Shown one piece after another: positions 1-64,000 of a DNA stretch of 64,000 nucleotides. Positions within the stretch are counted from its first letter, which is position 1. Each line of letters starts with the position of its first letter. Under the pieces are notes generated by a model that did no database searches, was not told where the DNA came from, and saw only the letters and a program-made list of their open reading frames with translations. The stretch is from Nitrosopumilus sp. (GTDB lineage Archaea > Thermoproteota > Nitrososphaeria > Nitrososphaerales > Nitrosopumilaceae), in NCBI GenBank assembly GCA_965214775.1, contig OZ243974.1, positions 1,216,001-1,280,000 on the forward strand, written 5' to 3'. Made by a program: the position numbers and the translations under genes.

Positions 1-130
1 CTTGCCTTGGCGATCCCCCCCGTGATGTCTGCATTTATCCTGTCTGAGTTCTCCTCGGGCAGGCAGCAGTGGGGATTTTCCTAAAGCGTCAGAGGCCGAG
101 CCGGATGACCGCAATGCAACACCGCAATCG

Positions 131-209
131 TCCCTGTTACTGGCAACAGTTGCCCACTAGCGGGAACTTTTCTTCCCTGTTACTGGCAACAGTTGCCCAC
201 TAGCGGGAA
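131..209. repeat. Exact 36-bp direct repeat (131-166, 174-209) separated by 7 bp; each copy imperfectly palindromic
   Basis: TCCCTGTTACTGGCAACAGTTGCCCACTAGCGGGAA occurs twice, with an internal dyad GGCAAC-A-GTTGCC and TCCC...GGGA ends. Confidence 0.95.
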
Positions 210-564
210 TCAGTAGAACGCCTGTGTCTGAAGACACGGCAAAACGCCACGTTTTGACGATCATCTGATCCAGAGCAGTGAGCAGGGCACAAAGATCCAT
301 GGGGAGCCAAACAAGAATGAGAAAAAAGATGGGGTATGTGCAATCGTCATTTGATCTCCGGCCTCGAGAGCGGATCAAAGCCGGGATCATCAAAGGGATT
401 GTCGTGTCTGGGCCTGGTGTCAGCACAATTTTGCCGCCAAGGTCGTGGAACCGTATGTGCTCGCCTGGTCTCAAACCCAGGCTTTGTACCATCACGGGCG
501 GAACGACCGCAAAAAATGAAGAGTTGTCCTTGATGCTGAGCCTTCACTCATGTATCTTTTCCAT
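157..564 (-). pseudogene. AbrB/MazE/SpoVT-family DNA-binding protein with an in-frame TGA
   Basis: From ATG 564: MEKIHE*RLSIKDNSSFFAVVPPVMVQSLGLRPGEHIRFHDLGGKIVLTP, a swapped-hairpin pattern; TGA at 546-544. Confidence 0.6.
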
Positions 565-1032
565 GCCATCAGCAAATACCGGAGATTCGTTTAAGACTGT
601 GGTGCCAATGGCGCCAAAAAACGGCGCCAAAGGTGCGTTTGGTACCTATCCCACAGGGGCCAAAGGCGCCAAAAAACGGCGCCAAAGGCCCCAATCTCTG
701 AGGGCCAGTAACGGACTTTCAACTCGCATTAATACACAAAACACGAAAAACGAGACCATGACGTCCGGGTCCCCTGACCCCGACAGTCCCATGGGACGAC
801 GGAGTCGTCCCAGACCCTAGAACCTACCTGGGTGAAGAACTTCCCCGGACTCCATCGAACCCGGCGACCGTCCCCGGATCGACGAGACAAAATCATACCT
901 ACGAACCTAGAATCATTACAGTCAGCCACAGATGACTGATCAGAACCTCATAATGGTGTCATGTCAGGAGGCAGTACCAGAATGTCAAAAACATGACGGG
1001 AATCAAGAACATGAAAAACAGAGCTTGTCAAT

Positions 1033-1142
1033 TCTGAGGGCACTGGCTATTTCCCTATCTATCCTGTCATATCATATCATACATCTCAGAATCCTTTGAA
1101 CCTTTTGATCATCAAAAACCTACAATTTTTAATCATTCATTG
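1033..1142. repeat. Conserved ~110-bp non-coding motif, copy 1
   Basis: Shares GCTATTTCCCTATCTATCCTGTCA, TTTGAAC and TTTTTAATCATTC blocks with 3988-4098. Confidence 0.85.
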
Positions 1143-1390
1143 ACTGCCATCGGATCAATCCGAGGAGATTGCCTTCCCGAGGACATGACGGGCCTTGTCG
1201 CCTGTGGCTACAGGATGCCCGACAGGCAGAGTCCGCAGCCCCGGATAAAGCCGTCCCGGGCATGTCAGGCACGGCATGACAAAGTGGGAAAACTTGGCTT
1301 AGCAGTGTCACGCGTGGTCAGGTAACCCAAAGGTCCGCGAGATTCTCGCCGGCCTTGAAAAAAAAGAAAGGCGGGGTGTAACGGCAGGCG

Positions 1391-1684
1391 TCATTTGATG
1401 TGCAGCTTTTTGAGCTTTTCTGCAGGCAGATCCGCCTCTTCCATCATCTCGTCCAGGACCCTGTCGTACTTGGTCTTGCTGCCTTTCTTTGAGGAAGTGC
1501 GCTGGGTCTGTATGGGGATCAGCTCCATCCGATCCTCAAAATTCACAAACTCGACGAGCTGGCCGCTTTCGATACCGTGGGCATCCACCATGCTCTTTGG
1601 GATGACGACGATGGTGCTGCTCCCGTATCTGTACGCCCTTCTGTACTGCTTTTTTTCTGTCATGCTCTTGAATCTGTTTTTCAT
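1391..1684 (-). CDS. AbrB/MazE/SpoVT-family DNA-binding protein
   Basis: RRAYRYGSSTIVVIPKSMVDAHGIESGQLVEF...MELIP fits the AbrB N-terminal motif. Confidence 0.8.
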   Translation of the reverse strand: MKNRFKSMTEKKQYRRAYRYGSSTIVVIPKSMVDAHGIESGQLVEFVNFEDRMELIPIQTQRTSSKKGSKTKYDRVLDEMMEEADLPAEKLKKLHIK

Positions 1685-2310
1685 TTAAAACCAGTCTAAT
1701 TTCATGATTCTTGCCATTTTCATAATTTTTGGTATCGTTGTTTTCACTACTCTCACTACTTTTCAAATCCATACTTTCACTACTCTCACTACTTTTCAAA
1801 TCCATACTTTCACTACTCTCACTACTTTTCAAATCCATACTTTCACTACTCTCACTACTTTTCAAATCCATACTTTCACTACTCTCACTACTTTTCAAAT
1901 CCATACTTTCACTACTCTCACTACTTTTCAAATCCATACTTTCACTACTCTCACTACTTTTCAAATCCATACTTTCACTACTCTCACTACTTTTCAAATC
2001 CATACTTTCACTACTCTCACTACTTTTCAAATCCATACTTTCACTACTCTCACTACTTTTCAAATCCATACTTTCACTACTCTCACTACTTTTCAAATCC
2101 ATACTTTCACTACTCTCACTACTTTTCAAATCCATACTTTCACTACTCTCACTACTTTTCAAATCCATACTTTCACTACTCTCACTACTTTTCAAATCCA
2201 TACTTTCACTACTCTCACTACTTTTCAAATCCATACTTTCACTACTCTCACTACTTTTCAAATCCATACTTTCACTACTCTCACTACTTTTCAAATCCAT
2301 ACTTTCACTA

Positions 2311-3416
2311 TAGCAACGGTCATAAGTAATTGAGGGCTTTGACCGGCGATCTGTAAATGTACTTGTACATGCTAAGGTGGGCAAACGACACCGTCCTGTA
2401 ATATTCGGATATGGCATGCCGTAGCTCGCTGATTTTCCTGTACACTATCCCCCTGAAAACAAAATGCTTGCCCAAGTTCCAGCATTCTTCCACGATATTG
2501 AGGTACGGCGATCCTTTCGGGATCATTATCAGTTTGACATAGGGATGGTCGACCAGATATTCTGCGACATCAGTAGATCTGTGCACACTCCACCTGTCGC
2601 AAAAGACGGCAACCTTACCAAACTTGGCGCGCAGCGCCTCCAGACATTCTATGAACTGCACCGACGTAAAGGATCCCGTAAACGTCCTGAACAACCTTCT
2701 GCCGTCTTCTGCGATGCTTCCAAACACGGCCACCTTTGTGTGGTCTCCAGAGTACGATGCCACGCTTCTGGTGCCGACCGGACCCCACACGTATCTGTCA
2801 TATGCGCCCTGCACGAAGAACGCCTCATCAGATGACACCAGCGTAAAACCGTCGTTTTTCAGGCACGGAATACGCACGTTTTCAAGATACCACTGCCACG
2901 AGTATACCGAGCTTGGGGTGGCATGGTTGACATGTATGTTTTGCACCTTGCGGCGCGACAGGCCATGCTGGCGCATCATTCTCCGGACATGCTCTATGCT
3001 GTATTGTGTCCCGGTGGCATCCCTTATGTCATCGCGTACCGTCATGACATCGGTACTTTTGCATGCAGTAGACAGATCCATTATGGCTGCAATACTTTTC
3101 CTGTCCACCTTTGGCCTGCATCCGGAACGGGGAAGATCCCGGAGACCGTCTATGCCGCCCTCCGAAAACCTCGCCAGCCAGTTACGCACGGAATTCTCAC
3201 TGCACCGGATCTTTCTTGCAGTCTCGGGTACGCCCATGTCGTCTTCTAGCACAAACATCAGCGCCATGATCTTCTTGTAGACTTTGGCATCCTTTTCTTT
3301 GCGCATGGCCTCTGACAGGATGTCTGTTTCTTTTGCCATACATACTGCGCCAGTTACGTGATCATTATACTTTTCGAATGACCTTGTTTTGGCTCAAAGA
3401 CTTATGCTCGTTGCTA
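2311..3416 (-). mobile_element. IS630-family insertion sequence, complete
   Basis: IRs TAGCAACGGTCATAAGT / TAGCAACGAGCATAAGT; TA duplication at 2309-2310 and 3417-3418; removal restores the repeat unit. Confidence 0.93.
2320..3339 (-). CDS. IS630-family transposase
   Basis: N-terminal HTH (CSENSVRNWLARF...LRDLPRSG) and DDE motifs SSDE, FCDRWSVH, SPYLNIVEECW. Confidence 0.92.
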   Translation of the reverse strand: MAKETDILSEAMRKEKDAKVYKKIMALMFVLEDDMGVPETARKIRCSENSVRNWLARFSEGGIDGLRDLPRSGCRPKVDRKSIAAIMDLSTACKSTDVMTVRDDIRDATGTQYSIEHVRRMMRQHGLSRRKVQNIHVNHATPSSVYSWQWYLENVRIPCLKNDGFTLVSSDEAFFVQGAYDRYVWGPVGTRSVASYSGDHTKVAVFGSIAEDGRRLFRTFTGSFTSVQFIECLEALRAKFGKVAVFCDRWSVHRSTDVAEYLVDHPYVKLIMIPKGSPYLNIVEECWNLGKHFVFRGIVYRKISELRHAISEYYRTVSFAHLSMYKYIYRSPVKALNYL

Positions 3417-3987
3417 TACTCTCACTACTTTTCAAATCCATACTTTCACTACTCTCACTACTTTTCAAATCCATACTTTCACTACTCTCACTACTTTTCA
3501 AATCCATACTTTCACTACTCTCACTACTTTTCAAATCCATACTTTCACTACTCTCACTACTTTTCAAATCCATACTTTCACTACTCTCACTACTTTTCAA
3601 ATCCATACTTTCACTACTCTCACTACTTTTCAAATCCATACTTTCACTACTCTCACTACTTTTCAAATCCATACTTTCACTACTCTCACTACTTTTCAAA
3701 TCCATACTTTCACTATTTTTTGCCCTATGGTTTCCACTCCCACACGCATCAAACCTCTCGCATTACACCACACAGTCACAAAAAACGAGACCAAAGCACA
3801 CCGAATCATTCCGACGGAACGGTCTCCCCACGGGAGCCCTTAGCATCCCCTCCTTGATCTGGGACATATTCATCGTCCCAGAAACTCTACGACAATTGAG
3901 GGAGTCCTCCCCTCAAACTCCTCAACACACCGGTGACTCAAATTATCAGGAATCATGACAGGAGTCAAATGACATAACACAAGAATG

Positions 3988-4098
3988 TCTGAGGGTATTA
4001 GCTATTTCCCTATCTATCCTGTCACGATATACAGTACGTCTCGGAATCTTTTGAACTTTTTGCCCCTCAAGATTCATGATATTTTTAATCATTCTTTG
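3988..4098. repeat. Conserved ~110-bp non-coding motif, copy 2
   Basis: Direct-orientation homologue of 1033-1142. Confidence 0.85.
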
Positions 4099-4631
4099 GT
4101 TATCGTCAGATCATTTGAGAATATTATCCTCTAGGTTCCGTAATATGACATTGATCGACACAATCATGGTTTTTTCTGATGATAACTGGCGATATTGTAT
4201 CATGTCGGTTTGTCTTGGATTCGAGAAAAAAATAGCTCATCCGTTCCAGATGTCTCTTCTCCCCATCCTTGAGTTTAAGACACGCCAAGACTTTTGCTGT
4301 AATCGCCGCCCTCATTTTGATTATCCACCTTCATATCTAAAAGCCGTTTCCGGAGCCAAATTTTTTGATTTGGAGTCATGAAAAAATAATCCGACTCTCA
4401 GTAACCTTGTCATGTTTTCTGATGGTATCTTTTGCCTCAGAATGATTCCTGGAATTTTTTGGATTTTCATTATTTTTCACGCACGGATATGCCTTCCGAG
4501 CTATGGAAAAAAGTGCAAGATGCCCGCCGGATTCAGGACGCCTGAAAAGGGAGGCAAATCTGTTGAAAGTAATGGTGCATGGCAGGCAGTGCCAATACAG
4601 CGTGTTTGGTTTGAGACAGGCCTGACACCGA

Positions 4632-4735
4632 GACTGTCGTCTAATTCATAAGAATTGCTGAAAATCATACGGTGTCGTCTGGACTAGACGTGCAAAGGGA
4701 GTGGAAATTCGGAGAAATGTGCAGGTTGAGTCAAG
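4632..4735. mobile_element. Partial MITE of the GGGGTTGTCGCCTAATTC family
   Basis: Similar to 15602-15705 and to the reverse complement of 26653-26782. Confidence 0.65.
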
Positions 4736-4869
4736 CAAGGGGAACTACGTGACGACCCCCCCCCTCCACTGCGACGGGTTCATCGGGTTCTGCAACGAGT
4801 GCAGGACGTATTATTCGCTGGATATTGGGTGCGCCGGGATGCCCACGACGGCGCAGAGCCGGGATGCCG

Positions 4870-4950
4870 CAGATGCGATCAGGAAAAATGGCCCAAAATG
4901 GACGGAGATGGACACCAATGACTAGCGAGCATGATTTTCATATAACACAA
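4870..4950 (+). mobile_element. IS481 3'-end remnant (solo right end)
   Basis: Encodes DAIRKNGPKWTEMDTND, like the IS481 C-termini elsewhere in the window, then TTTTCATATAACACA. Confidence 0.7.
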
Positions 4951-5025
4951 TGTCTGGCCAGCAAGAGCGTAATCTCACACACTACGCGGCGGCAGCCTTT
5001 TTAACTACATGCCTGTAGAGCTGCC

Positions 5026-5964
5026 ATGATTAGACGCTTTTCCGTAGGACTCTTTCTTGTTCTGGCTGTAGTGGCCCTTACTGCCACCGCGCACGCAGAG
5101 GTGCCGCCCCCACTAAAGCAGCTTGCGGCAGGCGTCTCTCCAGAGGACATCCGGTGCAACCACGACAGGATCCTTGTGATGCGTGACGGCGGCTCCCCTG
5201 CGTGTGTGTATGCCGAGACGGCGCAAAAAAAGGACTGGCGTACGGTAAACACAGCAAGCACGGCACCGTCAGCTACCGATTACGGCGAAGTCCACGAGGC
5301 CGTCATAAACTCGATTCGGATGGGGGATGTAGGGGAGCCGGTAATCCTCAACGTGACCATGATCAACCACACCCCGGATGGTTCGTGGTCCTCCCATGGG
5401 GAGTTCGTCGACAAGAACTTTTCGCTGAGAATAGGGGTGCCGGACTCTTTTGAGGTGGACGAGTCCCAGGAATACTTTGGAGGAATGAGGGGTGTAGACT
5501 CGTGGCCTCCAAATTATGTGGTATATTTCGGGATCGACGAGAGCGCCGACAGGCTTGACATGGAAAACCTGACATTCATCCCCACCGAGGCCGGCACATA
5601 CTGGATGAACATACAAAACAAGACTGCGACTGATAGGGTCGGGCACTACTACATATGGTTTGCAATCGACGAGTCGGGCTCGTACTGGTCATACGACGAA
5701 CCCCCGAAGCCGGCGGCCCCTCCTGAGCCCCCTACCCCAAAGAGGGACTCGCCCACCATGACTGCCGTGCAGCTTACAGACTCCGAGGTAAGGGAGTTTC
5801 TGCAAAAGCTGTCCGCAAGACACGGCACGGAGGTCACCCTTGACAATGTGCCGCAGTACATCTCCGAGGACGACGACGTCTACCTTATGAAGAGCGCCGA
5901 GAAGGTAAACGACAGGTGGGAGGATATACTGCTGTTCTTCAGGGACGTGCCATATCGTGGATAG
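5026..5964 (+). CDS. Secreted hypothetical protein with thaumarchaeal PPLKQ...C...SPAC N-terminal module
   Basis: Signal peptide followed by PPLKQLAAGVSPEDIRC...GSPACV. Confidence 0.8.
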   Translation: MIRRFSVGLFLVLAVVALTATAHAEVPPPLKQLAAGVSPEDIRCNHDRILVMRDGGSPACVYAETAQKKDWRTVNTASTAPSATDYGEVHEAVINSIRMGDVGEPVILNVTMINHTPDGSWSSHGEFVDKNFSLRIGVPDSFEVDESQEYFGGMRGVDSWPPNYVVYFGIDESADRLDMENLTFIPTEAGTYWMNIQNKTATDRVGHYYIWFAIDESGSYWSYDEPPKPAAPPEPPTPKRDSPTMTAVQLTDSEVREFLQKLSARHGTEVTLDNVPQYISEDDDVYLMKSAEKVNDRWEDILLFFRDVPYRG

Positions 5965-8900
5965 GTGGCCGGGTTTCTTCGCCATCCTGCTGGCAGTTCC
6001 TCTTGGCGGCCACGCCCTTGCAACCGACACGTTTGACACAATGGGCCTTGTGAACATAGAAGATGTCAGGGGGGACGGATATTCATACACCGAGCTCATC
6101 TTTGACGCCCAAGTGTGCCTCAAGATATTCGGAAGCTCCTCTTACCTGCAGTTTGCAGGCGAAAACAGAGACGCCTGCACGCACATAACCGGCAGCAGCT
6201 GGTACTCCCTGTCCGACGTCGAGCTGCCAGACAACCCCACAAGGGTGCAGTATGTTCTAGTGACAAACGGGGAGCAGATGGACGTTCGGGACAGCAACAA
6301 CGACTACCACAAGATCGCCGATCCAGTCACGGAACTAATCTATTCCGGCTATAGACTCAATCACAACATAGTGGTGCCCTCTGAACCGAGCAATGCGCTG
6401 TGGCTTTATCATGACTGGATGACCTTCACCAGATTTGTCGAAAGTGAGTTTGGCAAGACGATGGATCTTGGTTTGACCGTCATGTATGAAGAGGGCGAGT
6501 TTCCTGGAAGCAACTACAAAGGTAGAAACAGGGTAGTCACTCTTCAGGGTGAAGGACTACATGAACCTCATGATAATGCCATTGATGACCAATGGATAGT
6601 ACTACATGAATTCTCTCACCATCTGATGAACGAGGCATACGATGATCACTTTTCAACCTACAAAAGTTATCCTCATGCCTGCGTCGATGAAAACTCGCAG
6701 ACCATTGACCATTACATCCACAAGGCAAGCAACGGCAAATGCGCGTTTTCAGAGGGATTCGCCAACATGATGCCTCATCTAATCCTGGATGAAACCGTAA
6801 TAGAAGTAAAAACCTCCGACTATACGTTTGACATAGAAACCCCGGAATATATGGAAGGCAACGTGGTGATGGACATCGCGGAGGGCGTCGCTGTAGAAGG
6901 CAGGGTGGCTGCCGCCTTTTTTGATCTGCTGGATCTGGGAAACGGCAACGACGAGCGCGTTACGGAGGACAAGGGCGACTTTTGGGAGGTCACCGAAGTC
7001 TTCCAGCTAGGCATCGCGCCCGTTGTCGGCGACTTTTATGAGAACTGGAAGGATCGGCACGGATACGACAGTAGGCTGGACAGTATCTACGAGCTAAACA
7101 CGTTGTCTGCCGTCCTGAGAAGCAGAGACGTGATCGAGGTAGAGGATCCGGTCGTCTCACCCTCCGGCATCGTCCTGAGTTGGGACGCGCCCGCTACCGG
7201 CCCTCCACCTGAGTTTTACGAGATCCTGAGATCCTCGTCACCGTTCGTGTCCATTGCAAACGTCACCTCCACCACATACGTGGACGGCGACGTCCTGCCG
7301 TCGACCACCTACCGGTACCAGATCATCCCCCACTCCAACTACGGGCCAGGCACGCCTTCGCTGGCCGTCAATGCAACCACGGCCGACACAGTGTCACTGG
7401 CAATAACCGCGCCGCCGGACGTTACGGTGGAGGCCACAGGAGTCCTGAGCACCGTCAGTATAGGGACTGCCACGATAACCGGTGGTCAGGATCCTGGTAC
7501 GACGATAACAAACGATGCCCCCGTCTCTGGGTTCCCGGTAGGCAACACCACGGTAACGTGGACCGTGACTGACACCTTGAACATGACGGCCACCGACATC
7601 CAGACAGTGACGATACGGGACACGGCGCCGCCCCGGATCGCCGTACCGGCAGACATCACGACCGAGGCTTCTGGTGTGCTGACTATGGTATCCATCGGAC
7701 AGGCCACTGCCACCGACATTGCGGATCCGGATCCGGCAGTAACAAACGACGCACCGGAATCGTTCCCGCTCGGCGATACGGTAATCACATGGACTGCCAT
7801 TGATTCCTCCGGCAACGCGGCCACTGACATCCAGACTGTTACGATACAGGACACGACACTGCCGAGCATAACCGCACCGCCAGATGTCACAACCGAGGCT
7901 TCCGGCGTACTGACTGTAACATCCATAGGGCAGGCCACCGCCATCGACACTGCAGATCCCGACCCGGCAATCACAAACGACGCCCCCGAGTCGTTCCCGC
8001 TCGGCGATACAGTAATCACATGGACTGCCACTGATTCTTCCGGCAATGCTGCCACGGCCACACAGACCGTGACGATACAGGACACCACGCCGCCGAGCAT
8101 CACCGCACCTGCAAACCATACGGCCGAGGCAGCCGGCATCATGACGATCCTGAATGTCGGCGACTATGGGACTCCCACCGTATCTGACATTGCCGATCCC
8201 AGTCCCACAATCACAAACGACGCACCAGAGTCGTTCCCGCTCGGCAACACCACGGTAACGTGGACTGCCGCCGATTCCTCTGGCAACGAGGCGACGGCCG
8301 CCCAGACTGTTACAATACAGGACACCACGCCGCCTGCCATCTCCGGCCTGCGCAATATATCCGTGGATGATCCGGCGGGCCGTGGAATGGAAGTCAGCTA
8401 CGATGCGCCGACTGCCGCCGACCTCGTGGACGGGGTCGTGGCAGTATCATGCACGCACGAGTCCGGATCGACGTTTGCGCCCGGATTCACCGAGGTGTCA
8501 TGCACGGCGACAGACGGCTCTGCAAACTCGCAGAGGGACTGGTTTATCATACACGTGGACGCCTCAGACGCCATCCTGGACGTCTTCCAGACCGTGAGCA
8601 CGGGCCGGTCCACGTGGAGTGTTACGGGCCCGGACAGGGTATTCGCGGGGCAGACCTTCGAGTATACGGTAACCCTCGAGGACGGGGCGAGGCCGAGGCT
8701 GGAGTCGCTTGCCGTGTACAGCACGGCGCCGGAACGGGACCTCGGATGGTACGATCCCGATACGGACTGTCAGACCGTGATATGCGCGGGGTTTCCCGAA
8801 CAAAAGCACGACACGTACAAGATAGCCAGTGACGAGGACTCGCCGTATACTGCCATGCACAACAAGATGAAAAAGTCCAGATCCAGCCATACCATACTGC

Positions 8901-10105
8901 TGCAGCCGGCAGCCGACGCGCCGGCGGGCACACAGGCCACAGTCGGCATGATGGACGGTAACAACAACCAGGTGGGAGGCATACCCGTGACGGTGCTGCC
9001 GCCGTCCGCAAAGACGATAACGGGCGAGCGCGCCACCTGGAGGATCACGGGCCCCGACAGGATATTTCCGGGACAAACCTTCGAGTATACGGTAACCCTT
9101 GATGGCACAAGGCACCAGCACGACGCCCTTGCAATATACAGCAGCTCGCTTACAGTGGACGACTTTGGGGGACTCGCGGATGACTCTGCATGCGGCACGA
9201 CCGTATGCACGGACTTTCCGGGGCAGCGGCGCCGCACGATGGAGCTTGACAACCACGCAGGCTCGGTATACGACGTGAGGTATCACACGATCAACGCGCC
9301 CGGCTCCCAGTATACGATACTGCTGAGGACGGCCGACGACGCGGAGGCGGGAGGCACGTTCAGGGTCGGCCTGGTGGACGGGGACGGAAGTCCGATGGGC
9401 AGCATACGGGTTACGATCGCCGATCCCGTGGCCGTAACGGCCCCATATGAGGAGCTCGTGGCAGGCCTGTCCTTTGAGGGCAGCCTGGCCGATATCACGG
9501 GGGACAACAACGGTACGGCTGCAGGGGATGTCACGTACGTGCCTGGCAGGATAGGCAGGGGGCTGCAGCTTGACGGCTCTACGAACGTCACCCTTGCAGG
9601 GGAGGCCGACTTTGACTTTGGGCGGACCGACCCGTTCAGCATTGCGTTCTGGCTCAGGCAGGACGTGCCCGTCAACAACAGCACCATGATAATGTCCAAG
9701 GTAGAGTCGTTCGGTCATACCGGCTCGTACGTGTGGATATGGGGAGGGGCGCCCAACAGGATCCTGCTTTCGATACACGACAACTCCACGTTCATAAACG
9801 TGCACACCCCCAACCACCTGAACATGTCAGACGGTGCATGGCACCATATCGCATTCACGTACGACGGCTCGGGTGTAAAGGAGGGCCTGAACGCGTATAT
9901 CGACGGCGAGCACCGGGACTATGACGGCTACCGTAGGGGCCTAGGACTGGAAGGCAATACAACAAACGACCATGCGTTTACGGTGAGAACCACCAGCTGG
10001 GGGGACCCCGACAGGATCGACTCGGTGCTCGACGAGTTGCGCGTGTATGGCGCCGAGCTGTCGGCCTGGCAGATGCGGTTGCTGCATGCGGCAGGCCTCG
10101 ACTAG
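5957..10105 (+). CDS. Large exoprotein: zinc-metallopeptidase-like domain, FN3, HYR-like repeats, duplicated unknown domain, C-terminal LamG
   Basis: Signal peptide; VLHEFSHH...FSEGFA; repeated TNDAPESFPLGDTVITWTA units; FSIAFW...WHHIAFTYDG...LDELRVY. Confidence 0.88.
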   Translation: MDRWPGFFAILLAVPLGGHALATDTFDTMGLVNIEDVRGDGYSYTELIFDAQVCLKIFGSSSYLQFAGENRDACTHITGSSWYSLSDVELPDNPTRVQYVLVTNGEQMDVRDSNNDYHKIADPVTELIYSGYRLNHNIVVPSEPSNALWLYHDWMTFTRFVESEFGKTMDLGLTVMYEEGEFPGSNYKGRNRVVTLQGEGLHEPHDNAIDDQWIVLHEFSHHLMNEAYDDHFSTYKSYPHACVDENSQTIDHYIHKASNGKCAFSEGFANMMPHLILDETVIEVKTSDYTFDIETPEYMEGNVVMDIAEGVAVEGRVAAAFFDLLDLGNGNDERVTEDKGDFWEVTEVFQLGIAPVVGDFYENWKDRHGYDSRLDSIYELNTLSAVLRSRDVIEVEDPVVSPSGIVLSWDAPATGPPPEFYEILRSSSPFVSIANVTSTTYVDGDVLPSTTYRYQIIPHSNYGPGTPSLAVNATTADTVSLAITAPPDVTVEATGVLSTVSIGTATITGGQDPGTTITNDAPVSGFPVGNTTVTWTVTDTLNMTATDIQTVTIRDTAPPRIAVPADITTEASGVLTMVSIGQATATDIADPDPAVTNDAPESFPLGDTVITWTAIDSSGNAATDIQTVTIQDTTLPSITAPPDVTTEASGVLTVTSIGQATAIDTADPDPAITNDAPESFPLGDTVITWTATDSSGNAATATQTVTIQDTTPPSITAPANHTAEAAGIMTILNVGDYGTPTVSDIADPSPTITNDAPESFPLGNTTVTWTAADSSGNEATAAQTVTIQDTTPPAISGLRNISVDDPAGRGMEVSYDAPTAADLVDGVVAVSCTHESGSTFAPGFTEVSCTATDGSANSQRDWFIIHVDASDAILDVFQTVSTGRSTWSVTGPDRVFAGQTFEYTVTLEDGARPRLESLAVYSTAPERDLGWYDPDTDCQTVICAGFPEQKHDTYKIASDEDSPYTAMHNKMKKSRSSHTILLQPAADAPAGTQATVGMMDGNNNQVGGIPVTVLPPSAKTITGERATWRITGPDRIFPGQTFEYTVTLDGTRHQHDALAIYSSSLTVDDFGGLADDSACGTTVCTDFPGQRRRTMELDNHAGSVYDVRYHTINAPGSQYTILLRTADDAEAGGTFRVGLVDGDGSPMGSIRVTIADPVAVTAPYEELVAGLSFEGSLADITGDNNGTAAGDVTYVPGRIGRGLQLDGSTNVTLAGEADFDFGRTDPFSIAFWLRQDVPVNNSTMIMSKVESFGHTGSYVWIWGGAPNRILLSIHDNSTFINVHTPNHLNMSDGAWHHIAFTYDGSGVKEGLNAYIDGEHRDYDGYRRGLGLEGNTTNDHAFTVRTTSWGDPDRIDSVLDELRVYGAELSAWQMRLLHAAGLD

Positions 10106-10395
10106 CCTGTGCGATCGCGGCGAGCCAAGCCTGCGGCAAGAGATTGCACTGGCCAGCAAGGATTCTCGAGGTACTTCATGATCAGACACCTCTGCAAACG
10201 GTCGATGACATTCAGGAGTTTGTGATTGCAGGTATACCACACAGACGGCACTGCCTGCCGGGGCCTTTGCTGCCGCGCATTCCGCGCGGTATCTTCTGGA
10301 TGGGGTAAGACTCTTACCTCCTATCGTGTATTGCTGCACAATACCTAAATCAGGCGTGTAAAACTCAATTGTTGGAACGTAAAAAAGATCCAATA

Positions 10396-10475
10396 TGGTT
10401 GCGGTACCCCCGGGAATCGAACCCGGACCTCTCGGATTTCAGGCGAGTGTACTACCATTATACTAGGGGCCCACA
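10396..10475 (-). tRNA. tRNA-like gene with GAA (Phe) anticodon and atypical acceptor stem
   Basis: D-arm TAGTATAATGGTAGTAC; anticodon arm CTCGC-CTGAAAT-CCGAG; T-arm CCGGG-TTCGATT-CCCGG; encoded CCA at 10398-10396. Confidence 0.65.
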
Positions 10476-10536
10476 AGGTTTAAAATGTAACATTCTCTAT
10501 AATCCTTGGGTTTCAGGCGAGTAGTGCTAGCGTTAT

Positions 10537-11601
10537 TCTATTGTACGAAAATTAGGTCGCACTAATTTGAGGAGGATTGCAGGGGATTACTTTAGGCTTT
10601 ACCGATCAAGAAAACCGATGGTTGTAAGGCTCGAGGCAAAGCAGATCAGATACGCAGTGACGCAGTGTGCAGGGGGACGAAAGCCCTCGGAGGTGGCCCC
10701 GGAGATAGGCGTCACGACAAGGCACGTCCAGCGGATGTATGCCCGGTTCAGGAAGACAGGCGACACGCACCACGTGCCGCTCAAGCCGGGAAGGAAAAAG
10801 AGCGCCCCGGTTCCCGACGGGGACGTGCGCGCAGTCCTGGAGGAGTACAAACACAGTGCAGCAGGGGTGGTTCATACGGCCAAGAGGCTGCGAAGGCAAC
10901 TCGATATAAGCTACTACGAGGTATACAGGATAATGAAAGAAAACGGGCTGGTGACGCCATCGGCTGCAAAATCAATGCCCAGAAAATACGTCCGTTTTGA
11001 GCGCAAATACTCCAATGCCATGTGGCACGTGGACTGGCATACCATGAAGGATCCGCGCTTTGCAGGGCTCAATTTGGTCACGTTCCTAGACGACTCGTCC
11101 AGGTGCGTGACTGGTGCGGGCCTGTTCAGGGAGGCCACCTCAGAAAACGTCGTGGCGGTCCTGCGGCAGGCCGTGGCCCAGTTCGGCGCGCCTGCCACCA
11201 TACTCTCAGACAACGGCAAGTGCTTTGTCGGGGCGCGCTCGGATCCGAAGAAGAAGAAGAGTCCGCCCAAGGGCGGATGGAGGCCCACTGCCTTTGAGGA
11301 GGAGCTGCTCAACTGCGAAATCGGGCTGATAAACTCCAGGCCGTATCACCCGCAGACCAATGGCAAACTGGAGAGATTCCACAGGAGCATCGAGGAGGAG
11401 ATATGGAACCACAAGAGTCTGTCTGCATACATCGACTACTATAACGAGGACAGGCTGCACTGGTCGCTTGACATCGACAACTACGAGACGCCGCTGCGGG
11501 CATTCTCCGACAGGGAGGCCACAGAAGCGATCAGGAAAAACAACCCAAGATGGATGGAGGAGGACATTGGTGATGGTGCGACATAATTTTCATATAATAC
11601 A
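10537..11601 (+). mobile_element. IS481-family element type A, copy 1; transposase 10618-11586
   Basis: 26-bp IRs TCTATTGTACGAAAATTAGGTCGCAC / TGTATTATATGAAAATTATGTCGCAC; rve motifs WHVD, DDSSR, SDNG, HPQTNGKLER; 17-bp TSD AGTAGTGCTAGCGTTAT. Confidence 0.95.
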
Positions 11602-11677
11602 AGTAGTGCTAGCGTTATACTAGCCTTTTTTTTAATTAAAAATAACAAGTTCTAGCTGGATCACCTATGATGGTTAG

Positions 11678-11836
11678 TCCCCGCCCGGTTTTTTCGGGCT
11701 TTAAAACAGCGCGGTTTTTTACGTCATGTCCGATGCAAAGGGATTGCTGCAGGAGCTGGCAATCGAGATGATACGGGAGATCAGGCTGCACGGCTCCCTC
11801 AGGAGGCCGCGGTTCCCGAGATACAGCAGGTTCCCC
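11678..11836 (+). mobile_element. 5' remnant of an unassigned repeated element; inverted homologue at about 28953-29062
   Basis: MSDAKGLLQELAIEMIREIR versus MSEARGLLQELTIEMIREIR, with shared upstream sequence. Confidence 0.5.
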
Positions 11837-12653
11837 GTACAACATCAGGTCCTTTTTATACTGACAAGCCAACTTTTTTCCAAGAACTTTTTGATCATTT
11901 CGCATCATCTGTTGTGACAGACTAGATACGCTGTTACTGACACATCCTTTGTACATGCAAGACTTACTGACGCCGTGCATACAACAGATTGGCATACGGC
12001 ACTTGCCATGCAGTCAGAAATTGCTACACTTGCAAGGCGTTGTCAATTGGCAGACTTGCCTACACGGTCAGATCTTCGGACATGAAGCTACGGGTTACGC
12101 CGTCCCGTAGGCGCCAGACGGATCATGTTGTTGTAGGAGCTGCTGCTACTGGTACGACGGCCGTCCGGTCCCGGCGTACCGCTCCCCTGCCTGCGTCATC
12201 ATCGGCGGCAGGCGGCCACACCGGCGGCGGCCCGGGACACTTAAAGACGCTGTATCTTGTACCGTCCGTATTGACAAGCGAGGACAGCAGGCGCATATCA
12301 TCATTATTATTATCATTATTATCGCCTGCTTCTGCAAAGACATCCCAGCCCGGATCCCGCAGGTATTCCAAGAGTCCACCGGCAGGATGTATGTTTTGCT
12401 TGCGGCATGTCATCGAGAACGTCAGCAGCGCAGAAGCCGTCTTTCTTTCACCGTCAGTTACGATCTTGTGGCGCGCATTGCGCTGCGGTATGATCCCGTC
12501 GCGTATGCACCGCTCCGTATCGTTGTTGTGCAGCGGCATTCCCCGATGCGCCAGACACGTAAACATGTTGGGCATGGCGTTTTGCATGTGTGTACGCACG
12601 TGATCGTCCTCATACGGGCTGATTATTTTGTATGCCTCCCTGGAAAGCTCCAT

Positions 12654-13718
12654 TCTATTGTACGAAAATTAGGTCGCACTAATTTGAGGAGGATTGCAGG
12701 GGATTACTTTAGGCTTTACCGATCAAGAAAACCGATGGTTGTAAGGCTCGAGGCAAAGCAGATCAGATACGCAGTGACGCAGTGTGCAGGGGGACGAAAG
12801 CCCTCGGAGGTGGCCCCGGAGATAGGCGTCACGACAAGGCACGTCCAGCGGATGTATGCCCGGTTCAGGAAGACAGGCGACACGCACCACGTGCCGCTCA
12901 AGCCGGGAAGGAAAAAGAGCGCCCCGGTTCCCGACGGGGACGTGCGCGCAGTCCTGGAGGAGTACAAACACAGTGCAGCAGGGGTGGTTCATACGGCCAA
13001 GAGGCTGCGAAGGCAACTCGATATAAGCTACTACGAGGTATACAGGATAATGAAAGAAAACGGGCTGGTGACGCCATCGGCTGCAAAATCAATGCCCAGA
13101 AAATACGTCCGTTTTGAGCGCAAATACTCCAATGCCATGTGGCACGTGGACTGGCATACCATGAAGGATCCGCGCTTTGCAGGGCTCAATTTGGTCACGT
13201 TCCTAGACGACTCGTCCAGGTGCGTGACTGGTGCGGGCCTGTTCAGGGAGGCCACCTCAGAAAACGTCGTGGCGGTCCTGCGGCAGGCCGTGGCCCAGTT
13301 CGGCGCGCCTGCCACCATACTCTCAGACAACGGCAAGTGCTTTGTCGGGGCGCGCTCGGATCCGAAGAAGAAGAAGAGTCCGCCCAAGGGCGGATGGAGG
13401 CCCACTGCCTTTGAGGAGGAGCTGCTCAACTGCGAAATCGGGCTGATAAACTCCAGGCCGTATCACCCGCAGACCAATGGCAAACTGGAGAGATTCCACA
13501 GGAGCATCGAGGAGGAGATATGGAACCACAAGAGTCTGTCTGCATACATCGATTACTATAACGAGGACAGGCTGCACTGGTCGCTTGACATCGACAACTA
13601 CGAGACGCCGCTGCGGGCATTCTCCGACAGGGAGGCCACAGAAGCGATCAGGAAAAACAACCCAAGATGGATGGAGGAGGACATTGGTGATGGTGCGACA
13701 TAATTTTCATATAATACA
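12654..13718 (+). mobile_element. IS481 type A, copy 2; transposase 12735-13703; left arm of the composite unit
   Basis: Nearly identical to copy 1; left flank CCTGGAAAGCTCCAT recurs at 22727-22741. Confidence 0.95.
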
Positions 13719-13897
13719 CGCCTATGGTATCCCTACAATTATTTTTGTACGAGGCCCCCCTCGCCGGACGCGCTAATCCCCAACCACACCAAGAATGCAG
13801 ACGAGTTTGGCAGGCTACACGGCAACGCCAGAGGGGCTAGCGCCAATGGGCGGCCTGAGATTGCCTGAACACACGATTTGTAAAGCCTAGAAATTTT

Positions 13898-15388
13898 TCA
13901 CACCAGCAGCAAGAACAGGGAAGCAGGGATTAAAACCGCCTCGTTTTTCACCCGAAGATCATTTTTGGTTATGATGATTCCTCTTTTTGTCTTGGTTGCC
14001 TTTTTAAAATCAATCAGGCCGCCAAAATCGTCTTTTTTTATGTTATTTTGATACTTTACTTCAATTGGGATTAGCGAATCGCCATCCCTCACTACAAAAT
14101 CTACCTCTCGTTTATCCTTACTTTTCCAATAAAACACCGAAGACTGGTAATCAAATCCCGTCTTTTTTCTAGCCATGTTAAATGCCATTCGGATGCAGTG
14201 GTCTGCTACCGTCTGCTCGACCAGAGGGCCTTTGAATTCTGCGTTATCTAATAGTTTTATGCTATATTCATAGGGGCTCTTTTGAGAGATGTGGCCGTTC
14301 AAAGCGTGAAAAAAGAAGGGATCCTGAAAGAATATTTTCTTTAAACCGTCAAATTTTGGCTTGTCCTCACTGGAATTATACCTATAAAAAACTGAGAGGA
14401 CAAACATGTCCGACAGGGTTTTTACATATTCCTCGACTGTGTGGTGGCTGCCAATATCGGAGTTTTTCTTTAGCGAGTCCCACGATACAGGATTGCTGAT
14501 AGACTTTATTACGTTTGGGATCAGTTGAACCATATACGACGCATCTTTGTCTGCACGACGCAAATCCCCAATTGCAGAATCAACATAAATCTGATAAACA
14601 GAATCTTGAACGAACCCATTTTTTAAAAATTCGTTGATTGCTGTCGGAACACCTCCGGTAATCAAATAATCGTCAAGGCATCTATCCAGTTCATTTTGGA
14701 AAGCAGACATTTCAAGCAATGCATCGTCCGTCCTTCCATCTGCCAACCCCCTAATCGCGGAGAAGCGATTTTTTGCAAGAGTCAAGGATCTGTCCGAAAT
14801 TTCCTTGGCTAAGCTTTTATCGATGGTTGGGATATATTCGCCAAACTTCATGGGGAGCATAATCTTATCCAGAGTTTCGTTTGTCGGAATCCCCCTTCTT
14901 CCTGGTAACAGCTCCGTGGCATGTCTTAGATCGATAGAATGAGAGCCGGTTGCTAGGACGGTGCAATTTTTTAATTTTCCCTGATCCTTTAGTTTTTTTA
15001 TTGCCTTGTGCCAGTCTTTTACGTTTGAAATCTCGTCAAGGTAGATGAAACGGCGTTTCTTCTCGTCATGTTTTGCCCTATTCAAATACTCGTTTATTAC
15101 ACTAATAACATCTCGGGGACTGTTTTCAAGCTCGAATGAATAATACACCACATTCCATTTTGGCACCATTTGTAACACCCGTTGAATCTCAAGCTTGGCC
15201 AAGGTAGTCTTGCCTACCTGTCTGGGCCCTTTCAGGGAATATACAAAATCTTCATCTTGAAGGGTCTTTCTGATTCTGGGATCCCATCTCAGGCTGGATT
15301 GTTTCCAAGCAATTATGTGAGGATCCTTTTCTATCGCAGTTTCGTCCTTCCACCAAGGGTTGTATTCCAAAAGCTCACTGGCATACAT
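13898..15388 (-). CDS. AAA+ ATPase (AAA_14 with DUF4143-type C-terminus)
   Basis: Walker A GPRQVGKTT, Walker B YLDEI, ATGS, YLITGGVP, REVDFV...PIEVK. Confidence 0.9.
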   Translation of the reverse strand: MYASELLEYNPWWKDETAIEKDPHIIAWKQSSLRWDPRIRKTLQDEDFVYSLKGPRQVGKTTLAKLEIQRVLQMVPKWNVVYYSFELENSPRDVISVINEYLNRAKHDEKKRRFIYLDEISNVKDWHKAIKKLKDQGKLKNCTVLATGSHSIDLRHATELLPGRRGIPTNETLDKIMLPMKFGEYIPTIDKSLAKEISDRSLTLAKNRFSAIRGLADGRTDDALLEMSAFQNELDRCLDDYLITGGVPTAINEFLKNGFVQDSVYQIYVDSAIGDLRRADKDASYMVQLIPNVIKSISNPVSWDSLKKNSDIGSHHTVEEYVKTLSDMFVLSVFYRYNSSEDKPKFDGLKKIFFQDPFFFHALNGHISQKSPYEYSIKLLDNAEFKGPLVEQTVADHCIRMAFNMARKKTGFDYQSSVFYWKSKDKREVDFVVRDGDSLIPIEVKYQNNIKKDDFGGLIDFKKATKTKRGIIITKNDLRVKNEAVLIPASLFLLLV

Positions 15389-15396
15389 GCATTATG

Positions 15397-15471
15397 GACT
15401 GCCAGACTCTTTATAAATAAAACCAATTTGACTGCCAGACTCTTTATAAATAAAACCAATTTGACTGCCAG
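15397..15471 (-). promoter_or_regulatory. 33-bp tandem duplication (about 2.3 copies) containing a TATA box upstream of the ATPase
   Basis: GACTGCCAGACTCTTTATAAATAAAACCAATTT repeated; TTTATAAA lies 22-29 bp upstream of the ATG at 15388. Confidence 0.6.
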
Positions 15472-15601
15472 GTTCTGTGTAAGATTGGTGACCTAGAATG
15501 TGGATCTTCTCTGAATTGAGATTTTATTTTATGCCTAAACCGAATGCTTGCTTAGCGAGGCATTCTGGATGATGGTCTTCCACTTGTTGATGCCGTCTAC
15601 G

Positions 15602-16158
15602 GGGGTTGTCGCCTAATTCATCAGAATTTCTGAAAATCATACGATGTTATCCTGACTAGGCGCGCAAAAATGTCGGAGATTCAGAAAAACGTGCGGATTG
15701 AGTCCGGAGAGGTGATCCGAAATTAGAAATCGAGCGCCCCGTTCGCAGTTGTTCTGTTGCCGCCACTCATTAGGCCGCTCTATTGTACGAAAATTAGGTC
15801 GCACTAATTTGAGGAGGATTGCAAAGGATTACTTTAGGCTTTACCGATCAAGAAAACCGATGGTTGTAAGGCTCGAGGCAAAGCAGATCAGATACGCAGT
15901 GACGCAGTGTGCCAAGGGACAAAGGCCCTCGGAGGTGGCCCCGGAGACAGGCGTCACGACAAGGCACGTCCAACGGATGTACGCCAGGTTCAGGAAGGCA
16001 GGCTGTATGCACCACGTGCATCTCAAGCCTGGAAGGAGGAGCGCCCCGGTTCCCGACGGGGCAGTGCGCGCCGTCCCGGGGGAGCACGGGCTGGTGACGC
16101 CGTCGCCTGCAAAATCCAGACCCCGAAAATACGTCCGATTTGAGCGCAGGTACTCCGA
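15602..16158 (+). mobile_element. Stack of remnants: partial MITE (15602-15705), IS5 end (about 15708-15778), internally deleted IS481-A variant (15779-16158)
   Basis: Each piece matches a fuller copy elsewhere in the window (26653, 49296, 10537). Confidence 0.8.
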
Positions 16159-17573
16159 CAGTCTTCCCAGAAGTAACCGACTCGTGGCTGTATTATATGA
16201 AAATTATGTCGCACCATCACCAATGTCCTCCTCCATCCATCTTGGGTTGCTTTTCCTGATCGCTTCTGTGGCCTCCCTGTCGGAGAATGCCCGCAGCGGC
16301 GTCTCGTAGTTGTCGATGTCAAGCGACCAGTGCAGCCTGTCCTCGTTATAGTAGTCGATGTATGCAGACAGACTCTTGTGGTTCCATATCTCCTCCTCGA
16401 TGCTCCTGTGGAATCTCTCCAGTTTGCCATTGGTCTGCGGGTGATACGGCCTGGAGTTTATCAGCCCGATTTCGCAGTTGAGCAGCTCCTCCTCAAAGGC
16501 AGTGGGCCTCCATCCGCCCTTGGGCGGACTCTTCTTCTTCTTCGGATCCGAGCGCGCCCCGACAAAGCACTTGCCGTTGTCTGAGAGTATGGTGGCAGGC
16601 GCGCCGAACTGGGCCACGGCCTGCCGCAGGACCGCCACGACGTTTTCTGAGGTGGCCTCCCTGAACAGGCCCGCACCAGTCACGCACCTGGACGAGTCGT
16701 CTAGGAACGTGACCAAATTGAGCCCTGCAAAGCGCGGATCCTTCATGGTATGCCAGTCCACGTGCCACATGGCATTGGAGTATTTGCGCTCAAAACGGAC
16801 GTATTTTCTGGGCATTGATTTTGCAGCCGATGGCGTCACCAGCCCGTTTTCTTTCATTATCCTGTATACCTCGTAGTAGCTTATATCGAGTTGCCTTCGC
16901 AGCCTCTTGGCCGTATGAACCACCCCTGCTGCACTGTGTTTGTACTCCTCCAGGACTGCGCGCACGTCCCCGTCGGGAACCGGGGCGCTCTTTTTCCTTC
17001 CCGGCTTGAGCGGCACGTGGTGCGTGTCGCCTGTCTTCCTGAACCGGGCATACATCCGCTGGACGTGCCTTGTCGTGACGCCTATCTCCGGGGCCACCTC
17101 CGAGGGCTTTCGTCCCCCTGCACACTGCGTCACTGCGTATCTGATCTGCTTTGCCTCGAGCCTTACAACCATCGGTTTTCTTGATCGGTAAAGCCTAAAG
17201 TAATCCCCTGCAATCCTCCTCAAATTAGTGCGACCTAATTTTCGTACAATAGAGTAACCGACTCGTGGCGGCGCAGGAGGTGGCAAGCGGGTATGCAGGC
17301 AGCCTCGTTTGAATTGCTTCGAGCCTGGGATAATTTGATGTGGTACTTTTGGGAAGACTGTGTATCAGTCTTCCCAGAAGTAACCCGGAAAACGGCCCCG
17401 GATTTGAAACAAATCAAATTATGATGCCTGCAGATTTGCCCGCCGTCATCTGCAGTCATGAATCACGTGCTTCTGGGAAGACTGTGGATGGAGAATGATT
17501 ACTAATGAGGGGCGGAACTAATTTCCATATGAAACATCGTTTGAAGCCGTTTTGTGGACTACTGGGAAGACTG
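16159..17573. mobile_element. Cluster of MITEs with IR CAGTCTTCCCAGAAGT (16159-17360 interrupted by IS481; 17366-17483; lone end near 17573)
   Basis: Repeated IR pairs; a related end lies near 41480-41543; CAG termini resemble the ISH3 ends in this window. Confidence 0.7.
16189..17253 (-). mobile_element. IS481 type A, copy 3; transposase 16204-17172
   Basis: Same IRs as copy 1; 16-bp TSD GTAACCGACTCGTGGC. Confidence 0.95.
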
Positions 17574-17636
17574 AATGCAGTGTCCTAACTCCGAAGCTGG
17601 CTAAACCGTTATTTGACTGGCGGGTAAGGATAACAC

Positions 17637-20033
17637 ATGCTTGGCCTCGGATACCTCGCTCTTCACACGGGACGCCTGTCAGGGCACGGGCCGCTCCTCC
17701 TGCTTGTTGCAATACTGGTGCTTTCTGCATATACACACCTGTGGAACCCGGCGGGATTTCCGCCGTGGCACGGAGATGAGCCGATCTACATAGATCGTGC
17801 CTTGGATGCCATGGATCACAAGATATTGTCAGACAAGCACGACCACCCGTTCCTTGGCTGGACGATACTGGCCGGATTCTTTCATGTCATCGGATACCCC
17901 GACTCTGTTGCAACGCCGGAGGATGCGTCCTTGCTCGGGATGCTTTACGGGGCCCCGCGCATCCTCATGGGCCTGCTTGCGGTCCTGGACACCTTTCTGG
18001 TATACAAGATAACGGAGGGGTGGTTCGGGCGCAGAGCCGCACCGATTGCGGCGGTTCTGTTTGCGGCAATGCCCGTATCGCTGACGCTCAGGCTGGTTCT
18101 GCTGGACTCGATCCTTCTCCCGTTCGTCCTGTCCTCCGTTCTGCTTGCCATGTATGCACGCGGCCCGTCCAAGGGAGTGCCGCCGCCGCAAGCCCCGGAC
18201 AAGACCCGCATGCTGATCCTCCTGTCGGGCGTCTGCATGGGATGCGCCTTGCTTGTCAAGATCCCCTCGCTTGTCATGATCCCGCTGGTCCTCGTCTTGG
18301 TCTGGTCTGCCGGCAGGAGGCCGGGGCGGATGCTGCTGTGGCTTGTACCCGTGATCCTGATTGCGGCAGCATGGCCGGCGTCTGCTGCGCTGACAGGCGA
18401 TTTTGACGGGTGGGTAAACGGCGTCCTGTGGCAGACCGACAGGGACGGTCAATACCTGCTGGATGCGCTGCAGCGACACACGCAGGTGGCCTTGGTGCAG
18501 GGCCAGGATCCCGACATACTGACCCATCCTGCGATCATGCTGTGGGCAGCGATAAAGATGCTCGTGATGGATCCTGTCATGGTGTCGCTGGGTACGGCAG
18601 GACTCGCCTTTGCGCTGGTCGTCATGCGCAACAGGTTTCTGCTGCTGTGGGCCGTACCCGTCCTGCTGTTCTTCGGATCAATTGGATACGTGGGGTGGTC
18701 CCACCTGGGTATGCTGTGGACTGCCATGTGCGTTGCCGCCGCCGTACTGATCGGCGTCGGAATAGAAAGGGTATCTGCGGGACGGTTGGGCCCGGGGGGA
18801 AGGCGCACGCTGCTGCTGGTGGCCGTACTAGTGATCGCGGCACTAGGCCTGTCCACGTCGGGCGTGCTGGTACACTGGGACGTGACGTCTGCGTACCCTG
18901 AGGCGGCATCCTTTGTGCTGCAAAACTATGCGGACTCTGAGGCGGGAATAATCATGCTGCAGTTTCGGGAGTCGTGGCTGCCGCACGACGACAAACTTAC
19001 CGACTCCGGCATTGTTGTATATGATTTGTGGGGCACGCATGCCATGCAACCGCAAAAAACCAAAAAGATCGTAATAATAGACTATGTCGACAGAAACGAC
19101 CGGAATCGGAACCTGCTGGCGGCCAGTCACGGCGGCGACAGTGCGACGGCGTCTCTAGTAACGGATTGGCTGCGGCGGTATCTGGAGATATACGACGGTA
19201 GCAGCAGGGTGGCCGAGTTTGAGATCGCCCCAAAACCGGACACGCTGATACCATCAATGGTCCACCCGCGAGTCGACCGCAGCGTGGAGGTGACGGAGTG
19301 GAACCCTCCCTGGTGGGCCGCCATGCCCACGTACGGGCCCTCCGGCCAGGCCCTCCGCCTTGACGGCACCGCATACGTCACGCTTGCCGTCCCGCCGGGC
19401 CTCGATCTAGGCGGGGACGATCCGTTCAGCATCGCCTTCTGGATCAAAATGCCCGGCCCCGGAGAGCCGGGCTCGTCGATCATATCAAAGGCCGACGCGG
19501 ACATGCACCAAGGCACCACCGTGTGGAGCCGCCCCGGCGGCGGGATCTCTCTCCGAATAGCCGACGACGCGCAAGGCCAGATTGCCGTCGACACGTTCTC
19601 CGGCGTGGCCGACGGCCGCTGGCACCACGTCGTGTTCACCTATGACGGCCCCAGGGACAGGAGCAGACTCGACGTGTACGTGGACGGACGGATCGACAAC
19701 CGGGGCCAGCGCGGCACGTCACTGTCAGGATCCGCCGCAAACGACCATCTGCTTGCGATAGGCGCCGGCAGCACAGGCAGGGGGCCTGCGCAGGATACCG
19801 CACTGGATGGCATCATGATATACTCGGCACGGCTTCCTGCCGGCTACATATCCGGCGTTCATGAGTGCCACGTGGAGATGGCCACCGTACCGGCCGCCGG
19901 AGGAGCCGGCGATCATGCGTGCATGGGAGACTATGATGGGGCGCTCTTGGTGCACCTGGAGTTCGAGGGAGACCTGTCGGACTCCTCGGGCGGGGGAGGC
20001 GGCACGGCGCACGGGAGTGTCAGGTATACATAG
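17637..20033 (+). CDS. GT-C (ArnT/PMT-like) membrane glycosyltransferase fused to a C-terminal LamG domain
   Basis: GDEPIY...DHPFLG, many TM segments, LLVKIP; FSIAFW...WHHVVFTYDG. Confidence 0.85.
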   Translation: MLGLGYLALHTGRLSGHGPLLLLVAILVLSAYTHLWNPAGFPPWHGDEPIYIDRALDAMDHKILSDKHDHPFLGWTILAGFFHVIGYPDSVATPEDASLLGMLYGAPRILMGLLAVLDTFLVYKITEGWFGRRAAPIAAVLFAAMPVSLTLRLVLLDSILLPFVLSSVLLAMYARGPSKGVPPPQAPDKTRMLILLSGVCMGCALLVKIPSLVMIPLVLVLVWSAGRRPGRMLLWLVPVILIAAAWPASAALTGDFDGWVNGVLWQTDRDGQYLLDALQRHTQVALVQGQDPDILTHPAIMLWAAIKMLVMDPVMVSLGTAGLAFALVVMRNRFLLLWAVPVLLFFGSIGYVGWSHLGMLWTAMCVAAAVLIGVGIERVSAGRLGPGGRRTLLLVAVLVIAALGLSTSGVLVHWDVTSAYPEAASFVLQNYADSEAGIIMLQFRESWLPHDDKLTDSGIVVYDLWGTHAMQPQKTKKIVIIDYVDRNDRNRNLLAASHGGDSATASLVTDWLRRYLEIYDGSSRVAEFEIAPKPDTLIPSMVHPRVDRSVEVTEWNPPWWAAMPTYGPSGQALRLDGTAYVTLAVPPGLDLGGDDPFSIAFWIKMPGPGEPGSSIISKADADMHQGTTVWSRPGGGISLRIADDAQGQIAVDTFSGVADGRWHHVVFTYDGPRDRSRLDVYVDGRIDNRGQRGTSLSGSAANDHLLAIGAGSTGRGPAQDTALDGIMIYSARLPAGYISGVHECHVEMATVPAAGGAGDHACMGDYDGALLVHLEFEGDLSDSSGGGGGTAHGSVRYT

Positions 20034-20208
20034 ACATTTATGTTAAAAACACCCGCTCAGAGCGGCGGCGCTTCAAGTTTCTTTTGATCCGTGCCTGTTT
20101 GGCCGCCGTATGATTTGGCTAACACTGCTTGGGGTGGTACGCACACCACTACGGCGGTCACATCATCACATCCTAATGCGGATCATTATTGGGTGGGTGG
20201 GGGCACAG

Positions 20209-20345
20209 AGAGTTGATTCGAAATTAGCAAACTCTGATTATTTGTCAACGAATTTGTATAGAACGGCTCAAAACACCAACAAAATACAAACTATCTGTGC
20301 AATTACATGAAAAATTCACACTGTTTCTAATTTCGGATCATCTCT
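20209..20345. mobile_element. MITE derived from the IS5 (ISL2-like) element
   Basis: IR AGAGTTGATTCGAAATTAG / CTAATTTCGGATCATCTCT; CAG TSD. Confidence 0.88.
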
Positions 20346-21570
20346 CAGGTGCATCTTCCCGGCTCCGGTCAGTCAGGATGATCTTGGGGGGGGGGGGTGA
20401 TGGTGGTGATGGTGGTGATGGTGGTGGTGGGGCCGAGTCGGGGATGCGCTGCGCACGGACGCCGCTTGCCTGGCAGTCCAGACTCACATTGCTGCACAGG
20501 CTCCTCATGTACCGATCCAGCTGTCTGCCTGACCGATCAATTGACAGTCTTTTGAGGTAGTGCAGTCGTCCTTGCATGGCAACGCGCCTCCGGAGGACGT
20601 CGTCGTCCCTCAGCTGCAAGATGCACCGGGCCAGCTCCTCAGGCGAGTCGGACTGCACCAGCATGCAGTTCTCCTTGTCGACCAGGCCGGCCTCGCGCGT
20701 CGTGGGCGTGCTTAACGTAATCAAGGGCTTGGCCGATGACAGGGCCTGGTTAATCTTGTTGGGCATGGATCCCTTCATCTTGTCGTTTATCTGGAACAGT
20801 CCGAGGCACACGTCGCTACCCTGTATGCATTCTAGCAGCGGTGACGACGTCAAGAGTCCTAAGAATCTCATGTTGGACAGGCGGTTTTGCTTGGCGTACT
20901 GTCTGATTTCGTCCTCGCCTTGGCCGCTGCCACAGAAGACAAACGTTATGTCCTTTTCATCGGACAGCTGCTTGGCGGCCTTTGCTATGGCCTCTACGCC
21001 AGACATGGGAATGAACGTCCCAAAATACAGCACGACGAACTCGTCCGTCCTCTCCTTGAACGGAAGCGGCGCAAAAAGCGGCTCGTATGCAGCAGGCCAG
21101 AGCCGGCGAAACTTTTCCCTAGGCAGGCCATATTCCCTGACAAAGAATTCGATCTGAAAGGTGCTTTCCATCACTACCAGATCCGCCCACCTGCAGGCGG
21201 TTTTTTCTGCAAAGCGGACGAATTTTGCCCTCAGCGAGTTTTTGTGGATTTTTTTGCGGTAGGTCACTAGCGTCTCGTAGATCAACAGCGTAGGAAAATA
21301 CACGATCGGCTTTTTGTGGATCAGCTTGGCAAGCGGGAGCGTGACTATTCCCTTCCACGGGATTATCATCACATCATAGTCGATTCTCCTGTGCTTTAGG
21401 AACAGCCGAATATACACTCCAATGACCTGGCCGTAGGAATCGCAGTGCTCATGACACTCCGCCGTTTCATGTCCCTGCGACTCGCAGATTGCCTTTAGCA
21501 GCTCTCCACTATTGTTCGACGGAATACCGTTAGCCGATCTAACATAGGAGCCAAAGAGACACACCCTCAA
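20338..21570 (-). CDS. GT4-family glycosyltransferase; C-terminus runs through a Pro-rich microsatellite into a MITE
   Basis: VLYFGTFIPMSGVE...SDVCLGLF...PNKINQALSSAKPLIT. Confidence 0.85.
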   Translation of the reverse strand: MRVCLFGSYVRSANGIPSNNSGELLKAICESQGHETAECHEHCDSYGQVIGVYIRLFLKHRRIDYDVMIIPWKGIVTLPLAKLIHKKPIVYFPTLLIYETLVTYRKKIHKNSLRAKFVRFAEKTACRWADLVVMESTFQIEFFVREYGLPREKFRRLWPAAYEPLFAPLPFKERTDEFVVLYFGTFIPMSGVEAIAKAAKQLSDEKDITFVFCGSGQGEDEIRQYAKQNRLSNMRFLGLLTSSPLLECIQGSDVCLGLFQINDKMKGSMPNKINQALSSAKPLITLSTPTTREAGLVDKENCMLVQSDSPEELARCILQLRDDDVLRRRVAMQGRLHYLKRLSIDRSGRQLDRYMRSLCSNVSLDCQASGVRAQRIPDSAPPPPSPPSPPSPPPPKIILTDRSREDAPER

Positions 21571-21638
21571 TGGTATTCAGAGCATATCTTGAAATAATAT
21601 CTTTTCTGTTGCCATCGGGATTGGTGGCGATGGTGCGA

Positions 21639-22691
21639 TGTCTTATACAGAAATTAGGTCCGCCTAAGATAAGGCGTACGATCGCTGACTATTTCAGGCT
21701 GTACCGATCAGATAAAGACATGACAAGAAAGATGTCGGACAAAGAGATCAGGTATATCGTCAAGGGACGTAATGCCGGAAAGAGCGCCACGTCGCTGGCC
21801 CGTGACATGAAGGTGACGCCACGGCACGTGAGGAGGATTTACGCCAGGTACCGCCGGACCGGAAAGATGCATGTGCAACAAAAGGCTGGAAGAAAGGCCG
21901 CACCGCAGCCCGCGGCAGGCCAGGTGCAGGCAGTCTTGGACATGCACTGTATAGAGCACGTGGGCGTGATGCGCACTGCCATGCGCCTGCAGGATGCAGG
22001 TCACATTATAAGCTACAACAGCGTATATCGGATAATGAAGGAGCAGGGACTCGTTGCCGCATCAGATACCAAGTCGGGCCAAAAGAAATGGCTGCGCTAT
22101 GAGCGCAAGTACTCCAACGCAATGTGGCACGTGGACTGGCACGAAATGAAGGATCCACGCCTGAGAGGGCTCAAATTAGTCACGTTTTTGGACGATTCCT
22201 CCCGGTGTGTCACGGCGGCACGGACGTTTGCAGATGCCACATCAGAAAACGTGGTGATAACACTCAGGGAGGCCATAGGCAGGTTTGGCAAGCCGGCCAC
22301 CATACTGTCTGACAACGGCAGGTGTTTCAACGGCGGCCGCAGCAAGAAGAACATGCCACGCGGGACGTGGACGCCGACTGCCTTTGAGGCCGAGCTGCTG
22401 GATCGGGGCATCGGGCTGATAAACTCCAGGCCGTACCATCCGGAGACCAACGGCAAGTTGGAACGGTTCCACGGCAGCATAGAGGCTGAGATCCGCCACT
22501 ATGAGAGCTTGGATGCATACATCAAGTATTACAACGAGCGCAGGCTACACTTTGGGCTGGACATAGCCCACCGCCAGACACCCATCATGGCGTTCTCGGA
22601 CAAAACTGCCACAGAAGCGATCAGGAAATCCGACCCAAAATGGATGGAGAGGGACATCAATGAATAGCGGACATTATTTCCATATAACACA
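21639..22691 (+). mobile_element. IS481 type B; transposase 21720-22667; inserted into a solo IS481-A right end
   Basis: IRs TGTCTTATACAGAAATTAGGTCCGC / TGTGTTATATGGAAATAATGTCCGC; 15-bp TSD (G/A)TGGCGATGGTGCGA. Confidence 0.93.
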
Positions 22692-24032
22692 ATGGCGATG
22701 GTGCGACATAATTTTCATATAATACACCTGGAAAGCTCCATGTATGTAAGCGGCGCAAGCGTCTTGATTTTATCTATCTTCCTGTAGAATTCCAGCAGCA
22801 AGTCATACCTTTTCTCATCATCGCCTTCGGGCATCTTTACTGCAAGCTTTTCTGCATACGCCAGAAGGTGCCTCCAACACCTCTGGATTGTCACAAAGAA
22901 CAGCTTGTACTGGGCCAGCCCGTCTACGACTATGGGAGTCCTGGGATCCAGCCATCCAAAGTATTCGTGCAGTACCTCGGAGGACCGGGAATCTGCAAAT
23001 ACCACAAAGCACGCCCCCGCACAGTTGAGCACCCAGACGTATCCCATGTGTCCGTCGCCGCGCTTAAAGTCGGTCTCGTCCATCTGTATCCACGGCCTGC
23101 CCGCAATGAATGACTGTATGCGTTGTATCGTGTTTTATTGAATCGCCTCTGCCATTGCGTGCCGGGCGGCAGTCACGGCATTTGGGGCCATCTTGAATCC
23201 AAACATAAACTGAAAGTACTCTGCAATGTCCTCGTCTATGTTTCCCTTCTCAAAGAACATCATGATTAGAGAGAGTGAGACGGGCCCAAGTGACGTGCCG
23301 CTTAGAAACGGGGTAGCTGCGACATGCACGGTATTGCACTGTGGACACATCGCGTTTTGGATGATGGCATTGGCAGTGAGCATGCGCATGGAGTCATCCA
23401 GGTCGTTTACAAGCTTGTGGATCGGCTTGAGCATCCGTAACTGGATGTTGCACCTTGGGCATATTTTGGAGCCAAGATCGTACCTTAATGTCATGGATGG
23501 CCGGTTGCCGTGCGATGTACCATGGTGTCCGCATGGAGGGCCGCGTTTCTTGCCCCGAGCAGCATCGCCGGGACTGCCTCCGGGATCCTCGCCCCTTTTC
23601 TCCCTGAACTTTCTTCTGGCGTTATTGTATAATGACGGCGTGGACGTGGGCATGTTGGGACTCTCATACATGGCAAGCTTTGCCCGGAGCTCGGAGTTCT
23701 CCTTTTTGATGTCAGAGTTCTCCTTTTCCAGCTCGGAGATCTTCTCATCCCGCTCCTTGATCATGACAAGTGCCTTTGCAGGATCCATATGGTGTGCAGG
23801 CGTAGATTTGGAGTCCATGTGTTACATCAAACAGGCAAGATCAAAAAAGATTTCCATCGAAATTCTTTGACTAGGATGCCGATAATGGATCACCCCAGCA
23901 AATTCCAATCCTGCAATGACTGCTCACAAATCTCTGATGCTCAGCCATGTCTGCAAGGCCATCTGATCATAATATGCTGCCCAGAAAAGTTGGCTTGTCA
24001 GTATAAAAAGGACCTGATGTTGTACCTTACAT

Positions 24033-24620
24033 TTAATTGGCATGGTCTGCCGCTGTCGCTGCTGCAAGGAAGACAAAGTCGTTGTCTGCGCTTTTTAGGG
24101 GGGGCTGCCGCGAATCCTTTTCGGAGAGTATCGGCTCGGTAGCAGGCCAGTCAATCCCAATATCAGGATCATTCCACAGTATTCCGCGATCATTTTCAGG
24201 AGAGTACTCGTTGCTCACCTTGTAGGTGACGTCTGCTGTTTCGCTCATCACGCAAAAGCCATGGGCAAACCCCTCCGGGACATAAAGAAGCATGTGGTTT
24301 TGCTCGGACAGTATCTCCCCCACCCATCTTCCGTAAGTCGGCGAGTTTTTGCGGATATCCACTGCGACATCAAAGATCTCCCCCTTGACGGCCATTACGA
24401 GTTTTGCCTGCGCCATGGGATCTTTTTGGTAGTGCAGTCCCCTCAGCGTGCCCTTGGCAGAACGGGAATGGCTGTCCTGGACAAACTTTGTCCCTATCCC
24501 GTTTCTGACAAATTCGGATTCCTTGTAACTCTCCAGAAAGAATCCACGATCATCAGGAAAGGATTTGGCGCCTATGAGGAGCACGTCGGGGATCTCTAAT
24601 GTCTTAAAGGAGAACGGCAA
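24033..24620 (-). CDS. rfbC: dTDP-4-dehydrorhamnose 3,5-epimerase
   Basis: DDRGFFLE, FVQDSHS.S..GTLRGLHYQ, GEIFDVAVDIR, PEGFAHGF. Confidence 0.96.
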   Translation of the reverse strand: MPFSFKTLEIPDVLLIGAKSFPDDRGFFLESYKESEFVRNGIGTKFVQDSHSRSAKGTLRGLHYQKDPMAQAKLVMAVKGEIFDVAVDIRKNSPTYGRWVGEILSEQNHMLLYVPEGFAHGFCVMSETADVTYKVSNEYSPENDRGILWNDPDIGIDWPATEPILSEKDSRQPPLKSADNDFVFLAAATAADHAN

Positions 24621-24845
24621 TATACGTCAACGCAAATGACGCATATAATAATTTTTAAGATTAAAAAATTTGATTTTAAAATGGGCAGGTTTTGGAGTTT
24701 CTTGTATTGCAGTGCGCATAGTTGAAATCCGGACATTTTTTATCAAAATAGGCACGGCATATCAAAATTACGATCCATTTTTTTGATGTGCACACTAGGC
24801 GCAATATGGCAATGTTGTAATCCGTTATTTGGCAGACGTGCTATG

Positions 24846-24975
24846 GGGGTTGTCGCCTAATTCCACTTGTTTGGCTCAATCCGCACGTTTTTCTGAATTT
24901 CCGCCATTTTTGCACGCCTGATCCACTGACATCTCAGTGGTTTTCAGGAATTCTGATGAATTAGGCGACAGCCCC
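24846..24975. mobile_element. MITE with IR GGGGTTGTCGCCTAATTC
   Basis: Terminal IRs and 9-bp TSD CGTGCTATG. Confidence 0.9.
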
Positions 24976-25023
24976 CGTGCTATGAGAGAAAAGTTGGGCG
25001 ATCCCGTCTGAAAGAATTGTCCT

Positions 25024-25160
25024 TTGACATATATTGACTATAAACGGATCCAGATCATGAGAACAGGGGATCGTCTGCCCTGTACCGGGGAGCGTTTTTT
25101 TCTGCCTTGGCCGGATATGGGAAAAACCCGTTACGAACACTTGCATCGTTATTATCCTGA
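25024..25160 (+). pseudogene. Possible N-terminal remnant of a SAM-dependent methyltransferase
   Basis: TGERFFLP...RYEHLHRY resembles the start of glycan-locus methyltransferases; no SAM-binding motif follows. Confidence 0.35.
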
Positions 25161-25346
25161 TCAATCTGTTGCAAATGGCAGGTCGGCACCGCCGGATGAT
25201 CTGGGACGTGACAAAGGTTGTGGATGCAGTATGCACTCACAATCTGCCGGCACTGCAACCGGAACCGGCATTGCTAGGCAAGCAGCTGAACATGCAACAG
25301 CAAATTGCAAAAGCAAAGAATTCGTTAGAGGAGGCACGACGGCCTG

Positions 25347-26297
25347 ATGACAAAAAAGCTGTTGGTTTTTGGCGCAAGCGGACTGACCGGATATAAGATC
25401 GCAAGCCTTGCATCTGGGCAATACGACGTTCTTGGAACATATAACGCCAGAGCAACTCGGATTGAAAACTGCCATACAAAGAAAGTGGATGTTACCAACG
25501 AGGACGAGTTGGGGGATCTTTTCTCTGCGTTTCAGCCTGACTTTGTGATCAACACCACTGCGTTACACGATGTTGATTTTTGCGAGGACAACCCGTCCCG
25601 GGCGTTTTCTGTGAACAGCAAAGCTGTCAGACTAGTGAAAAAAAACTGTGACAAGCATAACTCCAAGCTTGTGCACATCTCAACTGACTATGTATTTGAC
25701 GGGAACAGCAGCTTTCCGTATTCTGAAAATGACGTTCCTGTACCGGTGAGCAAGTACGGCGAGTCAAAACTGTCCGGCGAAAAAATACTGGAAGACTCAC
25801 ATTATGTGATTCTGCGTCCCAGCGTGGTCTATGGGTGGACCCCCCTAGAGCTGTCCGGGGCCGCCTCTAGTTCGGGCAAACCAATGAATTTTGCAATGTG
25901 GCTGCTAATGAAACTGAACGGTGGCGAACCGCTAAACATTGTGACTGACCAGTTTGCCACGGCGACTCTGGCTGACTCTTTGGCCGACGCTTCTCTGAAA
26001 CTCGTAGACACCGAGGCCAGCGGCATTTTTCATGTAGCGGGAACCTCATGTGAGAGCAGATTTGATTTTAGCGCAAAGTTTGCAAAAGAGTTTGGCTTTG
26101 ATCCGGGTCTTATCCGTCCTGCCGCCTCTTCACAACTCAAACAAAGGGCAAAAAGGCCCTCGTTTTCCTGCCTGAACTGCAGCAAGGCGACAGAAAAATT
26201 CGGTTTGAAACTTCTTAGCACCGAAGAGTCTCTAAAAATAATGAAAAGGCAGGTGCTCTCCGAGTCCCCAAACCTGCTTCCAAATACTGATAAATGA
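25347..26297 (+). CDS. rfbD: dTDP-4-dehydrorhamnose reductase (extended SDR)
   Basis: GASGLTG, HISTDYVFDG, YGESKL. Confidence 0.93.
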   Translation: MTKKLLVFGASGLTGYKIASLASGQYDVLGTYNARATRIENCHTKKVDVTNEDELGDLFSAFQPDFVINTTALHDVDFCEDNPSRAFSVNSKAVRLVKKNCDKHNSKLVHISTDYVFDGNSSFPYSENDVPVPVSKYGESKLSGEKILEDSHYVILRPSVVYGWTPLELSGAASSSGKPMNFAMWLLMKLNGGEPLNIVTDQFATATLADSLADASLKLVDTEASGIFHVAGTSCESRFDFSAKFAKEFGFDPGLIRPAASSQLKQRAKRPSFSCLNCSKATEKFGLKLLSTEESLKIMKRQVLSESPNLLPNTDK

Positions 26298-26355
26298 AAT
26301 AAATGGTTCCTCCACCATTTGAATGACGTACGGAAACATCGTATTTTTACGCCCT

Positions 26356-27227
26356 AGGAACTGATTCGAAACTATAGTGACGAGCAAAAATTCTTCAACA
26401 TATGTGGGCATAAACCATGCAGGGAGGTGCTTTCTGTTGTTGAAGAACTTGTGCTTTTCACTATAGCAAACTCATTATTTGTAAACAAATTTGCAGAGCG
26501 GCTCAAAACGCCAACAAAATACAAGTTATCTGTGAAATTACTTGAAAAATTCGCACGGTTTCTAATTTCGGATCACCTCTCTGGGGCGTCACTGTTGTCT
26601 GGAGCATTTATGATTACGCCTGCCGCGCCGTATCTCTGGGGAGGGGAGGGGGGGGGTTGTCGCCTAATTCCACCTGTCGGACTCAATCCGCACGTTTTTC
26701 TGAATCTCCGCCATTTTTGCGCGCCTAGTCCGGATAACATCGTATGATTTTCAGAAATTCTGATGAATTAGGCGACAACCCCCTGGGGAGGGGTAAACTC
26801 CTACGTGGTGGTGGTGGTGGTGGGCCAAGCCGGTGGAGTGGCGACTCCGTCACTCTGACCCAATTTCCTTGACGATCTTGATGAACTTTTTGGCGGCCAC
26901 GACGTTGTCCCAGCTGTCCTGCACGAGTCTGCGTCCCTGCCTGCCCATGTCCCGCGCCCTTTCTGCGTTGTCTATAGTGTCAAACGAAAATTCTTCACAT
27001 ATGGGTATGAACTACGCAGGAAAACGCTTTCTGTTTTTGAAGAACTTTTAATCGCAACTATAGCAGCAGCGTGATCCACTATCCATCCCAGAGAGATGAT
27101 CCGAAATTAGAAACCGTACAAATTTTTCAAGTAATTTCACAGATACTTGCGTTTTGTTGGCGTTTTGAGCTGATTTATGCAGATTCGTCCACAAATAATC
27201 AGAGTCTTCTAATTTCGAATCAACTCT
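26356..27227. mobile_element. MITE cluster around a GT4 C-terminal remnant (about 26850-26970, minus strand)
   Basis: IS5-type MITE 26356-26580 containing a CTATAG-ended MITE; GGGGTTGTC MITE 26653-26782 nested in a GTAC-type MITE; second CTATAG MITE about 26973-27062; IS5-type MITE 27092-27227. Confidence 0.75.
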
Positions 27228-27281
27228 GCCACGCAAGCTGGGATCAACAGCAATATATCAAGTACGTAGGGGACAGTACCC

Positions 27282-28826
27282 ATGAGGTGGAGGTTACCCG
27301 TTCTCGTCTTTGCGTTCCTGTTCCTGATAAACCTGTCCGTCAGCCACGGGGCCCCCGACGTGACAGACGGCAAGAAGGCGTTCCTTTACGCGGAGAATCT
27401 GGCGTTGAACGGAAGGCTGGGCCTTGCGCTGGGTCTGCCGTCGGCAGAGACTGAGGTCTTTCCATCCCACAGCATAAGGAGCATGGAGGAGTCGCTGTGG
27501 ATAGTGGCAGACAGATCCTACGGCATCCTGAAGCCTGAGGGAATCACCAAGGAGGAGTACATGGAGGCGTTCATGAAGCAAAACCGCGACGAGTTCTACA
27601 AGCAGATGCCGCTGGCCCTGCCGGTGCTGGCAGCGCCCCTGTATGTAGTAGCCGAGGCCGTCGGCGCGGTGCCCATCGAGTTCGTTCCTCTCTACCTGAA
27701 CTCGGTCATAATCGCCGTCTTCGGGGTGGTGCTTTTTGCAATGGGACGGGAGATGTTCGGCTCAGACAGGGTCGGATTCGTCATGGCGCTTCTGCTGGGC
27801 CTGACCACGTTCATATGGCCATACGTCTCGAGCATGTTTTCTAGGCCGCTTGCCATTATGTTGCTGTTCCTCGGCCTGTACCTGATTTTGTACTGCAAGA
27901 ACAGGCCGGGCCTCCTGCTTCCTGTCCTGGCAGGCGCCGCCATCGGGTTCTCGTATATAGCGCACCCCAACCTGCTCACCCTGGCACCGGCCGCCTTGGC
28001 CTTTGGCATACTCCGGTTCAGGAGGAACAGGAGGCAGATCATCGCCCTCATCCTGGTCTCCATTGTAATGATCGGCTTCATGGCCCTCCTGAACCAGTAC
28101 AGGTTCGGCGCCGTCGACGCGTTTGGCTGGCATGCAAAGCCGATACAGCACCATGCCGGCAATATTGCCGCCGTCGACATTCGTCCAGGCGGGTTTGTAG
28201 ACCTGCTGATCAGCCCCAGTGACAGCGTGTTCCTATACGTCCCGCTGATAGTGCTGCATCCGTTAGGCCTGTACTACGTCTACAGGAGGGACAGGGCCCT
28301 TGCGCTACTCTTGGCATATGTCACCGTGGTGACGTACATGGCCACGGCCAACGTGCTTGCGTGGAACACGCTAGGAAACGGTTGGGGGCCCCACAGGTAC
28401 CTGCTTCCCATGGTTCCGGGTATAGTGGTCTCTGCCGGGGCCGTAGTCGCAAGACACTCGCACTCGTTAAAGGCGGTGATACCGGTGGCAACCCTTGCAT
28501 GCGTAGGCTTTTACGTAAACCTGCACGGCGCCCTGGTATTCTTCCTCTGGTACAGTTCGTACCTGACCGGGGAGCTCGGCGTGACCGACGTAGTTTCTGC
28601 GATACGCAGACTCGAGCACTCTGTCATACCCATAACCCAGAGGATCATAGAGGAGGGGTACATCCACTCGCATACGGGATGCCACATTACGCCCTACTAT
28701 TACTGCGAGTATGGTGTCTGGGCCGTCGCCGCCCTTGCCGCACTGATCGCCATTTCGGGATTCATGATACTGCACTTGTTGGGGATCCGGACTCCGCGGC
28801 AGGCAGGGCGCGGAACCGTCGCGTAA
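27282..28826 (+). CDS. Multi-pass membrane protein, probable GT-C glycosyltransferase
   Basis: Many TM helices; LLISPSDSVFLYVP and WGPHRYLLP motifs. Confidence 0.72.
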   Translation: MRWRLPVLVFAFLFLINLSVSHGAPDVTDGKKAFLYAENLALNGRLGLALGLPSAETEVFPSHSIRSMEESLWIVADRSYGILKPEGITKEEYMEAFMKQNRDEFYKQMPLALPVLAAPLYVVAEAVGAVPIEFVPLYLNSVIIAVFGVVLFAMGREMFGSDRVGFVMALLLGLTTFIWPYVSSMFSRPLAIMLLFLGLYLILYCKNRPGLLLPVLAGAAIGFSYIAHPNLLTLAPAALAFGILRFRRNRRQIIALILVSIVMIGFMALLNQYRFGAVDAFGWHAKPIQHHAGNIAAVDIRPGGFVDLLISPSDSVFLYVPLIVLHPLGLYYVYRRDRALALLLAYVTVVTYMATANVLAWNTLGNGWGPHRYLLPMVPGIVVSAGAVVARHSHSLKAVIPVATLACVGFYVNLHGALVFFLWYSSYLTGELGVTDVVSAIRRLEHSVIPITQRIIEEGYIHSHTGCHITPYYYCEYGVWAVAALAALIAISGFMILHLLGIRTPRQAGRGTVA

Positions 28827-29386
28827 TTTTGCACACCACCATGGTAACAGGTCGGGCTCTGGAAGTTCAGGCATGAATTTTGTCACTAATGAATGCCGAT
28901 CAAACAGAATTTGTGCCTAAAATCAGAAGCGACTTCCAGAACCCGATCAGTTACCTGATCTCCCGTATCATCTCGATTGTCAGTTCCTGCAACAATCCCC
29001 TTGCCTCTGACATGACGTAAAAAAACCGCGCTGCTTTAAAGCCCGAAAAAGATGGGCGGGGAGTATTCGTCACAGAGGATCCGGCCTTGCCGGTGGCCGG
29101 CCGCACTGCGTATAATTGAAAATCGAACACCCTTTTGTCGAAATGGGCATGGCATGTTAAAATTATGTTCCAATCTTTGATGTGCATGCTACGGACATGA
29201 GGGCCACAGCTGCATGAGGGCCAGGCATAATATTCGATTGTGTAAGGCATTTTGTGCAGGATTGGGGGACGTACTTGCAGGCAATTCAAGTGTGTGATGT
29301 CTGTGCCAAATAACCGATCATAGTTTTGACATATCGTGCCTGTCTAGATAAGAAATAATCCGTTTTCAACTGTGCGCACTATGGTC

Positions 29387-29477
29387 GTACGAGTTTACCC
29401 CTTAGGCGTCACTGGTGTCTGGAGCCTTCATGATCACGCCTGCCACATCGTATCTCAGGTGAGGGGTAAACTCGTAC
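29387..29477. mobile_element. MITE with GTACGAGTTTACCCC IRs (IS66-like ends); relative at 39812-39902
   Basis: Perfect 15-bp IR and 8-bp TSD CTATGGTC. Confidence 0.88.
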
Positions 29478-29499
29478 CTATGGTCACAGTTTATGACGT

Positions 29500-32367
29500 C
29501 AGTAGTTCCCAGATGTACTTTTGAAGGCACGATAATTACGTAATTTGCCGAGATTTTTTGACCATTACGATCTTAGATCAGAAGGTGTGTCAAACATCAT
29601 CATGATGATACCAACACAAAACGATGTGTTTGCACACCAGTATGACATAGCATCACGACAGTTTAAAACATTGCGACGGCGGTTCCACAAGCTCGAAATG
29701 GCAGTCTCAAAGAGTCACAACGCGGTGTACGGCCATGCCGACGTACTGCGCGTGCTAAGCCTCATGTCTGATAGGAAGATGTTTTTCAGGTCTGCCGTGA
29801 CGCATCTTCGCAGGAAGGCCTCAAAATACCGCAGGCAGCAGCAGCATGACGGCGGGACTGCTACTACTACTACTGCTGCTGCTGCTGCTACCTTCTCCAA
29901 GAAGGGCGGCGCATACAGCTCCCGTACGCCCCACCCGGAGTGGATCTTAAAGACCATCCGGAGCGTCAGCCCGGATCGGATGCAAAGGTGGTGCAACTCC
30001 ATGCTACAGCACACGGTAAGAAACGGCCGCAGGTCCGGCATGTTACACAACACGGACGTAGTGGCAGTGGATGTCACCGACGTCGAATACTATGGCAAGG
30101 GCCTAAAGGACGTCGCCAGAAAGTCAAAGCCCAAGAACGGCACGTCTACTTTTCTCTCGCACATTACCGTGCACGGAGTAGGATCAGATGACGGCTCAGA
30201 CCTCGTGCTTTCCTCGCTGCAGCTTCCAAAAGATGCAAAACTGGCCGATTTCGTGCCTAAAATGATCCGCAAAGCGTCCAGATCAGGGACGAAGATCAGG
30301 ATGTTCCTGTATGACCGGGGATTCTTTAACAGTAGACGGAAATGTACCCCCTTTAAATACGTCTGACAGACGACAGCGTAAAAAAATCTACCAAAAATGT
30401 AAACAAATCTAGATCACACAGATCAACTGTAAGGCGCCCCTACCCGCTATAGTGATTGGACAAAATAGCGGGCAAAAGCACCGCATCAACATGGGCAACA
30501 GGGTGCTTAATACCTTGGCAAACATCATAGGCGGCGGGGGCGAGATCAAGTTCTCCAAGCAGCATAACGCGCTATACGGACTGTCACAGTTTGTGATGAT
30601 CCTGGCATCCATGTGCAAATCAGGCCAGACTGCAACAGAGAGCGTGATAGAGTTTGAAGACAGCGAGAACCTGCCCACTGCCAGGTGGTTTCACGGAATG
30701 GTCCGAACCGCAGGCCTTGACGGAATAAGGAGGATCTGCGATGACCTGATGGATATTGCAATCAAGGCCGCCAAAAAGGGCGGCATTCACAGTAACGGCC
30801 CCGTCATGATTGCAATAGACAAGCACGAGATACCGCGGTATGACAAGGACAACATGAAGTATCTGATAAGATCAAAGCCCAAAAAGGGAACAAGCAAGTT
30901 CGAGGCGTATGCGACCATGCAGGCAGTCGACTCTCCTGTCAATGCCACGCTCGGATGCATTCCGCTCACAAGGGAGGACTTTGACGCCGATTTCGTGCGT
31001 AAATTTGTGAATATTCTCAGGAAATCAAACATAATGTACCGGCTCTTTCTGCTGGATCGGGAGTTCTACTCAGTTGACATAATGACAGAGATGTATCGCG
31101 CAGGAAAAAAGTTCCTGATGCCTGCAATCAAGAATGCCACAGTAAAGAATGCAATAGAGGCGGCACACGCAGCAGGCAAGACCAAGGGGAGCTGCGTGTC
31201 TGATTTTACCATTACAAACCGCAAAGGCAAGACCGCATCATTTAACCTGGTCATCGTGCCGTCTGCCATGCACGGGCAGGAGGGCAAGACAGTAGTGGAA
31301 CAGTACGTGGCATTTGCCACCAACCTCCCGTTCTCCAACGCACTGCACGAGATCGATACTGCCTCACCGGACTACCGGAAGAGGTGGGGCATAGAGACAG
31401 GATACAGGCAGATAGAGCAGATACGGGCCAAGACCATAAGCAGGAACCAGGACATCAGGCTGCTTGTATTTTTTGTGTCTGTCTTTGTGTACAACATGTG
31501 GGCCATCGAGCGCAACAGGGACGACATATGGTGTGCGAGAAGGGATCTTACGTTATTGCGGGTTTCATGCGCGCTTCTCATGGCTGCTAGAAGGAATCTT
31601 GCAGAATACGGGTTTGCCGGCCCGCCACTGCCGCCGTAGGGTCGAGGTGGCCTTTGGGGGGTTACATTTCCGTCTACTGTTTAATGTCAACTGCATGGTG
31701 GCTGCAGGCAAAAGCCAGGGCTTCTACGTCATGCCTGCCGCCAAGAACAAGAGGATAAAGGCGGCAATAGAGGAGCACCACCATAAAAAGCGCGACGCGA
31801 TATCTGACTATACCATGACTAACAAGGAGGGCAAAAACGTCACGTTCAGGCTGGTCATTGTAAAAAAGGAGGAGGAAGACGAAAATGAAAATGAAAATGA
31901 AAACAATGACACAGCAAAAGAGGAATGCACAGAAAAAAAGAAGGAAAAGAAAAAAGAAACGGCAGACGAATACCTGGTCTTTGCCACCAACATGCCTGCC
32001 AAAAGCGTAGAGGACGTCATAGCTCAGATACCAGAAGAGTACCGCATGCGGTGGGGAATCGAGACCGGGTTCAGGGTGATCAAGGGAGTAATGGGCAAGA
32101 CATGCAGTAATTCGCCGGTCGTCAGGATGTTGTTATTCTACATGCCCCTCATACTGTACAATCTCTGGAGGACTGCCATATTCATTGATGTGGAATCCAA
32201 GTGGGACGGATTTGCGGGAGGCAAGGATTTTACCATGATGTTGTTTGCCGCGTGCATTACAGATGCAGCTGACTCGTTTGTAAACGATCGCGGAAAGTAG
32301 TAGTAGTAGCGGCGGCAGTGGTGCCGTGTCAGGAGGCAGTCTGCAAAAGTACACCTAGGAACTACTG
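29500..32367 (+). mobile_element. ISH3-family element (outer); transposase about 29602-32300 split by a nested ISH3
   Basis: IR CAGTAGTTCC..G.TGTACTTTT; ACGT TSD; VAVDVTD, DRGFF|NVN rejoins in frame after removing the insert, YRMRWGIETGFR. Confidence 0.9.
30330..31679 (+). mobile_element. ISH3-family element (inner, intact); transposase 30452-31639
   Basis: IR CAGTAGACGGAAATGTA; 5-bp TSD TTTAA; IAIDKH, LLDREFY, YRKRWGIETGYR. Confidence 0.93.
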
Positions 32368-32462
32368 ACGTGCATGCTGAGGTGAAGGGCAAGGGCCAAG
32401 TCCATAGCAGGCAGAGTCATGAATCTGGTCAGTTTAGGGATGTGGCCTCACACAGCTTCCAA

Positions 32463-32604
32463 CAGTAGTTGAAAATATGTCACTGTTACTTGTGGCCGCC
32501 GTCTCGTGGGATCTTGGCATGCAGAATCCCATGCGTGTAGAACTGCGAATGGGCAAAGGCACAATCTCAGAGTTGGGATTCAGAACGTACATTTTCAACT
32601 ACTG
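32463..32604. mobile_element. ISH3-type MITE
   Basis: IR CAGTAGTTGAAAAT; 5-bp TSD TCCAA. Confidence 0.85.
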
Positions 32605-32633
32605 TCCAATCATCAAACTATTTACGTATCCAT

Positions 32634-33533
32634 TTGCCACAAAAAAACATCGTGAGACTGGCCTGTATTCCCGCATATAACGAAGAGTCAAGGATCGCAT
32701 CTGTGATAAGAACTACAAAAGACTATGTTGATCAGGTCGTCGTATGCGATGACGGCTCTACGGATGATACGAAAAAAGCCGCCGAGGCTGCCGGCGCACT
32801 GGTAATACCTCATGCCAAAAACCGGGGCTATGGTGCGGCAGTCATCTCGCTGTTTGACTATGCGCGAGCAAATAATGCAGAATCCATCGTTACGATTGAC
32901 GGCGACGGCCAGCACGATGCGCACCAAATCCCAAAACTGCTCTCCGTGCTGATGCAGCACAACGTCGATGTGGTAATTGGCTCCAGGCTGCTTGATGATG
33001 ACGGCAGCCAAGGCTTGCCAAAATATCGCAAACATGGAATCAAAATCATCACGTCTGCGGCCAACTATGGCACCGATCTAAAGATTACTGACTCCCAGTC
33101 CGGATTCAGGGCCTACTCGAAAAACGCAATCAACGCAATACATCCCACCGAGGAGGGAATGTCCGTATCCACTGAAATCCTGCTCAAATGCTCAAACAAA
33201 GGACTCTCACTTGCAGAGGTTCCGATAAGCGTATCTTATGACGGCAAAACGTCAAAACACAATCCCGCCTCTCACGGCGTATATGTGCTTGCAAACACAA
33301 TCAAGTACACGTCAATTCGCCACCCGCTTCCGTTTTATGGGATAACTGGAATAACATTCATGATTGCAGGGATTGTCATGGGGGCAGTATTCCTGGATGC
33401 GTACATAACCGAGAATACGATATTCTATGGATCACTGCTTGCCTCCGTAATACTGTTCTTGCTGGGAACAATCCTGATTGTGACCTCGATAATTCTGTTT
33501 TCCATGGCCACCCTGATGCGAGACAGCCGCTGA
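32634..33533 (+). CDS. GT2 glycosyltransferase (DPM1-like) with two C-terminal TM helices
   Basis: IPAYNEE, DDGSTD, DGDGQH, DSQSGFRAY. Confidence 0.93.
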   Translation: MPQKNIVRLACIPAYNEESRIASVIRTTKDYVDQVVVCDDGSTDDTKKAAEAAGALVIPHAKNRGYGAAVISLFDYARANNAESIVTIDGDGQHDAHQIPKLLSVLMQHNVDVVIGSRLLDDDGSQGLPKYRKHGIKIITSAANYGTDLKITDSQSGFRAYSKNAINAIHPTEEGMSVSTEILLKCSNKGLSLAEVPISVSYDGKTSKHNPASHGVYVLANTIKYTSIRHPLPFYGITGITFMIAGIVMGAVFLDAYITENTIFYGSLLASVILFLLGTILIVTSIILFSMATLMRDSR

Positions 33534-33646
33534 GGGGTGATCCGAAGTTAGAATCTGTAAACCATTGCTAGGGTTTTTCTGTACGTTTGCCAAGTAACTT
33601 ACATATAGCTTGCCATTTGCAGGCATCATTTTAACCGATTTGACGC

Positions 33647-36039
33647 TGTGTTATATGGAAATAATGTCCGCTATTCATTGATGTCCCTCTCCATCCATTT
33701 TGGGTCGGATTTCCTGATCGCTTCTGTGGCAGTTTTGTCCGAGAACGCCATGATGGGTGTCTGGCGGTGGGCTATGTCCAGCCCAAAGTGTAGCCTGCGC
33801 TCGTTGTAATACTTGATGTATGCATCCAAGCTCTCATAGTGGCGGATCTCAGCCTCTATGCTGCCGTGGAACCGTTCCAACTTGCCGTTGGTCTCCGGAT
33901 GGTACGGCCTGGAGTTTATCAGCCCGATGCCCCGATCCAGCAGCTCGGCCTCAAAGGCAGTCGGCGTCCACGTCCCGCGTGGCATGTTCTTCTTGCTGCG
34001 GCCGCCGTTGAAGCACCTGCCGTTGTCAGACAGTATGGTGGCCGGCTTGCCAAACCTGCCTATGGCCTCCCTGAGTGTTATCACCACGTTTTCTGATGTG
34101 GCATCTGCAAACGTCCGTGCCGCCGTGACACACCGGGAGGAATCGTCCAAAAACGTGACTAATTTGAGCCCTCTCAGGCGTGGATCCTTCATTTCGTGCC
34201 AGTCCACGTGCCACATTGCGTTGGAGTACTTGCGCTCATAGCGCAGCCATTTCTTTTGGCCCGACTTGGTATCTGATGCGGCAACGAGTCCCTGCTCCTT
34301 CATTATCCGATATACGCTGTTGTAGCTTATAATGTGACCTGCATCCTGCAGGCGCATGGCAGTGCGCATCACGCCCACGTGCTCTATACAGTGCATGTCC
34401 AAGACTGCCTGCACCTGGCCTGCCGCGGGCTGCGGTGCGGCCTTTCTTCCAGCCTTTTGTTGCACATGCATCTTTCCGGTCCGGCGGTACCTGGCGTAAA
34501 TCCTCCTCACGTGCCGTGGCGTCACCTTCATGTCACGGGCCAGCGACGTGGCGCTCTTTCCGGCATTACGTCCCTTGACGATATACCTGATCTCTTTGTC
34601 CGACATCTTTCTTGTCATGTCTTTATCTGATCGGGGCGTTGTCCGGAATTTTTCCAGAAATCTACCGATAAGCTTATAGATCATAAGCGCAGGATGCGAC
34701 AACCTTATGGATCATAGGATCGACGTCCCCGTATCAATGAAATCAAAGACCAACAAGAAGGAATCCAAGAAGGAATCCAAGAAGGAATCCAAGAAGGAAT
34801 CCAAGAAGGAATCCAAGAAGGAATCCAAGAAGGAATCCAAGAAGGAATCCAAGAAGGAATCCAGCAAGACCAGCAAGAAAAAAAAGTCAGAGTACACGAG
34901 ACCTCCGGAATACTATGCCGAGTACGAGGAAAAAAGGAGAGAGGACAGCAAGAGGTGCGGCATCGGAATCAAAAAGATCCGCAAGATCCTCCTGTCCCTC
35001 CTCCATAACACAGAGCAAGAGGATGAAATTCCCTATCTTCTGTGCGTACTCGACATGGAGTACCGCGGAAACTCGTATCGCAGACACGTCGAATACATGG
35101 AGTCGAATCCTGGTTCAACTAACATGTACGGGCTCAAAAAGGTTCCGGCCAAGTCGACACTGCATGATGCAGCCGTAAGGATAGCTGCCTGGGACAAGTC
35201 GGTGCTAAGATCGGTACTCTCAGAACAGGCAGGCGCAGACGCCAGGGGAACGTTGCTTGGCGACTCTAGCGGTTTCTCCATAATGAGATACCACACATGG
35301 GAGGACGCAAAGAAGGGCGTCATATCCAGGCAGATGTTTGCCAAGCTGCACATACTGTTGGCCCCGCACGGCAAGATTGCCGCCTGCGAGGTGACGCCGG
35401 GCGAATTCCATGATTCCCCGGTGTTCCGTAACGAGCTGCTACCGCAGGTTCCCAACGGCACAGGACACGTGATCCTGGATGCCGCATACGACTCGTATGA
35501 GAACTGCAGGGTCATAGCCGACGGAGGCAGAACCCCAGTGATATGTCCGCGTACAGGATATACGGTTCACGGGTTCAACGCCCGCTCCAAGATGCTAAGA
35601 TGGCACAAAAAGGACCCCGAGGGATTCGAGAAGACGTACCACCAGCGCAGCCTCGTTGAGTCGGCCTTCTCGTCGATAAAGGCAAGGTTTGACTCCACGG
35701 TGCGCGCCATGTCGCTTCCGATGCAGTCGCTCAGGCTTACCCTCAAGGTATTCTGCTACAATCTGGTCAGCTAGGATCCATAATGCCGGTACGGTGGAAT
35801 CGTCCGGCTAGCGGATGCTATGCAGTATGACGTCAAAACACGGGCCATAACTACACAATGCGGGCCGGAGTGCGGATTCGTCTCTATGTTTGCAGTCATT
35901 GCGCCATGATTTTGTACAAATCTCCCCGGAAATCACGTCCTAAAATCACGATTCCGGACAACGCCTCTGATCGGTACAGCCTGAAATAGTCAGCGATCGT
36001 ACGCCTTATCTTAGGCGGACCTAATTTCTGTATAAGACA
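33647..36039 (-). mobile_element. IS481 type B, copy 2 (transposase about 33671-34618), interrupted upstream of its ORF by an IS5
   Basis: Same IRs as 21639-22691; 15-bp TSD TAACCGATTTGACGC. Confidence 0.93.
34635..35965 (+). mobile_element. IS5-family element (IS903-like ends); transposase 34707-35774 with (KKES)n repeat
   Basis: 15-bp IR GGCGTTGTCCGGAAT; 9-bp TSD TCTGATCGG; GDSSG, HDSP, DAAYDS, YHQRSLVESAFS. Confidence 0.92.
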
Positions 36040-36128
36040 TAACCGATTTGACGCAAATTCGCTTATACATGATCCGAACCTGCCGATTTCGAATTACCTC
36101 TCTGCGTGCCTTCTGACGCTGAAGAGCC

Positions 36129-36167
36129 TATACTGATGATCATTGAAAATTTCGCCTGATTACACGT
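36129..36167. repeat. Inverted copy of the IS630 terminus found at about 39771-39808
   Basis: TATACTGATGATCATTGAAAATTTCGCCTGATTACA is nearly the reverse complement of the IS630 3' end; it could be the left IR or a second right end. Confidence 0.75.
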
Positions 36168-36233
36168 CTTGTGAAGGTTTATAGACGCTATATGAAATCT
36201 TATCCGTATCCTGTGATATACTATTACCGTTGG

Positions 36234-36352
36234 GCCTGAGAGTCGATGTGATCTTACCATGTACAAGGGTGTCTTATAGACTGACTCGTAACAGCAGGCG
36301 GAAAGCAATATACCGCGCAGACGGTGAATGGGAGATTCCGCCCGGATCAGGC
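36234..36352 (+). ncRNA. Candidate IS110 bridge RNA, copy A
   Basis: Lies upstream of the IS110 recombinase; outer stem plus two stem/internal-loop/hairpin modules that covary with 53440-53557. Confidence 0.65.
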
Positions 36353-36378
36353 ATTTTGATCAAAAAGGAGGTGATAAC

Positions 36379-36752
36379 ATGATCAACGTAGGAATAGACG
36401 TACACAAAAAGACATGCGTTGCAGCAGTAAAGGACGACTCTGGCAAGCTGCTTGAGCGATCCAAGTTTGAGAACAGCGTTTTGGCAACAACGAATTTTGC
36501 AACATATATCAAGGAACAATACCGCGGACAGCTGCCAATAAAGGCAGTATGCGAGTCCACTGCCAACTACTGGATTATCGTACATGACACACTTGAGGAC
36601 TGCGGGATAGACACCGTGCTGGTGCATCCGGCAAAGGCCAGGGTGATAGCGCACGCCAAGATAAAGGACGACCGCGTGGATGCAAATATACTTGTCGACC
36701 TACTCAGAGCAGACATGCTGCCAGAGTCGTTTGTGCCTGACAAGCACTACAG
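36379..36752 (+). pseudogene. IS110-family DEDD recombinase, N-terminal part truncated by a MITE
   Basis: GIDVHK, VCESTANYW, KDDRVDA; RBS GGAGGTGA. Confidence 0.9.
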
Positions 36753-36763
36753 AGAGTTGATTC

Positions 36764-38869
36764 GTACAACTTCAGGTCCTTTTTATACTGACTAGGGAAC
36801 TTTTTGCCCGGAACTTTTTGATCCTTCCGCATCTGCTGTGACAGACCCGCTACATCATCACCACACGTCCCTTGTATATGCAAGACCGGCAGCGCGCAGA
36901 CAGCAGATTATTGGCAGACGGCACCTGCAGGAAACCAGCATTGTCAGATTTGCCAGGCGTTGTTGACTGGCAGACTTGCCTACACGGCCGGATTCTTTGA
37001 CATGAAGCTACGGGTTACGCCGTCCCGTAGGCGCCAGACGGATCATGTTGTTGTAGGAGCTGCTACTGGTACGACGGCCATCCGGTTCCGGCGTACCGCT
37101 CCTCCTTCACTGCCTGCGTCATCATCGACTACAGGCGGCCACACCGGCGGCGGCCCGGGACACTCAAAGACGCTGTATTTTGTACCGTCCGTATTGACAA
37201 GCGAGGACAGCAGGCGCGCATTATCATCATCATCTCTTGCTTCTGCAAAGACATCCCAGCCCGGATTCCGCAGGTATTTCAAGAGTCCGCCGGCAGGATG
37301 TATATTCTGCTTGCGACATGTCATCGAAAATGTCAGCAGCGCAGAAGCCGTCTTTCTTCCCCCGTCAGTTACAATCTTGTGACGTGCATTGCGTTGTGGT
37401 ATGATCCCGTCGCGTATGCACCGCTCCGTATCGTTGTTGTGCAGCGGCATTCCCCGATGCGCCAGACACGTAAACATGTTATGTATGGCGTTTAGCAGGT
37501 GTGTACGCACGTGAACGTCCTCATACGGGTTGATTATTTTGTATACTTCCCTGGAAAGCTCCATGCATGTAAGCGGCGCAAGCGTCTTGATTTTATCTAT
37601 CTTCCTGTAGAATTCCAGCAGCAAGTCATACCTTTTCTCGTTATCGCCTTCGGGCATCTTTACTGCAAGCTTTTCTGCATACGCCAGAAGGTGCCTCCAA
37701 CACCTCTGGATTGTCACAAAGAACAGCTTGTACTGGGCCAGTCCGTCTACGACTATGGGAGTCTTGGGATCCAGCCATCCAAAGTGCGTGTGCAGTACCT
37801 CAGAGGACCGGGAATCTGCAAATACCACAAAGCACGCCCCCTCGCAGTTGAGCACCCAGACGTATCCCATGTGTCCGTCGCCGCGCTTAAATCCGGTCTC
37901 GTCCATCTGTATCCACGGCCTGCCCGCAATGAATGACTGTATGCGTTGTATCATGTTTTGTTGAATCGCCTCTGCCACTGCGTGCCGGGCGGCAGTCACG
38001 GTATTTGGGGCCATCTTGAATCCAAACATATACTGAAAGTACTCTGCAATGTCCTCGTCTGTGTTTCCCTTCTCAAAGAACATCATGATTAGAGAGAGTG
38101 AGACGGGCCCAAGTGACGTGCCGCTTAGAAACGGGGTAGCTGCGACATGCACGGTATTGCACTGTGGACACACCGCGTTTTGGATGATGGCATTGGCAGT
38201 GAGCATGCGCATGGAGTCATCTAGGTCGTTTACAAGCTTGTGGATCGGCTTGAGCATCCGTAACTGGATGTTGCACTTTGGGCATATTTTGGAGCCAAGA
38301 TCGTACCTTAATGTCATTGATGGTCGGTTGCCGTGCGATGTACCATGGTGTCTGCACGGAGGGCCGCGTTTCTTGCCCCGAGCAGCATCGCCGGGACTGC
38401 CGCCGGGATCCTCGCCCCTTTTCTCCCTGAACTTTCTTCTGGCATCATTGTATAATGACGGCGTGGACGTGGGCATGTTGGGACTCTCGTACAGGGCAAG
38501 CCTTGCCTGAAGCTTAGAGTTCTCCTTCTTGACATCAGCATTCTCCTTCTTGACAATAGAGAGTTCTTTTTCCAGCCCGGAGATCTTCTCATCCTGCTCC
38601 ATGATCATGACAAGTGCCTTTCCAGGATCCGTACAGTGTGCAAGCACGGCTTTGGAGTCCATATGTTACATCAGACAGGCAAGATCAAAAAAGATTTCCA
38701 TCGAAATTCTTTGACCAAGATGCCGATATTATGTCACTCCCGTAAATTCCAAACCTGCAATATCTGATCACAAATGTCTGATGTTCAGCCATGTTCGCAG
38801 GGGCATCTGATCATAAGATGCTGCCCAAAAATGTTTGACTGTCAGTATAAAAAGGACCTGAAGTTGTAC
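36764..38869 (-). mobile_element. IS66-family element copy 2, intact; transposase 37043-38662; inserted in a MITE (36753-39104)
   Basis: IR GTACAACTTCAGGTCCTTTTTATACTGAC; 8-bp TSD GTTGATTC; coiled coil, CxxC pairs, MDETG, QRCWRHL, NNDTER. Confidence 0.93.
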
Positions 38870-38974
38870 GTTGATTCGAAATTAGCAAACTCTGATTATC
38901 TGTGAACGAATCTGCATAAATCAGCTCAAGACACCAACAAAATACAGATTATCTGTGAAATTATTCGAAAAATT

Positions 38975-39067
38975 GTACGAGGTCACCTACCCCCATCAGT
39001 CAGGCACAAATTAGCATGAATGATTGTAATCTTCGTGCCTAGCTAGCAAGGGGACGTGACCACATAC
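38975..39067. mobile_element. 93-bp MITE GTACGAGGTCAC...GTGACCACATAC; identical copy at 50095-50187, diverged copy at 53600-53692
   Basis: TSDs GAAAAATT, TGCCTGCCC and GATTTGAT. Confidence 0.9.
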
Positions 39068-39107
39068 GAAAAATTTGTTTGGTTTCTAATTTCGGATCAT
39101 CTCTCAG

Positions 39108-39808
39108 GCTGCATGTCACATACAGCGTGGGAAGCATCAGAAGAATCCTGCGCACGATGGGATTCTCGCTAAAGACGTCAACCACCAAGCTGGCAGATGC
39201 TGCCGACGCAAAGTCGGTAAGACAGCGGCAGAGGGATGCAAGAACCGAGATTGCGCTTGCAAAAAGGCGCGGATTCAGGATAACCGTACAGGACGAGTCG
39301 ATATTCGTCAGTACGGGAAGGGACGGCAGAAAGTTCTGGTCGCCAGTGGGGGACAGGATCGAGGTGCAACGATCCGGCAGGAGGGAACGCGTCGTGGTAT
39401 ACGGAACGGTTGCAGACGACGGAACCAGGCTGATGCGCACATACGACAAGTTCAACAGCATAAACTTTGTGCGTTATCTCAAGCAGGCGCACAGAAAGTG
39501 GGGAAGGGTTCTGATTGTGATGGACAACGCATCACAGCACAAGACCGGAAGGGTCCGCAGGTACCTGAGGAAAAATCCCGACGTTGTCCTGCTGTACCTG
39601 CCGGTAGCCAGGCCGGAGCTGAGCGCCATAGAGCCAATCTGGAAGGATGCCAAGTACAGGCTGGTCACATCTGCCTTTTACGATACGGCAGATCACCTCA
39701 AAAGAGCCGTCTCAGAATACTTTAGGACGTGTTCCATCAAGGTTGACATCTACAAATATCTTGAGCGCCGCGTGTAATCAGGCGAAATTTTCAATGATCG
39801 TCAGTATA
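39108..39808 (+). pseudogene. IS630 transposase, 3' part plus right end
   Basis: VQDES, VMDNASQH, PELSAIEPIW; stop at 39777. Confidence 0.88.
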
Positions 39809-39904
39809 GTCGCAAGAGTTTACCCTTCAGGCGACACTACTGACTGGAGTCCTCATGATCACGCCTGCCACGCCGTATCTCAGGTGAGAGGTAAACTTGT
39901 ACGC

Positions 39905-41271
39905 CTAGTCGGCGCCATGCGTGCGCGAAAGCACGTACGGCCGCTCGTTTGGCTCTAGCGACAGCATGACCTTTTCCGTATCAAAAACAAACTCGCCCAG
40001 ATATGTGCCGTCCTGGTAGACCGTAAACGGCACGCCCTTCCAGTCTGTGGGCTGGTCAAACGACACGGTCAGGGGCTGGTCAAACACCGCGTTGTCCAGC
40101 CCGTCTGAGACGGTAATCTTGATGCGCTCGATTCGCGGCGGCGGGTGATCCGCTGCCACCTCGACGACCACCTGCGCGTTTGCCCTTTCCCTGGCATACA
40201 GCGTTATTTCGTTCATTGGGGACACCCAAAAGTCGCGGCCTGCAATGGATTCCACGTCCTTTCGGAACTCGCCCATGTCGTACCACCCGTACCCCTCCGG
40301 CAGTCCTATGTTGTGGTATGTCAGTATGATCCACGAGGTTCGCCTTAGCGCCTCATCAAGAACCGGCTCCAGATCGCCGTTGTCGTTTATGCATGACTCG
40401 CACGGTTCATAATCCTCCGACTTGAAATGTATGCTCTGCATGGGCAGTGCCTGCAGGGCAAACCAGTTGTCCGGCTCTGCCCTGTCATCTGCAATGTTGT
40501 GGAACCTGTCCGGATTGGTTGTCTGCAGCCTGCCGCTGAGAAATCCCGCATCCTCCAGGGCCTGCTGTGTCTCCCCCTCAGATCCGGCGTTTCGCGGATA
40601 GCCGTAGGCGACCGGCTTTAACCCCATCCATACCATGGCATCAAAGCATGCCTGAAACGACTCTAGTGCCTCCCCGTATGACATTATGTCGTGGTTGACA
40701 TGGTTGTGGCCGTGGCCGAAATAGCCAGAACCGCCGGGAATCAGATCCGTCAGCAGGTAGATCAGATCGACATCATGTGGATTGCTGTAGACGGGAACGC
40801 CATGATAGCTGTTCCCGGTCACCATCTCGTATCCGATGGTCACGCCGTGCTCATCGGCGTGGCTGGCTGCCTCCGGGATGTCTAGGGGGCGGCCGTCATA
40901 CGTGATTGATACTGCAGCAGTATGGTTGTCAAACCACTTTGTGACTCGTGCCTCTGACGGCAGGTCTCCGTCTGTAACCACGTGCCACTGCATCCTCTCT
41001 GCCGTGGCCTCTTTCACGCATGCCGGGCTCCAGTCCCCTCGGATCACCGGCACCAGACCGCCTGTGCACCGTACATCCCCTAGTGCTGCTCCAGACTCTA
41101 TCTGTTGCCTGATGCTAGAGGGAGGAGGGGGGGGGAAGTGGAAGAGAGAGGGTGTGTGTCTGCCCAGCCGTATAACGGTACCATGGCGAGGAGGGGGAGA
41201 AGGAGGAGGAGGAGGACACCGGCAAGCAGCAGGAACGGCACATGTGGCTGGGACGTGGTGTGACAGAGAGC
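39905..41271 (-). CDS. Secreted polysaccharide-deacetylase-like protein; signal-peptide frame separated from the main ORF (39905-41053) by a frameshift at a G9 tract
   Basis: AAVSITYD, HGHNH, YGYP, ILTYH, DFWVSP; the upstream IRQQIESG...VRC...SPACV module is in the main frame. Confidence 0.72.
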
Positions 41272-41600
41272 CATCTTGCCGTCAAACCGCCATGGGGGAT
41301 TCATCGTACTCACTTTCTGCACCTGTGGGATCCAAAAAATAGTTCGCCCCCCTTATTTGACATCATACTCCTCTCCTGTCTGCCCGTCAATAACGGTTTC
41401 CCCCTCCTTGGGCATCTTTCTGACAAATGCCTGCGCGGGCGTCTCCTGGTTTCCCCGGTTCGGCGACGTGCGGGCCTGCAGACTTGCTAGTCTACATTGT
41501 TTCGAATCTGGAGCCGTCTTGTGGGGAACTTCCGGGAAGGCTGCAGGCACGAAATTTATAATAAATTAATATTCATCAATTTTCAGGTATAGGCATCAGA

Positions 41601-42758
41601 ATGTTGACTCACAAAAGCCCGCAAATCTCAATAATTGTCCCAACATACAACGAATCCCAGAATATCTTGAAAATTTTAAAGTCCATTAAGGAAAATATTC
41701 CAAAAGAGATCTCTGCCCAAACAATTGTTGTAGACGACAATTCGCCTGATGGGACCGGAAAAATTGTCGAGGACTATATCTTTGGCATTAAAAAAATTGC
41801 CGAAAACACAATCGATGTAATCCATAGAAAAACAAAAAACGGGCTGTCCGCTGCAACTCTAAACGGAATTCAAAGCGCAAAGGGCGAGACAATCGTCGTA
41901 ATGGACTCTGATTTTTCACATCCTCCACAGATTATACCCAAGATGATTGATGCTTTCAAGCGATACCAATGTGATATTGTAGTGGCCTCGCGATACATGA
42001 CTGGCGGAAACATACGTGGATGGACTGCCAAGAGAAAATTAACGAGCAAAGTCGGAACAATGATTGCAAAAAGGGGACTAGGCGTCAAGATAAATGATCC
42101 AATGTCTGGATTTTTTGCATTTAAAAAAAACGTCATTAACGGATTAAATCTTGACACGTTCGGCTCCAAGCTTCTGCTGGAAATTCTTGTCAAAACCAAG
42201 GATATCAACATTAAAGAAATCCCATATACTTTTGAAGACAGAAAGTTTGGTTCAAGCAAATTCGACATCTCGACTGTCATTGATTACCTGAAATCAATTT
42301 GGAAACTGTACAAAAACGATAAAAAAGAATCATCAAATGAAAAACGAAAATCAGTGCATTTTCTCTCAAAAGCTGCCAAATTTTTTACCGTGGGCGCATC
42401 TGGCGTTGGCGTAAATTACCTGGTTTCGATGATTTTTACTTCTGGACTGACCGACTTTTGGTATGTTCACGCAAATATTTTTGGCATAGTCGCATCAATC
42501 TCGACAAATTTCATCCTAAACAAGGTCTGGACTTTTGAGGACAGGGACTTTTCACGAAAGAGGCTGCTTGAGCAATACGGAAAATTCTCCCTGTTCAGCT
42601 CCCTGGGGGCAATAGTCCAAGTCGGAACCGTTTACTGGTTGGTCGATTCCTACAATACGGAATATTCGATTGCACTGCTGTCTGCAATCAGCATAGCTGC
42701 CTTTGGAAACTTCCTCTTAAACAAGAGGCTAACATTCAAAGAAAGATTTTGGGGTTAA
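41601..42758 (+). CDS. Dolichol-phosphate-mannose-synthase-like GT2 fused to GtrA
   Basis: PTYNE, DDNSPDGT, MDSDFSHPP, DPMSGFF; C-terminal NFILNKVWTF. Confidence 0.93.
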   Translation: MLTHKSPQISIIVPTYNESQNILKILKSIKENIPKEISAQTIVVDDNSPDGTGKIVEDYIFGIKKIAENTIDVIHRKTKNGLSAATLNGIQSAKGETIVVMDSDFSHPPQIIPKMIDAFKRYQCDIVVASRYMTGGNIRGWTAKRKLTSKVGTMIAKRGLGVKINDPMSGFFAFKKNVINGLNLDTFGSKLLLEILVKTKDINIKEIPYTFEDRKFGSSKFDISTVIDYLKSIWKLYKNDKKESSNEKRKSVHFLSKAAKFFTVGASGVGVNYLVSMIFTSGLTDFWYVHANIFGIVASISTNFILNKVWTFEDRDFSRKRLLEQYGKFSLFSSLGAIVQVGTVYWLVDSYNTEYSIALLSAISIAAFGNFLLNKRLTFKERFWG

Positions 42759-42867
42759 CAATAACCGTTTCATGAAATGAACTTTCCCAAATTTGGGAAT
42801 CGCAACCCTTTGCATCCTTTAAAACAAAACAAAACAAAAAGAATGAACTGTTCGTCCCTTCTACCTA

Positions 42868-43521
42868 CTACTCGAAGGTGGAAGTAGTAGAGGTCTGGGA
42901 CGAAAGTCCGGTTGAAGATGGTACAGACGGGAATTTGTCCCCAATCTGCTGCTCAGCTACTGCAGACGCCTCTTGCAGAATCTTTTCTGTCTCTTCATTT
43001 GAAACATCAGACTCCATGCTAAACGAGTCTCCTGCAAGTGAATCCATCATGAGCCCATTAAGTGTCTGAGTCATGGCATTCAGTTCCGAATCTGCCTCTG
43101 GCATGAACCTTCCTAGCGATGACTTTAATCCCTTCATCGTAGACATTGCCGGCCCGATTGCTACCATTGCATCTCCTAGATCATGGATGGTTGTCAGCCT
43201 CAATTGGACTTGTTCTAATGACATCCTTGCATTGCCGAGCATCTTTGTAACTTTACGAATTTCAGCCAGTTCGTTAGACAAAACTCTGCTTGTGCTAGTA
43301 TCATGTTGTTGCATTGCAGCCACGACACGCTGAAAGAGTTGCGCATCTCTTTCGTGCAGCTTGTTTAGCATGGTGTCCATCTTTGAGATCTGGACCTGTA
43401 GTTTGTTTACTGCAGTCTGAATTCGCGGTTTTAACGCACCCTGAGGCTTTACTGCTTCACGGAGTTTGCCAGTTACGCTTTGGGTCTCCTGACGAGCCCA
43501 ATTCTTATCGAAGTTTGGCAT
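42868..43521 (-). CDS. ESCRT-III / CdvB paralogue (Snf7 family)
   Basis: Helical Snf7 core: ...NELAEIRK...LEQVQLRLTT...EKILQEASAVAE...FP. Confidence 0.88.
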   Translation of the reverse strand: MPNFDKNWARQETQSVTGKLREAVKPQGALKPRIQTAVNKLQVQISKMDTMLNKLHERDAQLFQRVVAAMQQHDTSTSRVLSNELAEIRKVTKMLGNARMSLEQVQLRLTTIHDLGDAMVAIGPAMSTMKGLKSSLGRFMPEADSELNAMTQTLNGLMMDSLAGDSFSMESDVSNEETEKILQEASAVAEQQIGDKFPSVPSSTGLSSQTSTTSTFE

Positions 43522-43625
43522 GGTTGCTACTTTAGAAGTTTAGTCTTAATGGACGGTGTATATTTAGATCGACTTTGAACTAAATTTAGCTAACAAACTA
43601 TATGCCTCTTTAACGTCTAAACCCT

Positions 43626-44420
43626 GTGGCCAAAATTGCTGTCTTTGACTCAGGATTGGGCTCGTTGTCCATTATTAACCCGATAAGAAGACTTTGCAAG
43701 GCCGAGATCATCTACTATGCAGACTCTAAAAACTTCCCATACGGTAAAAAAACCAGGGCCCAGCTTGGCAAGGCCATCAATCTGGCATTAAACAGGCTGG
43801 AGCAGCATTTTCACCCTGATTTGATAGTCATGGCATCAAACACCCCCAGTCTTGTCCTGAACATATCCAAGCCAAACGTCCTTGCTGTAAAGCCGCCCCT
43901 TTTGGAAGCCAAAAAAGTTTCCAAGACAAAAAGCATTGGAATTCTTGCAACAAAGTCAGCCATTCAAAGCAGAGGGGAGACGGAGGAGGGTGGCAGTAGT
44001 AGTGGCGGCAGCCTGTCTCGCTACATTCGCATGTGTAACCTTCCTGACTCGTATCAAATACACAAAATTAACTGTTCTAACCTTGTAAGTCTTGTCGAGA
44101 GCGGAAAATTCCTGACAAATGAAGGTTATTGCAGAAAAATAATCAAAGATGAACTATCTGAAATAATTTCCAAAAAAAACATTGACACTGTAACCTTATC
44201 AAGCACACACCTCCCATTCCTGAAAAAACTACTTCGGCAGGAATTTCCCGATATGGAATTCATCGATCCTGGAGGACAGGTTGCACAGAAAGTATTTGAA
44301 AAAATCAAAGACAGGCAATCAAAAAGAAACTCGTTGAAGATTTTTACGTCTGGAGATCCGGCAGCCTTTCATAACAAGCTGTTAAAACTAAAAATCAGAT
44401 CTACGGTCAGATCATTTTGA
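43626..44420 (+). CDS. Aspartate/glutamate-racemase-family protein with both catalytic Cys replaced by Ser
   Basis: FDSGLGSL and FPYG.K are present; ASNT and SSTH replace ACNT and GCTH. Confidence 0.85.
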   Translation: MAKIAVFDSGLGSLSIINPIRRLCKAEIIYYADSKNFPYGKKTRAQLGKAINLALNRLEQHFHPDLIVMASNTPSLVLNISKPNVLAVKPPLLEAKKVSKTKSIGILATKSAIQSRGETEEGGSSSGGSLSRYIRMCNLPDSYQIHKINCSNLVSLVESGKFLTNEGYCRKIIKDELSEIISKKNIDTVTLSSTHLPFLKKLLRQEFPDMEFIDPGGQVAQKVFEKIKDRQSKRNSLKIFTSGDPAAFHNKLLKLKIRSTVRSF

Positions 44421-45176
44421 TCTTGCTTTTCTGTATCCATGGCTGAACTCTTTGTCATACAGCCTTGAATATTCGTATTTTTCGGGATCTATCACATCGC
44501 CAATGATTACAATTGCCGTTCTGGTAATCCCTTCTTCTTGAATTTGCCTTACAATTGTCTGCAATGTCCCCCTTACTATCTTCTGATCCTTCCAGCTTGC
44601 CCTGTACACGACTGCAACCGGCGTAGATTTTTTGTATCCGCCCGCGATAGCCTCTTTGACTAAAACTGAAGCCAAATGCACGCTAAGATAAAAAATCAGG
44701 GTTGCCTTGTGCTTTGCAAGTTCTGAGATTTTTTCACGCCTGGGAACCTTTGTTCGTGACTCTGCCCTTGTAACGATAATTGTCTGTGTCACTCCTGGCA
44801 GGGTGAGCTGAGTCCCCAGTGCGGCAGCCGAGGCCAGAAACGCAGTAATTCCGGGTACGACAGCTGACTTGACTCCCTTTTTTTCCAGACTGTCGATCTG
44901 CTCTTTTATCGCCCCATAGATTGACGGATCACCATCATGCAGCCTGACGACAAGCTTGCTCTTTCTTGCGTTCTTGTACAGCAGATCAAAGATCTCTTCC
45001 CTTACAAGCTTTGCTGCATCATACAGTTTCCCTTTTTTGCACATCTTTAGGACTGGTTCTGGAATTAATGATCCCGAATAAACAACAACATCAGCTTTTT
45101 GGATTAGCTTTTTTGCCTTGATGGTAATTAATTCGGGATCTCCCGGCCCACACCCCACGAAATAAACGTTAGGCAC
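44412..45176 (-). CDS. cbiF: Cobalt-precorrin-4 C11-methyltransferase
   Basis: GCGPGDPELIT, RLHDGDPSIYGA, ASW, YSRLYD..FSHGYR. Confidence 0.95.
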   Translation of the reverse strand: MPNVYFVGCGPGDPELITIKAKKLIQKADVVVYSGSLIPEPVLKMCKKGKLYDAAKLVREEIFDLLYKNARKSKLVVRLHDGDPSIYGAIKEQIDSLEKKGVKSAVVPGITAFLASAAALGTQLTLPGVTQTIIVTRAESRTKVPRREKISELAKHKATLIFYLSVHLASVLVKEAIAGGYKKSTPVAVVYRASWKDQKIVRGTLQTIVRQIQEEGITRTAIVIIGDVIDPEKYEYSRLYDKEFSHGYRKARSK

Positions 45177-45894
45177 GCCGTTTTACCACCAATATTGAAA
45201 AGTATTTTGTCGTTAATGTGCCGTCATTGACATCCCCAAGCCTTAACTTCCTGATAATCTCGTTTTCAGTTCCCAGATCCTGTCCTATTGCAAAAACAGA
45301 GTCGTCTGGAAAGCCCGATTCTTTTAGAACATCTATGACCTGATCAAAGTATCTCCCGTCTTTTAGGAACACCATTGTTTCAGAGTTCCTTGCAATCTCT
45401 TTTACACCGGACAAGTCATAGCACGAGGGAATGATTGCCACCTTTTCTGCACCTTCTGCAATACTTACTCCGACTTTTGATGCAAATGTGAACATGGACA
45501 CTATTCCCGGGATTACACTGATCTTCATTTCCGGATGGTTTTCCTCCAAGTCCTTGTGCATGTATATCCAGGTACTGTACAGGTACGGATCACCGACTGT
45601 AAGATAGACCACGTTTTTCCCTGACAAAACCCTTTTGGCCATTATATTTGCATTTTTTTTCCACGTCTGCTCTAGAACGTCCCTGTCTTTTGTCATGGGA
45701 AAAATCAATTTTACGATTTCCTGGTTCCTTGATCTGTCAATCAGGGGATCCACCACCGATAGTGCAATGCTTGGCCTGTCTTCTCTTGATGCCGGACACA
45801 TTATAGTGTCTGCATTCTGAATGGCCTTTACAGCTTTGACAGTAAGCAAATCGGGATCTCCGGGCCCTACCCCGATACCAATCAATCCTGGCAT
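45169..45894 (-). CDS. cbiL: Cobalt-precorrin-2 C20-methyltransferase
   Basis: GVGPGDPDLLT, FPMTKD, GDPYLYST, YFS. Confidence 0.95.
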   Translation of the reverse strand: MPGLIGIGVGPGDPDLLTVKAVKAIQNADTIMCPASREDRPSIALSVVDPLIDRSRNQEIVKLIFPMTKDRDVLEQTWKKNANIMAKRVLSGKNVVYLTVGDPYLYSTWIYMHKDLEENHPEMKISVIPGIVSMFTFASKVGVSIAEGAEKVAIIPSCYDLSGVKEIARNSETMVFLKDGRYFDQVIDVLKESGFPDDSVFAIGQDLGTENEIIRKLRLGDVNDGTLTTKYFSILVVKRRA

Positions 45895-45930
45895 GAATGA
45901 TATCCCGACTTGCCCAATTAAATATCTAGA

Positions 45931-46527
45931 CTAGCGGTTGTTCCTTGTTGCAGAAACTATTGTTACCGGATTTCTTGCAAGCATCATCGTACCCGTGCTT
46001 GTTTTTCTGCTCTTTGAAATAGTTACTTGGGTAACATCCACTGATGCAAATTCGATCTTCTCTAGCACCTTTAGCACCGAATACAACGTTTCAATTAGTA
46101 TTGTTCCGATAACAATTCTGCCGCCCGGCTTGAGCTTGTCTCTGCACAACTCAACAATATCGGCCGTCTCACCGCCTGTTCCGCCTACAAAAATTGCATC
46201 AGCCGGTTCCAGCTCCTTGATCTTCTCTTTTGCATTTCCAAGCACAAGGGACACGTTTGAAAGATTGAACTTTTGGATGTTTTTCTTTGTTATTTTTATT
46301 GCATCCTCATCAAAATCAATTCCGATTACCCTGCCTGTTTGCTCAATTTGTATTGCCGCCTCTACCGTAACTGATCCGCTTCCACATCCGATGTCGTATA
46401 CCGTCTGCCCCGGAAGCAGTCTTGCCTTGCTAATTTGAATTGCTCTTACTTCCTCTTTTGTTATCGGAACTTTTTCTGTCCTCTCAAACATCTCATCAGG
46501 AATGCCCGGCGTTTTAAAACTCCACAT
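45931..46527 (-). CDS. cbiT: Cobalt-precorrin-6B C15-methyltransferase (decarboxylating)
   Basis: PITKEEVR, DIGCGSGS, ARNPVTI. Confidence 0.95.
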   Translation of the reverse strand: MWSFKTPGIPDEMFERTEKVPITKEEVRAIQISKARLLPGQTVYDIGCGSGSVTVEAAIQIEQTGRVIGIDFDEDAIKITKKNIQKFNLSNVSLVLGNAKEKIKELEPADAIFVGGTGGETADIVELCRDKLKPGGRIVIGTILIETLYSVLKVLEKIEFASVDVTQVTISKSRKTSTGTMMLARNPVTIVSATRNNR

Positions 46528-46560
46528 ATCGTTACATTCTCCTAGTTATTTTTAAAATAA

Positions 46561-47037
46561 TTATATGTTGATTCCAGCAGACGCACTTCCAGAATGGACT
46601 AGCGTATGGCTTACAATCCATGTAAACAAATACAAAAAGACATAGCTGCCTATTGCCTGTGTGACAATTTTTTTCCTGTCTGATGAGGGCAGCTGCATTT
46701 TCATTCCTTTTGCAATGGCTATCGTAACAACAAAGACAACTATCATAAATCCGATTGATGCCCATCTCCTGTCCTCTCCCTCAATATCTTCAAAGATGAA
46801 CGTTGCAGCAGTACCTGCAATGACAGCTAATGCGACCCTTAGCCAAAATAACTTGTTTAGTTTTTTATCCTTGTCACTTTTTTCGCCATGGCTTATATGG
46901 GGTTCTGGCGGCAATTCTGTTTCGGGCTTTTCGACATCTGGAGCGGCCTCCTCCCCTTCAACCTCCTTTGGGAGCTCTTTCTCAGATTTTTTAGGCTCTG
47001 GTGTTGGTTTTGATCTTCTCTTTTTGAATTTTGCCAA
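46561..47037 (-). CDS. Hypothetical membrane protein with three TM helices
   Basis: Charged N-terminus plus three hydrophobic helices; co-oriented with the cbi genes. Confidence 0.8.
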   Translation of the reverse strand: MAKFKKRRSKPTPEPKKSEKELPKEVEGEEAAPDVEKPETELPPEPHISHGEKSDKDKKLNKLFWLRVALAVIAGTAATFIFEDIEGEDRRWASIGFMIVVFVVTIAIAKGMKMQLPSSDRKKIVTQAIGSYVFLYLFTWIVSHTLVHSGSASAGINI

Positions 47038-47140
47038 GTAAATTTCTAGCGTGACTCCACCAAAGCTTGTTTAAAATCTTTGGCAATTTGTTGGCATTTT
47101 TTGTCGCAAGAGTATAATTTTGGAGAAGCGATCCTAATTT

Positions 47141-49081
47141 ATGACACTTGCCGGCATCGAGCTTCGGTATCTTGTTGATACCATAACCGAACAAGCAGGG
47201 GGCTACTATGTCAGCAACATCTATGGAATTACCTGCGATAGCATCCTTTTGAAACTTCATCATACAGAAAAGCCTGATCTGTTCCTTATGGTTTCTACAA
47301 TGGGAGTGTGGTTGACGTCAGTCAAAATTGAACAGATTGAGCCAAACAAGTTGCAAAGACGGCTAAGAAGCGACATTCTCAGACTGAAACTAAAAGAAAT
47401 CAGGCAGATTGGTTCAGAACGAATAGCATATTTTGATTTTGAGGGGTTTGGAAAAAAGTTTGTTCTGGTTGCCGAATTTTTTGGCGATGGAAACATCATT
47501 TTGTGCAATGGGCAAATGAAGGTTCTTGCATTACAGCATTCCGTTGATGTAAGACATAGGAAATTGGGTGTCGGGCTAGAGTACGTTCCACCCCCGCAAA
47601 ACGGATTGGATATTTTTGAGATAAGTGAAAAGAACTTTCATGAATTAAAGCAAACTGACTTGATCGCAGTCAAATGGCTGGGCCGTACGTTGGGACTGCC
47701 AAAAAAATATGCAGAAGGGATTTTCAAAATTGCCAACCTTGATCCAAAGGTTAAGGGAAGCCATTTGACTTTTGACCAAATCAAGATCATCTTTCAAACT
47801 ACCCAGCAAATTGTAACTGATGTTGCTACTGGCAACCATAAACCTGTAATCATAAAATCCGACAAAACCGAGGTTTGTCCGATAACCTTTAACAAATCAG
47901 ACGAATCATGCGTTGAAGTTGACAGCTTCATTGCAGGATTGGACAAAGTTTTTACAGACTCGCTGGTTAGCCGGGGAAAGACAGCCCGATCAGCCGTTCC
48001 AAATAAAAAAATTCAGGAATTAGAGTCGCAACTTTCTGAGCAAGAAAAAGCAGTCAAATTAGTCAAAGAGAGATCTGACTCTATTACAAAAGTAGCAAAT
48101 TCGTTGTTTGAAATGATCTCTGTCGGCATTACGTCAATTCAGGATGCTAGAGCCATTGAAAAACTAGCAAACTTAAATGCGGAATTACTGACTGAAAAAG
48201 GCATTTCTTTTGTTGTAATTGCCGGTGAAAAAATAAAAACTGACTATGAATCATCGTTACAATCAATTGCATCTGCTCTATTTGATGAAGCAAAGCACCA
48301 AGCAAGAGCCATCGATTCGATTGAAGAGATAAAAAATAGAACGCAAAAGAGACTGGAAAAACTACTAGCAAAGACTGAATCTGAAGAAAATTCAATCACT
48401 GTTTCTAGTATTAGGAAAAAAAATTGGTACGAGCGTTATAGGTGGTTTGTTACCACTGACGGATACCTGGCTATTGGCGGACGTGATGCAGCTTCAAATT
48501 CTGCGGTTATAAGAAAGCATCTTGGTAACAGTGACAAAGTTTTCCATGCAGACATTTTTGGCTCCCCGTTCTTTATACTAAAAGACGCAAATGTGTCTTC
48601 CAGCATTTCTATGAACGAAGTCGCACATGCAACTGCTTGTTTTAGCAGAGCCTGGAGGGAAGGACTGTATGGCGTTCGCTCGTATTGGGTCAATCCCGAT
48701 CAGGTAAAAAAGTCGGCACCCAGCGGGGAATTCCTGCCAAAAGGATCCTTTACAATCGAAGGGCAGCGAAATTTCATCAAAGCGCAGGCCTTGAAGCTGG
48801 CAGTGGGAATTTTGCCGCAAGATGATGACTCTTTTGCACTGACATGCGGCCCTGTTGACCCAATCAAAAAAAATTCCGTTCTTTATGCCGTTATTGAGCC
48901 GCATGGGATTGAAATGGCCGAGGCTGCCAAAAAAATTAAAGCTGAATTTTCAAAACTAAACGAGGATGTTGCAAAAAACATCCCTCTTGATGATTTTGTC
49001 AGGGTTTTGCCTGCAGGCAAAAGCCAAATAAGAGAGGTTAGTTACGGGGATCTCCCTCCCTCTCGGATCTCTCTTTTATAA
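47141..49081 (+). CDS. rqcH: Ribosome rescue protein RqcH / NFACT (FbpA) family
   Basis: EFFGDGNIIL, WYERYRWF, GGRDAASN, FHADIFGSP, QVKKSAPSGEFLPKGSF. Confidence 0.93.
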   Translation: MTLAGIELRYLVDTITEQAGGYYVSNIYGITCDSILLKLHHTEKPDLFLMVSTMGVWLTSVKIEQIEPNKLQRRLRSDILRLKLKEIRQIGSERIAYFDFEGFGKKFVLVAEFFGDGNIILCNGQMKVLALQHSVDVRHRKLGVGLEYVPPPQNGLDIFEISEKNFHELKQTDLIAVKWLGRTLGLPKKYAEGIFKIANLDPKVKGSHLTFDQIKIIFQTTQQIVTDVATGNHKPVIIKSDKTEVCPITFNKSDESCVEVDSFIAGLDKVFTDSLVSRGKTARSAVPNKKIQELESQLSEQEKAVKLVKERSDSITKVANSLFEMISVGITSIQDARAIEKLANLNAELLTEKGISFVVIAGEKIKTDYESSLQSIASALFDEAKHQARAIDSIEEIKNRTQKRLEKLLAKTESEENSITVSSIRKKNWYERYRWFVTTDGYLAIGGRDAASNSAVIRKHLGNSDKVFHADIFGSPFFILKDANVSSSISMNEVAHATACFSRAWREGLYGVRSYWVNPDQVKKSAPSGEFLPKGSFTIEGQRNFIKAQALKLAVGILPQDDDSFALTCGPVDPIKKNSVLYAVIEPHGIEMAEAAKKIKAEFSKLNEDVAKNIPLDDFVRVLPAGKSQIREVSYGDLPPSRISLL

Positions 49082-49295
49082 TCTCAATTTTTTTGATGCA
49101 CTGCGATGTCGTCCTGCACAAATTCTTTTCCGGAACCTTCCGATCAAATTTTTGAAGCCCTTCTCAAGAATCGATCAAAAGCTTGAGATCCAAGGTGGGC
49201 CCAGCCAACTGGTCATATGCGTAAGAATTTACCCCCTCCCGAAAATACGGCGTGGTAGGCACGGTGTTCAAGGCTCCGGCCAGCAGTGCCGCCTG

Positions 49296-50643
49296 AGAGG
49301 TGATCCGAAATTAGAAATCGAGCGCCCCGTCCGCAGCCGTCCTGCTGCCGCCACTCATTAGGCCGCAGCAGCGATTCTGGCCGGCACCCTATCGTTGACC
49401 AGTCCGCACACGATACTGTTGGCAAGGTCGTACTTTTTGAGTGGGTTTCGGTACCGGTCGCCCATGATCCTGTATGTTTTGACCCTGCGTATGGTGTTCT
49501 CCACGTACACACGTATCTTTGAGTGCGTGATATTGTACTCTTTTTGCGCATCGGTGAGCTTGCCGCCCGGTTTTTTCTTGATGGAAAGATGATGTCCGTG
49601 CCTGCATCCACTAACTGTGCTCCCTGGTATCCGCGATCCATGTAGTGACGAATCTTGTGCTCTTTTGTTGTTGTTGCGGCGCATCACCATCCCCGCTGCC
49701 GCCGGGACACTTTTTCTCCTTCTCCTTCTCCTTTCTTTGGTCGTACCGGAACGTGGGATGCCTCATCTGGTACATCGTGATGTCGTTTACGCGTCCCGGA
49801 GAGTGGGGTGTCTTGTGCACTATGAGTCCGTGGATGTTGGTGGTGTACTGAACCTTGACTGTGTGCCTGCCTGCCTTGCCTGAATAGTGCGATTTCTCCA
49901 TATCCTTTCTCTTGGGCCTGCATATCTTTTGTTCTGAGGCATCTGTCAGGCAGACAAGTTCTGGCAATACGTCCATTAGTTCCTCTACTGAGGATTATTC
50001 TCTTGGTGCCCGAATAGATCTTTTCGGGGATCGACAGGCACCCCTTGAGAACCGGCGCAATCCTGTCTATCGAGCGCGAGACTGATGCCTGCCCGTACGA
50101 GGTCACCTACCCCCATCAGTCAGGCACAAATTAGCATGAATGATTGTAATCTTCGTGCCTAGCTAGCAAGGGGACGTGACCACATACTGCCTGCCCTATT
50201 CCGAACATGGCAGATGCAACATCCTGTGTGACGTACGTCCTGTAGTAGAACAGGGACAGCAGAAGACTCTCCTTCAGAAAGTAACATTCTACAGATTCCG
50301 CGACCGCCAAACCAAGTAGTAGAACAGGGACAGCAGAAGACTCTCCTTCAGGCTGAGGGCAGTCGGGCGTCCTGCACCGATGATGTCACGCTTGCGGTCT
50401 TTTTTGGCAGAAAGCAGAAAGCCTCTTTCTGTCCATCTTTGGGTGTTTTTTTGCCACCTTTGCATACAACAAATCAAATTCGGGGGCAGTCATGCCGGCA
50501 AACATCTTCTTGAATGTCCCGGGGGTTTTTTGACAATTTATCAAATAACTTCATGAATTATGTACATTTTACTAGCGTTTGGATCGGGTTGGTGTACATT
50601 ATGTGTCTGTTTGATCAAAATTTGCTAATTTCGAATCAACTCT
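49296..50643 (-). mobile_element. IS5-family (ISL2-like, DDE_Tnp_4) element, pseudogenised; likely parent of the most abundant MITE
   Basis: Termini AGAGGTGATCCGAAATTAG / CTAATTTCGAATCAACTCT; fragments DASEQ...YSGK, ADxGYQG-like, RVYVENTIRRVK; frameshifts and insertions. Confidence 0.88.
50242..50351. repeat. Exact 36-bp duplication flanking a 38-bp insert inside the IS5 transposase
   Basis: GTAGTAGAACAGGGACAGCAGAAGACTCTCCTTCAG at 50242-50277 and 50316-50351. Confidence 0.95.
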
Positions 50644-50676
50644 CAGATGACGATGTATGCTCGAATCCATCTACTG

Positions 50677-50837
50677 AGAGACGATTCGAAACTAGAAACC
50701 GTGCAAATGCCCGGATTTTTCTGTATCTTTGTCAAGTAATTTTACAGACAGACAACCTGCCATTTGTGATCATTTCAATCGATTTGATGCAAGTTTGCTT
50801 GTACATGATCTGAATCTGCCAATTTCGAATCAGCCCT
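50677..50837. mobile_element. Diverged IS5-type MITE
   Basis: Degenerate IRs and CTG TSD. Confidence 0.7.
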
Positions 50838-51017
50838 CTGGCAATGCCAGTCATCGCCGGGATGGCTGCAGCGCCGTCCAAGTTCTCTATCACGAGCTTA
50901 TTCGGGTTCTGGCAAATGCCAGTCATCGCCGGGATGGCTGCTTGCAGACGACGGAACCAGGCTGATGCGCACATACGAGTTCTGGCAAATGCCAGTCATC
51001 GCCGGGATGGCTGCAGC
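50838..51017. CRISPR. CRISPR-like mini-array: three ~36-bp repeats and two 36-37-bp spacers; no cas genes or AT-rich leader
   Basis: GTTCTGGCAAATGCCAGTCATCGCCGGGATGGCTGC at 50906-50941 and 50979-51014, variant at 50838-50872; spacer 50942-50978 equals 39410-39446. Confidence 0.6.
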
Positions 51018-52611
51018 ACCCGTATGCAGGCGGGGCGTATGTGTGGTGCGTGGGGACCGGGGCGGTCTGGTTTATCGCGTACACGCGGACGTTGTCATAC
51101 CAGTTGTGGTGATCCCAGTCCGTTCCCCATATGTCGCGCATGTATAAGACGATGGTGATCGCGTCGCGCCCGGAGGCGTGTCCGGTTATGTCCGTCGTGT
51201 ACGTCTGCCATCCGGTGTCTGTCGTGCCACCAAGCACCAGGTATGAACGGTGCAGCCAGTTGCCCGAGTCCGCATCCAGTATCGCCATCCGAGTGTTGGT
51301 CACGGAGCTGTCTGGGGTTGCGCCGATGGCCTTGTAGTCGTAGGACAGCACGAGCCTCTGCCCGGACACGTCTAGGGAGGATACGTCGACGGTCTTCTGC
51401 ATGCCAGCATATACCACGATCTCGTCCTCCGTGTGCACGTGTGCCGCAGTCCGGCCGTCAACGGACTGCCTGCCAATCTCGTACTCTGTCGCGGTGCCCC
51501 AGTACGACCAGCCCTCAAGCGAGGAATCAAAGGTGTCGTTGAGCGGCATCGCGTGCCTTGTCTGGTGGACCGCCTCCGTCGGTAGCATCTCGACGGTGCC
51601 CGAGCCGGCCCCCTGCCGCACCGCGTATCCGTCAAAGATCCATTCGGAGTGGCCCGTGATGTCGACCGAGCGCAGGATCAATGTATGGCCGTGCGGCGGG
51701 CGCGAGGCCTCTATGAAAAGGGTCACCTCGTCCAGCTGCGAGCGCGACCAGTCCGGCGTCAGGACTACCGTCAGATCGGAGGCGTCATGCGGGGCCGCAT
51801 GCAAGTGCGGGCGCTCGTATGATGCCAGGACGCCGCCGCCCTTGGATGCTGGCCAGGATTCCGTAAAGTCGGATCGATGCCCATCTTCTCGATCCAGCAG
51901 TGCAGGGCCGCCCTTGGATGCTGGCCAGGATTCCGTAAAGTCGGACGCGGCGTACCTTGAATACCCCCCGTCGCGGAGGTATGCGCCGACGTATGGATCC
52001 GTCTCCAGCCCCACATCCAGCACGATGTCGCGGCCGCGCAGCTCCGCGGCGGGGAATGACTTGAAGAGGTGCATTGTGCCGTGGCCGGAGGTAGTCGACC
52101 AGAGCGCGATGTCAGATAGCGACTGCGGATTCATGGTCGCTACCACCGCGCCGTCTCCCCCCACCATCTGGTACTGCCAAGCCGTGTCCAGATAGGACGG
52201 ATCCACTGTTACCGTTGAAGTGGCAGTTACCGTGTTGCCCGACGAGTCGGTTGCGATCCACAGCACGGTAGTCGTGCCAAACCCTAGCCTTGCCGTCGTG
52301 CTGTGGCTCCCAGTCACGTTGTTTGTCACGATGACGGCGGGATCGTCCGCGTTGGCCACCGAGGCCGTTCCCAGATCTACCGTGGTGAGGATTCCCTTGG
52401 CGGCCACCTTTGTATCCGGCGGGACGGTAAGGACGGGCAATTCGCCGCCTGCCTCGTCGGCGGCCCTCATGCCAGACCAATCATAGGTTACAAGAAACGA
52501 TACGACTATCGCTGCGGCCAGTACGGCTACCAGCACTGCGGCTGTCCTCTCAGGGCGCAAACGCCACGGCGTGCGGCTCGCATCCGGCGTTACGGAATGG
52601 GATTCCGACAT
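50923..52611 (-). CDS. Membrane-anchored exoprotein with a HYR-like domain and probable carbohydrate-binding beta domains; 3' end runs into the mini-array
   Basis: N-terminal TM; GTTTVLWIATDSSGN; duplicated DFTESWPASKGG. Confidence 0.8.
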   Translation of the reverse strand: MSESHSVTPDASRTPWRLRPERTAAVLVAVLAAAIVVSFLVTYDWSGMRAADEAGGELPVLTVPPDTKVAAKGILTTVDLGTASVANADDPAVIVTNNVTGSHSTTARLGFGTTTVLWIATDSSGNTVTATSTVTVDPSYLDTAWQYQMVGGDGAVVATMNPQSLSDIALWSTTSGHGTMHLFKSFPAAELRGRDIVLDVGLETDPYVGAYLRDGGYSRYAASDFTESWPASKGGPALLDREDGHRSDFTESWPASKGGGVLASYERPHLHAAPHDASDLTVVLTPDWSRSQLDEVTLFIEASRPPHGHTLILRSVDITGHSEWIFDGYAVRQGAGSGTVEMLPTEAVHQTRHAMPLNDTFDSSLEGWSYWGTATEYEIGRQSVDGRTAAHVHTEDEIVVYAGMQKTVDVSSLDVSGQRLVLSYDYKAIGATPDSSVTNTRMAILDADSGNWLHRSYLVLGGTTDTGWQTYTTDITGHASGRDAITIVLYMRDIWGTDWDHHNWYDNVRVYAINQTAPVPTHHTYAPPAYGCCSHPGDDWHLPELVCAHQPGSVVCKQPSRR

Positions 52612-53112
52612 CTTCCCAGCCCCAAACTATGCGCCGCCGTATTGCCTGACTTTGACATATTTTTTAGCAACGGGATCTCGTTTTTATCTTTTTTGCGTAG
52701 GCGCCGTTTATCTATTGTGCCGAAATCATTTCGCACCGGCATAAGGAGGCTGGCAAGGACTGCATTATGCTGTACCGATCAGCAAAACCGATGACAAGGC
52801 TTGGAGAGAGACGTGTCAAATACGTAACGAGTCAGTGCGGCAGGGGAACATGGTAATACGCATTTCCGTAAACAAAAGAAGTGGGGGATGGCTGGGCATG
52901 CGCAGATGGCAGTACAAACTGCAGTGGAGGCGCATGAGACAGTATTCTCAGGTCCGGATACAGCCCAAAGAACTTGTCGACGAGCTCCTCTTGAAAGTTT
53001 GCCTGGCGCATCTCGTCCTCCGCGCTGACTTCGGGACATAACACCTCGAAGAATGCTGTCATATCATGCATTGATTACTCCGGGCTGCTCACTCCGCTCA
53101 GCGGATCCTCAG

Positions 53113-53249
53113 AGAGGTGATCCGAAATTAGAAGCCGTGCGAATTTTTCAAGTAATTTCACAGATAATCTGTATTTTGTTGGTGTTTTGAGCCGTTTTAT
53201 GCAAATTCGTTCACAAATAATCAGAGTCTGCTAATTTCGAATCAACTCT
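53113..53249. mobile_element. IS5-type MITE; further copies at 56918-57193 (with nested GGGGTTGTC MITE 56995-57124, TSD GATGTTTTG) and 62820-62956
   Basis: Terminal IRs and CAG TSD. Confidence 0.9.
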
Positions 53250-53439
53250 CAGGCTGATGTGCAGGCTCAGAAAGACAAACACCCGCAGGAGGTTCGGTCT
53301 GCAAGGCCATAGGATGGAACCTTGAGGTGCTAAACAGGATGGAGTGTGCTGCAAGGATTGGCGTGCCGGTGGAGGCAGCCTGAGGTGAATTAGGCGACAA
53401 CCCCCATTTTATCACCTCCTTTTTGATCAAAGTGTGTGT

Positions 53440-53557
53440 GCCCAACTGAACGGAAAACCCCCATTCGCCTCGATTATGTGGCATTTCGTCGTCCGTCTAC
53501 TCTGAGCCAGTCTCTTACGCGCCCTCATGTGTGGCAAGTTTACTTCGGCTCTTGGGC
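53440..53557 (-). ncRNA. Candidate IS110 bridge RNA, copy B (orphan left end about 53405-53735; ORF lost after the ATG)
   Basis: Homologous to 36183-36381, including TTTGATCAAAAAGGAGGTGATAA.ATG; compensatory stem changes. Confidence 0.6.
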
Positions 53558-53861
53558 CCAACACGGATAATATGGCGTCCGCTACGGATAAGATTTGATG
53601 TATGAGGTTACGTCCCCTTGCCGGCTAGGCACGGAAATCATAATTGTACATGCCAATTCATGCCTGATTGATAGGGGTAGGTGACCACATACGATTTGAT
53701 ATAACGTCTCTTACCATCCACCCGCCATCTTGGGATTCTACTTGGGCACAAAATTCCAACCCAAAGACGATCTGAGTTTCATGTCCCAAAGATTACACAG
53801 AACCTGCAAGGCCAATCTTTATATATTTTATGTAACAATAATTGCCTATAGGTAAATTATC

Positions 53862-54677
53862 GTGACACAGAATACAAACATTGGGCTCCAAAATAGACTC
53901 CTTTTGGAACTAGCAGAAAAGGAGATTAACGTGTTTAATTTTGATGATGCAAAAAAGGTTCTGCAGGCCAATAATTCAGCAACAAGGCATGTTCTTATGA
54001 ACCTGACAAGGAAAAGACGGTTACAGAGAATAGAGCGAGGAAAGTATCTTCTAATTCCAGAAAGGGCAGGAATAGAGGGGCATTGGGCTGAATCTTCCTG
54101 GGTTATAGTTCCACATCTGATTGACACATATTATGTCGGCTTTTGGACTGCAATGAATTTTTGGGACATGACAGAACAGATTCCTTACACTGTATTTGTT
54201 GCAACGACTAAAAGAAAACGAAATCTGGAATATTTGAAACAAAGGTTTGAATTTGTAACACTGTCAAAGAAAAAATTCTTTGGGTTCGTCGAGCAGAAGG
54301 CAGGTAACAGAGAAACTTTCAATATCTCATCAAGGGAAAAAACAATCGTAGACGGTTTAATGCATCCCGAATATTGTGGAGGACTAGCAGAAGTAACCAA
54401 AGCAATGTGGAATGCACGAAAAGAGACTGACTGGAAAACCGTTCTTGAAATGGCAGAAAAAGTAGAAATTAACGCTGTTTTAAAGCGATTGGGATATGTG
54501 CTGTCTGTTCTTGACATCGAAGGAAGAATTTCAGAAAAAATAAGGAAAAAAATAAAAAAAAATCCTTATCACTATCTTGATCCTACTGCAAACAAAGACA
54601 GGATTGAAACTTCAAAGGAACATGGATTGTACATCAACAGATCAAAAGACGAGTTATTGGCGTGGATGGATTACTAG
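53862..54677 (+). CDS. Type IV toxin-antitoxin antitoxin, AbiEi family
   Basis: wHTH RIERGKY, MTEQIP..VFVAT, SSREKTIVD, KRLGY. Confidence 0.9.
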   Translation: MTQNTNIGLQNRLLLELAEKEINVFNFDDAKKVLQANNSATRHVLMNLTRKRRLQRIERGKYLLIPERAGIEGHWAESSWVIVPHLIDTYYVGFWTAMNFWDMTEQIPYTVFVATTKRKRNLEYLKQRFEFVTLSKKKFFGFVEQKAGNRETFNISSREKTIVDGLMHPEYCGGLAEVTKAMWNARKETDWKTVLEMAEKVEINAVLKRLGYVLSVLDIEGRISEKIRKKIKKNPYHYLDPTANKDRIETSKEHGLYINRSKDELLAWMDY

Positions 54678-55441
54678 TGGATGAAAAATTACTTAGAAAA
54701 TTAGCAAGCAAATACAAAATACCGTTAGGAACGTTAGAAAAAGATTACGCATTGACAAACATCCTGTCAGTAATCGCCGGTTTTCCAGAATTAGACAAAA
54801 TGGTTTTCAAAGGTGGCACTGCATTGAAGAAGATGTTTTTTGAAGATTTTCGCTTTTCTGAAGACCTTGATTTTGTTTGTTTTGAAGATGTTTCTGACAA
54901 TTTTATGAATTTTGTGAAAAACAGTATGGGCAATCTTGATGTAGAATTTACAGAGATATCAAACGTAGAAAGAAAGGGCAAGAGTTTCAGGTTCAAAGTA
55001 AAGTATGGTCAATCTACAGGTGCCAGAACAAGCATCAAGGTGGATTTGAGTTTGCGTGGTGATGTGATACTAAAACGCCCTGCTAAGCCGGTTTTACACT
55101 TCTATGAGACCCTTCAAACCCCGTTTTTCGTGCCAGCAATGGCACTTGAGGAGGTTATGGCTGAAAAAATCAGGGCCATAACATACACAAAACATCCCAG
55201 ACATTTGTATGATATCCATTACCTACATCACCAAGGAATTAAGATCAATTCCGACATGGTTAGAACAAAGATAAAGTCTGTTTACAATGAAGATTTTGAT
55301 TTGGACAAGATGAAGGAAAGATTGCCTGAAAAAGCAAGAGATTGGATGACTGATTTAAGACCTCTTCTTCCTGTCCTGCCACCGTCTTTTGACGATGTTT
55401 CAAAAGAGGTACTCAAGGTAATTACCAGTGCAATGAAATAG
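54677..55441 (+). CDS. Type IV toxin-antitoxin toxin, AbiEii nucleotidyltransferase
   Basis: EKDY, FKGGTAL, RFSEDLDF, AEKIRA, RHLYDI; start uncertain (54662-54677). Confidence 0.92.
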   Translation: MDEKLLRKLASKYKIPLGTLEKDYALTNILSVIAGFPELDKMVFKGGTALKKMFFEDFRFSEDLDFVCFEDVSDNFMNFVKNSMGNLDVEFTEISNVERKGKSFRFKVKYGQSTGARTSIKVDLSLRGDVILKRPAKPVLHFYETLQTPFFVPAMALEEVMAEKIRAITYTKHPRHLYDIHYLHHQGIKINSDMVRTKIKSVYNEDFDLDKMKERLPEKARDWMTDLRPLLPVLPPSFDDVSKEVLKVITSAMK

Positions 55442-55493
55442 CGCAATCACACGTAACATCTTGGACTGGAAGTTTAGGCACGAATTTTGCCGC

Positions 55494-55790
55494 TGTGTTA
55501 TATGAAAATTAGGTTCGTTAGTCATTGATGTCCATCTCCACCTATTTTGGGTCTTTTTTTCTGATCGCTTCTGTGGCCTCCCTTGCCAAAAAGGCCTGCA
55601 GTGGCGTCTCACACTTGTCGATATCCAGTGCAAAGTGCAGTGGTGAGGACCCCAAAAAAGAAGGAACGATCTGCAATGCACACTTTTTGAATAAGGAGGT
55701 CGAATCACAAATATGAGTAAGAAAATACGGAGTGTACAGGACAAGATAGGGATAGTCATGGAGCACATCAACACCAATAAGGACGCGCAC
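55494..55790. mobile_element. IS481 3' remnant (minus strand, about 55494-55640) abutting an IS3 5' remnant (plus strand, about 55640-55790)
   Basis: HFALDIDKCETP...ATEAIRKKDPK plus IR; MSKKIRSVQDKIGIVMEH matches the ORF at 60957-61442. Confidence 0.75.
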
Positions 55791-55895
55791 ACGAGTCGCC
55801 TCATGGATCCCGGCGGGGCAGACGGGCAGCAAAAAGCAAGGCCGGCAAGGCGCCTGTCTGGATTCGGGGCAGCTGCCAGGTACTGCGGCTCTAAG

Positions 55896-56888
55896 ATGTC
55901 CAAGTTCGGTGGGGCCCTATACGCATCTTGCACGGCAAAGGACAGGATCAGGGTCGCCTTTATCTACAAGCCGTCTTGGAGATACTATGACCGAAACAAC
56001 TCCATCAACAACAGGTACTATTTCTTTTTTCAGGCGCTACGGAGAAACAGGAACCTCCAGATGGGCTATTTTCCCGCAGAGCATACGTTTGATACGGCAA
56101 AGCTCAGGGGAAAGTACGATGTCATACTGTGTACGAACAGCGAGATCAGCACGCCGCAGCTAAACGGCGCCCGGGATCTGGGCATCCCGGTGATTGCCCA
56201 CACGCACGACCCACACCACATCAAAACGTTTGATCTAGTCGGCTTTCATGAAAAGTACGGGGTGGACTATTACTTTAACTTCATACCTGCCAGTTATTTT
56301 TACAAGTACCTTCCAAGGGACTTTGGGTACAGGATGATAACTTATGGTGTCGAGCCAGATCTGCCACATCTGCCCGCATTCGCAGACCGGATAAGGGATC
56401 GCATTCTGCTTACGGGGACGCTCTGGAAGGGGAACGCAAACGACCCTGTCCAAAACCCCTATACGCTGAGGAGGACGTGCAGGGATCTGCCGTACGTCGA
56501 CTATGCCGGGGTCGTGCCAGGCACCATCCAGTACGTGCACGCAGGACATCCGGACTTTATAACACACCTGTCACGGTACAGGGCAACCATAACCGCAACG
56601 AGGTACTTTCCTACCATCAAGTACTACGAGTCCACGGCTGCCGGATGCCTGACGTTCATGGAGTTCTCAGAGGAAAGCCACGGCGGGTACCTAGGATTCC
56701 GGGACGGGGAGAGCGCAGTGTTTATCGACTCTAAAAACTACAAAAAAAGGTTCGAGGAATACTTGGCCTCTCCAGATGATCCAAAGTGGGCGCAAATAGC
56801 GGCGCGCGGAAAAAGACACACCATGGAGAACCTCACAAACGACAAGGCGGCCGAGTCCCTTGTGGACCTGATGCGGGAGCTGATCTGA
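55896..56888 (+). CDS. GT-B glycosyltransferase (CgeB-like)
   Basis: HDPH, KYYESTAAGCL, GF.DGESAVFID, IAARGK; the longer ORF from 55713 begins in an IS3 remnant. Confidence 0.8.
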   Translation: MSKFGGALYASCTAKDRIRVAFIYKPSWRYYDRNNSINNRYYFFFQALRRNRNLQMGYFPAEHTFDTAKLRGKYDVILCTNSEISTPQLNGARDLGIPVIAHTHDPHHIKTFDLVGFHEKYGVDYYFNFIPASYFYKYLPRDFGYRMITYGVEPDLPHLPAFADRIRDRILLTGTLWKGNANDPVQNPYTLRRTCRDLPYVDYAGVVPGTIQYVHAGHPDFITHLSRYRATITATRYFPTIKYYESTAAGCLTFMEFSEESHGGYLGFRDGESAVFIDSKNYKKRFEEYLASPDDPKWAQIAARGKRHTMENLTNDKAAESLVDLMRELI

Positions 56889-57242
56889 GTCTTTGCATGT
56901 TTTTTGCCTCTTCCCAGAGAAGCGATTCGAAATTAGAGACCGTACGAATTTTTCAAATAATTTCACAGATAATCTGTATTTTGTTGATGTTTTGGGGGTT
57001 GTCGCCTAATTCCACTTGTTTGACTCAATCTGCACGTTTTTCTGAATTTCTGCCCCTTTGCATGCCTGATCCATGTGGCATCTCAGCGGTTCTCAGGAAT
57101 TCTGGCGAATTAGGCGACAACCCCGATGTTTTGAGCTGATTTACGCAAATTCGTCCACAAATAATCAGAATCTGCCAATTTCGAACCAACTCTCAGGGGC
57201 GAGATAAGGATGGCAGAAATGAGCGGCTGGTTGATGTAGATG

Positions 57243-59744
57243 TTACGTATACTTGACGTCCCCGTGTGCCGTACCACCGTTTCCTCCGCCCGAAGAGTCC
57301 GACAGATCGCCCTCGAACTCAAGGTGCATCAGGAGCGCACCATCATAGTCTCCCATACACGCATGATCACCGGTAAGCGCGTCGACGGTGCCGGTGCCTT
57401 TGGTGTCTGACACGGTAGCCATCTCCACATGGCATTTGTGTACGTCCGATATGTAGTCGGCAGGCAACCGTGCCGAGTATATCATGATATCATCCAGCAC
57501 GGTATCCTGTGCAGGATTTCTGCCGATGCTACTAGCACCTATCGCAAGCCGGTGATCATTTGCAACGGATCCTGCCAGCGACGTGTTGTACCAGCGCAGA
57601 TTGTCGATCTGTCCGTCCACGTACACGTCGAGTCCGCCCCTGTCTCCTGAGCCATCATAGGTAAACACGATGTGGTGCCAGCGGCCGTCGGTCATGCCGG
57701 AGAACGTGCCGACGGTGATCTGGCTTTGCGCATCGTCTGCCATCCGGAATGAAATCCCGCCATATGGGTTGCCCCATACGGTGATGCCCTGCTGCCTGGC
57801 CGCGTCAGCCTTTGAGATGATCAACGAGTCAGGGTTGCCGGGTTCGAGCATCTTGATCCAGAAGGCTATGCTGAACGGATCGGCCCCACCGAGATCGAGT
57901 CCGGGTGCGGCGGCAAGCGTGACGTATGCAGTGCCGTCAAGGTGGAGGGCCCGGCCGGCGGGGCCGTATGCAGGCAGGGACGTCCACCCGGGCGGGTTCC
58001 ACACCGTCACCTCCATACTGCTACTGAAATGTCGGTGGAACTTGGATGGTATCGGCGTGTCTGGTTTTGAGGGACCCTGAAACTCGATTACCCTATCACT
58101 GCCATCGTATATGTCAACATACCGCTGTGACCAGTCCGTTTCCGGAGACGCCGTCGCATTGCCCCCATCACCACCGCCGGTCTCCAGCACGTTCCTATGA
58201 AACTTGACCCTGTCGACAGAGTCGATCATTACGATCTTGTTGGTTTTGTGCGGACGCGTGTCGTACAGGTCATATCTGTCCAAGCTTGAATGGGTAATAT
58301 TGTAGCCGTGCAGCCGCCATGATTCGTTAATCAGCCACATGATTATTTCCGCGTCGGAGCCGGCATAGTTTTGCAGCGCAAAGAACAGTGCGCTAGGATA
58401 GGCAGACATCGTGTCCCAATGCACAAACACTCCCGACGTGGACAGGCCGAGCGCCGCGACGGCAAGCAAGGCAGCCAGCAACAGCGTGCGCTGCCTCCCC
58501 GGATCCTGTATTCTGGCTGATGCCCTTTCAATCCCTGCGCCGATCAGTGCGGCGGCGGCAATGCACATCACAGTCCACAACATCCCCAGATGGTAGAGGT
58601 ACGTCACGAACCCGATTGATCCAAAGAACAGCAGGACGGGTGCGGCCCACAGCAGCAGAAACCTGTTGCGTGAGGCCACCGCAAAGGCCAGTCCTGCTGT
58701 GCCCAGCGATACCATGACCGGATCCATCTCGAACAGCAGTATCGTGGCCACCAGCATGATCGCAGGACGGGTCAGTATGTCAGGATCCTGGTCATATACG
58801 AGGGCGATCGACGTGTATTGCTGCAGCAGATCCAGCTTGGACTGACTGCCCCTGTCTGTGTGCCACAGGACGCCGTCCACCCACCCGTCAAAATCACCTG
58901 CCAGTGCCGCAGAGGCGGGCCAGGCTGCCGCAATCAGGATTGCGGGCACAAGCCACAGCAGTACGCGCCCCGGCCTCCTGCCGGCCGACCAGACCAGAGC
59001 GAGGACAAGCGGGATCATGACAAGCGAGGGAACCTTGACAAGCATGGCGCATCCCATGCAGACACCAGACAGGATGATCAGCAGTCGAACCCTGCCCGGA
59101 GCCGGCGGCAACAGCGGCTCCCCATCCCCACTTCCTTGGAATGGGCCGCGTGCGTACATGGCAAGCAGAACGGAGGACAGGACGAACGGGAGGAGGATCG
59201 AGTCCAGTACAACCAGTCTGAGCGTCAGCGATACGGGCATTACCGCAAACAGGACGGCTGCAATCGGCGCTGCCCTGCGCCCGAAGCCCCTCTCGGCTAT
59301 CTTGTATATCAAAAAGGTGTCCAAGACGGCAAGCAGGCCCATGAGGATGCGCGGTGCCCCGTAAAGCATCCCAAGCGAGGATGCGCCCTCCGGTGTTACA
59401 AAGGAGTCGGGATATCCGGTGGCATGCAGGAATCCGGCCAGCATGGTGATAGAAGAGATGTCATGATATTCGTATGGGTAGGCAGATCCGGTGGCATGCA
59501 GGAATCCGGCCAGCATCGTCCAGCCAAGGAACGGGTGGTCGTGCCTGTCTGACAGTATCTTGTGGTTCAGGACGTCTAGAGCCTGGCCTATGTAGGTTGA
59601 CTCGTCTGGGTGCCACGACGGAAACCCTGCCGTGTTCCACATGTGCGTGTATGCAGAAAGCACCAGTATTGCTACAAGCAGGAGGAGTGGCCCGTGCCCC
59701 GACAGGCGCCCCGTGCGAATGGTGGTACGTCCGAGGCCAAGCAT
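57243..59744 (-). CDS. GT-C-LamG fusion, paralogue of 17637-20033
   Basis: Colinear similarity along the full length; extra in-frame TMLAGFLHATG duplication. Confidence 0.88.
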   Translation of the reverse strand: MLGLGRTTIRTGRLSGHGPLLLLVAILVLSAYTHMWNTAGFPSWHPDESTYIGQALDVLNHKILSDRHDHPFLGWTMLAGFLHATGSAYPYEYHDISSITMLAGFLHATGYPDSFVTPEGASSLGMLYGAPRILMGLLAVLDTFLIYKIAERGFGRRAAPIAAVLFAVMPVSLTLRLVVLDSILLPFVLSSVLLAMYARGPFQGSGDGEPLLPPAPGRVRLLIILSGVCMGCAMLVKVPSLVMIPLVLALVWSAGRRPGRVLLWLVPAILIAAAWPASAALAGDFDGWVDGVLWHTDRGSQSKLDLLQQYTSIALVYDQDPDILTRPAIMLVATILLFEMDPVMVSLGTAGLAFAVASRNRFLLLWAAPVLLFFGSIGFVTYLYHLGMLWTVMCIAAAALIGAGIERASARIQDPGRQRTLLLAALLAVAALGLSTSGVFVHWDTMSAYPSALFFALQNYAGSDAEIIMWLINESWRLHGYNITHSSLDRYDLYDTRPHKTNKIVMIDSVDRVKFHRNVLETGGGDGGNATASPETDWSQRYVDIYDGSDRVIEFQGPSKPDTPIPSKFHRHFSSSMEVTVWNPPGWTSLPAYGPAGRALHLDGTAYVTLAAAPGLDLGGADPFSIAFWIKMLEPGNPDSLIISKADAARQQGITVWGNPYGGISFRMADDAQSQITVGTFSGMTDGRWHHIVFTYDGSGDRGGLDVYVDGQIDNLRWYNTSLAGSVANDHRLAIGASSIGRNPAQDTVLDDIMIYSARLPADYISDVHKCHVEMATVSDTKGTGTVDALTGDHACMGDYDGALLMHLEFEGDLSDSSGGGNGGTAHGDVKYT

Positions 59745-59835
59745 GGGCTATCCTCACCCGTCATCCAAATAACTGTTCGGAGGGAATTATTTTGTTGCAT
59801 AACCCTGACTGAAATTTGGAATTTGGTCGAAAATC

Positions 59836-59926
59836 GTACAACATCAGGTTCTACGTAAAATCAGGCGTAAACAGGAAATTTGGATGAATACTTTACGTCT
59901 AGAAAGTTGAGGATCTGATGTTGTAC
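59836..59926. mobile_element. IS66-derived MITE; second copy at 61558-61639
   Basis: Ends GTACAACATCAG match the IS66 IR; the second copy has a near-perfect 8-bp TSD. Confidence 0.75.
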
Positions 59927-59997
59927 GATTTTTTTGATCTGTACTGATTACGCAAAGTCTATTGAAAATTACGTGATGGTTTGAAGCAAAGAGGTGA

Positions 59998-60915
59998 TCA
60001 TAGCGTCAAGTTTCGGAGTTGCTGGATCCATTTGCGCTGTATCTTTTTGTAGGTCGGGCCGGCAATTGAGAAGATTATCTTCTGCTCCTTTAGTGGCATC
60101 TTCCCATCGTAGAGTCTGATGGCGTCCGGATCTATTGAGCGATACGGATCTGTGTCTCCTATGGCGTACCCGTTCTCGTCAACGTATTTGTGCTCCATCA
60201 GGTGATGGTTCAGCATCTTGGTGTCAAACGGGATTTTCAGGAACCTGCATATGTGTCTGATGTTTCTTTCCGGCGAGGTACACAGATCCTCGTACAGGAT
60301 CAGACGGAGTTTGTAGCCCATCTCGTCATACCGGAAGAAGGATTCGGTCTTTATCTTCCAGTACAACGCCACCTTTGCTGCAAACGAGAACTCGCCGGCA
60401 TTTTTTATTATGGACAGGTCTCCAGCGTACTTTTCATTGAAGCCAGGAATTGTCTCGGGGTAGAGGGAATCCACATATCCTTCCCATGAGTTGGCCCAAG
60501 ATGAGTATCGTGGGTTTGTCTTTAGCCTCTTCAGGGAAAGGCACACGTCCCTGGGATCCCTGACTAGGAACAAGACAAGATGGTTGTTGTACCTGAACGG
60601 AAATGGAAACTTGTGGTAGCTTATGTCCCTTGCCACCCCGTCTGTATTGTCAAACTGCTCTGTCAGACAGGGGCACTTGAAGGCCAGAACTCTTTTTCCC
60701 AGACTTTTCTGCTCGCGAAGCTCCCCTTCGAGCACCGTCTCATCTGCAAAGTAATCATAGGAGGTCGGCTCGTCATGGCAGCTGATCCCGCTGTGGCACT
60801 CGAGAATAAGATGCATCAGCGTTGTTCCAGAGCGCTGGCATCCCACAATGAGGCAGATGTCAGAGTGCTCGTCGACCAGCCGGTCAAACAAACGCGATCT
60901 GTTGACATCGGCCAC
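59998..60915 (-). CDS. Sulfotransferase family protein
   Basis: 5'-PSB GCQRSGTT, 3'-PB VRDPRDVCLS, YEDL. Confidence 0.92.
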   Translation of the reverse strand: MADVNRSRLFDRLVDEHSDICLIVGCQRSGTTLMHLILECHSGISCHDEPTSYDYFADETVLEGELREQKSLGKRVLAFKCPCLTEQFDNTDGVARDISYHKFPFPFRYNNHLVLFLVRDPRDVCLSLKRLKTNPRYSSWANSWEGYVDSLYPETIPGFNEKYAGDLSIIKNAGEFSFAAKVALYWKIKTESFFRYDEMGYKLRLILYEDLCTSPERNIRHICRFLKIPFDTKMLNHHLMEHKYVDENGYAIGDTDPYRSIDPDAIRLYDGKMPLKEQKIIFSIAGPTYKKIQRKWIQQLRNLTL

Positions 60916-61099
60916 CTCGCTGGGCAGGGGGAACTGATCCCAGTTGACGGATGCGTTTATCTGGTCCCCCTCCCAAGCTTGAAGACAGCATCTCCCCTAG
61001 CACAATCAAGAGGATGCGGGTCTCCCCGGCACTCTCCCTCGTCCTGTAAACTTTCAATTGTATTGACGGTTTTACCCGTTGCCCCGCTGTACTGCAATG

Positions 61100-61515
61100 C
61101 CATGTGCGTGCTCCAGCCCTTGTTCTTTAACTCCGTTACTACAGCCACCTTTTGCCTGCCTGCCTCTAGGGTTTTTTTCAATACCGCGTTGGCCACGGCG
61201 TATTCCCCGACTATCTTCTTGAGCGACTCGATCTCTTTTTGCTGCCGCTCCTCTGTTGACTTGTGGCCCCTGCCTGATAGTGACGCGCGTCCGGCCTGCA
61301 AAAAGCGCTCCCTCCACTTGTAAAACGTCCTGGGGGAGAGGTTGTGGCGGCGGCACAGCTCTGCCGTCTCGATGCTGGTGTTGGTGAGGTGCTCCATGAC
61401 TATCCCTATCTTGTCTTGCGTACTCTGTGTTTTCCTAGTCATATTTGTGATTCGACCTCCTGACTCAAAAAGTGTGCGAACAAAGGCGTTCCTATTCTAG
61501 AGGGTATCGCACCAC
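61100..61515 (-). mobile_element. IS3-family remnant (OrfA from 61442; OrfB missing)
   Basis: HTH AELCRRHNLSPRTFYKWRERF, then leucine zipper and LKK frameshift region. Confidence 0.8.
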
Positions 61516-61893
61516 CACCCACCGTACCGGAGATGCGGAACTTGGCCCACATATTCCGTACAACATCAGGTTCTATTTATGCTGGCAAGCAAATACTTCC
61601 TAGATTCCTAGGCGGTTTAAATAGGATCTGATGCTGTACCGTATTCCTGACATGCCTGTAGCTGATGTCCAGCCCTTGGAATATCTGCGTGACCGGTACC
61701 GCCCTTTTTTCCCTGCCTTTCTATGTATCGAAGCGACTTTTCCTCCGGTCTTTTACTCATGTTTTTTGATCGGTACAGTCTAAAATAATCCTTCAAAGTA
61801 CGCCTGATCTTAGTCGGAATTAATTTTTGTACGACACAAACAGACTGTTACAAAGACATGTTTTATAAAATGTGAGGAGAACACCAGCGTACC

Positions 61894-62760
61894 TTGGTTG
61901 CTCTGAAAAACATTCTCCCTGCACTGCGCATAAGGAAGGACACCTGCCTGAGTCTGCTGACCGTGTGCATAAAGACGTTCTGTCGGCCCAGCACGCTTTA
62001 TGCCACTCTTGACAACATCATTGTCAAGAGCAGGTATCATGATCTGAGCATCCTAGTAGCTGATGACAGCGATGACGATTACAAGAAAAAAAACGGGGAG
62101 ATTGTGCGGCATTTTAGAGGAATAAACAAAAACCTGAGGTTGCTGGAGATGCCGTTTGACGTAGGCCTCTCCAGGGGCAGAAACCTGCTTGTCGAAAACT
62201 GCAAGACAAAGTATGCGCTTATGCTAGACGATTCCAGACACTTCACTAGGGACACCAAGATTGAGAAAATGGTAGATTTTCTAAGGGAGACGGACTATCA
62301 TTTGGTGGGCGGGGTCATTCCCGGCAGAGGCAGAATCGACTCTCATTATACCGGCATGTTTGAAAAAATACGCCATGACAGCAAAAGCAACACGGTCAAT
62401 ATTTGGGTAGATACCATCCTAGAGAGAATCGATTATGACAAGATTCCGGTATTCAAGACGAATGTTACGCTGAATTGCTTTATTGCAAAAACCGAACTCC
62501 TGAGAAGGTGTAGATGGCGCGACGAGCTGAAAACCATGGAGCATGAAAACTTTTTTTTGGACTGGTACAACATGGGCTACAGATGCGCAGTCTCATTCCT
62601 GTGTCCTTTTGTAGAAAACTCTGCTGAAAGCAGGCAGTATCCGGCAAAATACCGCCACCTCAGATACGACCCTGCAAGAAACAACAAGACAGATCTAGGC
62701 TCCAGAGGAACCATACCGCTGGTAAACATCAACTATAACAGAGACGCGCTGCACTGCTGA
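61894..62760 (+). CDS. GT2 glycosyltransferase resembling the B4GALNT-type catalytic domain
   Basis: IKTF.R, VADDS, MPFDVGLSRGRN, TKY.L.LDD, LVGG, EHENFF. Confidence 0.8.
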   Translation: MVALKNILPALRIRKDTCLSLLTVCIKTFCRPSTLYATLDNIIVKSRYHDLSILVADDSDDDYKKKNGEIVRHFRGINKNLRLLEMPFDVGLSRGRNLLVENCKTKYALMLDDSRHFTRDTKIEKMVDFLRETDYHLVGGVIPGRGRIDSHYTGMFEKIRHDSKSNTVNIWVDTILERIDYDKIPVFKTNVTLNCFIAKTELLRRCRWRDELKTMEHENFFLDWYNMGYRCAVSFLCPFVENSAESRQYPAKYRHLRYDPARNNKTDLGSRGTIPLVNINYNRDALHC

Positions 62761-63060
62761 GTGTCAGCTGCATGCTGCATACGCATTGTATGCTGCATCT
62801 GCACGCCGTGGCGGAGCAGGGAGTTGATTCGAAATTAGCAGATTCTGATTATTTGTAAACGGATTTGCACAAAGCAGCTCAAAACACCAACAAAATACAA
62901 ATTATTTGTGAAATTACTTGAAAGATTCGTACGGTTTCTAATTTTGGATCACCTCTCTGATGACATGCCTTAGTACACACATCAAAAATTGGAACATAAT
63001 TTTGGCATATTGTGCCTATTTTGGCACAAAAATGTTTGATTTTCAACTGTGCGTACTAGT

Positions 63061-63171
63061 GATCTTCTTGTCCGACATCTTTCTTGTCATGTCTCTGCCT
63101 GATCGGTACAGTCTGAAATGCTCGGCGACCGTACGCCTTATCTTTAGGCGGATCTAATTTTTGTACAAAAC
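63061..63171 (-). mobile_element. IS481 5' remnant; a similar left-end remnant lies at about 61745-61837
   Basis: Left IR plus MTRKMSDKK. Confidence 0.75.
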
Positions 63172-63223
63172 ACGGCCCCGGTTTGCGTTATATGTTTATA
63201 GAGAACTGCGCATACGGCAAATA

Positions 63224-64000
63224 TTGAAGATTATAGCATACCTGTGCGTGTACAACGAGGAGGACATACTGGAGGAGAACGTTCTTTACCACACCGCGCA
63301 GCAGGGGGTGGACATAGTCGTAATAGACAACGGATCAACTGACGCAACTGCCGATATAATCAAAAGGCTGGCAGGAGAGAACAGGATCCTAGATCATGTC
63401 AGGTACACAACAGAAAGATTTTCACTACAGCAGCTGACTAGGGCCGGGTTTGAGCTGGCCAGAAAGCACAATCCGGACTGGATAATACACCTGGATGCCA
63501 GCACGTTTCTTGAGAGCGGTTCCGGATCGGATGTGCCGCTAAGCGAGCAGATACGGAAGGCCGACGAGGCAGGATACAACGTCATCAGCCTGGCATCATA
63601 CGACTTTTACCCGACTGAGAGGGACGATCCGGACGAGTCCAGCGTATTCAAGCGGATGAAGTTCTATGCCAACACAATATACACAAACAGACTACAGGAG
63701 AAGATATTCAAGAACCTTGACGGACTGCTGACCCACAATGGACACAAGATCATATTTCCCAAATCCGCCGAAAAGAAGATATCTGACAAAAAGGCAGTCA
63801 TGCGGCATTACATATTCCGGTCTGCGCCCCACGGCGTAAGAAAGATCCTTGAGAGAAAGAACCGGTGGGATGCCGCCGAGCGTGCAGACAACCACCACAC
63901 CCACTATGACGGCTTTCTTGGATTTGAGGAGGAAATCCCGGTTCCATCTAGGCTCCTTGCGTTCAAAGACGAAGAGGGCGGATGGGACAACTCGATAACA
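63224..64000 (+). CDS. GT2-family glycosyltransferase, truncated by the window end
   Basis: From TTG 63224: MKIIAYLCVYNEEDILEE...VIDNGSTD...DWIIHLDA. Confidence 0.85.
   Translation, partial: MKIIAYLCVYNEEDILEENVLYHTAQQGVDIVVIDNGSTDATADIIKRLAGENRILDHVRYTTERFSLQQLTRAGFELARKHNPDWIIHLDASTFLESGSGSDVPLSEQIRKADEAGYNVISLASYDFYPTERDDPDESSVFKRMKFYANTIYTNRLQEKIFKNLDGLLTHNGHKIIFPKSAEKKISDKKAVMRHYIFRSAPHGVRKILERKNRWDAAERADNHHTHYDGFLGFEEEIPVPSRLLAFKDEEGGWDNSIT

Follow-up and report, generated by a model that had tools for sequence, protein, structure and literature searches.

Two regions of a Nitrosopumilus sp. genome, located at positions 36183 to 36378 (plus strand) and 53709 to 53408 (minus strand) of the 64,000-nucleotide stretch of DNA analyzed here (the window), are the left ends of two diverged copies, A and B, of an IS110-family (DEDD recombinase) element. 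We consider it very probable (roughly 0.88) that the ~197-nt noncoding stretch upstream of the recombinase gene in such left ends encodes a bridge (seek) RNA of ~125 to 150 nt. The RNA would consist of an outer stem around two modules, each composed of a stem, an internal loop, and a hairpin.

Left ends in the window and intact copies

The ends of the element were defined from 28 left boundaries, at least 14 right boundaries, and empty sites. Intact copies are 1337 bp long and encode a 359-aa DEDD/Ser recombinase, with a left end of ~197 nt and a right end of 57 nt; three copies with an uninterrupted 359-aa recombinase are present in the genome. The left end reads AGACGCT and then ATATGAAATC, and the right ends of intact copies read GATTTCATAT plus GGG. 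The subterminal inverted repeats are 9 to 10 bp long, with terminal extensions of 7 bp (left) and 3 bp (right), and they covary across subfamilies (ATATCAAAT/ATTTGATAT and ATACGAAATC/GATTTCGTAT).

Domains PF01548 and PF02371 were both identified in the intact copy (E values, 3.3e-28 and 5.8e-21, respectively). The recombinase scored 245.5 bits with the NCBIfam model NF033542, "IS110 family RNA-guided transposase" (cutoff, 140), and the nearest solved structures were those of the ISCro4 and IS621 transposases (E, ~1e-11). Residues D7, E59, D98, D101, and S228/S237 are conserved in four diverged homologues, and their putative catalytic roles are assigned by analogy. In a tblastn search of plasmids, the recombinase matched sequences with no name more specific than "IS110 family transposase," all at no more than 39% identity; one of the matches was haloarchaeal.

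The original prediction placed copy A upstream of an IS110 recombinase gene. The gene does belong to the IS110 family; however, it is present only as an N-terminal fragment, a 138-aa ORF, and the homology with an intact 1337-bp copy in a BLAST comparison stops at window position 36755, beyond which neither the remainder of the gene nor a right end is present. The diverged homologue predicted at about 53405 to 53710 on the minus strand is also present, but the true end of copy B is at 53709, a 93-bp repeat separates the element end from the RNA part, and the gene stops after the ATG. Both copies are dead relics: copy A has neither its right end nor the greater part of the recombinase gene, and copy B is interrupted, truncated, and mutated in the core of loop 2. 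The features of both copies are listed in Table 1.

Table 1. Features of copies A and B in the window, and one intact recombinase gene (genome coordinates)
Feature	Position	Strand	Basis or remark
Copy A, left target half GGTTTAT	36176-36182	+	Boundary set by 28 left ends
Copy A, core AG (element start)	36183-36184	+	Boundary from 28 left ends
Copy A, ACGCT (5 nt; with the AG core, the 7-bp terminal extension)	from 36185	+	
Copy A, subterminal inverted repeat ATATGAAATC	36190-36199	+	Intact right ends, GATTTCATAT+GGG
Copy A, putative bridge RNA gene, structured core (P1, target-binding and donor-binding loops)	36229-36355	+	Covariance model R1, 132.3 bits, E 5.5e-34
Copy A, P1	36234-36239 with 36347-36352	+	
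Copy A, P2	36240-36244 with 36283-36287	+	
Copy A, loop-1 5' strand GATGTGATCTT, putative right-target guide	36245-36255	+	Positions 4-8 are the reverse complement of ATCAC
Copy A, P3	36256-36258 with 36268-36270	+	
Copy A, loop-1 3' strand GTCTTATAGACT	36271-36282	+	Left flank GGTTTAT, -1 to -4 match
Copy A, loop-1 3' strand, putative left-target guide CTTAT	36273-36277	+	
Copy A, loop-1 3' strand, core AG	36278-36279	+	
Copy A, loop-1 3' strand, AC	36280-36281	+	
Copy A, P4	36297-36303 with 36336-36342	+	
Copy A, loop-2 5' strand AGCAATAT	36304-36311	+	AGC is the reverse complement of left-end +3 to +5 (GCT)
Copy A, P5	36312-36315 with 36322-36325	+	
Copy A, loop-2 3' strand GAATGGGAGA	36326-36335	+	AATGGGAG is the right-end terminus ATGGG plus core AG
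Copy A, DEDD recombinase gene, 5' fragment	36379-36755	+	PF01548 alone, E 1.7e-18
Copy B, left target half GTAAG	53714-53710	-	
Copy B, element start, core AG (53709-53708), then ACGTTATATCAAATC	53693-53709	-	Same start in 9 other B-type copies
Copy B, inserted 93-bp MITE-like repeat in the left end	53600-53692	-	>60 genome matches to the repeat
Copy B, 8-bp duplication ATCAAATC flanking the 93-bp repeat	53700-53693 and 53599-53592	-	
Copy B, putative bridge RNA gene, structured core	53437-53562	-	Covariance model R1, 125.6 bits, E 3.8e-32
Copy B, P1	53557-53552 with 53445-53440	-	
Copy B, P2	53551-53547 with 53508-53504	-	
Copy B, loop-1 5' strand GAAGTAAACTT	53546-53536	-	
Copy B, P3	53535-53533 with 53523-53521	-	
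Copy B, loop-1 3' strand GCGTAAGAGACT	53520-53509	-	
Copy B, P4	53496-53492 with 53454-53450	-	
Copy B, loop-2 5' strand	53491-53483	-	
Copy B, P5	53482-53480 with 53469-53467	-	
Copy B, loop-2 3' strand GAATGGGGGTTT	53466-53455	-	Core mutated, GG for AG
Copy B, recombinase start codon ATG	53405-53407	-	Similarity to other copies ends right after
Example of an intact 359-aa recombinase gene	G000 2746841-2747917		

Paired stems of the putative RNA

An outer stem, two loop stems, and two inner hairpins had been predicted from copies A and B, and all five helices were found at their predicted places in both. Between the two copies, 16 of the 24 base pairs are identical, and 6 differ on both sides and are still paired; one-sided changes do not occur, in agreement with the claim that the paired segments change together. 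Two pairs, the innermost ones of P4 and P5, are unpaired in copy B. The matches to covariance model R1 sit upstream of the recombinase ATG.

The predicted covariation was also seen in a larger data set, consisting of 44 and 21 distinct copies from nine genomes and metagenomes in alignments fitted to the model. In the larger model-fitted alignment, 89.1% of 1024 cells pair, versus 28.9% to 53.8% when the partners are slid by 1 to 3 columns; across both copy sets, sliding lowers the ~89% to 26% to 54%. The observed percentage paired, number of double-change cells, and covariation score were reached by none of 500 shuffles, and the observed number of pairs with double changes was reached by 1 of 500, while the "further pair types" measure showed no excess over the shuffles (317 of 500 reached the observed value). 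In a test set of 24 copies from seven other genomes, all outside model building, 89.3% of 496 cells pair. The stem pairing of both window copies exceeds chance.

With a MAFFT alignment of 14 diverse copies that had not been fitted to the model, RNAalifold recovered four of the five helices. In the model alignment, the A subfamily is out of register by one column at helix 4 (71.6% paired); a best-register recount over 63 sequences, which is biased upward, gave six of six pairs in 26 sequences, five of six in 32, and four of six in 5. Single-sequence folds were not more stable than those of shuffled sequences (z, +1.61 for copy A and +0.07 for copy B). A search of the whole window with Rfam 15 at gathering thresholds identified a tRNA only, and a search of positions 36000 to 36500 at E values of up to 10 gave two chance-level matches. 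We infer the strand, ends, and abundance of the RNA from the sequence; G-U pairs versus A-C mismatches in helices 1, 2, 3, and 5 numbered 53 versus 30, mildly favoring the recombinase strand.

Loop strands, insertion sites, and element ends

A correspondence between the loop-1 strands and the flanks of the insertion sites, raised in the original prediction, was found for both strands. The 5 nt on the left side of the element, followed by the AG core, recur in the loop-1 3' strand: among 30 unique insertion events (L019, with an internal duplication, and L048, with no flank, are excluded), flank positions -1 to -5 are identical to this strand in 28, 24, 27, 28, and 23 events, respectively, whereas positions -6 and -7 match at chance level (6 and 7 events). 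The sum of matches was reached by 0 of 20,000 flank shuffles. The corresponding numbers for the test set are 15, 16, 14, 13, and 13 of 16 unique events in the seven further genomes, again with 0 of 20,000 shuffles; flank and donor counts for this set exclude 5 of the 24 matches that had no recognizable element start or 12-nt strand. L104, from the unpublished genome G132, was excluded from every analysis.

On the other side, positions 4 to 8 of the 11-nt loop-1 5' strand are the reverse complement of the 3 to 5 nt right of the core. Flank positions +1 to +5 match in 14, 15, 15, 11, and 7 of 16 events (0 of 20,000 shuffles), with L035 (a repeat at the junction) excluded and the outer of two right ends used for L004. 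This register, which was picked after the data were seen, gives 62 of 80 matches, and an earlier register anchored on the last CT gave 52 of 80 (0 of 20,000 shuffles). The right-target register shifts by one or two nucleotides between subfamilies, and subfamilies O and P appear to need a further shift of one nucleotide. The flanks of four misfit copies (L007, L016, L107, and L008) match one half only.

Loop-1 sequences differ among copies, and the copies reside in matching sites, for the most part where elements of other IS and MITE families end. A and B had been proposed to be guide variants that differ in specificity, and the matching sites were identified for each. Loop 1 of copy A specifies TTAT-AG-ATC, and copy A is inserted at precisely this sequence, which stands unbroken in the other copies of the host repeat (GGTTTAT-AG-ATCTCC, 8 of 8). 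In copy A, the loop-1 5' strand carries a CT complementary to the core, positions +1 to +3 of the empty site AG-ATCTCC match the same strand, and the AC after the loop-1 core copy is identical to the first two left-end bases, resembling a handshake guide. Loop 1 of copy B specifies GTAAG-AG-TTTAC, and the left flank of copy B is GTAAG. The B-type target is the outermost 12 nt of a repeat. B-type right ends were located only after the flank AG-TTTAC had been predicted from the loop, and at four loci they are followed by AG-TTTACCCC. The genome has 74 empty sites of the type GTA[AT]G-AG-TTTAC, and pattern searches for four specificities gave 74, 26, 17, and 1 empty sites. A filled site has the form LT-AG-[element]-AG-RT and an empty one LT-AG-RT; insertion is conservative, with a single AG and without further duplication.

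In loop 2, the strands match both element ends that would meet at a circle junction, the second correspondence that had been suggested. The internal-loop strands were originally described as variable except for GAATGGG. This segment is invariant, but there is more to it, as it repeats the right-end terminus of the element: the loop-2 3' strand contains the last 5 to 6 nt of the right end plus AG, and right ends read CATATGGG followed by AG. Within the family, this strand is invariant, which amounts to conservation without covariation. Nucleotides 1 to 3 of the loop-2 5' strand and left-end positions +3 to +5 form three Watson-Crick pairs in 34 of 41 copies and two such pairs plus a wobble in the other 7; in the test set, three pairs were found in 13 of 19 copies, a wobble in 3, and a mismatch in 3. 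Six Watson-Crick-consistent states occur (GCT/AGC, GTT/AAC, GAT/ATC, AAT/ATT, ACT/AGT, and GCC/GGC), and for the AAT state, the prediction from the RNA preceded the reading of the L050 left end. The 5' strand pairs with these three left-end nucleotides only, and the core is not covered. A contiguous loop-2 5' guide to the core and left-end start (expected, ...GCGTCT) is absent, and a sense-strand similarity of the 5' strand to the left end was dropped in favor of the covarying 3-nt antiparallel match. The remaining 5 nt of the strand are AAUAU, AAAAU, or GAAAU and have no assigned match.

By homology with IS621 and ISEc11, the RNA would be a transcript of the recombinase strand and a binding partner of the enzyme, with module 1 holding the target, module 2 holding the circle junction (right end-AG-left end), and strand exchange occurring at the core. 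Since the module 1 3' strand has the sequence of the left flank plus AG, it could pair with the bottom strand, and positions 4 to 8 of the module 1 5' strand would pair with the complementary top strand right of the core. The dinucleotide that follows the core copy in each 3' strand may likewise act as a handshake guide: AC in loop 1 equals the left-end start, and AT, TT, or TA in loop 2 often equals the first right-target bases. By inspection, both loop-2 handshake nucleotides match the right target in subfamilies A-ii, B, J, and M, and half of the match is present in A-i, G, I, N, O, and P.

A structured region that adjoins a Shine-Dalgarno-like GGAGGTG and an ATG might instead act in cis, as a leader through which the translation or stability of the recombinase mRNA is controlled, and have no guide function; a regulatory role for IS110 noncoding ends has been proposed earlier (PMC11208160). 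Such a leader, however, has no need for internal-loop strands that track flanking DNA or element termini, and deletion derivatives without the recombinase gene retain the structure; we regard a leader as highly improbable. No more credible is an origin of the loop-flank matches at the DNA level, as copied junctions or protein-recognized sites with the RNA uninvolved. One right end is joined to the loop-1 DNA of another copy (G000 2788411), and therefore loop DNA can join recombination. Against this, the loop strands are fixed between helices that are kept paired by compensatory changes, which is a constraint at the RNA level; one strand is sense and the other antisense with both 3' ends at the core, which is the geometry of the IS621 complex (PMC11208158); and the same logic holds across nine genomes.

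Mostly Watson-Crick helices would form in the complement too, and the G-U excess over A-C is modest, so a functional RNA from the opposite strand has to be considered. Its guides, however, would both have their 5' ends at the core, unlike those of either characterized family, the two post-core nucleotides would no longer come after the guides, and the RNA would run away from the recombinase gene; this makes transcription from that strand very unlikely. The RNA could also be an ordinary bridge RNA of the IS621 type (IS110 group), with a reversed guide order that merely reflects misassigned ends, given that it lies upstream of the gene and that its target loop precedes its donor loop, as in IS621 (PMC11208160). 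That reading is extremely improbable: the ends come from 28 left boundaries, at least 14 right boundaries, and empty sites, the core on the coding strand is AG rather than CT, the left flank is identical to the loop-1 3' strand here and to the 5' strand in IS621, and the 10-bp subterminal repeats and the extensions of 7 and 3 bp are as described for IS1111. We retain a bridge RNA encoded on the recombinase strand as the preferred reading.

Relation to known IS110 systems and significance

For IS621, a scheme with two loops, a core, and handshake guides has been described (Durrant et al. 2024, PMC11208160; Hiraizumi et al. 2024, PMC11208158; and PMC13626964). The element described here and IS621 share (i) a DEDD/Ser recombinase with PF01548 and PF02371; (ii) an RNA in a long left end, upstream of the gene; (iii) two stem-internal loop-hairpin modules, of which the target module is variable and precedes the conserved donor module; (iv) loops that each read opposite DNA strands on the left and right, overlapping at a 2-nt core; (v) two extra nucleotides after the 3'-strand guide that can match the noncognate partner (handshake); and (vi) conservative insertion into repeated sequences. 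In contrast to IS621, the order within the loops is reversed (here, pairing to the right, with the top strand, is by the 5' strand, and pairing to the left, with the bottom strand, is by the 3' strand); the coding-strand core is AG (CT on the other strand); the subterminal inverted repeats are 10 bp long, versus 2 to 3 bp; and the guides are shorter, with 5 plus 2 nt on the left, 3 to 5 (plus 2) nt on the right, and a left-end donor guide of 3 nt that leaves the core uncovered. In addition, the host is an archaeon, and a sigma-70 junction promoter therefore cannot apply.

IS1111-type elements are described as having subterminal repeats (7 to 17 bp), 7-bp left and 3-bp right extensions, a "top strand first" guide order, and, with few exceptions, a long noncoding region and an RNA downstream of the gene (Siddiquee et al. 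2024, PMC11187229). ISEc11, ISPa11, and ISKpn4 share with our element the subterminal repeats with both extensions, a segment complementary to the top strand that precedes the bottom-strand match, insertion that duplicates no bases, and natural reprogramming among relatives. However, the noncoding region and the RNA are upstream of the gene here and downstream there, and the donor loop here is a simple internal loop, whereas many IS1111 RNAs are multiloop (PMC11208160). ISMtsp17, an IS1111-type element mentioned in PMC11187229, likewise combines IS1111-type features with a 5' noncoding region.

In the broad ISfinder sense, the element is an IS110 family member by its recombinase domains, its conservative insertion, and a structured RNA with matching loops. 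It shares the RNA position with the IS110 group proper (IS621-like) but not the guide order and core or the 2- to 3-bp repeats; with the IS1111 group, it shares the end structure and guide order but not the downstream RNA. The reversed guide order and the long subterminal inverted repeats argue for a closer likeness to the IS1111 group than to the IS621 group, as judged from the sequences. An earlier study reportedly concerned bacterial plasmid-borne elements; those described here are archaeal. Literature searches gave no paper on a thaumarchaeal element with a bridge or seek RNA; the family may already be included in the 2026 cluster catalogue (10.64898/2026.10.21.760802) or in the tables that PMC11208160 and PMC11187229 give for ISfinder as a whole.

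Tentatively, and at somewhat below even odds, we propose that, in this archaeal lineage, a whole swarm of left-end RNA genes depends on a single recombinase in an element of hybrid architecture and that derivatives of ~480 to 490 bp are trans-mobilized "bridge-RNA-only" elements. Several RNA genes appear to ride on such deletion derivatives, which have no recombinase gene. Each derivative would carry a guide pair absent from the three intact copies and sit in the site specified by its own RNA; most such sites belong to rival IS and MITE families, as their termini or leaders, which would amount to reprogramming within a single genome. The hybrid architecture would combine IS1111-type ends and guide order with an IS621-type RNA position and two simple loops.

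The mechanism is already established, and the arrangement is a variant of it. Two-loop guide RNAs are known from bacteria, and the archaeal case is therefore a clear but expected extension, confirmatory rather than surprising. RNA-guided (bridge or seek RNA) recombination would be extended to archaea of the ammonia-oxidizer type, with sequence-level evidence for four guide-DNA relations. At least six target specificities occur in one genome, with filled and empty sites, and this series is a data set for the guide rules of an IS1111-like system with an upstream RNA. The choice of sites suggests that competition among IS elements takes the form of targeting one another's terminal repeats. A link of archaeal IS110 recombinases to Nop5 and C/D-box RNPs has been proposed (preprint 10.1101/2024.06.21.599552), and an archaeal element with a defined RNA partner would make the comparison with Nop5 and C/D-box RNPs testable.

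The IS110-family element and its copies

The left-end sequence at 36183 to 36378 (copy A, plus strand) is followed without a gap by an ATG at 36379 to 36381. This ATG starts an ORF of 138 amino acids in which PF01548 (the N-terminal DEDD domain) was identified alone; the IS110 recombinase of the original prediction is correct as to family, but only an N-terminal fragment of it is present. The similarity of copy A to intact elements stops at 36755. An IS66-family DDE ORF sits just past this break point, and the sequence at 36760 to 36800 is the terminus of a repeat with many copies that are 98 to 100% identical. The minus-strand homologue (copy B) is interrupted by a 93-bp MITE-like repeat with an 8-bp duplication, ATCAAATC, on its flanks, and its similarity to relatives vanishes just past its ATG (53407 to 53405). 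A second copy of the 93-bp repeat interrupts the recombinase gene of the sole long B-type element. Both window copies are relics, and the functional claim consequently rests on the family.

In the 2.83-Mb single-contig source genome, 48 places were matched by a 651-nt query around the copy A region, and a left-end profile search gave 38 fragments, 28 of them near full length and 27 of these 28 distinct. The intact element is 1,337 bp long and consists of a left noncoding end of ~197 nt, an ORF of 359 amino acids (PF01548 and PF02371), and a right end of 57 nt; three uninterrupted intact copies are present. The 359-aa protein matched NCBIfam NF033542 (IS110 family RNA-guided transposase) with 245.5 bits (cutoff, 140). 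Since its protein relatives (48 to 90% identity) come from Nitrosopumilus, Nitrosopumilaceae, and Nitrososphaera records and Thaumarchaeota metagenome-assembled genomes, the element is, judging from sequence relatedness, archaeal. Relatives on metagenome contigs were 36 to 57% identical, with weaker ones down to 21%.

Other mobile elements were also identified. A second IS110-family recombinase lineage, 31 to 34% identical to the one studied here, occurs at at least eight loci in the source genome, and the region around 33671 to 35774 of the window is a mobile-element patchwork.

Coordinates of relics, derivatives, and neighboring mobile elements
Feature	Position	Strand	Evidence or description
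Copy B	window, start 53709, repeat 53692-53600, resumption 53599	-	sequence comparison
IS66-family DDE ORF, 539 aa	window 37046-38662	-	PF03050, E 1.2e-19
93-bp MITE-like repeat	window 53600-53692; source genome 404424-404516	- (window copy)	BLAST, >60 matches in genome
Leader of copy A host element	window 36129-36182; source genome 187055, 252879, 1191804, 1209303, 1711947, 2031647, 2538159, 2798822
Second IS110 recombinase lineage	source genome 2022643, 1983080, 2404435, 2401674, 635401, 1906695, 1626327, 1533515
355-aa ORF	window 34707-35774	+	N-terminal KESK repeat run, C-terminal part transposase-like
343-aa ORF	window 33671-34702	-	integrase- or transposase-like
Internal-deletion derivatives	source genome 181544-182022, 808418-807934, 2726221-2726708, 2784515-2785002, 2831780-2831293, 2787933-2788411

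Structure and covariation of the predicted left-end RNA

The left-end RNA is described by five helices, namely, the outer stem P1, P2 and P3 in loop 1, and P4 and P5 in loop 2. Every stem named in the original prediction is present in copies A and B. Of the 24 pairs, 16 are identical in the two copies, 6 are changed on both sides, and none has a change restricted to one side; the other 2 no longer pair in copy B. This confirms the proposed co-changing segments; larger alignments agree. A covariance model built from 40 aligned left ends annotated with these helices gave 47 matches in 52 sequence sources. In the alignment fitted to this model (44 distinct rows, most of which belonged to the seed), 89.1% of 1,024 cells paired, versus 28.9 to 53.8% with slid partners, and 14 of the 24 pairs showed double changes. 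The percentage paired, the number of double-change cells, and the covariation score were reached by none of 500 shuffles and the count of double-change pairs by one, while further pair types were no higher than in the shuffles (317 of 500 reached the observed value). Helix 4 was only 71.6% paired in this alignment because the A subfamily, in which the adjacent loop strand is one nucleotide shorter, was misregistered; its GGCGGAA/TTCCGCC segments pair perfectly in their own register.

As a test set, 151 genomes of the class were searched with the model. Matches were found in nine genomes, including the source genome and an unpublished one, all belonging to a single family; of the 80 further members of this family, 8 had matches, whereas none of the 70 genomes from 11 other families did. 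Pairs were counted in 24 matches from the loci of seven genomes, the unpublished genome being excluded. In these, 89.3% of 496 cells paired and 11 of the 24 pairs showed double changes; none of 500 shuffles reached the three main measures, whereas 26 reached the count of double-change pairs and 470 the observed value for pair types. RNAalifold, applied to 14 diverse chosen copies aligned with MAFFT alone, predicted P2 to P5 de novo (20 pairs, 9 compensatory); P1 was absent from this prediction. Single-sequence folds of copies A and B were not unusually stable.

We infer the transcription of the bridge RNA, its strand, and its ends. The strand test of G-U against A-C was weak (53 versus 30), and, as transcription signals, a T-run immediately after P1 and a TATA-like motif, CTATATG (+4 to +10), are only suggestive.

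Correspondence of the loop strands to insertion flanks and element ends

The boundaries were defined from 28 left and 14 right A-type junctions, plus further right ends. AG borders the element on either side: its left end begins AG-ACGCT-ATATGAAATC..., and its right end closes with ...GATTTCATAT-GGG, after which comes AG. The 3' strand of loop 1 (12 nt) is composed of GT, five variable nucleotides, AG, AC, and T, and the variable nucleotides equal the five to the left of the element. Positions -1 to -5 of the left flank matched this strand in 28, 24, 27, 28, and 23 of 30 unique events in the training set and in 15, 16, 14, 13, and 13 of 16 in the test set, the match sums being reached by 0 of 20,000 flank shuffles in both. 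At positions -6 and -7, the matches were 6/30 and 7/30 (training) and 0/16 and 6/16 (test). In the 5' strand of loop 1 (11 nt), positions 4 to 8 are the reverse complement of the 3 to 5 nt right of the AG after the right end (14, 15, 15, 11, and 7 of 16 events; 0 of 20,000 shuffles), and in the CT-anchored register of this strand the match sum was 52/80. The B-type right flank, AG-TTTAC, was predicted from the loop before the right ends were located, and four loci read ...ATATGGG/AG-TTTACCCC. In the test set, plain counts of right-flank matches were six of six for subfamily M, four for N, and six for O and P in a register shifted by one; locus L107 matched at 3/5. The two strands of the predicted target-binding loop thus match the two insertion flanks.

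Half-matching flanks were seen at L007, L008, L016, and L107. At L016 (~1939 to 2060), a right end is joined via AG, at 2788411 of the source genome, to position ~97 of the left end of another copy, and the junction falls within the DNA encoding the loop-1 3' strand. Because that DNA copies the left target half, a recombination event at a half-site may have taken place. The left flank of L007 (2634801 to 2633347, minus strand) is of the CAGT-AG type and agrees with its own guide, and its right flank is of the AG-ATCTCC type of another guide class; mixed flanks of this kind are what recombination between two copies would be expected to leave.

Loop 2 matches the element ends. Its 3' strand, (G)AATGGGAG, equals the right-end terminus ATGGG plus AG, and both are invariant in the family, so that this is identity without covariation. 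In distant relatives (36 to 41% identity), the right end ...CAATGGTG reappears as AAATGGTG in the left-end RNA. Nucleotides 1 to 3 of the 5' strand, read as reverse complement, correspond to left-end positions +3 to +5 and covary with them through six states (left end/loop 2: GCT/AGC, GTT/AAC, GAT/ATC, AAT/ATT, ACT/AGT, and GCC/GGC). Three Watson-Crick pairs were found in 34 of 41 training copies, with wobble in 7; in the test set, 13 of 19 had three pairs, 3 had wobble, and 3 had a mismatch. Both GCC/GGC and GCT/AGC occur within a single genome (G117); at locus L050, the RNA gave AAT as the expected state before the left end itself was examined. The strand's other five nucleotides show no pairing with the core.

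The distant relatives on metagenome contigs (L055 to L063) have a left-end RNA that differs from the one studied here. On the opposite strand, a tRNA gene borders their right end with its 3' terminus, and these relatives carry the same 7 nt ahead of the left end.

Target sites, derivatives, and relationship to known elements

Copy A is inserted 60 bp within the end of another multicopy element, beginning near CTATACTGA, whose leader it interrupts. Uninterrupted copies of this host read ...GGTTTAT-AG-ATCTCC... (8/8), i.e., the left flank of copy A and the right flank of the sister copies with one AG between them, so insertion is conservative. L003, an intact A-type copy, adjoins the outermost end of this host family, ~55 bp upstream; hence, two guide variants strike one host element. 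Pattern searches of the source genome found 74 B-type empty sites (GTA[AT]G-AG-TTTAC), with a variable left side and a right side belonging to few families. Many form inverted pairs 90 bp or ~1.5 kb apart, from which it follows that other insertion sequences and MITEs offer this site as the outermost 12 nt of their terminal inverted repeats. Empty sites for the three intact A copies (TCAGT-AG-TTCC), for [CT]TTAT-AG-ATCA[TC], and for CAAAC-AG-ATT[AG]A numbered 26, 17, and 1, respectively, and the genome holds at least six guide combinations. Deletion derivatives of ~480 to 490 bp, which retain the right end together with the RNA gene, carry guide pairs not present in the intact copies and are located in matching sites. 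They comprise two classes (left end 1 to 209 with 286 bp from the right part in one, left end 1 to 387 with 111 bp in the other), both of which keep the RNA gene and the two ends.

As far as the excerpted sources describe IS621 (PMC11208160, PMC11208158, PMC13626964), it has a left end, recombinase gene, and right end in this order, a CT core, a left junction of the LT-RD type (target and donor halves), and a loop 3' side that pairs with the top strand on the right over 4 to 7 nt, with two handshake nucleotides next. The thaumarchaeal element differs in having AG as its core on the coding strand and in the placement of its guides: the 3' side of the loop carries the left flank in sense, and the 5' side the right flank in antisense. 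However, its guides also end 3' at the core, with two extra nucleotides after the 3'-side guide, so an IS621-like chemistry would be possible with the DNA viewed from the opposite strand. IS1111-type elements, according to the excerpted text of PMC11187229, have subterminal inverted repeats extended by 7 bp on the left and 3 bp on the right and an RNA in which the complement of the top strand comes before the match to the bottom strand; their noncoding region is usually downstream, with few exceptions such as ISMtsp17. The thaumarchaeal element shares the subterminal repeats with these extensions (AGACGCT and GGG) and the order with the top-strand complement first, but its RNA is upstream of the recombinase gene. 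The most suitable classification is within the IS110 family, as an IS1111-like member whose 5' RNA takes the simple two-loop form.

The excerpted texts indicate that 662 archaeal IS110 recombinases were already known (preprint 10.1101/2024.06.21.599552) and that bridge RNA variants have been mined on a large scale (10.64898/2026.10.21.760802). No description of this thaumarchaeal left-end RNA was found in a literature search of running texts. The pairing, together with the loop-flank and loop-end matches across the family, confirms the original observation and supports its interpretation as an IS110 bridge RNA, to which we assign a probability of about 0.88. The mechanism is already known, while the arrangement is a variant and the host group is new.

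Follow-up and report, generated by a model that had tools for sequence, protein, structure and literature searches.

Spacer-sized insertions between duplicated host sequences in a Nitrosopumilus chromosome: a probable record of natural off-target CRISPR integration

Results

Insertion sites in the window

We analyzed a 64,000-nucleotide stretch of the chromosome of Nitrosopumilus sp. (GCA_965214775.1, OZ243974.1:1216001-1280000; hereafter the window), in which segments of host sequence are directly repeated around a short, unrelated insert (Table 1). A sequence-only reading of the window had proposed a 36-bp repeat with a 38-nt insert at 50242-50351, and an exact-match scan of the window returned the same anatomy. 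The target is an IS copy, assigned via an intact paralog to the DDE_Tnp_4/HTH_Tnp_4 family in Pfam, and 15 paralogous IS copies carry the target sequence once, with the insert absent.

The first repeat of the neighboring mini-array lies at the 3' end of an ORF (50923-52611, minus strand), whose C-terminus diverges from its homologs there. The mini-array had been read as two events, one with a 36-nt and one with a 37-nt insert, which agrees with our annotation; we place the repeats at 50835-51014 and find the first to be only 35 nt long. It is the only site with three repeats, and these are unrelated to the repeats of the canonical arrays. Its second insert has 12 chromosomal matches in total, including 37/37 identity to C1:1255410-1255446, which lies in the window, and to C1:2632665-2632701; the flanks of the source differ from those of the insert.

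The same ORF carries an event at 51835-51945, where the proposed period of 72 was recovered (exact repeat 39, insert 33). Duplication and insert together add 24 in-frame codons, and exactly this 24-residue stretch is missing in two homologs from other organisms (51% and 38% identity, BLASTP). Elsewhere on the chromosome, the insert has only a partial match of 26 nt at 96%. The gene had been labeled HYR, but a Pfam search returned no hit. The event at 59414-59516 also has the predicted period of 72, with an exact repeat of 31 and an insert of 41. ORF 57243-59744 is extended by 24 in-frame codons at this site, and two paralogs with 83% identity cross the site insert-free. Here the earlier label, GT-C-LamG, fits the Pfam matches to PMT and Laminin_G_3.

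Two weaker cases fared less well. The repeat at 131-209 consists of a 43-bp unit present 1.84 times and is probably no more than a tandem duplication; the genome contains further examples with two copies and periods of 39-47 bp. The case near 10431 is doubtful. It is a decayed partial tRNA copy, missed by both genome-wide scans, that matches the 5' part of tRNA-Phe (10401-10472, minus strand) at about 28/36 positions by eye, with a 1-nt indel. This copy could be the trace of an ancient event or of an attachment site.

Table 1. Repeats, inserts and related features in the window (window coordinates).
Feature	Position	Length	Remarks
Target-site duplication, copy 1	50242..50277	36 bp	In DDE_Tnp_4-type IS copy; exact repeat, period 74
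Spacer-sized insert	50278..50315	38 nt	No other chromosomal match
Target-site duplication, copy 2	50316..50351	36 bp	IS copy; exact-match scan
Mini-array repeat 1	50835..50869	35 nt	1-nt deletion and 2 mismatches at the 5' end relative to repeats 2 and 3
Mini-array insert 1	50870..50905	36 nt	
Mini-array repeat 2	50906..50941	36 nt	Exact repeat, period 73
Mini-array insert 2	50942..50978	37 nt	Identical to multi-copy chromosomal sequence
Mini-array repeat 3	50979..51014	36 nt	Identical to repeat 2
Candidate protospacer source of mini-array insert 2	39410..39446		Identical chromosomal copy
Duplication, copy 1	51835..51873	39-bp exact run	Inside 562-aa ORF 50923-52611 (minus strand)
Insert	51874..51906	33 nt	By exact-run boundaries; period 72
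Duplication, copy 2	51907..51945	39-bp exact run	
Duplication, copy 1	59414..59444	31-bp exact run	In PMT/Laminin_G_3 glycosyltransferase ORF 57243-59744 (minus strand)
Insert	59445..59485	41 nt	By exact-run boundaries; period 72
Duplication, copy 2	59486..59516	31-bp exact run	
Doubtful old member	10434..10546		tRNA-Phe 5' part and decayed copy 74 bp away

Chromosome-wide census

We scanned the whole 2.83-Mb chromosome (genome G000) for spaced repeats with at least 30/34 matches. Periods 70 to 76 yielded 4, 4, 13, 16, 12, 6 and 2 repeats, respectively, and most other periods between 45 and 130 yielded 0-2, the exceptions being 3 at 51, 4 at 63 and 5 at 82. The length peak anticipated from the window was sharp, at a period of 72-74 with repeats of about 36-37 bp and inserts of about 36-38 bp. 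Curation gave 49 candidate events, 37 of which form a core set with a mean exact repeat of 36.5 and a mean insert of 36.4. Across the 49 events the period was 73 +/- 1.45. The exact repeat has its mode at 36-37 bp (24/49 events) and measures 34-39 bp in 37/49; exact runs span 28-46 bp, the long ones (43-46) being beyond chance extension. The insert mode is 36-38 nt, compared with 34-39 for canonical spacers. The two repeat copies are identical in 41 of the 49 events and the genome-wide scans found no tail of decayed events, which argues that the integration activity is recent.

Empty alleles were found both as paralogs and as homologs in other organisms. For 16 of the 49 events, a paralogous site carries one repeat copy and no insert, and alignments to such sites show clean gaps of 70 and 76 bp. 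Events were not enriched in repeated DNA in G000 (16/49 vs. 26% of random windows, p = 0.19). Within long open frames, the surviving events at chromosome positions 617292, 974020, 1267835, 1275414 and 200048 keep the frame, with a period of 72 or 69. In the remaining long frames, translation is disrupted by a frameshift or, in the case of 1281865, by an insert of period 72 that closes the frame; several of the broken frames lie in IS copies.

The period equals that of CRISPR arrays, and one weak case is probably a tandem duplication, as would be expected if the loci were decayed ordinary arrays, tandem repeats or miniature transposons. We consider this scarcely credible. The repeats consist of sequence from host genes or IS copies, for which empty paralogs exist, and no similarity was found among the duplicated segments. 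Their likeness to whole canonical repeats is barely above that of random sequence (mean best identity 13.1 vs. 12.5, p = 0.04). The inserts differ from site to site, are unrelated to the repeats and to one another, and lack terminal inverted repeats, as the sequence-only reading had stated (0-5/8 inverted matches at the termini, chance level). A MITE or IS element family was rejected on the same features, namely the absence of similarity among inserts and terminal matches at chance level.

Origin of the inserts

Mapping of the inserts, an approach proposed with the original observation, located matches on the same chromosome for 16 of 49 (at least 90% identity over at least 85% of the length), and six inserts have full-length 100% chromosomal matches with unrelated flanks. 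By comparison, none of the 78 canonical spacers in the two arrays matched its own chromosome. Unique insert sources were enriched near the CRISPR-cas locus (p = 0.019, small numbers), with 5/12 lying within 200 kb in G000, two of them about 20 kb away, and 2/5 lying about 7-18 kb from an array in the related genome G014. The expected PAM at insert sources appeared only as a partial signal: a PAM-like TTN stands on one side of 7 of 14 protospacers (p = 0.017, post hoc test), and no canonical spacer had a match that would define the PAM.

Resident CRISPR-cas system and site motif

A search for cas genes and arrays identified one intact cas4-cas1-cas2 set and two arrays with periods matching those of the scars. 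In the 99.9%-complete genome G000, profile search detected a single cas1 (232 bits) and a single cas2 (58 bits), which have no internal stops and adjoin cas4 and an array. They belong to a type I-B operon beside that array, comprising cas7, cas5b, cas3, cas6b, cas1, cas2 and cas4. In the cas-linked array the repeat is 37 nt long and the spacer mode is 35. In the orphan array, which has no cas genes within 11 kb, repeats measure 36 nt and spacers 36-39. The scar geometry (about 36 + 37) is 1-2 nt off the cas-adjacent array (37 + 35) and closer to the orphan array.

The sequence around the cut sites, compared over 74 half-sites, revealed a motif on both strands. Base composition differs from background at positions -4 to +7, with the exception of +3 (p = 8e-6 to 6e-3), and shows no departure from it at -12 to -5. 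The consensus reads G at -3, C/G at -2 and any base but A at -1, then, after the cut, G at +1, T/C at +2, G/T at +4, C/G at +5 and A at +6 and +7, with a weaker A at +8. This motif resembles the leader-repeat junction of the cas-linked array, GGCT/GTCGTAAT (slash, junction).

Relatives with and without cas1

Genome G014 has five Pfam Cas1 matches, and its 1.86-Mb contig C1 carries 15 solitary events at periods 72-74; periods 68-71 and 75-82 have none. The repeats of these events measure 36-38 bp in 14 of 15 cases and 41 in one, and the resident arrays have 36/37-nt repeats. Two events of period 66-67 have repeats of 31-33 bp, consistent with a 30-nt-repeat array in this genome. We analyzed 18 events in G014, adding three with periods of 62-67 to the 15 at 72-74. 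Empty paralogs exist for 9 of the 18, and in 5 the insert has a match on the same contig; full-length matches were found for 0/303 canonical spacers. The core motif positions are significant in the G014 half-sites, as they are in G000.

We considered a different integrase with a stagger of about 36 bp, either a lost adaptation module, such as a former one of the orphan array, or an unrecognised enzyme. Such a source would account for the closer fit of the scars to the orphan array (36 + 36-39) than to the cas-linked one (37 + 35). Moreover, an array of G014 whose repeat is related stands next to a cas1 of its own, a gene without a counterpart in G000. Against this stand the recency of the activity, with 41/49 identical repeat pairs in a genome where only one cas1 is detectable, and a site motif that, in G000 as in G014, agrees with the junction between leader and repeat of the I-B array. 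A different integrase is therefore unlikely.

Genome G010, for which profile search returned no Pfam Cas1 match, had 0 events at periods 71-77 in the 960,076 of 1,360,076 bases (71%) scanned; it is the single such genome covered, AT-rich by eye, with one unexplained period-70 pair (40 + 30). This result bears on break repair or template switching, in which short chromosomal fragments would be pasted in with no dedicated integrase. Such repair would explain why inserts copy chromosomal sequence and why, at a few junctions, the end of the insert has 3-5 nt in common with the flanking target. It would predict neither a fixed duplication of about 36 bp with an insert of about 37 nt (period sd 1.45), nor a two-fold symmetric site motif, nor the lack of scars at periods 71-77 in the scanned part of a cas1-less genome, and we regard it as very improbable.

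The recurrence of the pattern in a second genome also weighs against the idea that the duplications are assembly or sequencing artefacts. The evidence from public runs comes from assembled contigs rather than raw reads, which leaves some room for an artefact. The contigs of X1 and X5, which come from different studies, break within the repeat copies (50935, 50985/50988, 51864, 51916 and 59443), as would be expected of repeats that exceed the assembler's word. Exact copies of distant loci, the site motif, the in-frame bias and the same pattern in G014 would all be unexpected from an artefact, which we consider extremely improbable.

Discussion

These findings support the proposal that spacer-like DNA is integrated throughout this genome with a ruler of about 36 bp. 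The scars are best explained as natural off-target spacer integration, the process known as neo-CRISPR formation, by the chromosome's own Cas1-Cas2 (probability roughly 0.87); the catalyst is inferred from the genomic sequence. In this process, Cas1-Cas2, with or without the help of Cas4, would be loaded with a spacer-sized fragment and would carry out two strand transfers staggered by about 36 bp, each at one of two half-sites resembling the leader-repeat junction. Gap filling would then duplicate the roughly 36-37 bp between the cuts, leaving the copies on either side of a fragment of about 36-38 nt. A second integration at one site would have produced the two-spacer mini-array. Both genes and IS copies are struck, and the survivors in long intact genes are mostly in-frame 72-bp insertions.

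The inserts probably do not become working crRNAs, because their flanking "repeats" are ordinary host sequence. This would explain why self fragments are tolerated in scars and do not persist in real arrays. The scars may show what the integrase captures before autoimmunity purges self spacers (16/49 off-target vs. 0/78 in arrays).

A broader reading, which we hold tentatively and at slightly less than even odds, is that the adaptation module is a chronic source of mutation across the genome. Little beyond two short half-sites, spaced by about 36 bp, would be required for integration, and self fragments, sampled preferentially near CRISPR-cas, would enter genes and IS copies. If so, the module would generate 24-codon in-frame protein insertions, knock-outs and seeds of new arrays; the scarcity of old scars would reflect quick reversal via recombination of the repeat copies; and the scars would constitute a natural, selection-light record of Cas1-Cas2 capture and integration sites.

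The kind of event is already known; what appears to be new is its scale in nature, the self origin of inserts and its occurrence with an archaeal I-B system. Our literature search, which mostly covered sources other than subscription journals and supplements, found no publication on such scars in this lineage or at this scale.

Off-target integration and neo-CRISPR genesis by the E. coli type I-E Cas1-Cas2 were reportedly demonstrated by Nivala, Shipman and Church in 2018 (Nat Microbiol), with over-produced Cas1-Cas2 and supplied oligonucleotides. Both settings share the spacer-sized insert, the repeat-length host duplication, the junction-like sites and a second hit that can seed an array. 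The scars described here are instead natural, fixed and archaeal I-B, with about 49 in the chromosome and 15-17 in a relative, and many of their inserts are exact self copies, accompanied by paralogous empty sites. For natural genomes, the E. coli work is summarized by others as having reported only "circumstantial evidence in two other species" (10.1101/148544; PMC7054753).

In Pyrococcus furiosus, Cas1-Cas2 is reported to integrate off-target in vitro at non-CRISPR sites with repeat-like sequence features (PMC6698737), and histones to suppress this activity (PMC13748974). That system likewise involves an archaeal Cas1-Cas2 acting at non-CRISPR sites, and the bases directly upstream of the cut matter there. 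Those events took place on plasmids in a test tube and with 30-nt repeats, in contrast to the chromosomal, heritable duplications of about 36 bp with a different motif seen here.

In type I-B adaptation, integration is leader-proximal and the repeat duplication is set by a ruler. The scars share with this canonical process the presence of cas4-cas1-cas2 and duplication and insert lengths within 1-2 nt; they differ in having no leader, no canonical repeat, a PAM signal that is partial at most, and largely self inserts.

Casposons are kilobase-sized elements with inverted ends that produce duplications of about 14-15 bp. Their integration is attributed to casposases, which are Cas1 homologs (PMC8464041; PMC6614799). 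Cas1-family chemistry and target-site duplication are thus common to both, and the scars differ in their inserts of about 37 nt without inverted ends. A casposon was rejected as their source: the sole Cas1 homolog lies in the cas operon, the inserts are of that size and without inverted ends, and the duplication is about 36 bp.

During naive adaptation in E. coli, self DNA is said to be sampled from hot spots, an observation credited to Levy et al. in 2015. The enrichment of unique insert sources near the CRISPR-cas locus is similar, in another organism and subtype, with few data and with fixed scars rather than array sequencing as the readout. Such scars offer an estimate, from nature, of how much an adaptation module costs its host in mutations, and the intrinsic site preference of the enzyme can be read from about 100 half-sites in both genomes. 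Our results also suggest that real integration scars may be found among the many small "questionable CRISPRs" listed by array finders. The mini-array would represent a natural two-spacer neo-array caught in the act.

Spacer-sized insertions in the window

The sequence-only reading had proposed that unrelated host sequences are duplicated as direct repeats around short inserts. An exact-match scan and reading of the sequence confirmed the repeat-insert-repeat arrangement at all four main loci. None of them appeared in the Tandem Repeats Finder output, because the middle segment is unrelated to its flanks. The IS copy struck at 50242 belongs to the DDE_Tnp_4/HTH_Tnp_4 family, and the gene struck at 59414 encodes a PMT-type glycosyltransferase with a Laminin_G_3 domain. 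The second insert of the mini-array is a multi-copy chromosomal sequence, one copy of which lies in the window at 39410-39446.

Candidate integration events, arrays and cas genes (window positions unless preceded by C1, the host chromosome contig).
Feature	Position	Structure	Basis
IS-copy event	50242-50351	36-bp direct repeat + 38-nt insert	exact-match scan + sequence reading
Mini-array	50835-51014	repeats of 35, 36 and 36 nt; inserts of 36 and 37 nt	exact-match scan + sequence reading
ORF event	51835-51945	period 72; exact run 39, insert 33	exact-match scan
Glycosyltransferase-gene event	59414-59516	period 72; exact run 31, insert 41	exact-match scan
In-frame events	C1:617292, 974020, 1267835, 1275414, 200048		
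Adjacent Cas1 and Cas2 matches	C1:2425744-2426972		
Orphan array	C1:1977219-1977988 (to 1978060 with the degenerate repeat)	36-nt repeat, 11 repeats + one degenerate, spacers 36-39	

Two weaker cases read differently. At 131-209, two exact 36-bp copies separated by 7 nt are better read as the tandem duplication of a 43-bp unit than as a member of the set; comparable two-copy duplications (periods 39-47 bp) occur at a few other places in the genome. A spacer-poor integration scar is the less likely reading of this locus. A tRNA-Phe gene lies at 10401-10472 on the minus strand. Its 5' 36-39 nt recur in decayed form 74 bp away (to 10546), possibly as the remnant of an attachment site or as the trace of an old integration event.

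The window also contains a 33-bp unit in two perfect tandem arrays, 100% identical and 1.1 kb apart (1742-2310, 17.2 copies; 3417-3715, 9.1 copies). A 12-bp unit, CAAGAAGGAATC, is repeated 9.2 times at 34754-34863 and recurs at several chromosomal places on both strands.

A genome-wide peak at periods 70-76

The window forms positions 1216001-1280000 of a single 2,833,656-bp contig. We searched this contig for spaced repeats matching at 30 or more of 34 positions, stepping through all periods between 45 and 130 and leaving out both CRISPR arrays, tandem arrays and short-period repeats. The predicted peak was present: periods 70-76 yielded 4, 4, 13, 16, 12, 6 and 2 loci, respectively, with a repeat mode of 36-37 and an insert mode of 36-38. 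Other periods mostly yielded 0-2 loci, the highest counts being 3 (period 51), 4 (period 63) and 5 (period 82). Exact repeats of 33-40 bp at other periods were IS-internal or coding repeats in multiples of three, the latter mostly from one large 156-bp family.

The catalogue for periods 69-77 comprised 58 rows. Nine were removed: an IS-internal repeat of period 75 (six copies), a collagen-like coding repeat (2133530), a repeat family whose paralogs have the same arrangement (2288313) and a 23-bp repeat (1207545). The remaining 49 candidate events had a period of 73 ± 1.45, with repeat modes of 36 (n = 14) and 37 (n = 10) and an insert mode of 36-38; 37 of them qualified as core events, defined by an exact repeat of 34-39 bp. 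Despite the tight period, the exact repeat run spanned 28-46 bp. Comparison with insert sources showed that, in long runs, 3-5 nt are common to the insert end and the target flank.

The repeat pairs were identical in 41 of the 49 events, and periods 72-75 showed no excess in the 70-85% identity class, where decayed older events would fall. Together, these observations suggest that the events arose in a recent burst or that recombination between the 36-bp copies quickly reverses them. A 45-kb cluster (C1:1266000-1311000), which takes in window positions 50000-64000 and beyond, contained eight of 50 integration positions (scan statistic, p = 0.0006) along with IS copies and large surface-type genes; it may reflect either tolerance or targeting. 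The host chromosome is very repeat-rich, with 26% of random 336-bp windows having a paralog that spans the centre, and the events were not significantly enriched in repeated DNA (p = 0.19).

Empty sites and effects on genes

For each event, we assembled the predicted empty site from a single repeat copy without the insert and used it to query the chromosome. Empty alleles were found as paralogs running straight through the junction for 16 of the 49 events, including 15 paralogs for the event at 50242. The alignments showed clean gaps of exactly 70 and 76 bp. The 51835 event had no paralog on the chromosome; the 24 residues that it added were missing, exactly, from two homologous proteins of other sources (51% and 38% identity by BLASTP). 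This 24-residue stretch opens with a repeat of the neighbouring residues. In the same alignment, the C-terminus of the ORF runs into the mini-array.

In long open frames, the surviving events had a period of 72 or 69 and kept the frame; two of the five, 51835 and 59414, lie in the window. Elsewhere, long frames were broken, mostly by frameshift, and several of these broken frames lie in IS copies. A 1064-codon frame was closed by a period-72 insert at C1:1281865.

The stretch was at least partly present in 14 public runs from nine studies, and none of the 16 public runs listed was an RNA run containing it. Four public runs were compared as assembled contigs, which break at the repeats. In X1 and X5, two runs from different studies, contigs ended within repeat copies at 50935, 50985/50988, 51864, 51916 and 59443, just the breaks expected where a duplication exceeds the word length of the assembler. 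No empty allele, recognizable as a 72-74-bp "skip" joint, was seen among 15 of 40 joints in the four assembled-contig runs. These contigs hint that the scars extend beyond a single assembly.

Target-site preference

Each of the 37 core events was split into two half-sites, one per strand, taken where the duplicated segment has its 5' end. Base frequencies deviated from background at positions -4 to +7 other than +3 (chi-square p 8e-6 to 6e-3) but not at positions -12 to -5. The consensus, present on both strands, was G at -3, C/G at -2, not A at -1, G at +1, T/C at +2, G/T at +4, C/G at +5 and A at +6 and +7, with A more weakly favoured at +8. At its leader-repeat junction, the cas-linked array has GGCT before the boundary and GTCGTAAT after it, and the two canonical repeat ends, taken as their complements, are GTTTCAAT and GCTTCAAT. 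Similarity of the duplicated segment to the whole repeat gave only a marginal signal (mean best identity 13.1 vs. 12.5 for random 34-39-mers, p = 0.04), so we prefer the short half-site motif as the targeting rule.

Origin of the inserts

Sixteen of the 49 inserts matched elsewhere on the same chromosome (at least 90% identity over at least 85% of the length), six of them at 100% over the full length. The flanks of source and insert were unrelated, indicating that only a spacer-sized piece was copied. As the sequence-only reading had stated, no inverted ends were found on the inserts; these were unrelated to one another, and so were the duplicated segments. Among 12 inserts with a unique source, five sources lay no more than 200 kb away from the CRISPR-cas locus, against an expectation of 1.7 (p = 0.019); two were ~20 kb from it.

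In contrast, the 78 spacers of the two real arrays had no match longer than 17 nt outside the arrays. A self spacer within a working array is lethal, and self inserts at off-target sites with none in the arrays are what autoimmunity predicts. With host sequence on both sides, a self insert would probably escape processing into a guide. TTN adjoined only seven of 14 insert sources. No canonical spacer of the host or of its relative G014, from whose matches the native PAM would be read, matched any sequence searched.

The candidate enzyme and two relatives

The chromosome carries one Cas1 and one Cas2 match. Their operon also contains Cas7/Csh2, Cas5b, Cas3, Cas6b and Cas4, a gene content that assigns it to type I-B. 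It adjoins a 68-repeat array with a 37-nt repeat and a spacer mode of 35. A second, orphan array has no cas gene recognizable by NCBIfam or Pfam in the 11 kb upstream. In G014, a 140-repeat array with a related repeat is accompanied by a cas1 of its own. The off-target geometry (~36 + 37) is closer to the orphan array than to the cas-linked one.

We applied the same scan to contig C1 (1,861,824 bp) of G014, a genome with five Pfam Cas1 matches, of which the nearest to the host Cas1 is 46% identical. This contig has three arrays, with repeats of 37, 36/37 and 30 nt. Solitary events numbered 4, 7 and 4 at periods 72, 73 and 74, with none at periods 68-71 and 75-82. Repeat lengths ranged over 36-41 bp, with most at 36-38, and insert lengths over 32-37 nt, with most at 34-37. 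Two more events, 31 + 35 and 33 + 34, fit the 30-nt-repeat array. The pair at 942820 (51 + 11) was dropped. The 18 events analysed comprised these 15 and three at periods 62-67. Nine of the 18 had empty paralogs (2-71 copies each), and five inserts matched the same contig, four exactly, with two sources 7-18 kb from an array; none of the 303 canonical G014 spacers had a full-length match. The motif core recurred (C/G at -2, C/T at -1, T at +2, A at +7), the same target sequence was struck twice independently in two IS copies, and the events were enriched in repeated DNA (p = 7e-5).

By eye, a clean 37 + 37 event at G014 C1:1737748, whose insert has an exact source, lies in tRNA-gene-like sequence. 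A degenerate three-repeat mini-array at G014 C1:1821579-1821760, ~60 kb from the main arrays, has repeats like the 30-nt canonical repeat.

In G010, a 98% complete relative with no Cas1 match, the scan covered 960,076 of 1,360,076 bases and yielded no event at periods 71-77. Its period-72 exact repeats were short-period coding repeats or plain 72-bp tandem duplication.

Comparison with known CRISPR adaptation

The anatomy of the scars is that of Cas1-Cas2 integration at sites that are not CRISPR repeats, which supports the off-target integration proposed in the sequence-only reading. Cas1-Cas2 would make two staggered cuts one repeat-length apart at such sites and place an insert of spacer length between them; gap repair would then leave the target duplicated on both sides.

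Nivala et al. 2018 reportedly demonstrated off-target integration and "neo-CRISPR" formation in E. coli. Papers citing that work report off-target insertion into the chromosome when Cas1-Cas2 is over-produced, as well as "circumstantial evidence" from two further species. According to two further papers, the Cas1-Cas2 of P. furiosus can insert in vitro at non-CRISPR sites sharing repeat features (PMC6698737), and histones lower off-target integration (PMC13748974). In a literature search confined mainly to openly accessible main texts, we found natural events reported neither at such scale nor in the archaeal lineage suspected here, and the consulted sections of a mobile-element survey of that lineage (PMC6563490) make no mention of them. 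We regard the scars as an abundant natural instance of a process already known rather than as a new type of system, and as such they are of real interest to researchers studying CRISPR adaptation.

Follow-up and report, generated by a model that had tools for sequence, protein, structure and literature searches.

Nivala, Shipman and Church (2018, Nat Microbiol) are said to have described 'neo-CRISPR' loci that arise when Cas1-Cas2 integrates spacers off target. Off-target integration was shown in E. coli with a type I-E system and overproduced Cas1-Cas2 (PMC7054753, PMC6698737, PMC9456107, 10.1101/148544), and the bioRxiv preprint among these sources (10.1101/148544) speaks of only 'circumstantial evidence' for natural off-target integration in two other species. 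As outlined in these sources, a neo-CRISPR locus of E. coli is a spacer-sized insert flanked by a repeat-length duplication, at a site that resembles a leader-repeat junction, and repeated strikes could seed a new array. According to PMC6698737, Cas1-Cas2 of P. furiosus used non-CRISPR sites in vitro with G/C one repeat length apart, and the attacked position was preferably G, then C, with G1, T2 and A6 enriched. In the type I-B system of Haloarcula hispanica, as summarized in PMC4872114, integration always starts at the leader-repeat junction, from which a ruler measures out the second cut, and altered motifs lead to aberrant duplication sizes; that work used engineered repeats inside the array, and its abstract does not describe off-target sites. 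Mini-arrays borne by viruses and plasmids, solitary repeat units, and CreA-type ectopic repeats are also known, as described in PMC9458426.

Here we describe a CRISPR-like block of three repeats and two inserts, referred to as the mini-array, in a Nitrosopumilus sp. It lies at 50838-51017 of the window, that is, the whole stretch of 64,000 nucleotides that was analysed. As in the E. coli loci, spacer-sized inserts are flanked by repeat-length duplications at a site resembling a leader-repeat junction. Unlike the E. coli case, a native type I-B system in an archaeon appears to have acted, a single chromosome carries ~44 fixed events, many of the inserts are self-derived, and one site was struck twice with a 3-nt shift in register. 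Similar to the enrichment reported for P. furiosus, the sites here favor G at +1, C or T at +2, and A at positions +6 to +8, and paired sites are one repeat length apart; the P. furiosus reactions, however, took place in vitro on plasmid substrates with a 30-bp spacing, whereas the products here arose in vivo, are inherited, and are ~36 bp apart. The ruler described for H. hispanica offers a rationale for duplications of 35-38 bp and for a shifted register at sites without proper internal motifs. Viral and plasmid mini-arrays resemble the present block in being very short arrays or lone repeats outside the main CRISPR locus (PMC9458426). Their repeats, as described there, match the canonical repeat of the host for Cas binding, whereas the repeat here is an unrelated host coding sequence. 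The literature searched (articles without their supplementary files) yielded no account of dozens of natural off-target integration events in one genome. The mechanism is already known; noteworthy here are the scale of ~44 events, inserts that derive from the chromosome itself, insertions that extend proteins in frame, and the one site struck twice in shifted registers. Taken together, the mini-array is very probably a by-product of the host type I-B Cas1-Cas2 (with Cas4), which integrated spacers outside the CRISPR array and struck this site twice.

The mini-array, its host gene, and the order of insertion

A direct-repeat search detected a 33-nt core, CTGGCA(A)ATGCCAGTCATCGCCGGGATGGCTGC, in three copies within 50838-51017, with start-to-start spacings of 72 and 73 nt. 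An exact search with the core gave two matches in the window, with none expected from 100 shuffles. The copy R1 was missed in this search because of a 1-nt deletion: one A of an AAA run is missing compared with R2 and R3, a detail absent from an earlier sequence-only reading of the locus. The parts of the block and of the gene in which it lies are as follows (a slash marks a junction here and below).

50838-50872, minus strand: R1, CTGGCA-ATGCCAGTCATCGCCGGGATGGCTGC plus AGC, 35 nt; the oldest, leader-distal copy
50873-50908, minus strand: insert 1, 36 nt; its final three plus-strand bases are GTT
50906-50941, minus strand: R2, GTT plus core, 36 nt, in the register of event 2
50942-50978, minus strand: insert 2, 37 nt; identical at 37/37 positions to part of an IS630-family transposase gene
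50979-51017, minus strand: R3, GTT plus core plus AGC; the copy adjoining the gene body, with the minus-strand junction ggtgct/GCAGCCAT
50923-52611, minus strand: host gene for a 562-aa protein; the ORF runs through R3 and insert 2 and stops in R2
50831-50833, minus strand: TGA, the inferred original stop, obtained by removing both insertions

Formally, the block is shaped like a CRISPR array, with direct repeats inside the 23-47 nt range, unique inserts of 36 and 37 nt, and a period of 72/73 nt. Its repeat is not of a family served by the Cas6 and effector of this genome and was not found to recur in arrays elsewhere; it is unlike the repeats of the two canonical arrays of the genome and occurs at only these three places in the whole 2.83-Mb single-contig genome. 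Also, without a leader or adjacent cas genes, the block lies at the 3' end of a protein gene, and the only cas operon is ~1.16 Mb away. No exact match to the 26-nt repeat core was found in the collections genome_contigs, viral_contigs, and metagenome_contigs. The CTGGCA/TGCCAG palindrome noted in the sequence-only reading is present in the repeat, whose minus-strand RNA is predicted to fold at -11.8 kcal/mol (z = -2.2).

We compared the block with assembled contigs from independent sequencing runs. Contigs of runs X1 and X5, from two studies, covered 50620-50935 and 50985-51864 without a difference, and a contig of a third run (X7) covered 50626-50911. The contigs broke at the repeated 36-mers, which is expected of real duplications. 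No RNA run was found among those that contain this stretch. In the contigs of run X6, 50810-50931 and 50993-51053 were uncovered, without a bridging contig. The best-matching read set may be the source sample itself. The sequence-only reading had named two outcomes that would speak against it, namely a repeat that is a dispersed IS end or part of a larger array, and a chimeric join. The former was absent from the genome and the three contig collections, and the same joins were present in contigs from two studies. A 33-nt piece directly abutting R1 (50806-50838) is also dispersed in the genome.

The order of the two insertions can be read from the ends of the copies. R1 and R3 share a 3' AGC, and R2 and R3 share a 5' GTT, in agreement with the sequence-only reading. 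The IS630 source of insert 2 reads ...ATACGA/CAAG and thus lacks the GTT found before R2 and R3. Since the GTT before R3 is not derived from the IS, it can only have been copied from the end of insert 1, and insert 1 must have come first. Event 1 duplicated the core plus AGC (36 nt) around a 36-nt insert. Event 2 duplicated GTT plus the core (36 nt) of the gene-proximal copy around the IS fragment, and the terminal GTT of insert 1 was thereby copied. Insert 1 followed by the IS630 fragment is the only order that fits the sequence. These results bear out the earlier proposal of two sequential insertions, each with a 36-nt duplication and offset from one another by 3 nt, in which insert 1 preceded the IS630 insert. 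The two-event, array-like structure thus stands; the idea of a singular nascent array does not, and the locus is instead one double-hit site among ~44 off-target insertions.

The 562-aa host protein has an N-terminal hydrophobic stretch and a weak, sub-threshold HYR-like match, and no family scored above the Pfam threshold. The last 17 codons of the gene come from R3, insert 2, and R2. Before both insertions, the protein would have ended in ...DDWHLPEG, followed by the stop. Its closest homologue, P0002 (51% BLASTP identity, 57% in the alignment), ends about at the inferred old stop. A DNA search of 30 relatives for the pre-integration allele gave no matches outside the genome itself; searches with the host protein gave domain-level matches only (at most 41% identity) in 100 genus genomes and three matches among 5.8 billion proteins, the best foreign one being at 51% BLASTP identity. 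An empty site for the mini-array locus was found neither in the relatives nor in the contig or protein collections searched.

These data bear on whether the block could instead stem from a foreign CRISPR system that a mobile element carried in, as a leftover or a small array with a repeat family of its own. The formal array shape and the dispersed repeat element that adjoins the block would be compatible with such an import. The repeat is host coding sequence, however, the ORF of the gene continues through R3, and the homologue ends at about the same place. Furthermore, the core had no match in the three contig collections and no other copy in the genome, and neither the 3-nt register shift nor the 43 analogous insertions with different 'repeats' described below fit an import. 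We regard a foreign origin as extremely unlikely compared with off-target integration by the host machinery.

Canonical CRISPR-Cas loci and insertions of the same size in the genome

The genome carries one cas operon, which is of type I-B, complete, and adjoins array 1, with all of its genes as open frames. The order is putative cas8 (no family match), cas7 (Csh2), cas5b, cas3, cas6b, cas1, cas2, and cas4; a predicted adaptation module, cas1 (219 bits), cas2, and cas4, is present by array 1. Only one Cas1-family gene was found in the genome, and a casposase-like second copy was not found. Array 1 consists of ~69 repeats of 37 nt (RNA-sense repeat GTCGTAATGACTAATCCATCATAACAAGGATTGAAAC) with spacers of 33-39 nt (mode 35) and a period mode of 72. 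Array 2 (C1:1977219-1978062) comprises 12 repeats, each 36 nt long, separated by spacers of 36-39 nt; its repeat forms an 8-bp hairpin and has a ATTGAAGC 3' end. No cas genes were detected near array 2 with NCBIfam in ~17 kb upstream and ~1.5 kb downstream. Upstream of array 2 are an IS66 transposase and a VirD4/TraD-like ATPase. The geometry of the mini-array, 36+36 and 36+37, is that of arrays 1 and 2; its 36-nt duplications and its inserts of 36 and 37 nt are within the lengths of the canonical repeats (36 and 37 nt) and spacers.

[quoted passage not shown] These aberrant units may likewise reflect recent, imprecise integration. Neither array has a spacer that matched the genome (for array 1, nothing beyond 17 nt), and array-1 spacers gave no match in phages. 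Among 150 genus genomes, array-1 spacers matched other arrays or solitary repeats, plus two poor partials with 6 and 8 mismatches. These searches yielded no PAM for the canonical system. Several relatives in the genus contain solitary sequences outside arrays that end like the array-1 repeat (...ATCCATCATAACAAGGATTGAAAC).

The genome was scanned for non-tandem direct-repeat pairs at each spacing, a minimum of 30 matches being required in a window of 34 nt. Spacings of 70, 71, 72, 73, 74, 75, and 76 nt gave 4, 4, 13, 16, 12, 6, and 2 loci, respectively (n = 57), and all other spacings from 40 to 130 nt gave 0-2 loci each, except 63 (four loci) and 82 (five loci). Likewise, exact repeats of at least 28 nt gave 39 pairs in the 72-77 bin vs 0-12 in the neighboring bins (30-35 to 150-155). 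A second peak of exact direct repeats was observed at spacings of 156-161 nt (69 pairs). Fourteen of the 57 loci were dropped: six copies of one repeated element at spacing 75, one collagen-like coding repeat, three loci in multi-copy MITE-like or dispersed elements, two with duplications shorter than 30 nt, one 44-nt duplication with a 26-nt insert, and one with four mismatches. The event counts depend on the filters applied. The 43 events kept had periods of 71 (3 events), 72 (12), 73 (15), 74 (12), and 76 nt (1), a duplication mode of 36 nt, and an insert mode of 36-38 nt, with identical duplicate copies in 36 of 43. The older event of the mini-array, which contains the indel, was uncounted by the scan; adding it gives a total of ~44 events at 43 loci, and the mini-array is the only locus struck twice.

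Each of the 43 insertions has a different 'repeat', and the inserts are mutually unrelated, which indicates that they are not a transposon. When the insert and one duplicate copy were removed and the remainder was aligned to paralogous sites in the genome, uninterrupted 'empty' sites were found for 14 of the 43 events, with up to 99% identity over 197 nt and no gap.

Next to the sizes of the insertions, we analysed their sites, pooling 66 ends of 33 events with duplications of 35-38 nt. Outside the duplication, G was favored at -3, G/C at -2, and C/T at -1; inside, G was found at +1 in 27/66 ends, a pyrimidine at +2 in 51/66, and G at +4 in 28/66, with +6 to +8 being A-rich. This pooled motif is that of the array-1 leader-repeat junction, GCT/GTCGTAAT. 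The match of the best end to the array-1 junction 11-mer averaged 4.77 for the 43 events vs 3.56 for 200000 random sites (Mann-Whitney p = 3.7e-7), and the corresponding values for the array-2 junction were 3.88 and 3.57 (p = 0.07). The top-scoring sites read ggcc/GTCATAATGCCC and cccc/GTCGTATTGCAG. At the mini-array, the event 2 junction on the minus strand matched the canonical leader-repeat junction at 7/11 positions, and the event 1 junction, 3 nt upstream, at 5/11 (counted manually from the sequence). An array polarity with the gene side as 'leader' would fit these matches. No clear motif was observed at the far (repeat-spacer) end of the duplications. The duplication mode was 36 nt, although the junction motif fits array 1, whose repeat is 37 nt, and not array 2.

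Sources of the inserts and the question of a functional array

The match of insert 2 to an IS630-family transposase gene reported in the sequence-only reading proved exact: 50942-50978 is identical to 39410-39446 (37/37, with 0 expected by chance). The features at the source are as follows.

39410-39446, plus strand: protospacer, one of two perfect source copies of insert 2
39079-39777, plus strand: IS630-family transposase ORF (DDE_3, PF13358, 80 bits)

The source is flanked by ACGG and CAAG, and the CAA at 39447-39449 corresponds to a 5'-TTG on the minus strand. Genome-wide, insert 2 matched 12 IS copies, two perfectly, nine with one mismatch, and one at 32/34. Insert 1 gave no match in the window, the genome, viral contigs, phages, plasmids, or metagenome contigs. 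On the minus strand it reads NPNKLVIENLDG, as the sequence-only reading had it, and the likeness to a TnpB RuvC motif suggested there found no support, the reading being 12 residues only, with no source found.

Among the 43 inserts of the genome-wide set, 14 had a source elsewhere in the chromosome. Besides the 37/37 of the mini-array, five were perfect over the maximal-run insert (36/36, 37/37, 38/38, 38/38, and 28/28), and one further insert, at an unrelated site, came from the same IS630 family as insert 2. Four of 11 single-copy sources were less than 100 kb away from the CRISPR-cas locus (binomial 0.0055 in a post hoc comparison). As a candidate PAM, a 5'-TTN was found beside 5 of 12 traced sources, TTT in three cases, TTC in one (after a 1-nt boundary correction), and TTG for insert 2, which is a weak signal; nothing consistent was found in the flanks of the remaining seven. 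Where the junction score orients the event, at the mini-array, 106658, and 2776475, the orientation agrees with TTN.

These features can be weighed against an origin in a process unrelated to CRISPR, such as filler DNA at staggered breaks, template switching during replication, or an unknown integrase. A TT-type flank at only 5 of 12 traced sources and a duplication mode 1 nt short of the array-1 repeat would be in line with such a process. It would not account for duplication and insert sizes that lie tightly at the CRISPR unit size with essentially none at other spacings, nor for sites that resemble the leader-repeat junction. The single Cas1-family gene, without a casposase-like second copy found, and the post hoc proximity of 4 of 11 single-copy sources to the CRISPR-cas locus also argue against it. 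We consider a non-CRISPR process very unlikely.

A further possibility is that the mini-array functions now, as a read-through antisense RNA or a processed guide RNA that restrains the IS630-family element. The antisense geometry proposed earlier is correct; with the transposase ORF on the plus strand, read-through along the minus strand would yield RNA antisense to that ORF. The protospacer has a 5'-TTG in the matching orientation, the site was struck twice with both new copies identical, and the repeat RNA is predicted to make a stable hairpin. However, the repeat resembles both canonical repeats only in its ...GAAC end (canonical ...GAAAC), which makes processing by Cas6b unlikely, and its RNA folds differently from either canonical repeat. 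A working type I guide perfectly matching two IS copies, and matching nine with one mismatch, should kill the cell or should have purged these copies. It is also not improbable that one of ~44 inserts derives by chance from an IS with 12 copies, and another insert from the same IS lies at an unrelated site. Given how its repeat differs from the canonical ones, the block is unlikely to work as an array, and a role of the mini-array in restraining the element at present appears quite unlikely overall. We read the block as a non-functional by-product.

Neighboring insertions and proposed origin

Three further insertions are located in the window near the mini-array.

50242-50351, no strand assigned: single insertion of 38 nt between the two copies of a 36-nt duplication (50242-50277 and 50316-50351), ~600 nt from the mini-array
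51835-51945, no strand assigned: single in-frame insertion (72 nt) within the 562-aa host gene
59414-59516, no strand assigned: in-frame insertion (72 nt) inside the gene for an 833-aa PMT/Laminin_G_3 protein

The event at 51835-51945 adds 24 residues, SDFTESWPASKGGPALLDREDGHR, and both retrievable homologues are without exactly these. For the event at 59414-59516, two paralogous sites (84% identity) lack the insertion. The event at 50242-50351 interrupts a dispersed ~385-nt element, whose paralogous sites have, in 15 cases, one 36-nt copy without the 38-nt insert. A joint that skips 74 nt (50241/50316) was seen in contigs of runs X5-X7; considered as an allele of the 50242-50351 site, it most likely reflects paralogous copies of the dispersed element instead. 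This element occupies 50188-50650 of the window, directly beside the mini-array, and has ~15 copies in the genome. A separate 88-nt element at 50100-50187 has >40 genome copies. AbiEi antitoxin domains (PF09407, 33.8 bits) were found in a plus-strand ORF at 53862-54677.

Five insertion loci were found in ~16 kb (50242-59516 of the window and C1:1281865 of the genome), three of them within ~1.6 kb. Three loci including the mini-array within 2 kb were reached in 356 of 20000 simulations, and five loci within 20 kb in 196 of 20000. The insertions around the mini-array form a modest local hot spot. As to the reading frame, pre-insertion ORFs of at least 300 aa carry nine events in their middle, and the in-frame period of 72 nt was found in 5/9 of these vs 12/43 overall. 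Frameshifting events were mostly located in short ORFs, gene ends, or repeated elements. The in-frame excess within long ORFs is read as a selection filter.

The following course of events would account for the mini-array. In a first step, the integrase would have attacked the 3' end of the protein gene at a weak mimic of the leader-repeat junction, making two cuts staggered by 36 bp, and gap repair would have duplicated 36 bp around a 36-nt prespacer. In a second step, another integration would have taken place 3 nt further into the gene-proximal copy, at a better junction mimic (gct/G), and 36 bp would have been duplicated again, around a 37-nt fragment of a transposase gene (IS630 family) in this chromosome. 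The same process would have left the single insertions elsewhere, some of them as in-frame additions of 24 codons in genes. The neo-repeat being unrelated to the canonical ones, its transcript is most likely neither processed by Cas6b nor loaded into Cascade, which would account for the tolerance of a perfectly matching, self-targeting spacer directed against 12 IS copies. A more far-reaching version, in which the integrase acts as a genome-wide mutagen, supplying 24-codon cassettes and seeding arrays, and the mini-array is a selected, transcribed proto-array whose antisense or guide-like RNA dampens the 12-copy IS, is in our judgment quite unlikely.

If the mini-array and the single insertions are by-products of the host integrase, this chromosome would supply a natural data set for the site choice and ruler length of that enzyme. 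The insertions would be direct examples of CRISPR adaptation causing gene disruption and in-frame protein insertions. Furthermore, the second strike with a shifted register would show how a new array could begin from non-CRISPR DNA, and the locus suggests that self-derived spacers survive where the landing site makes them unusable.
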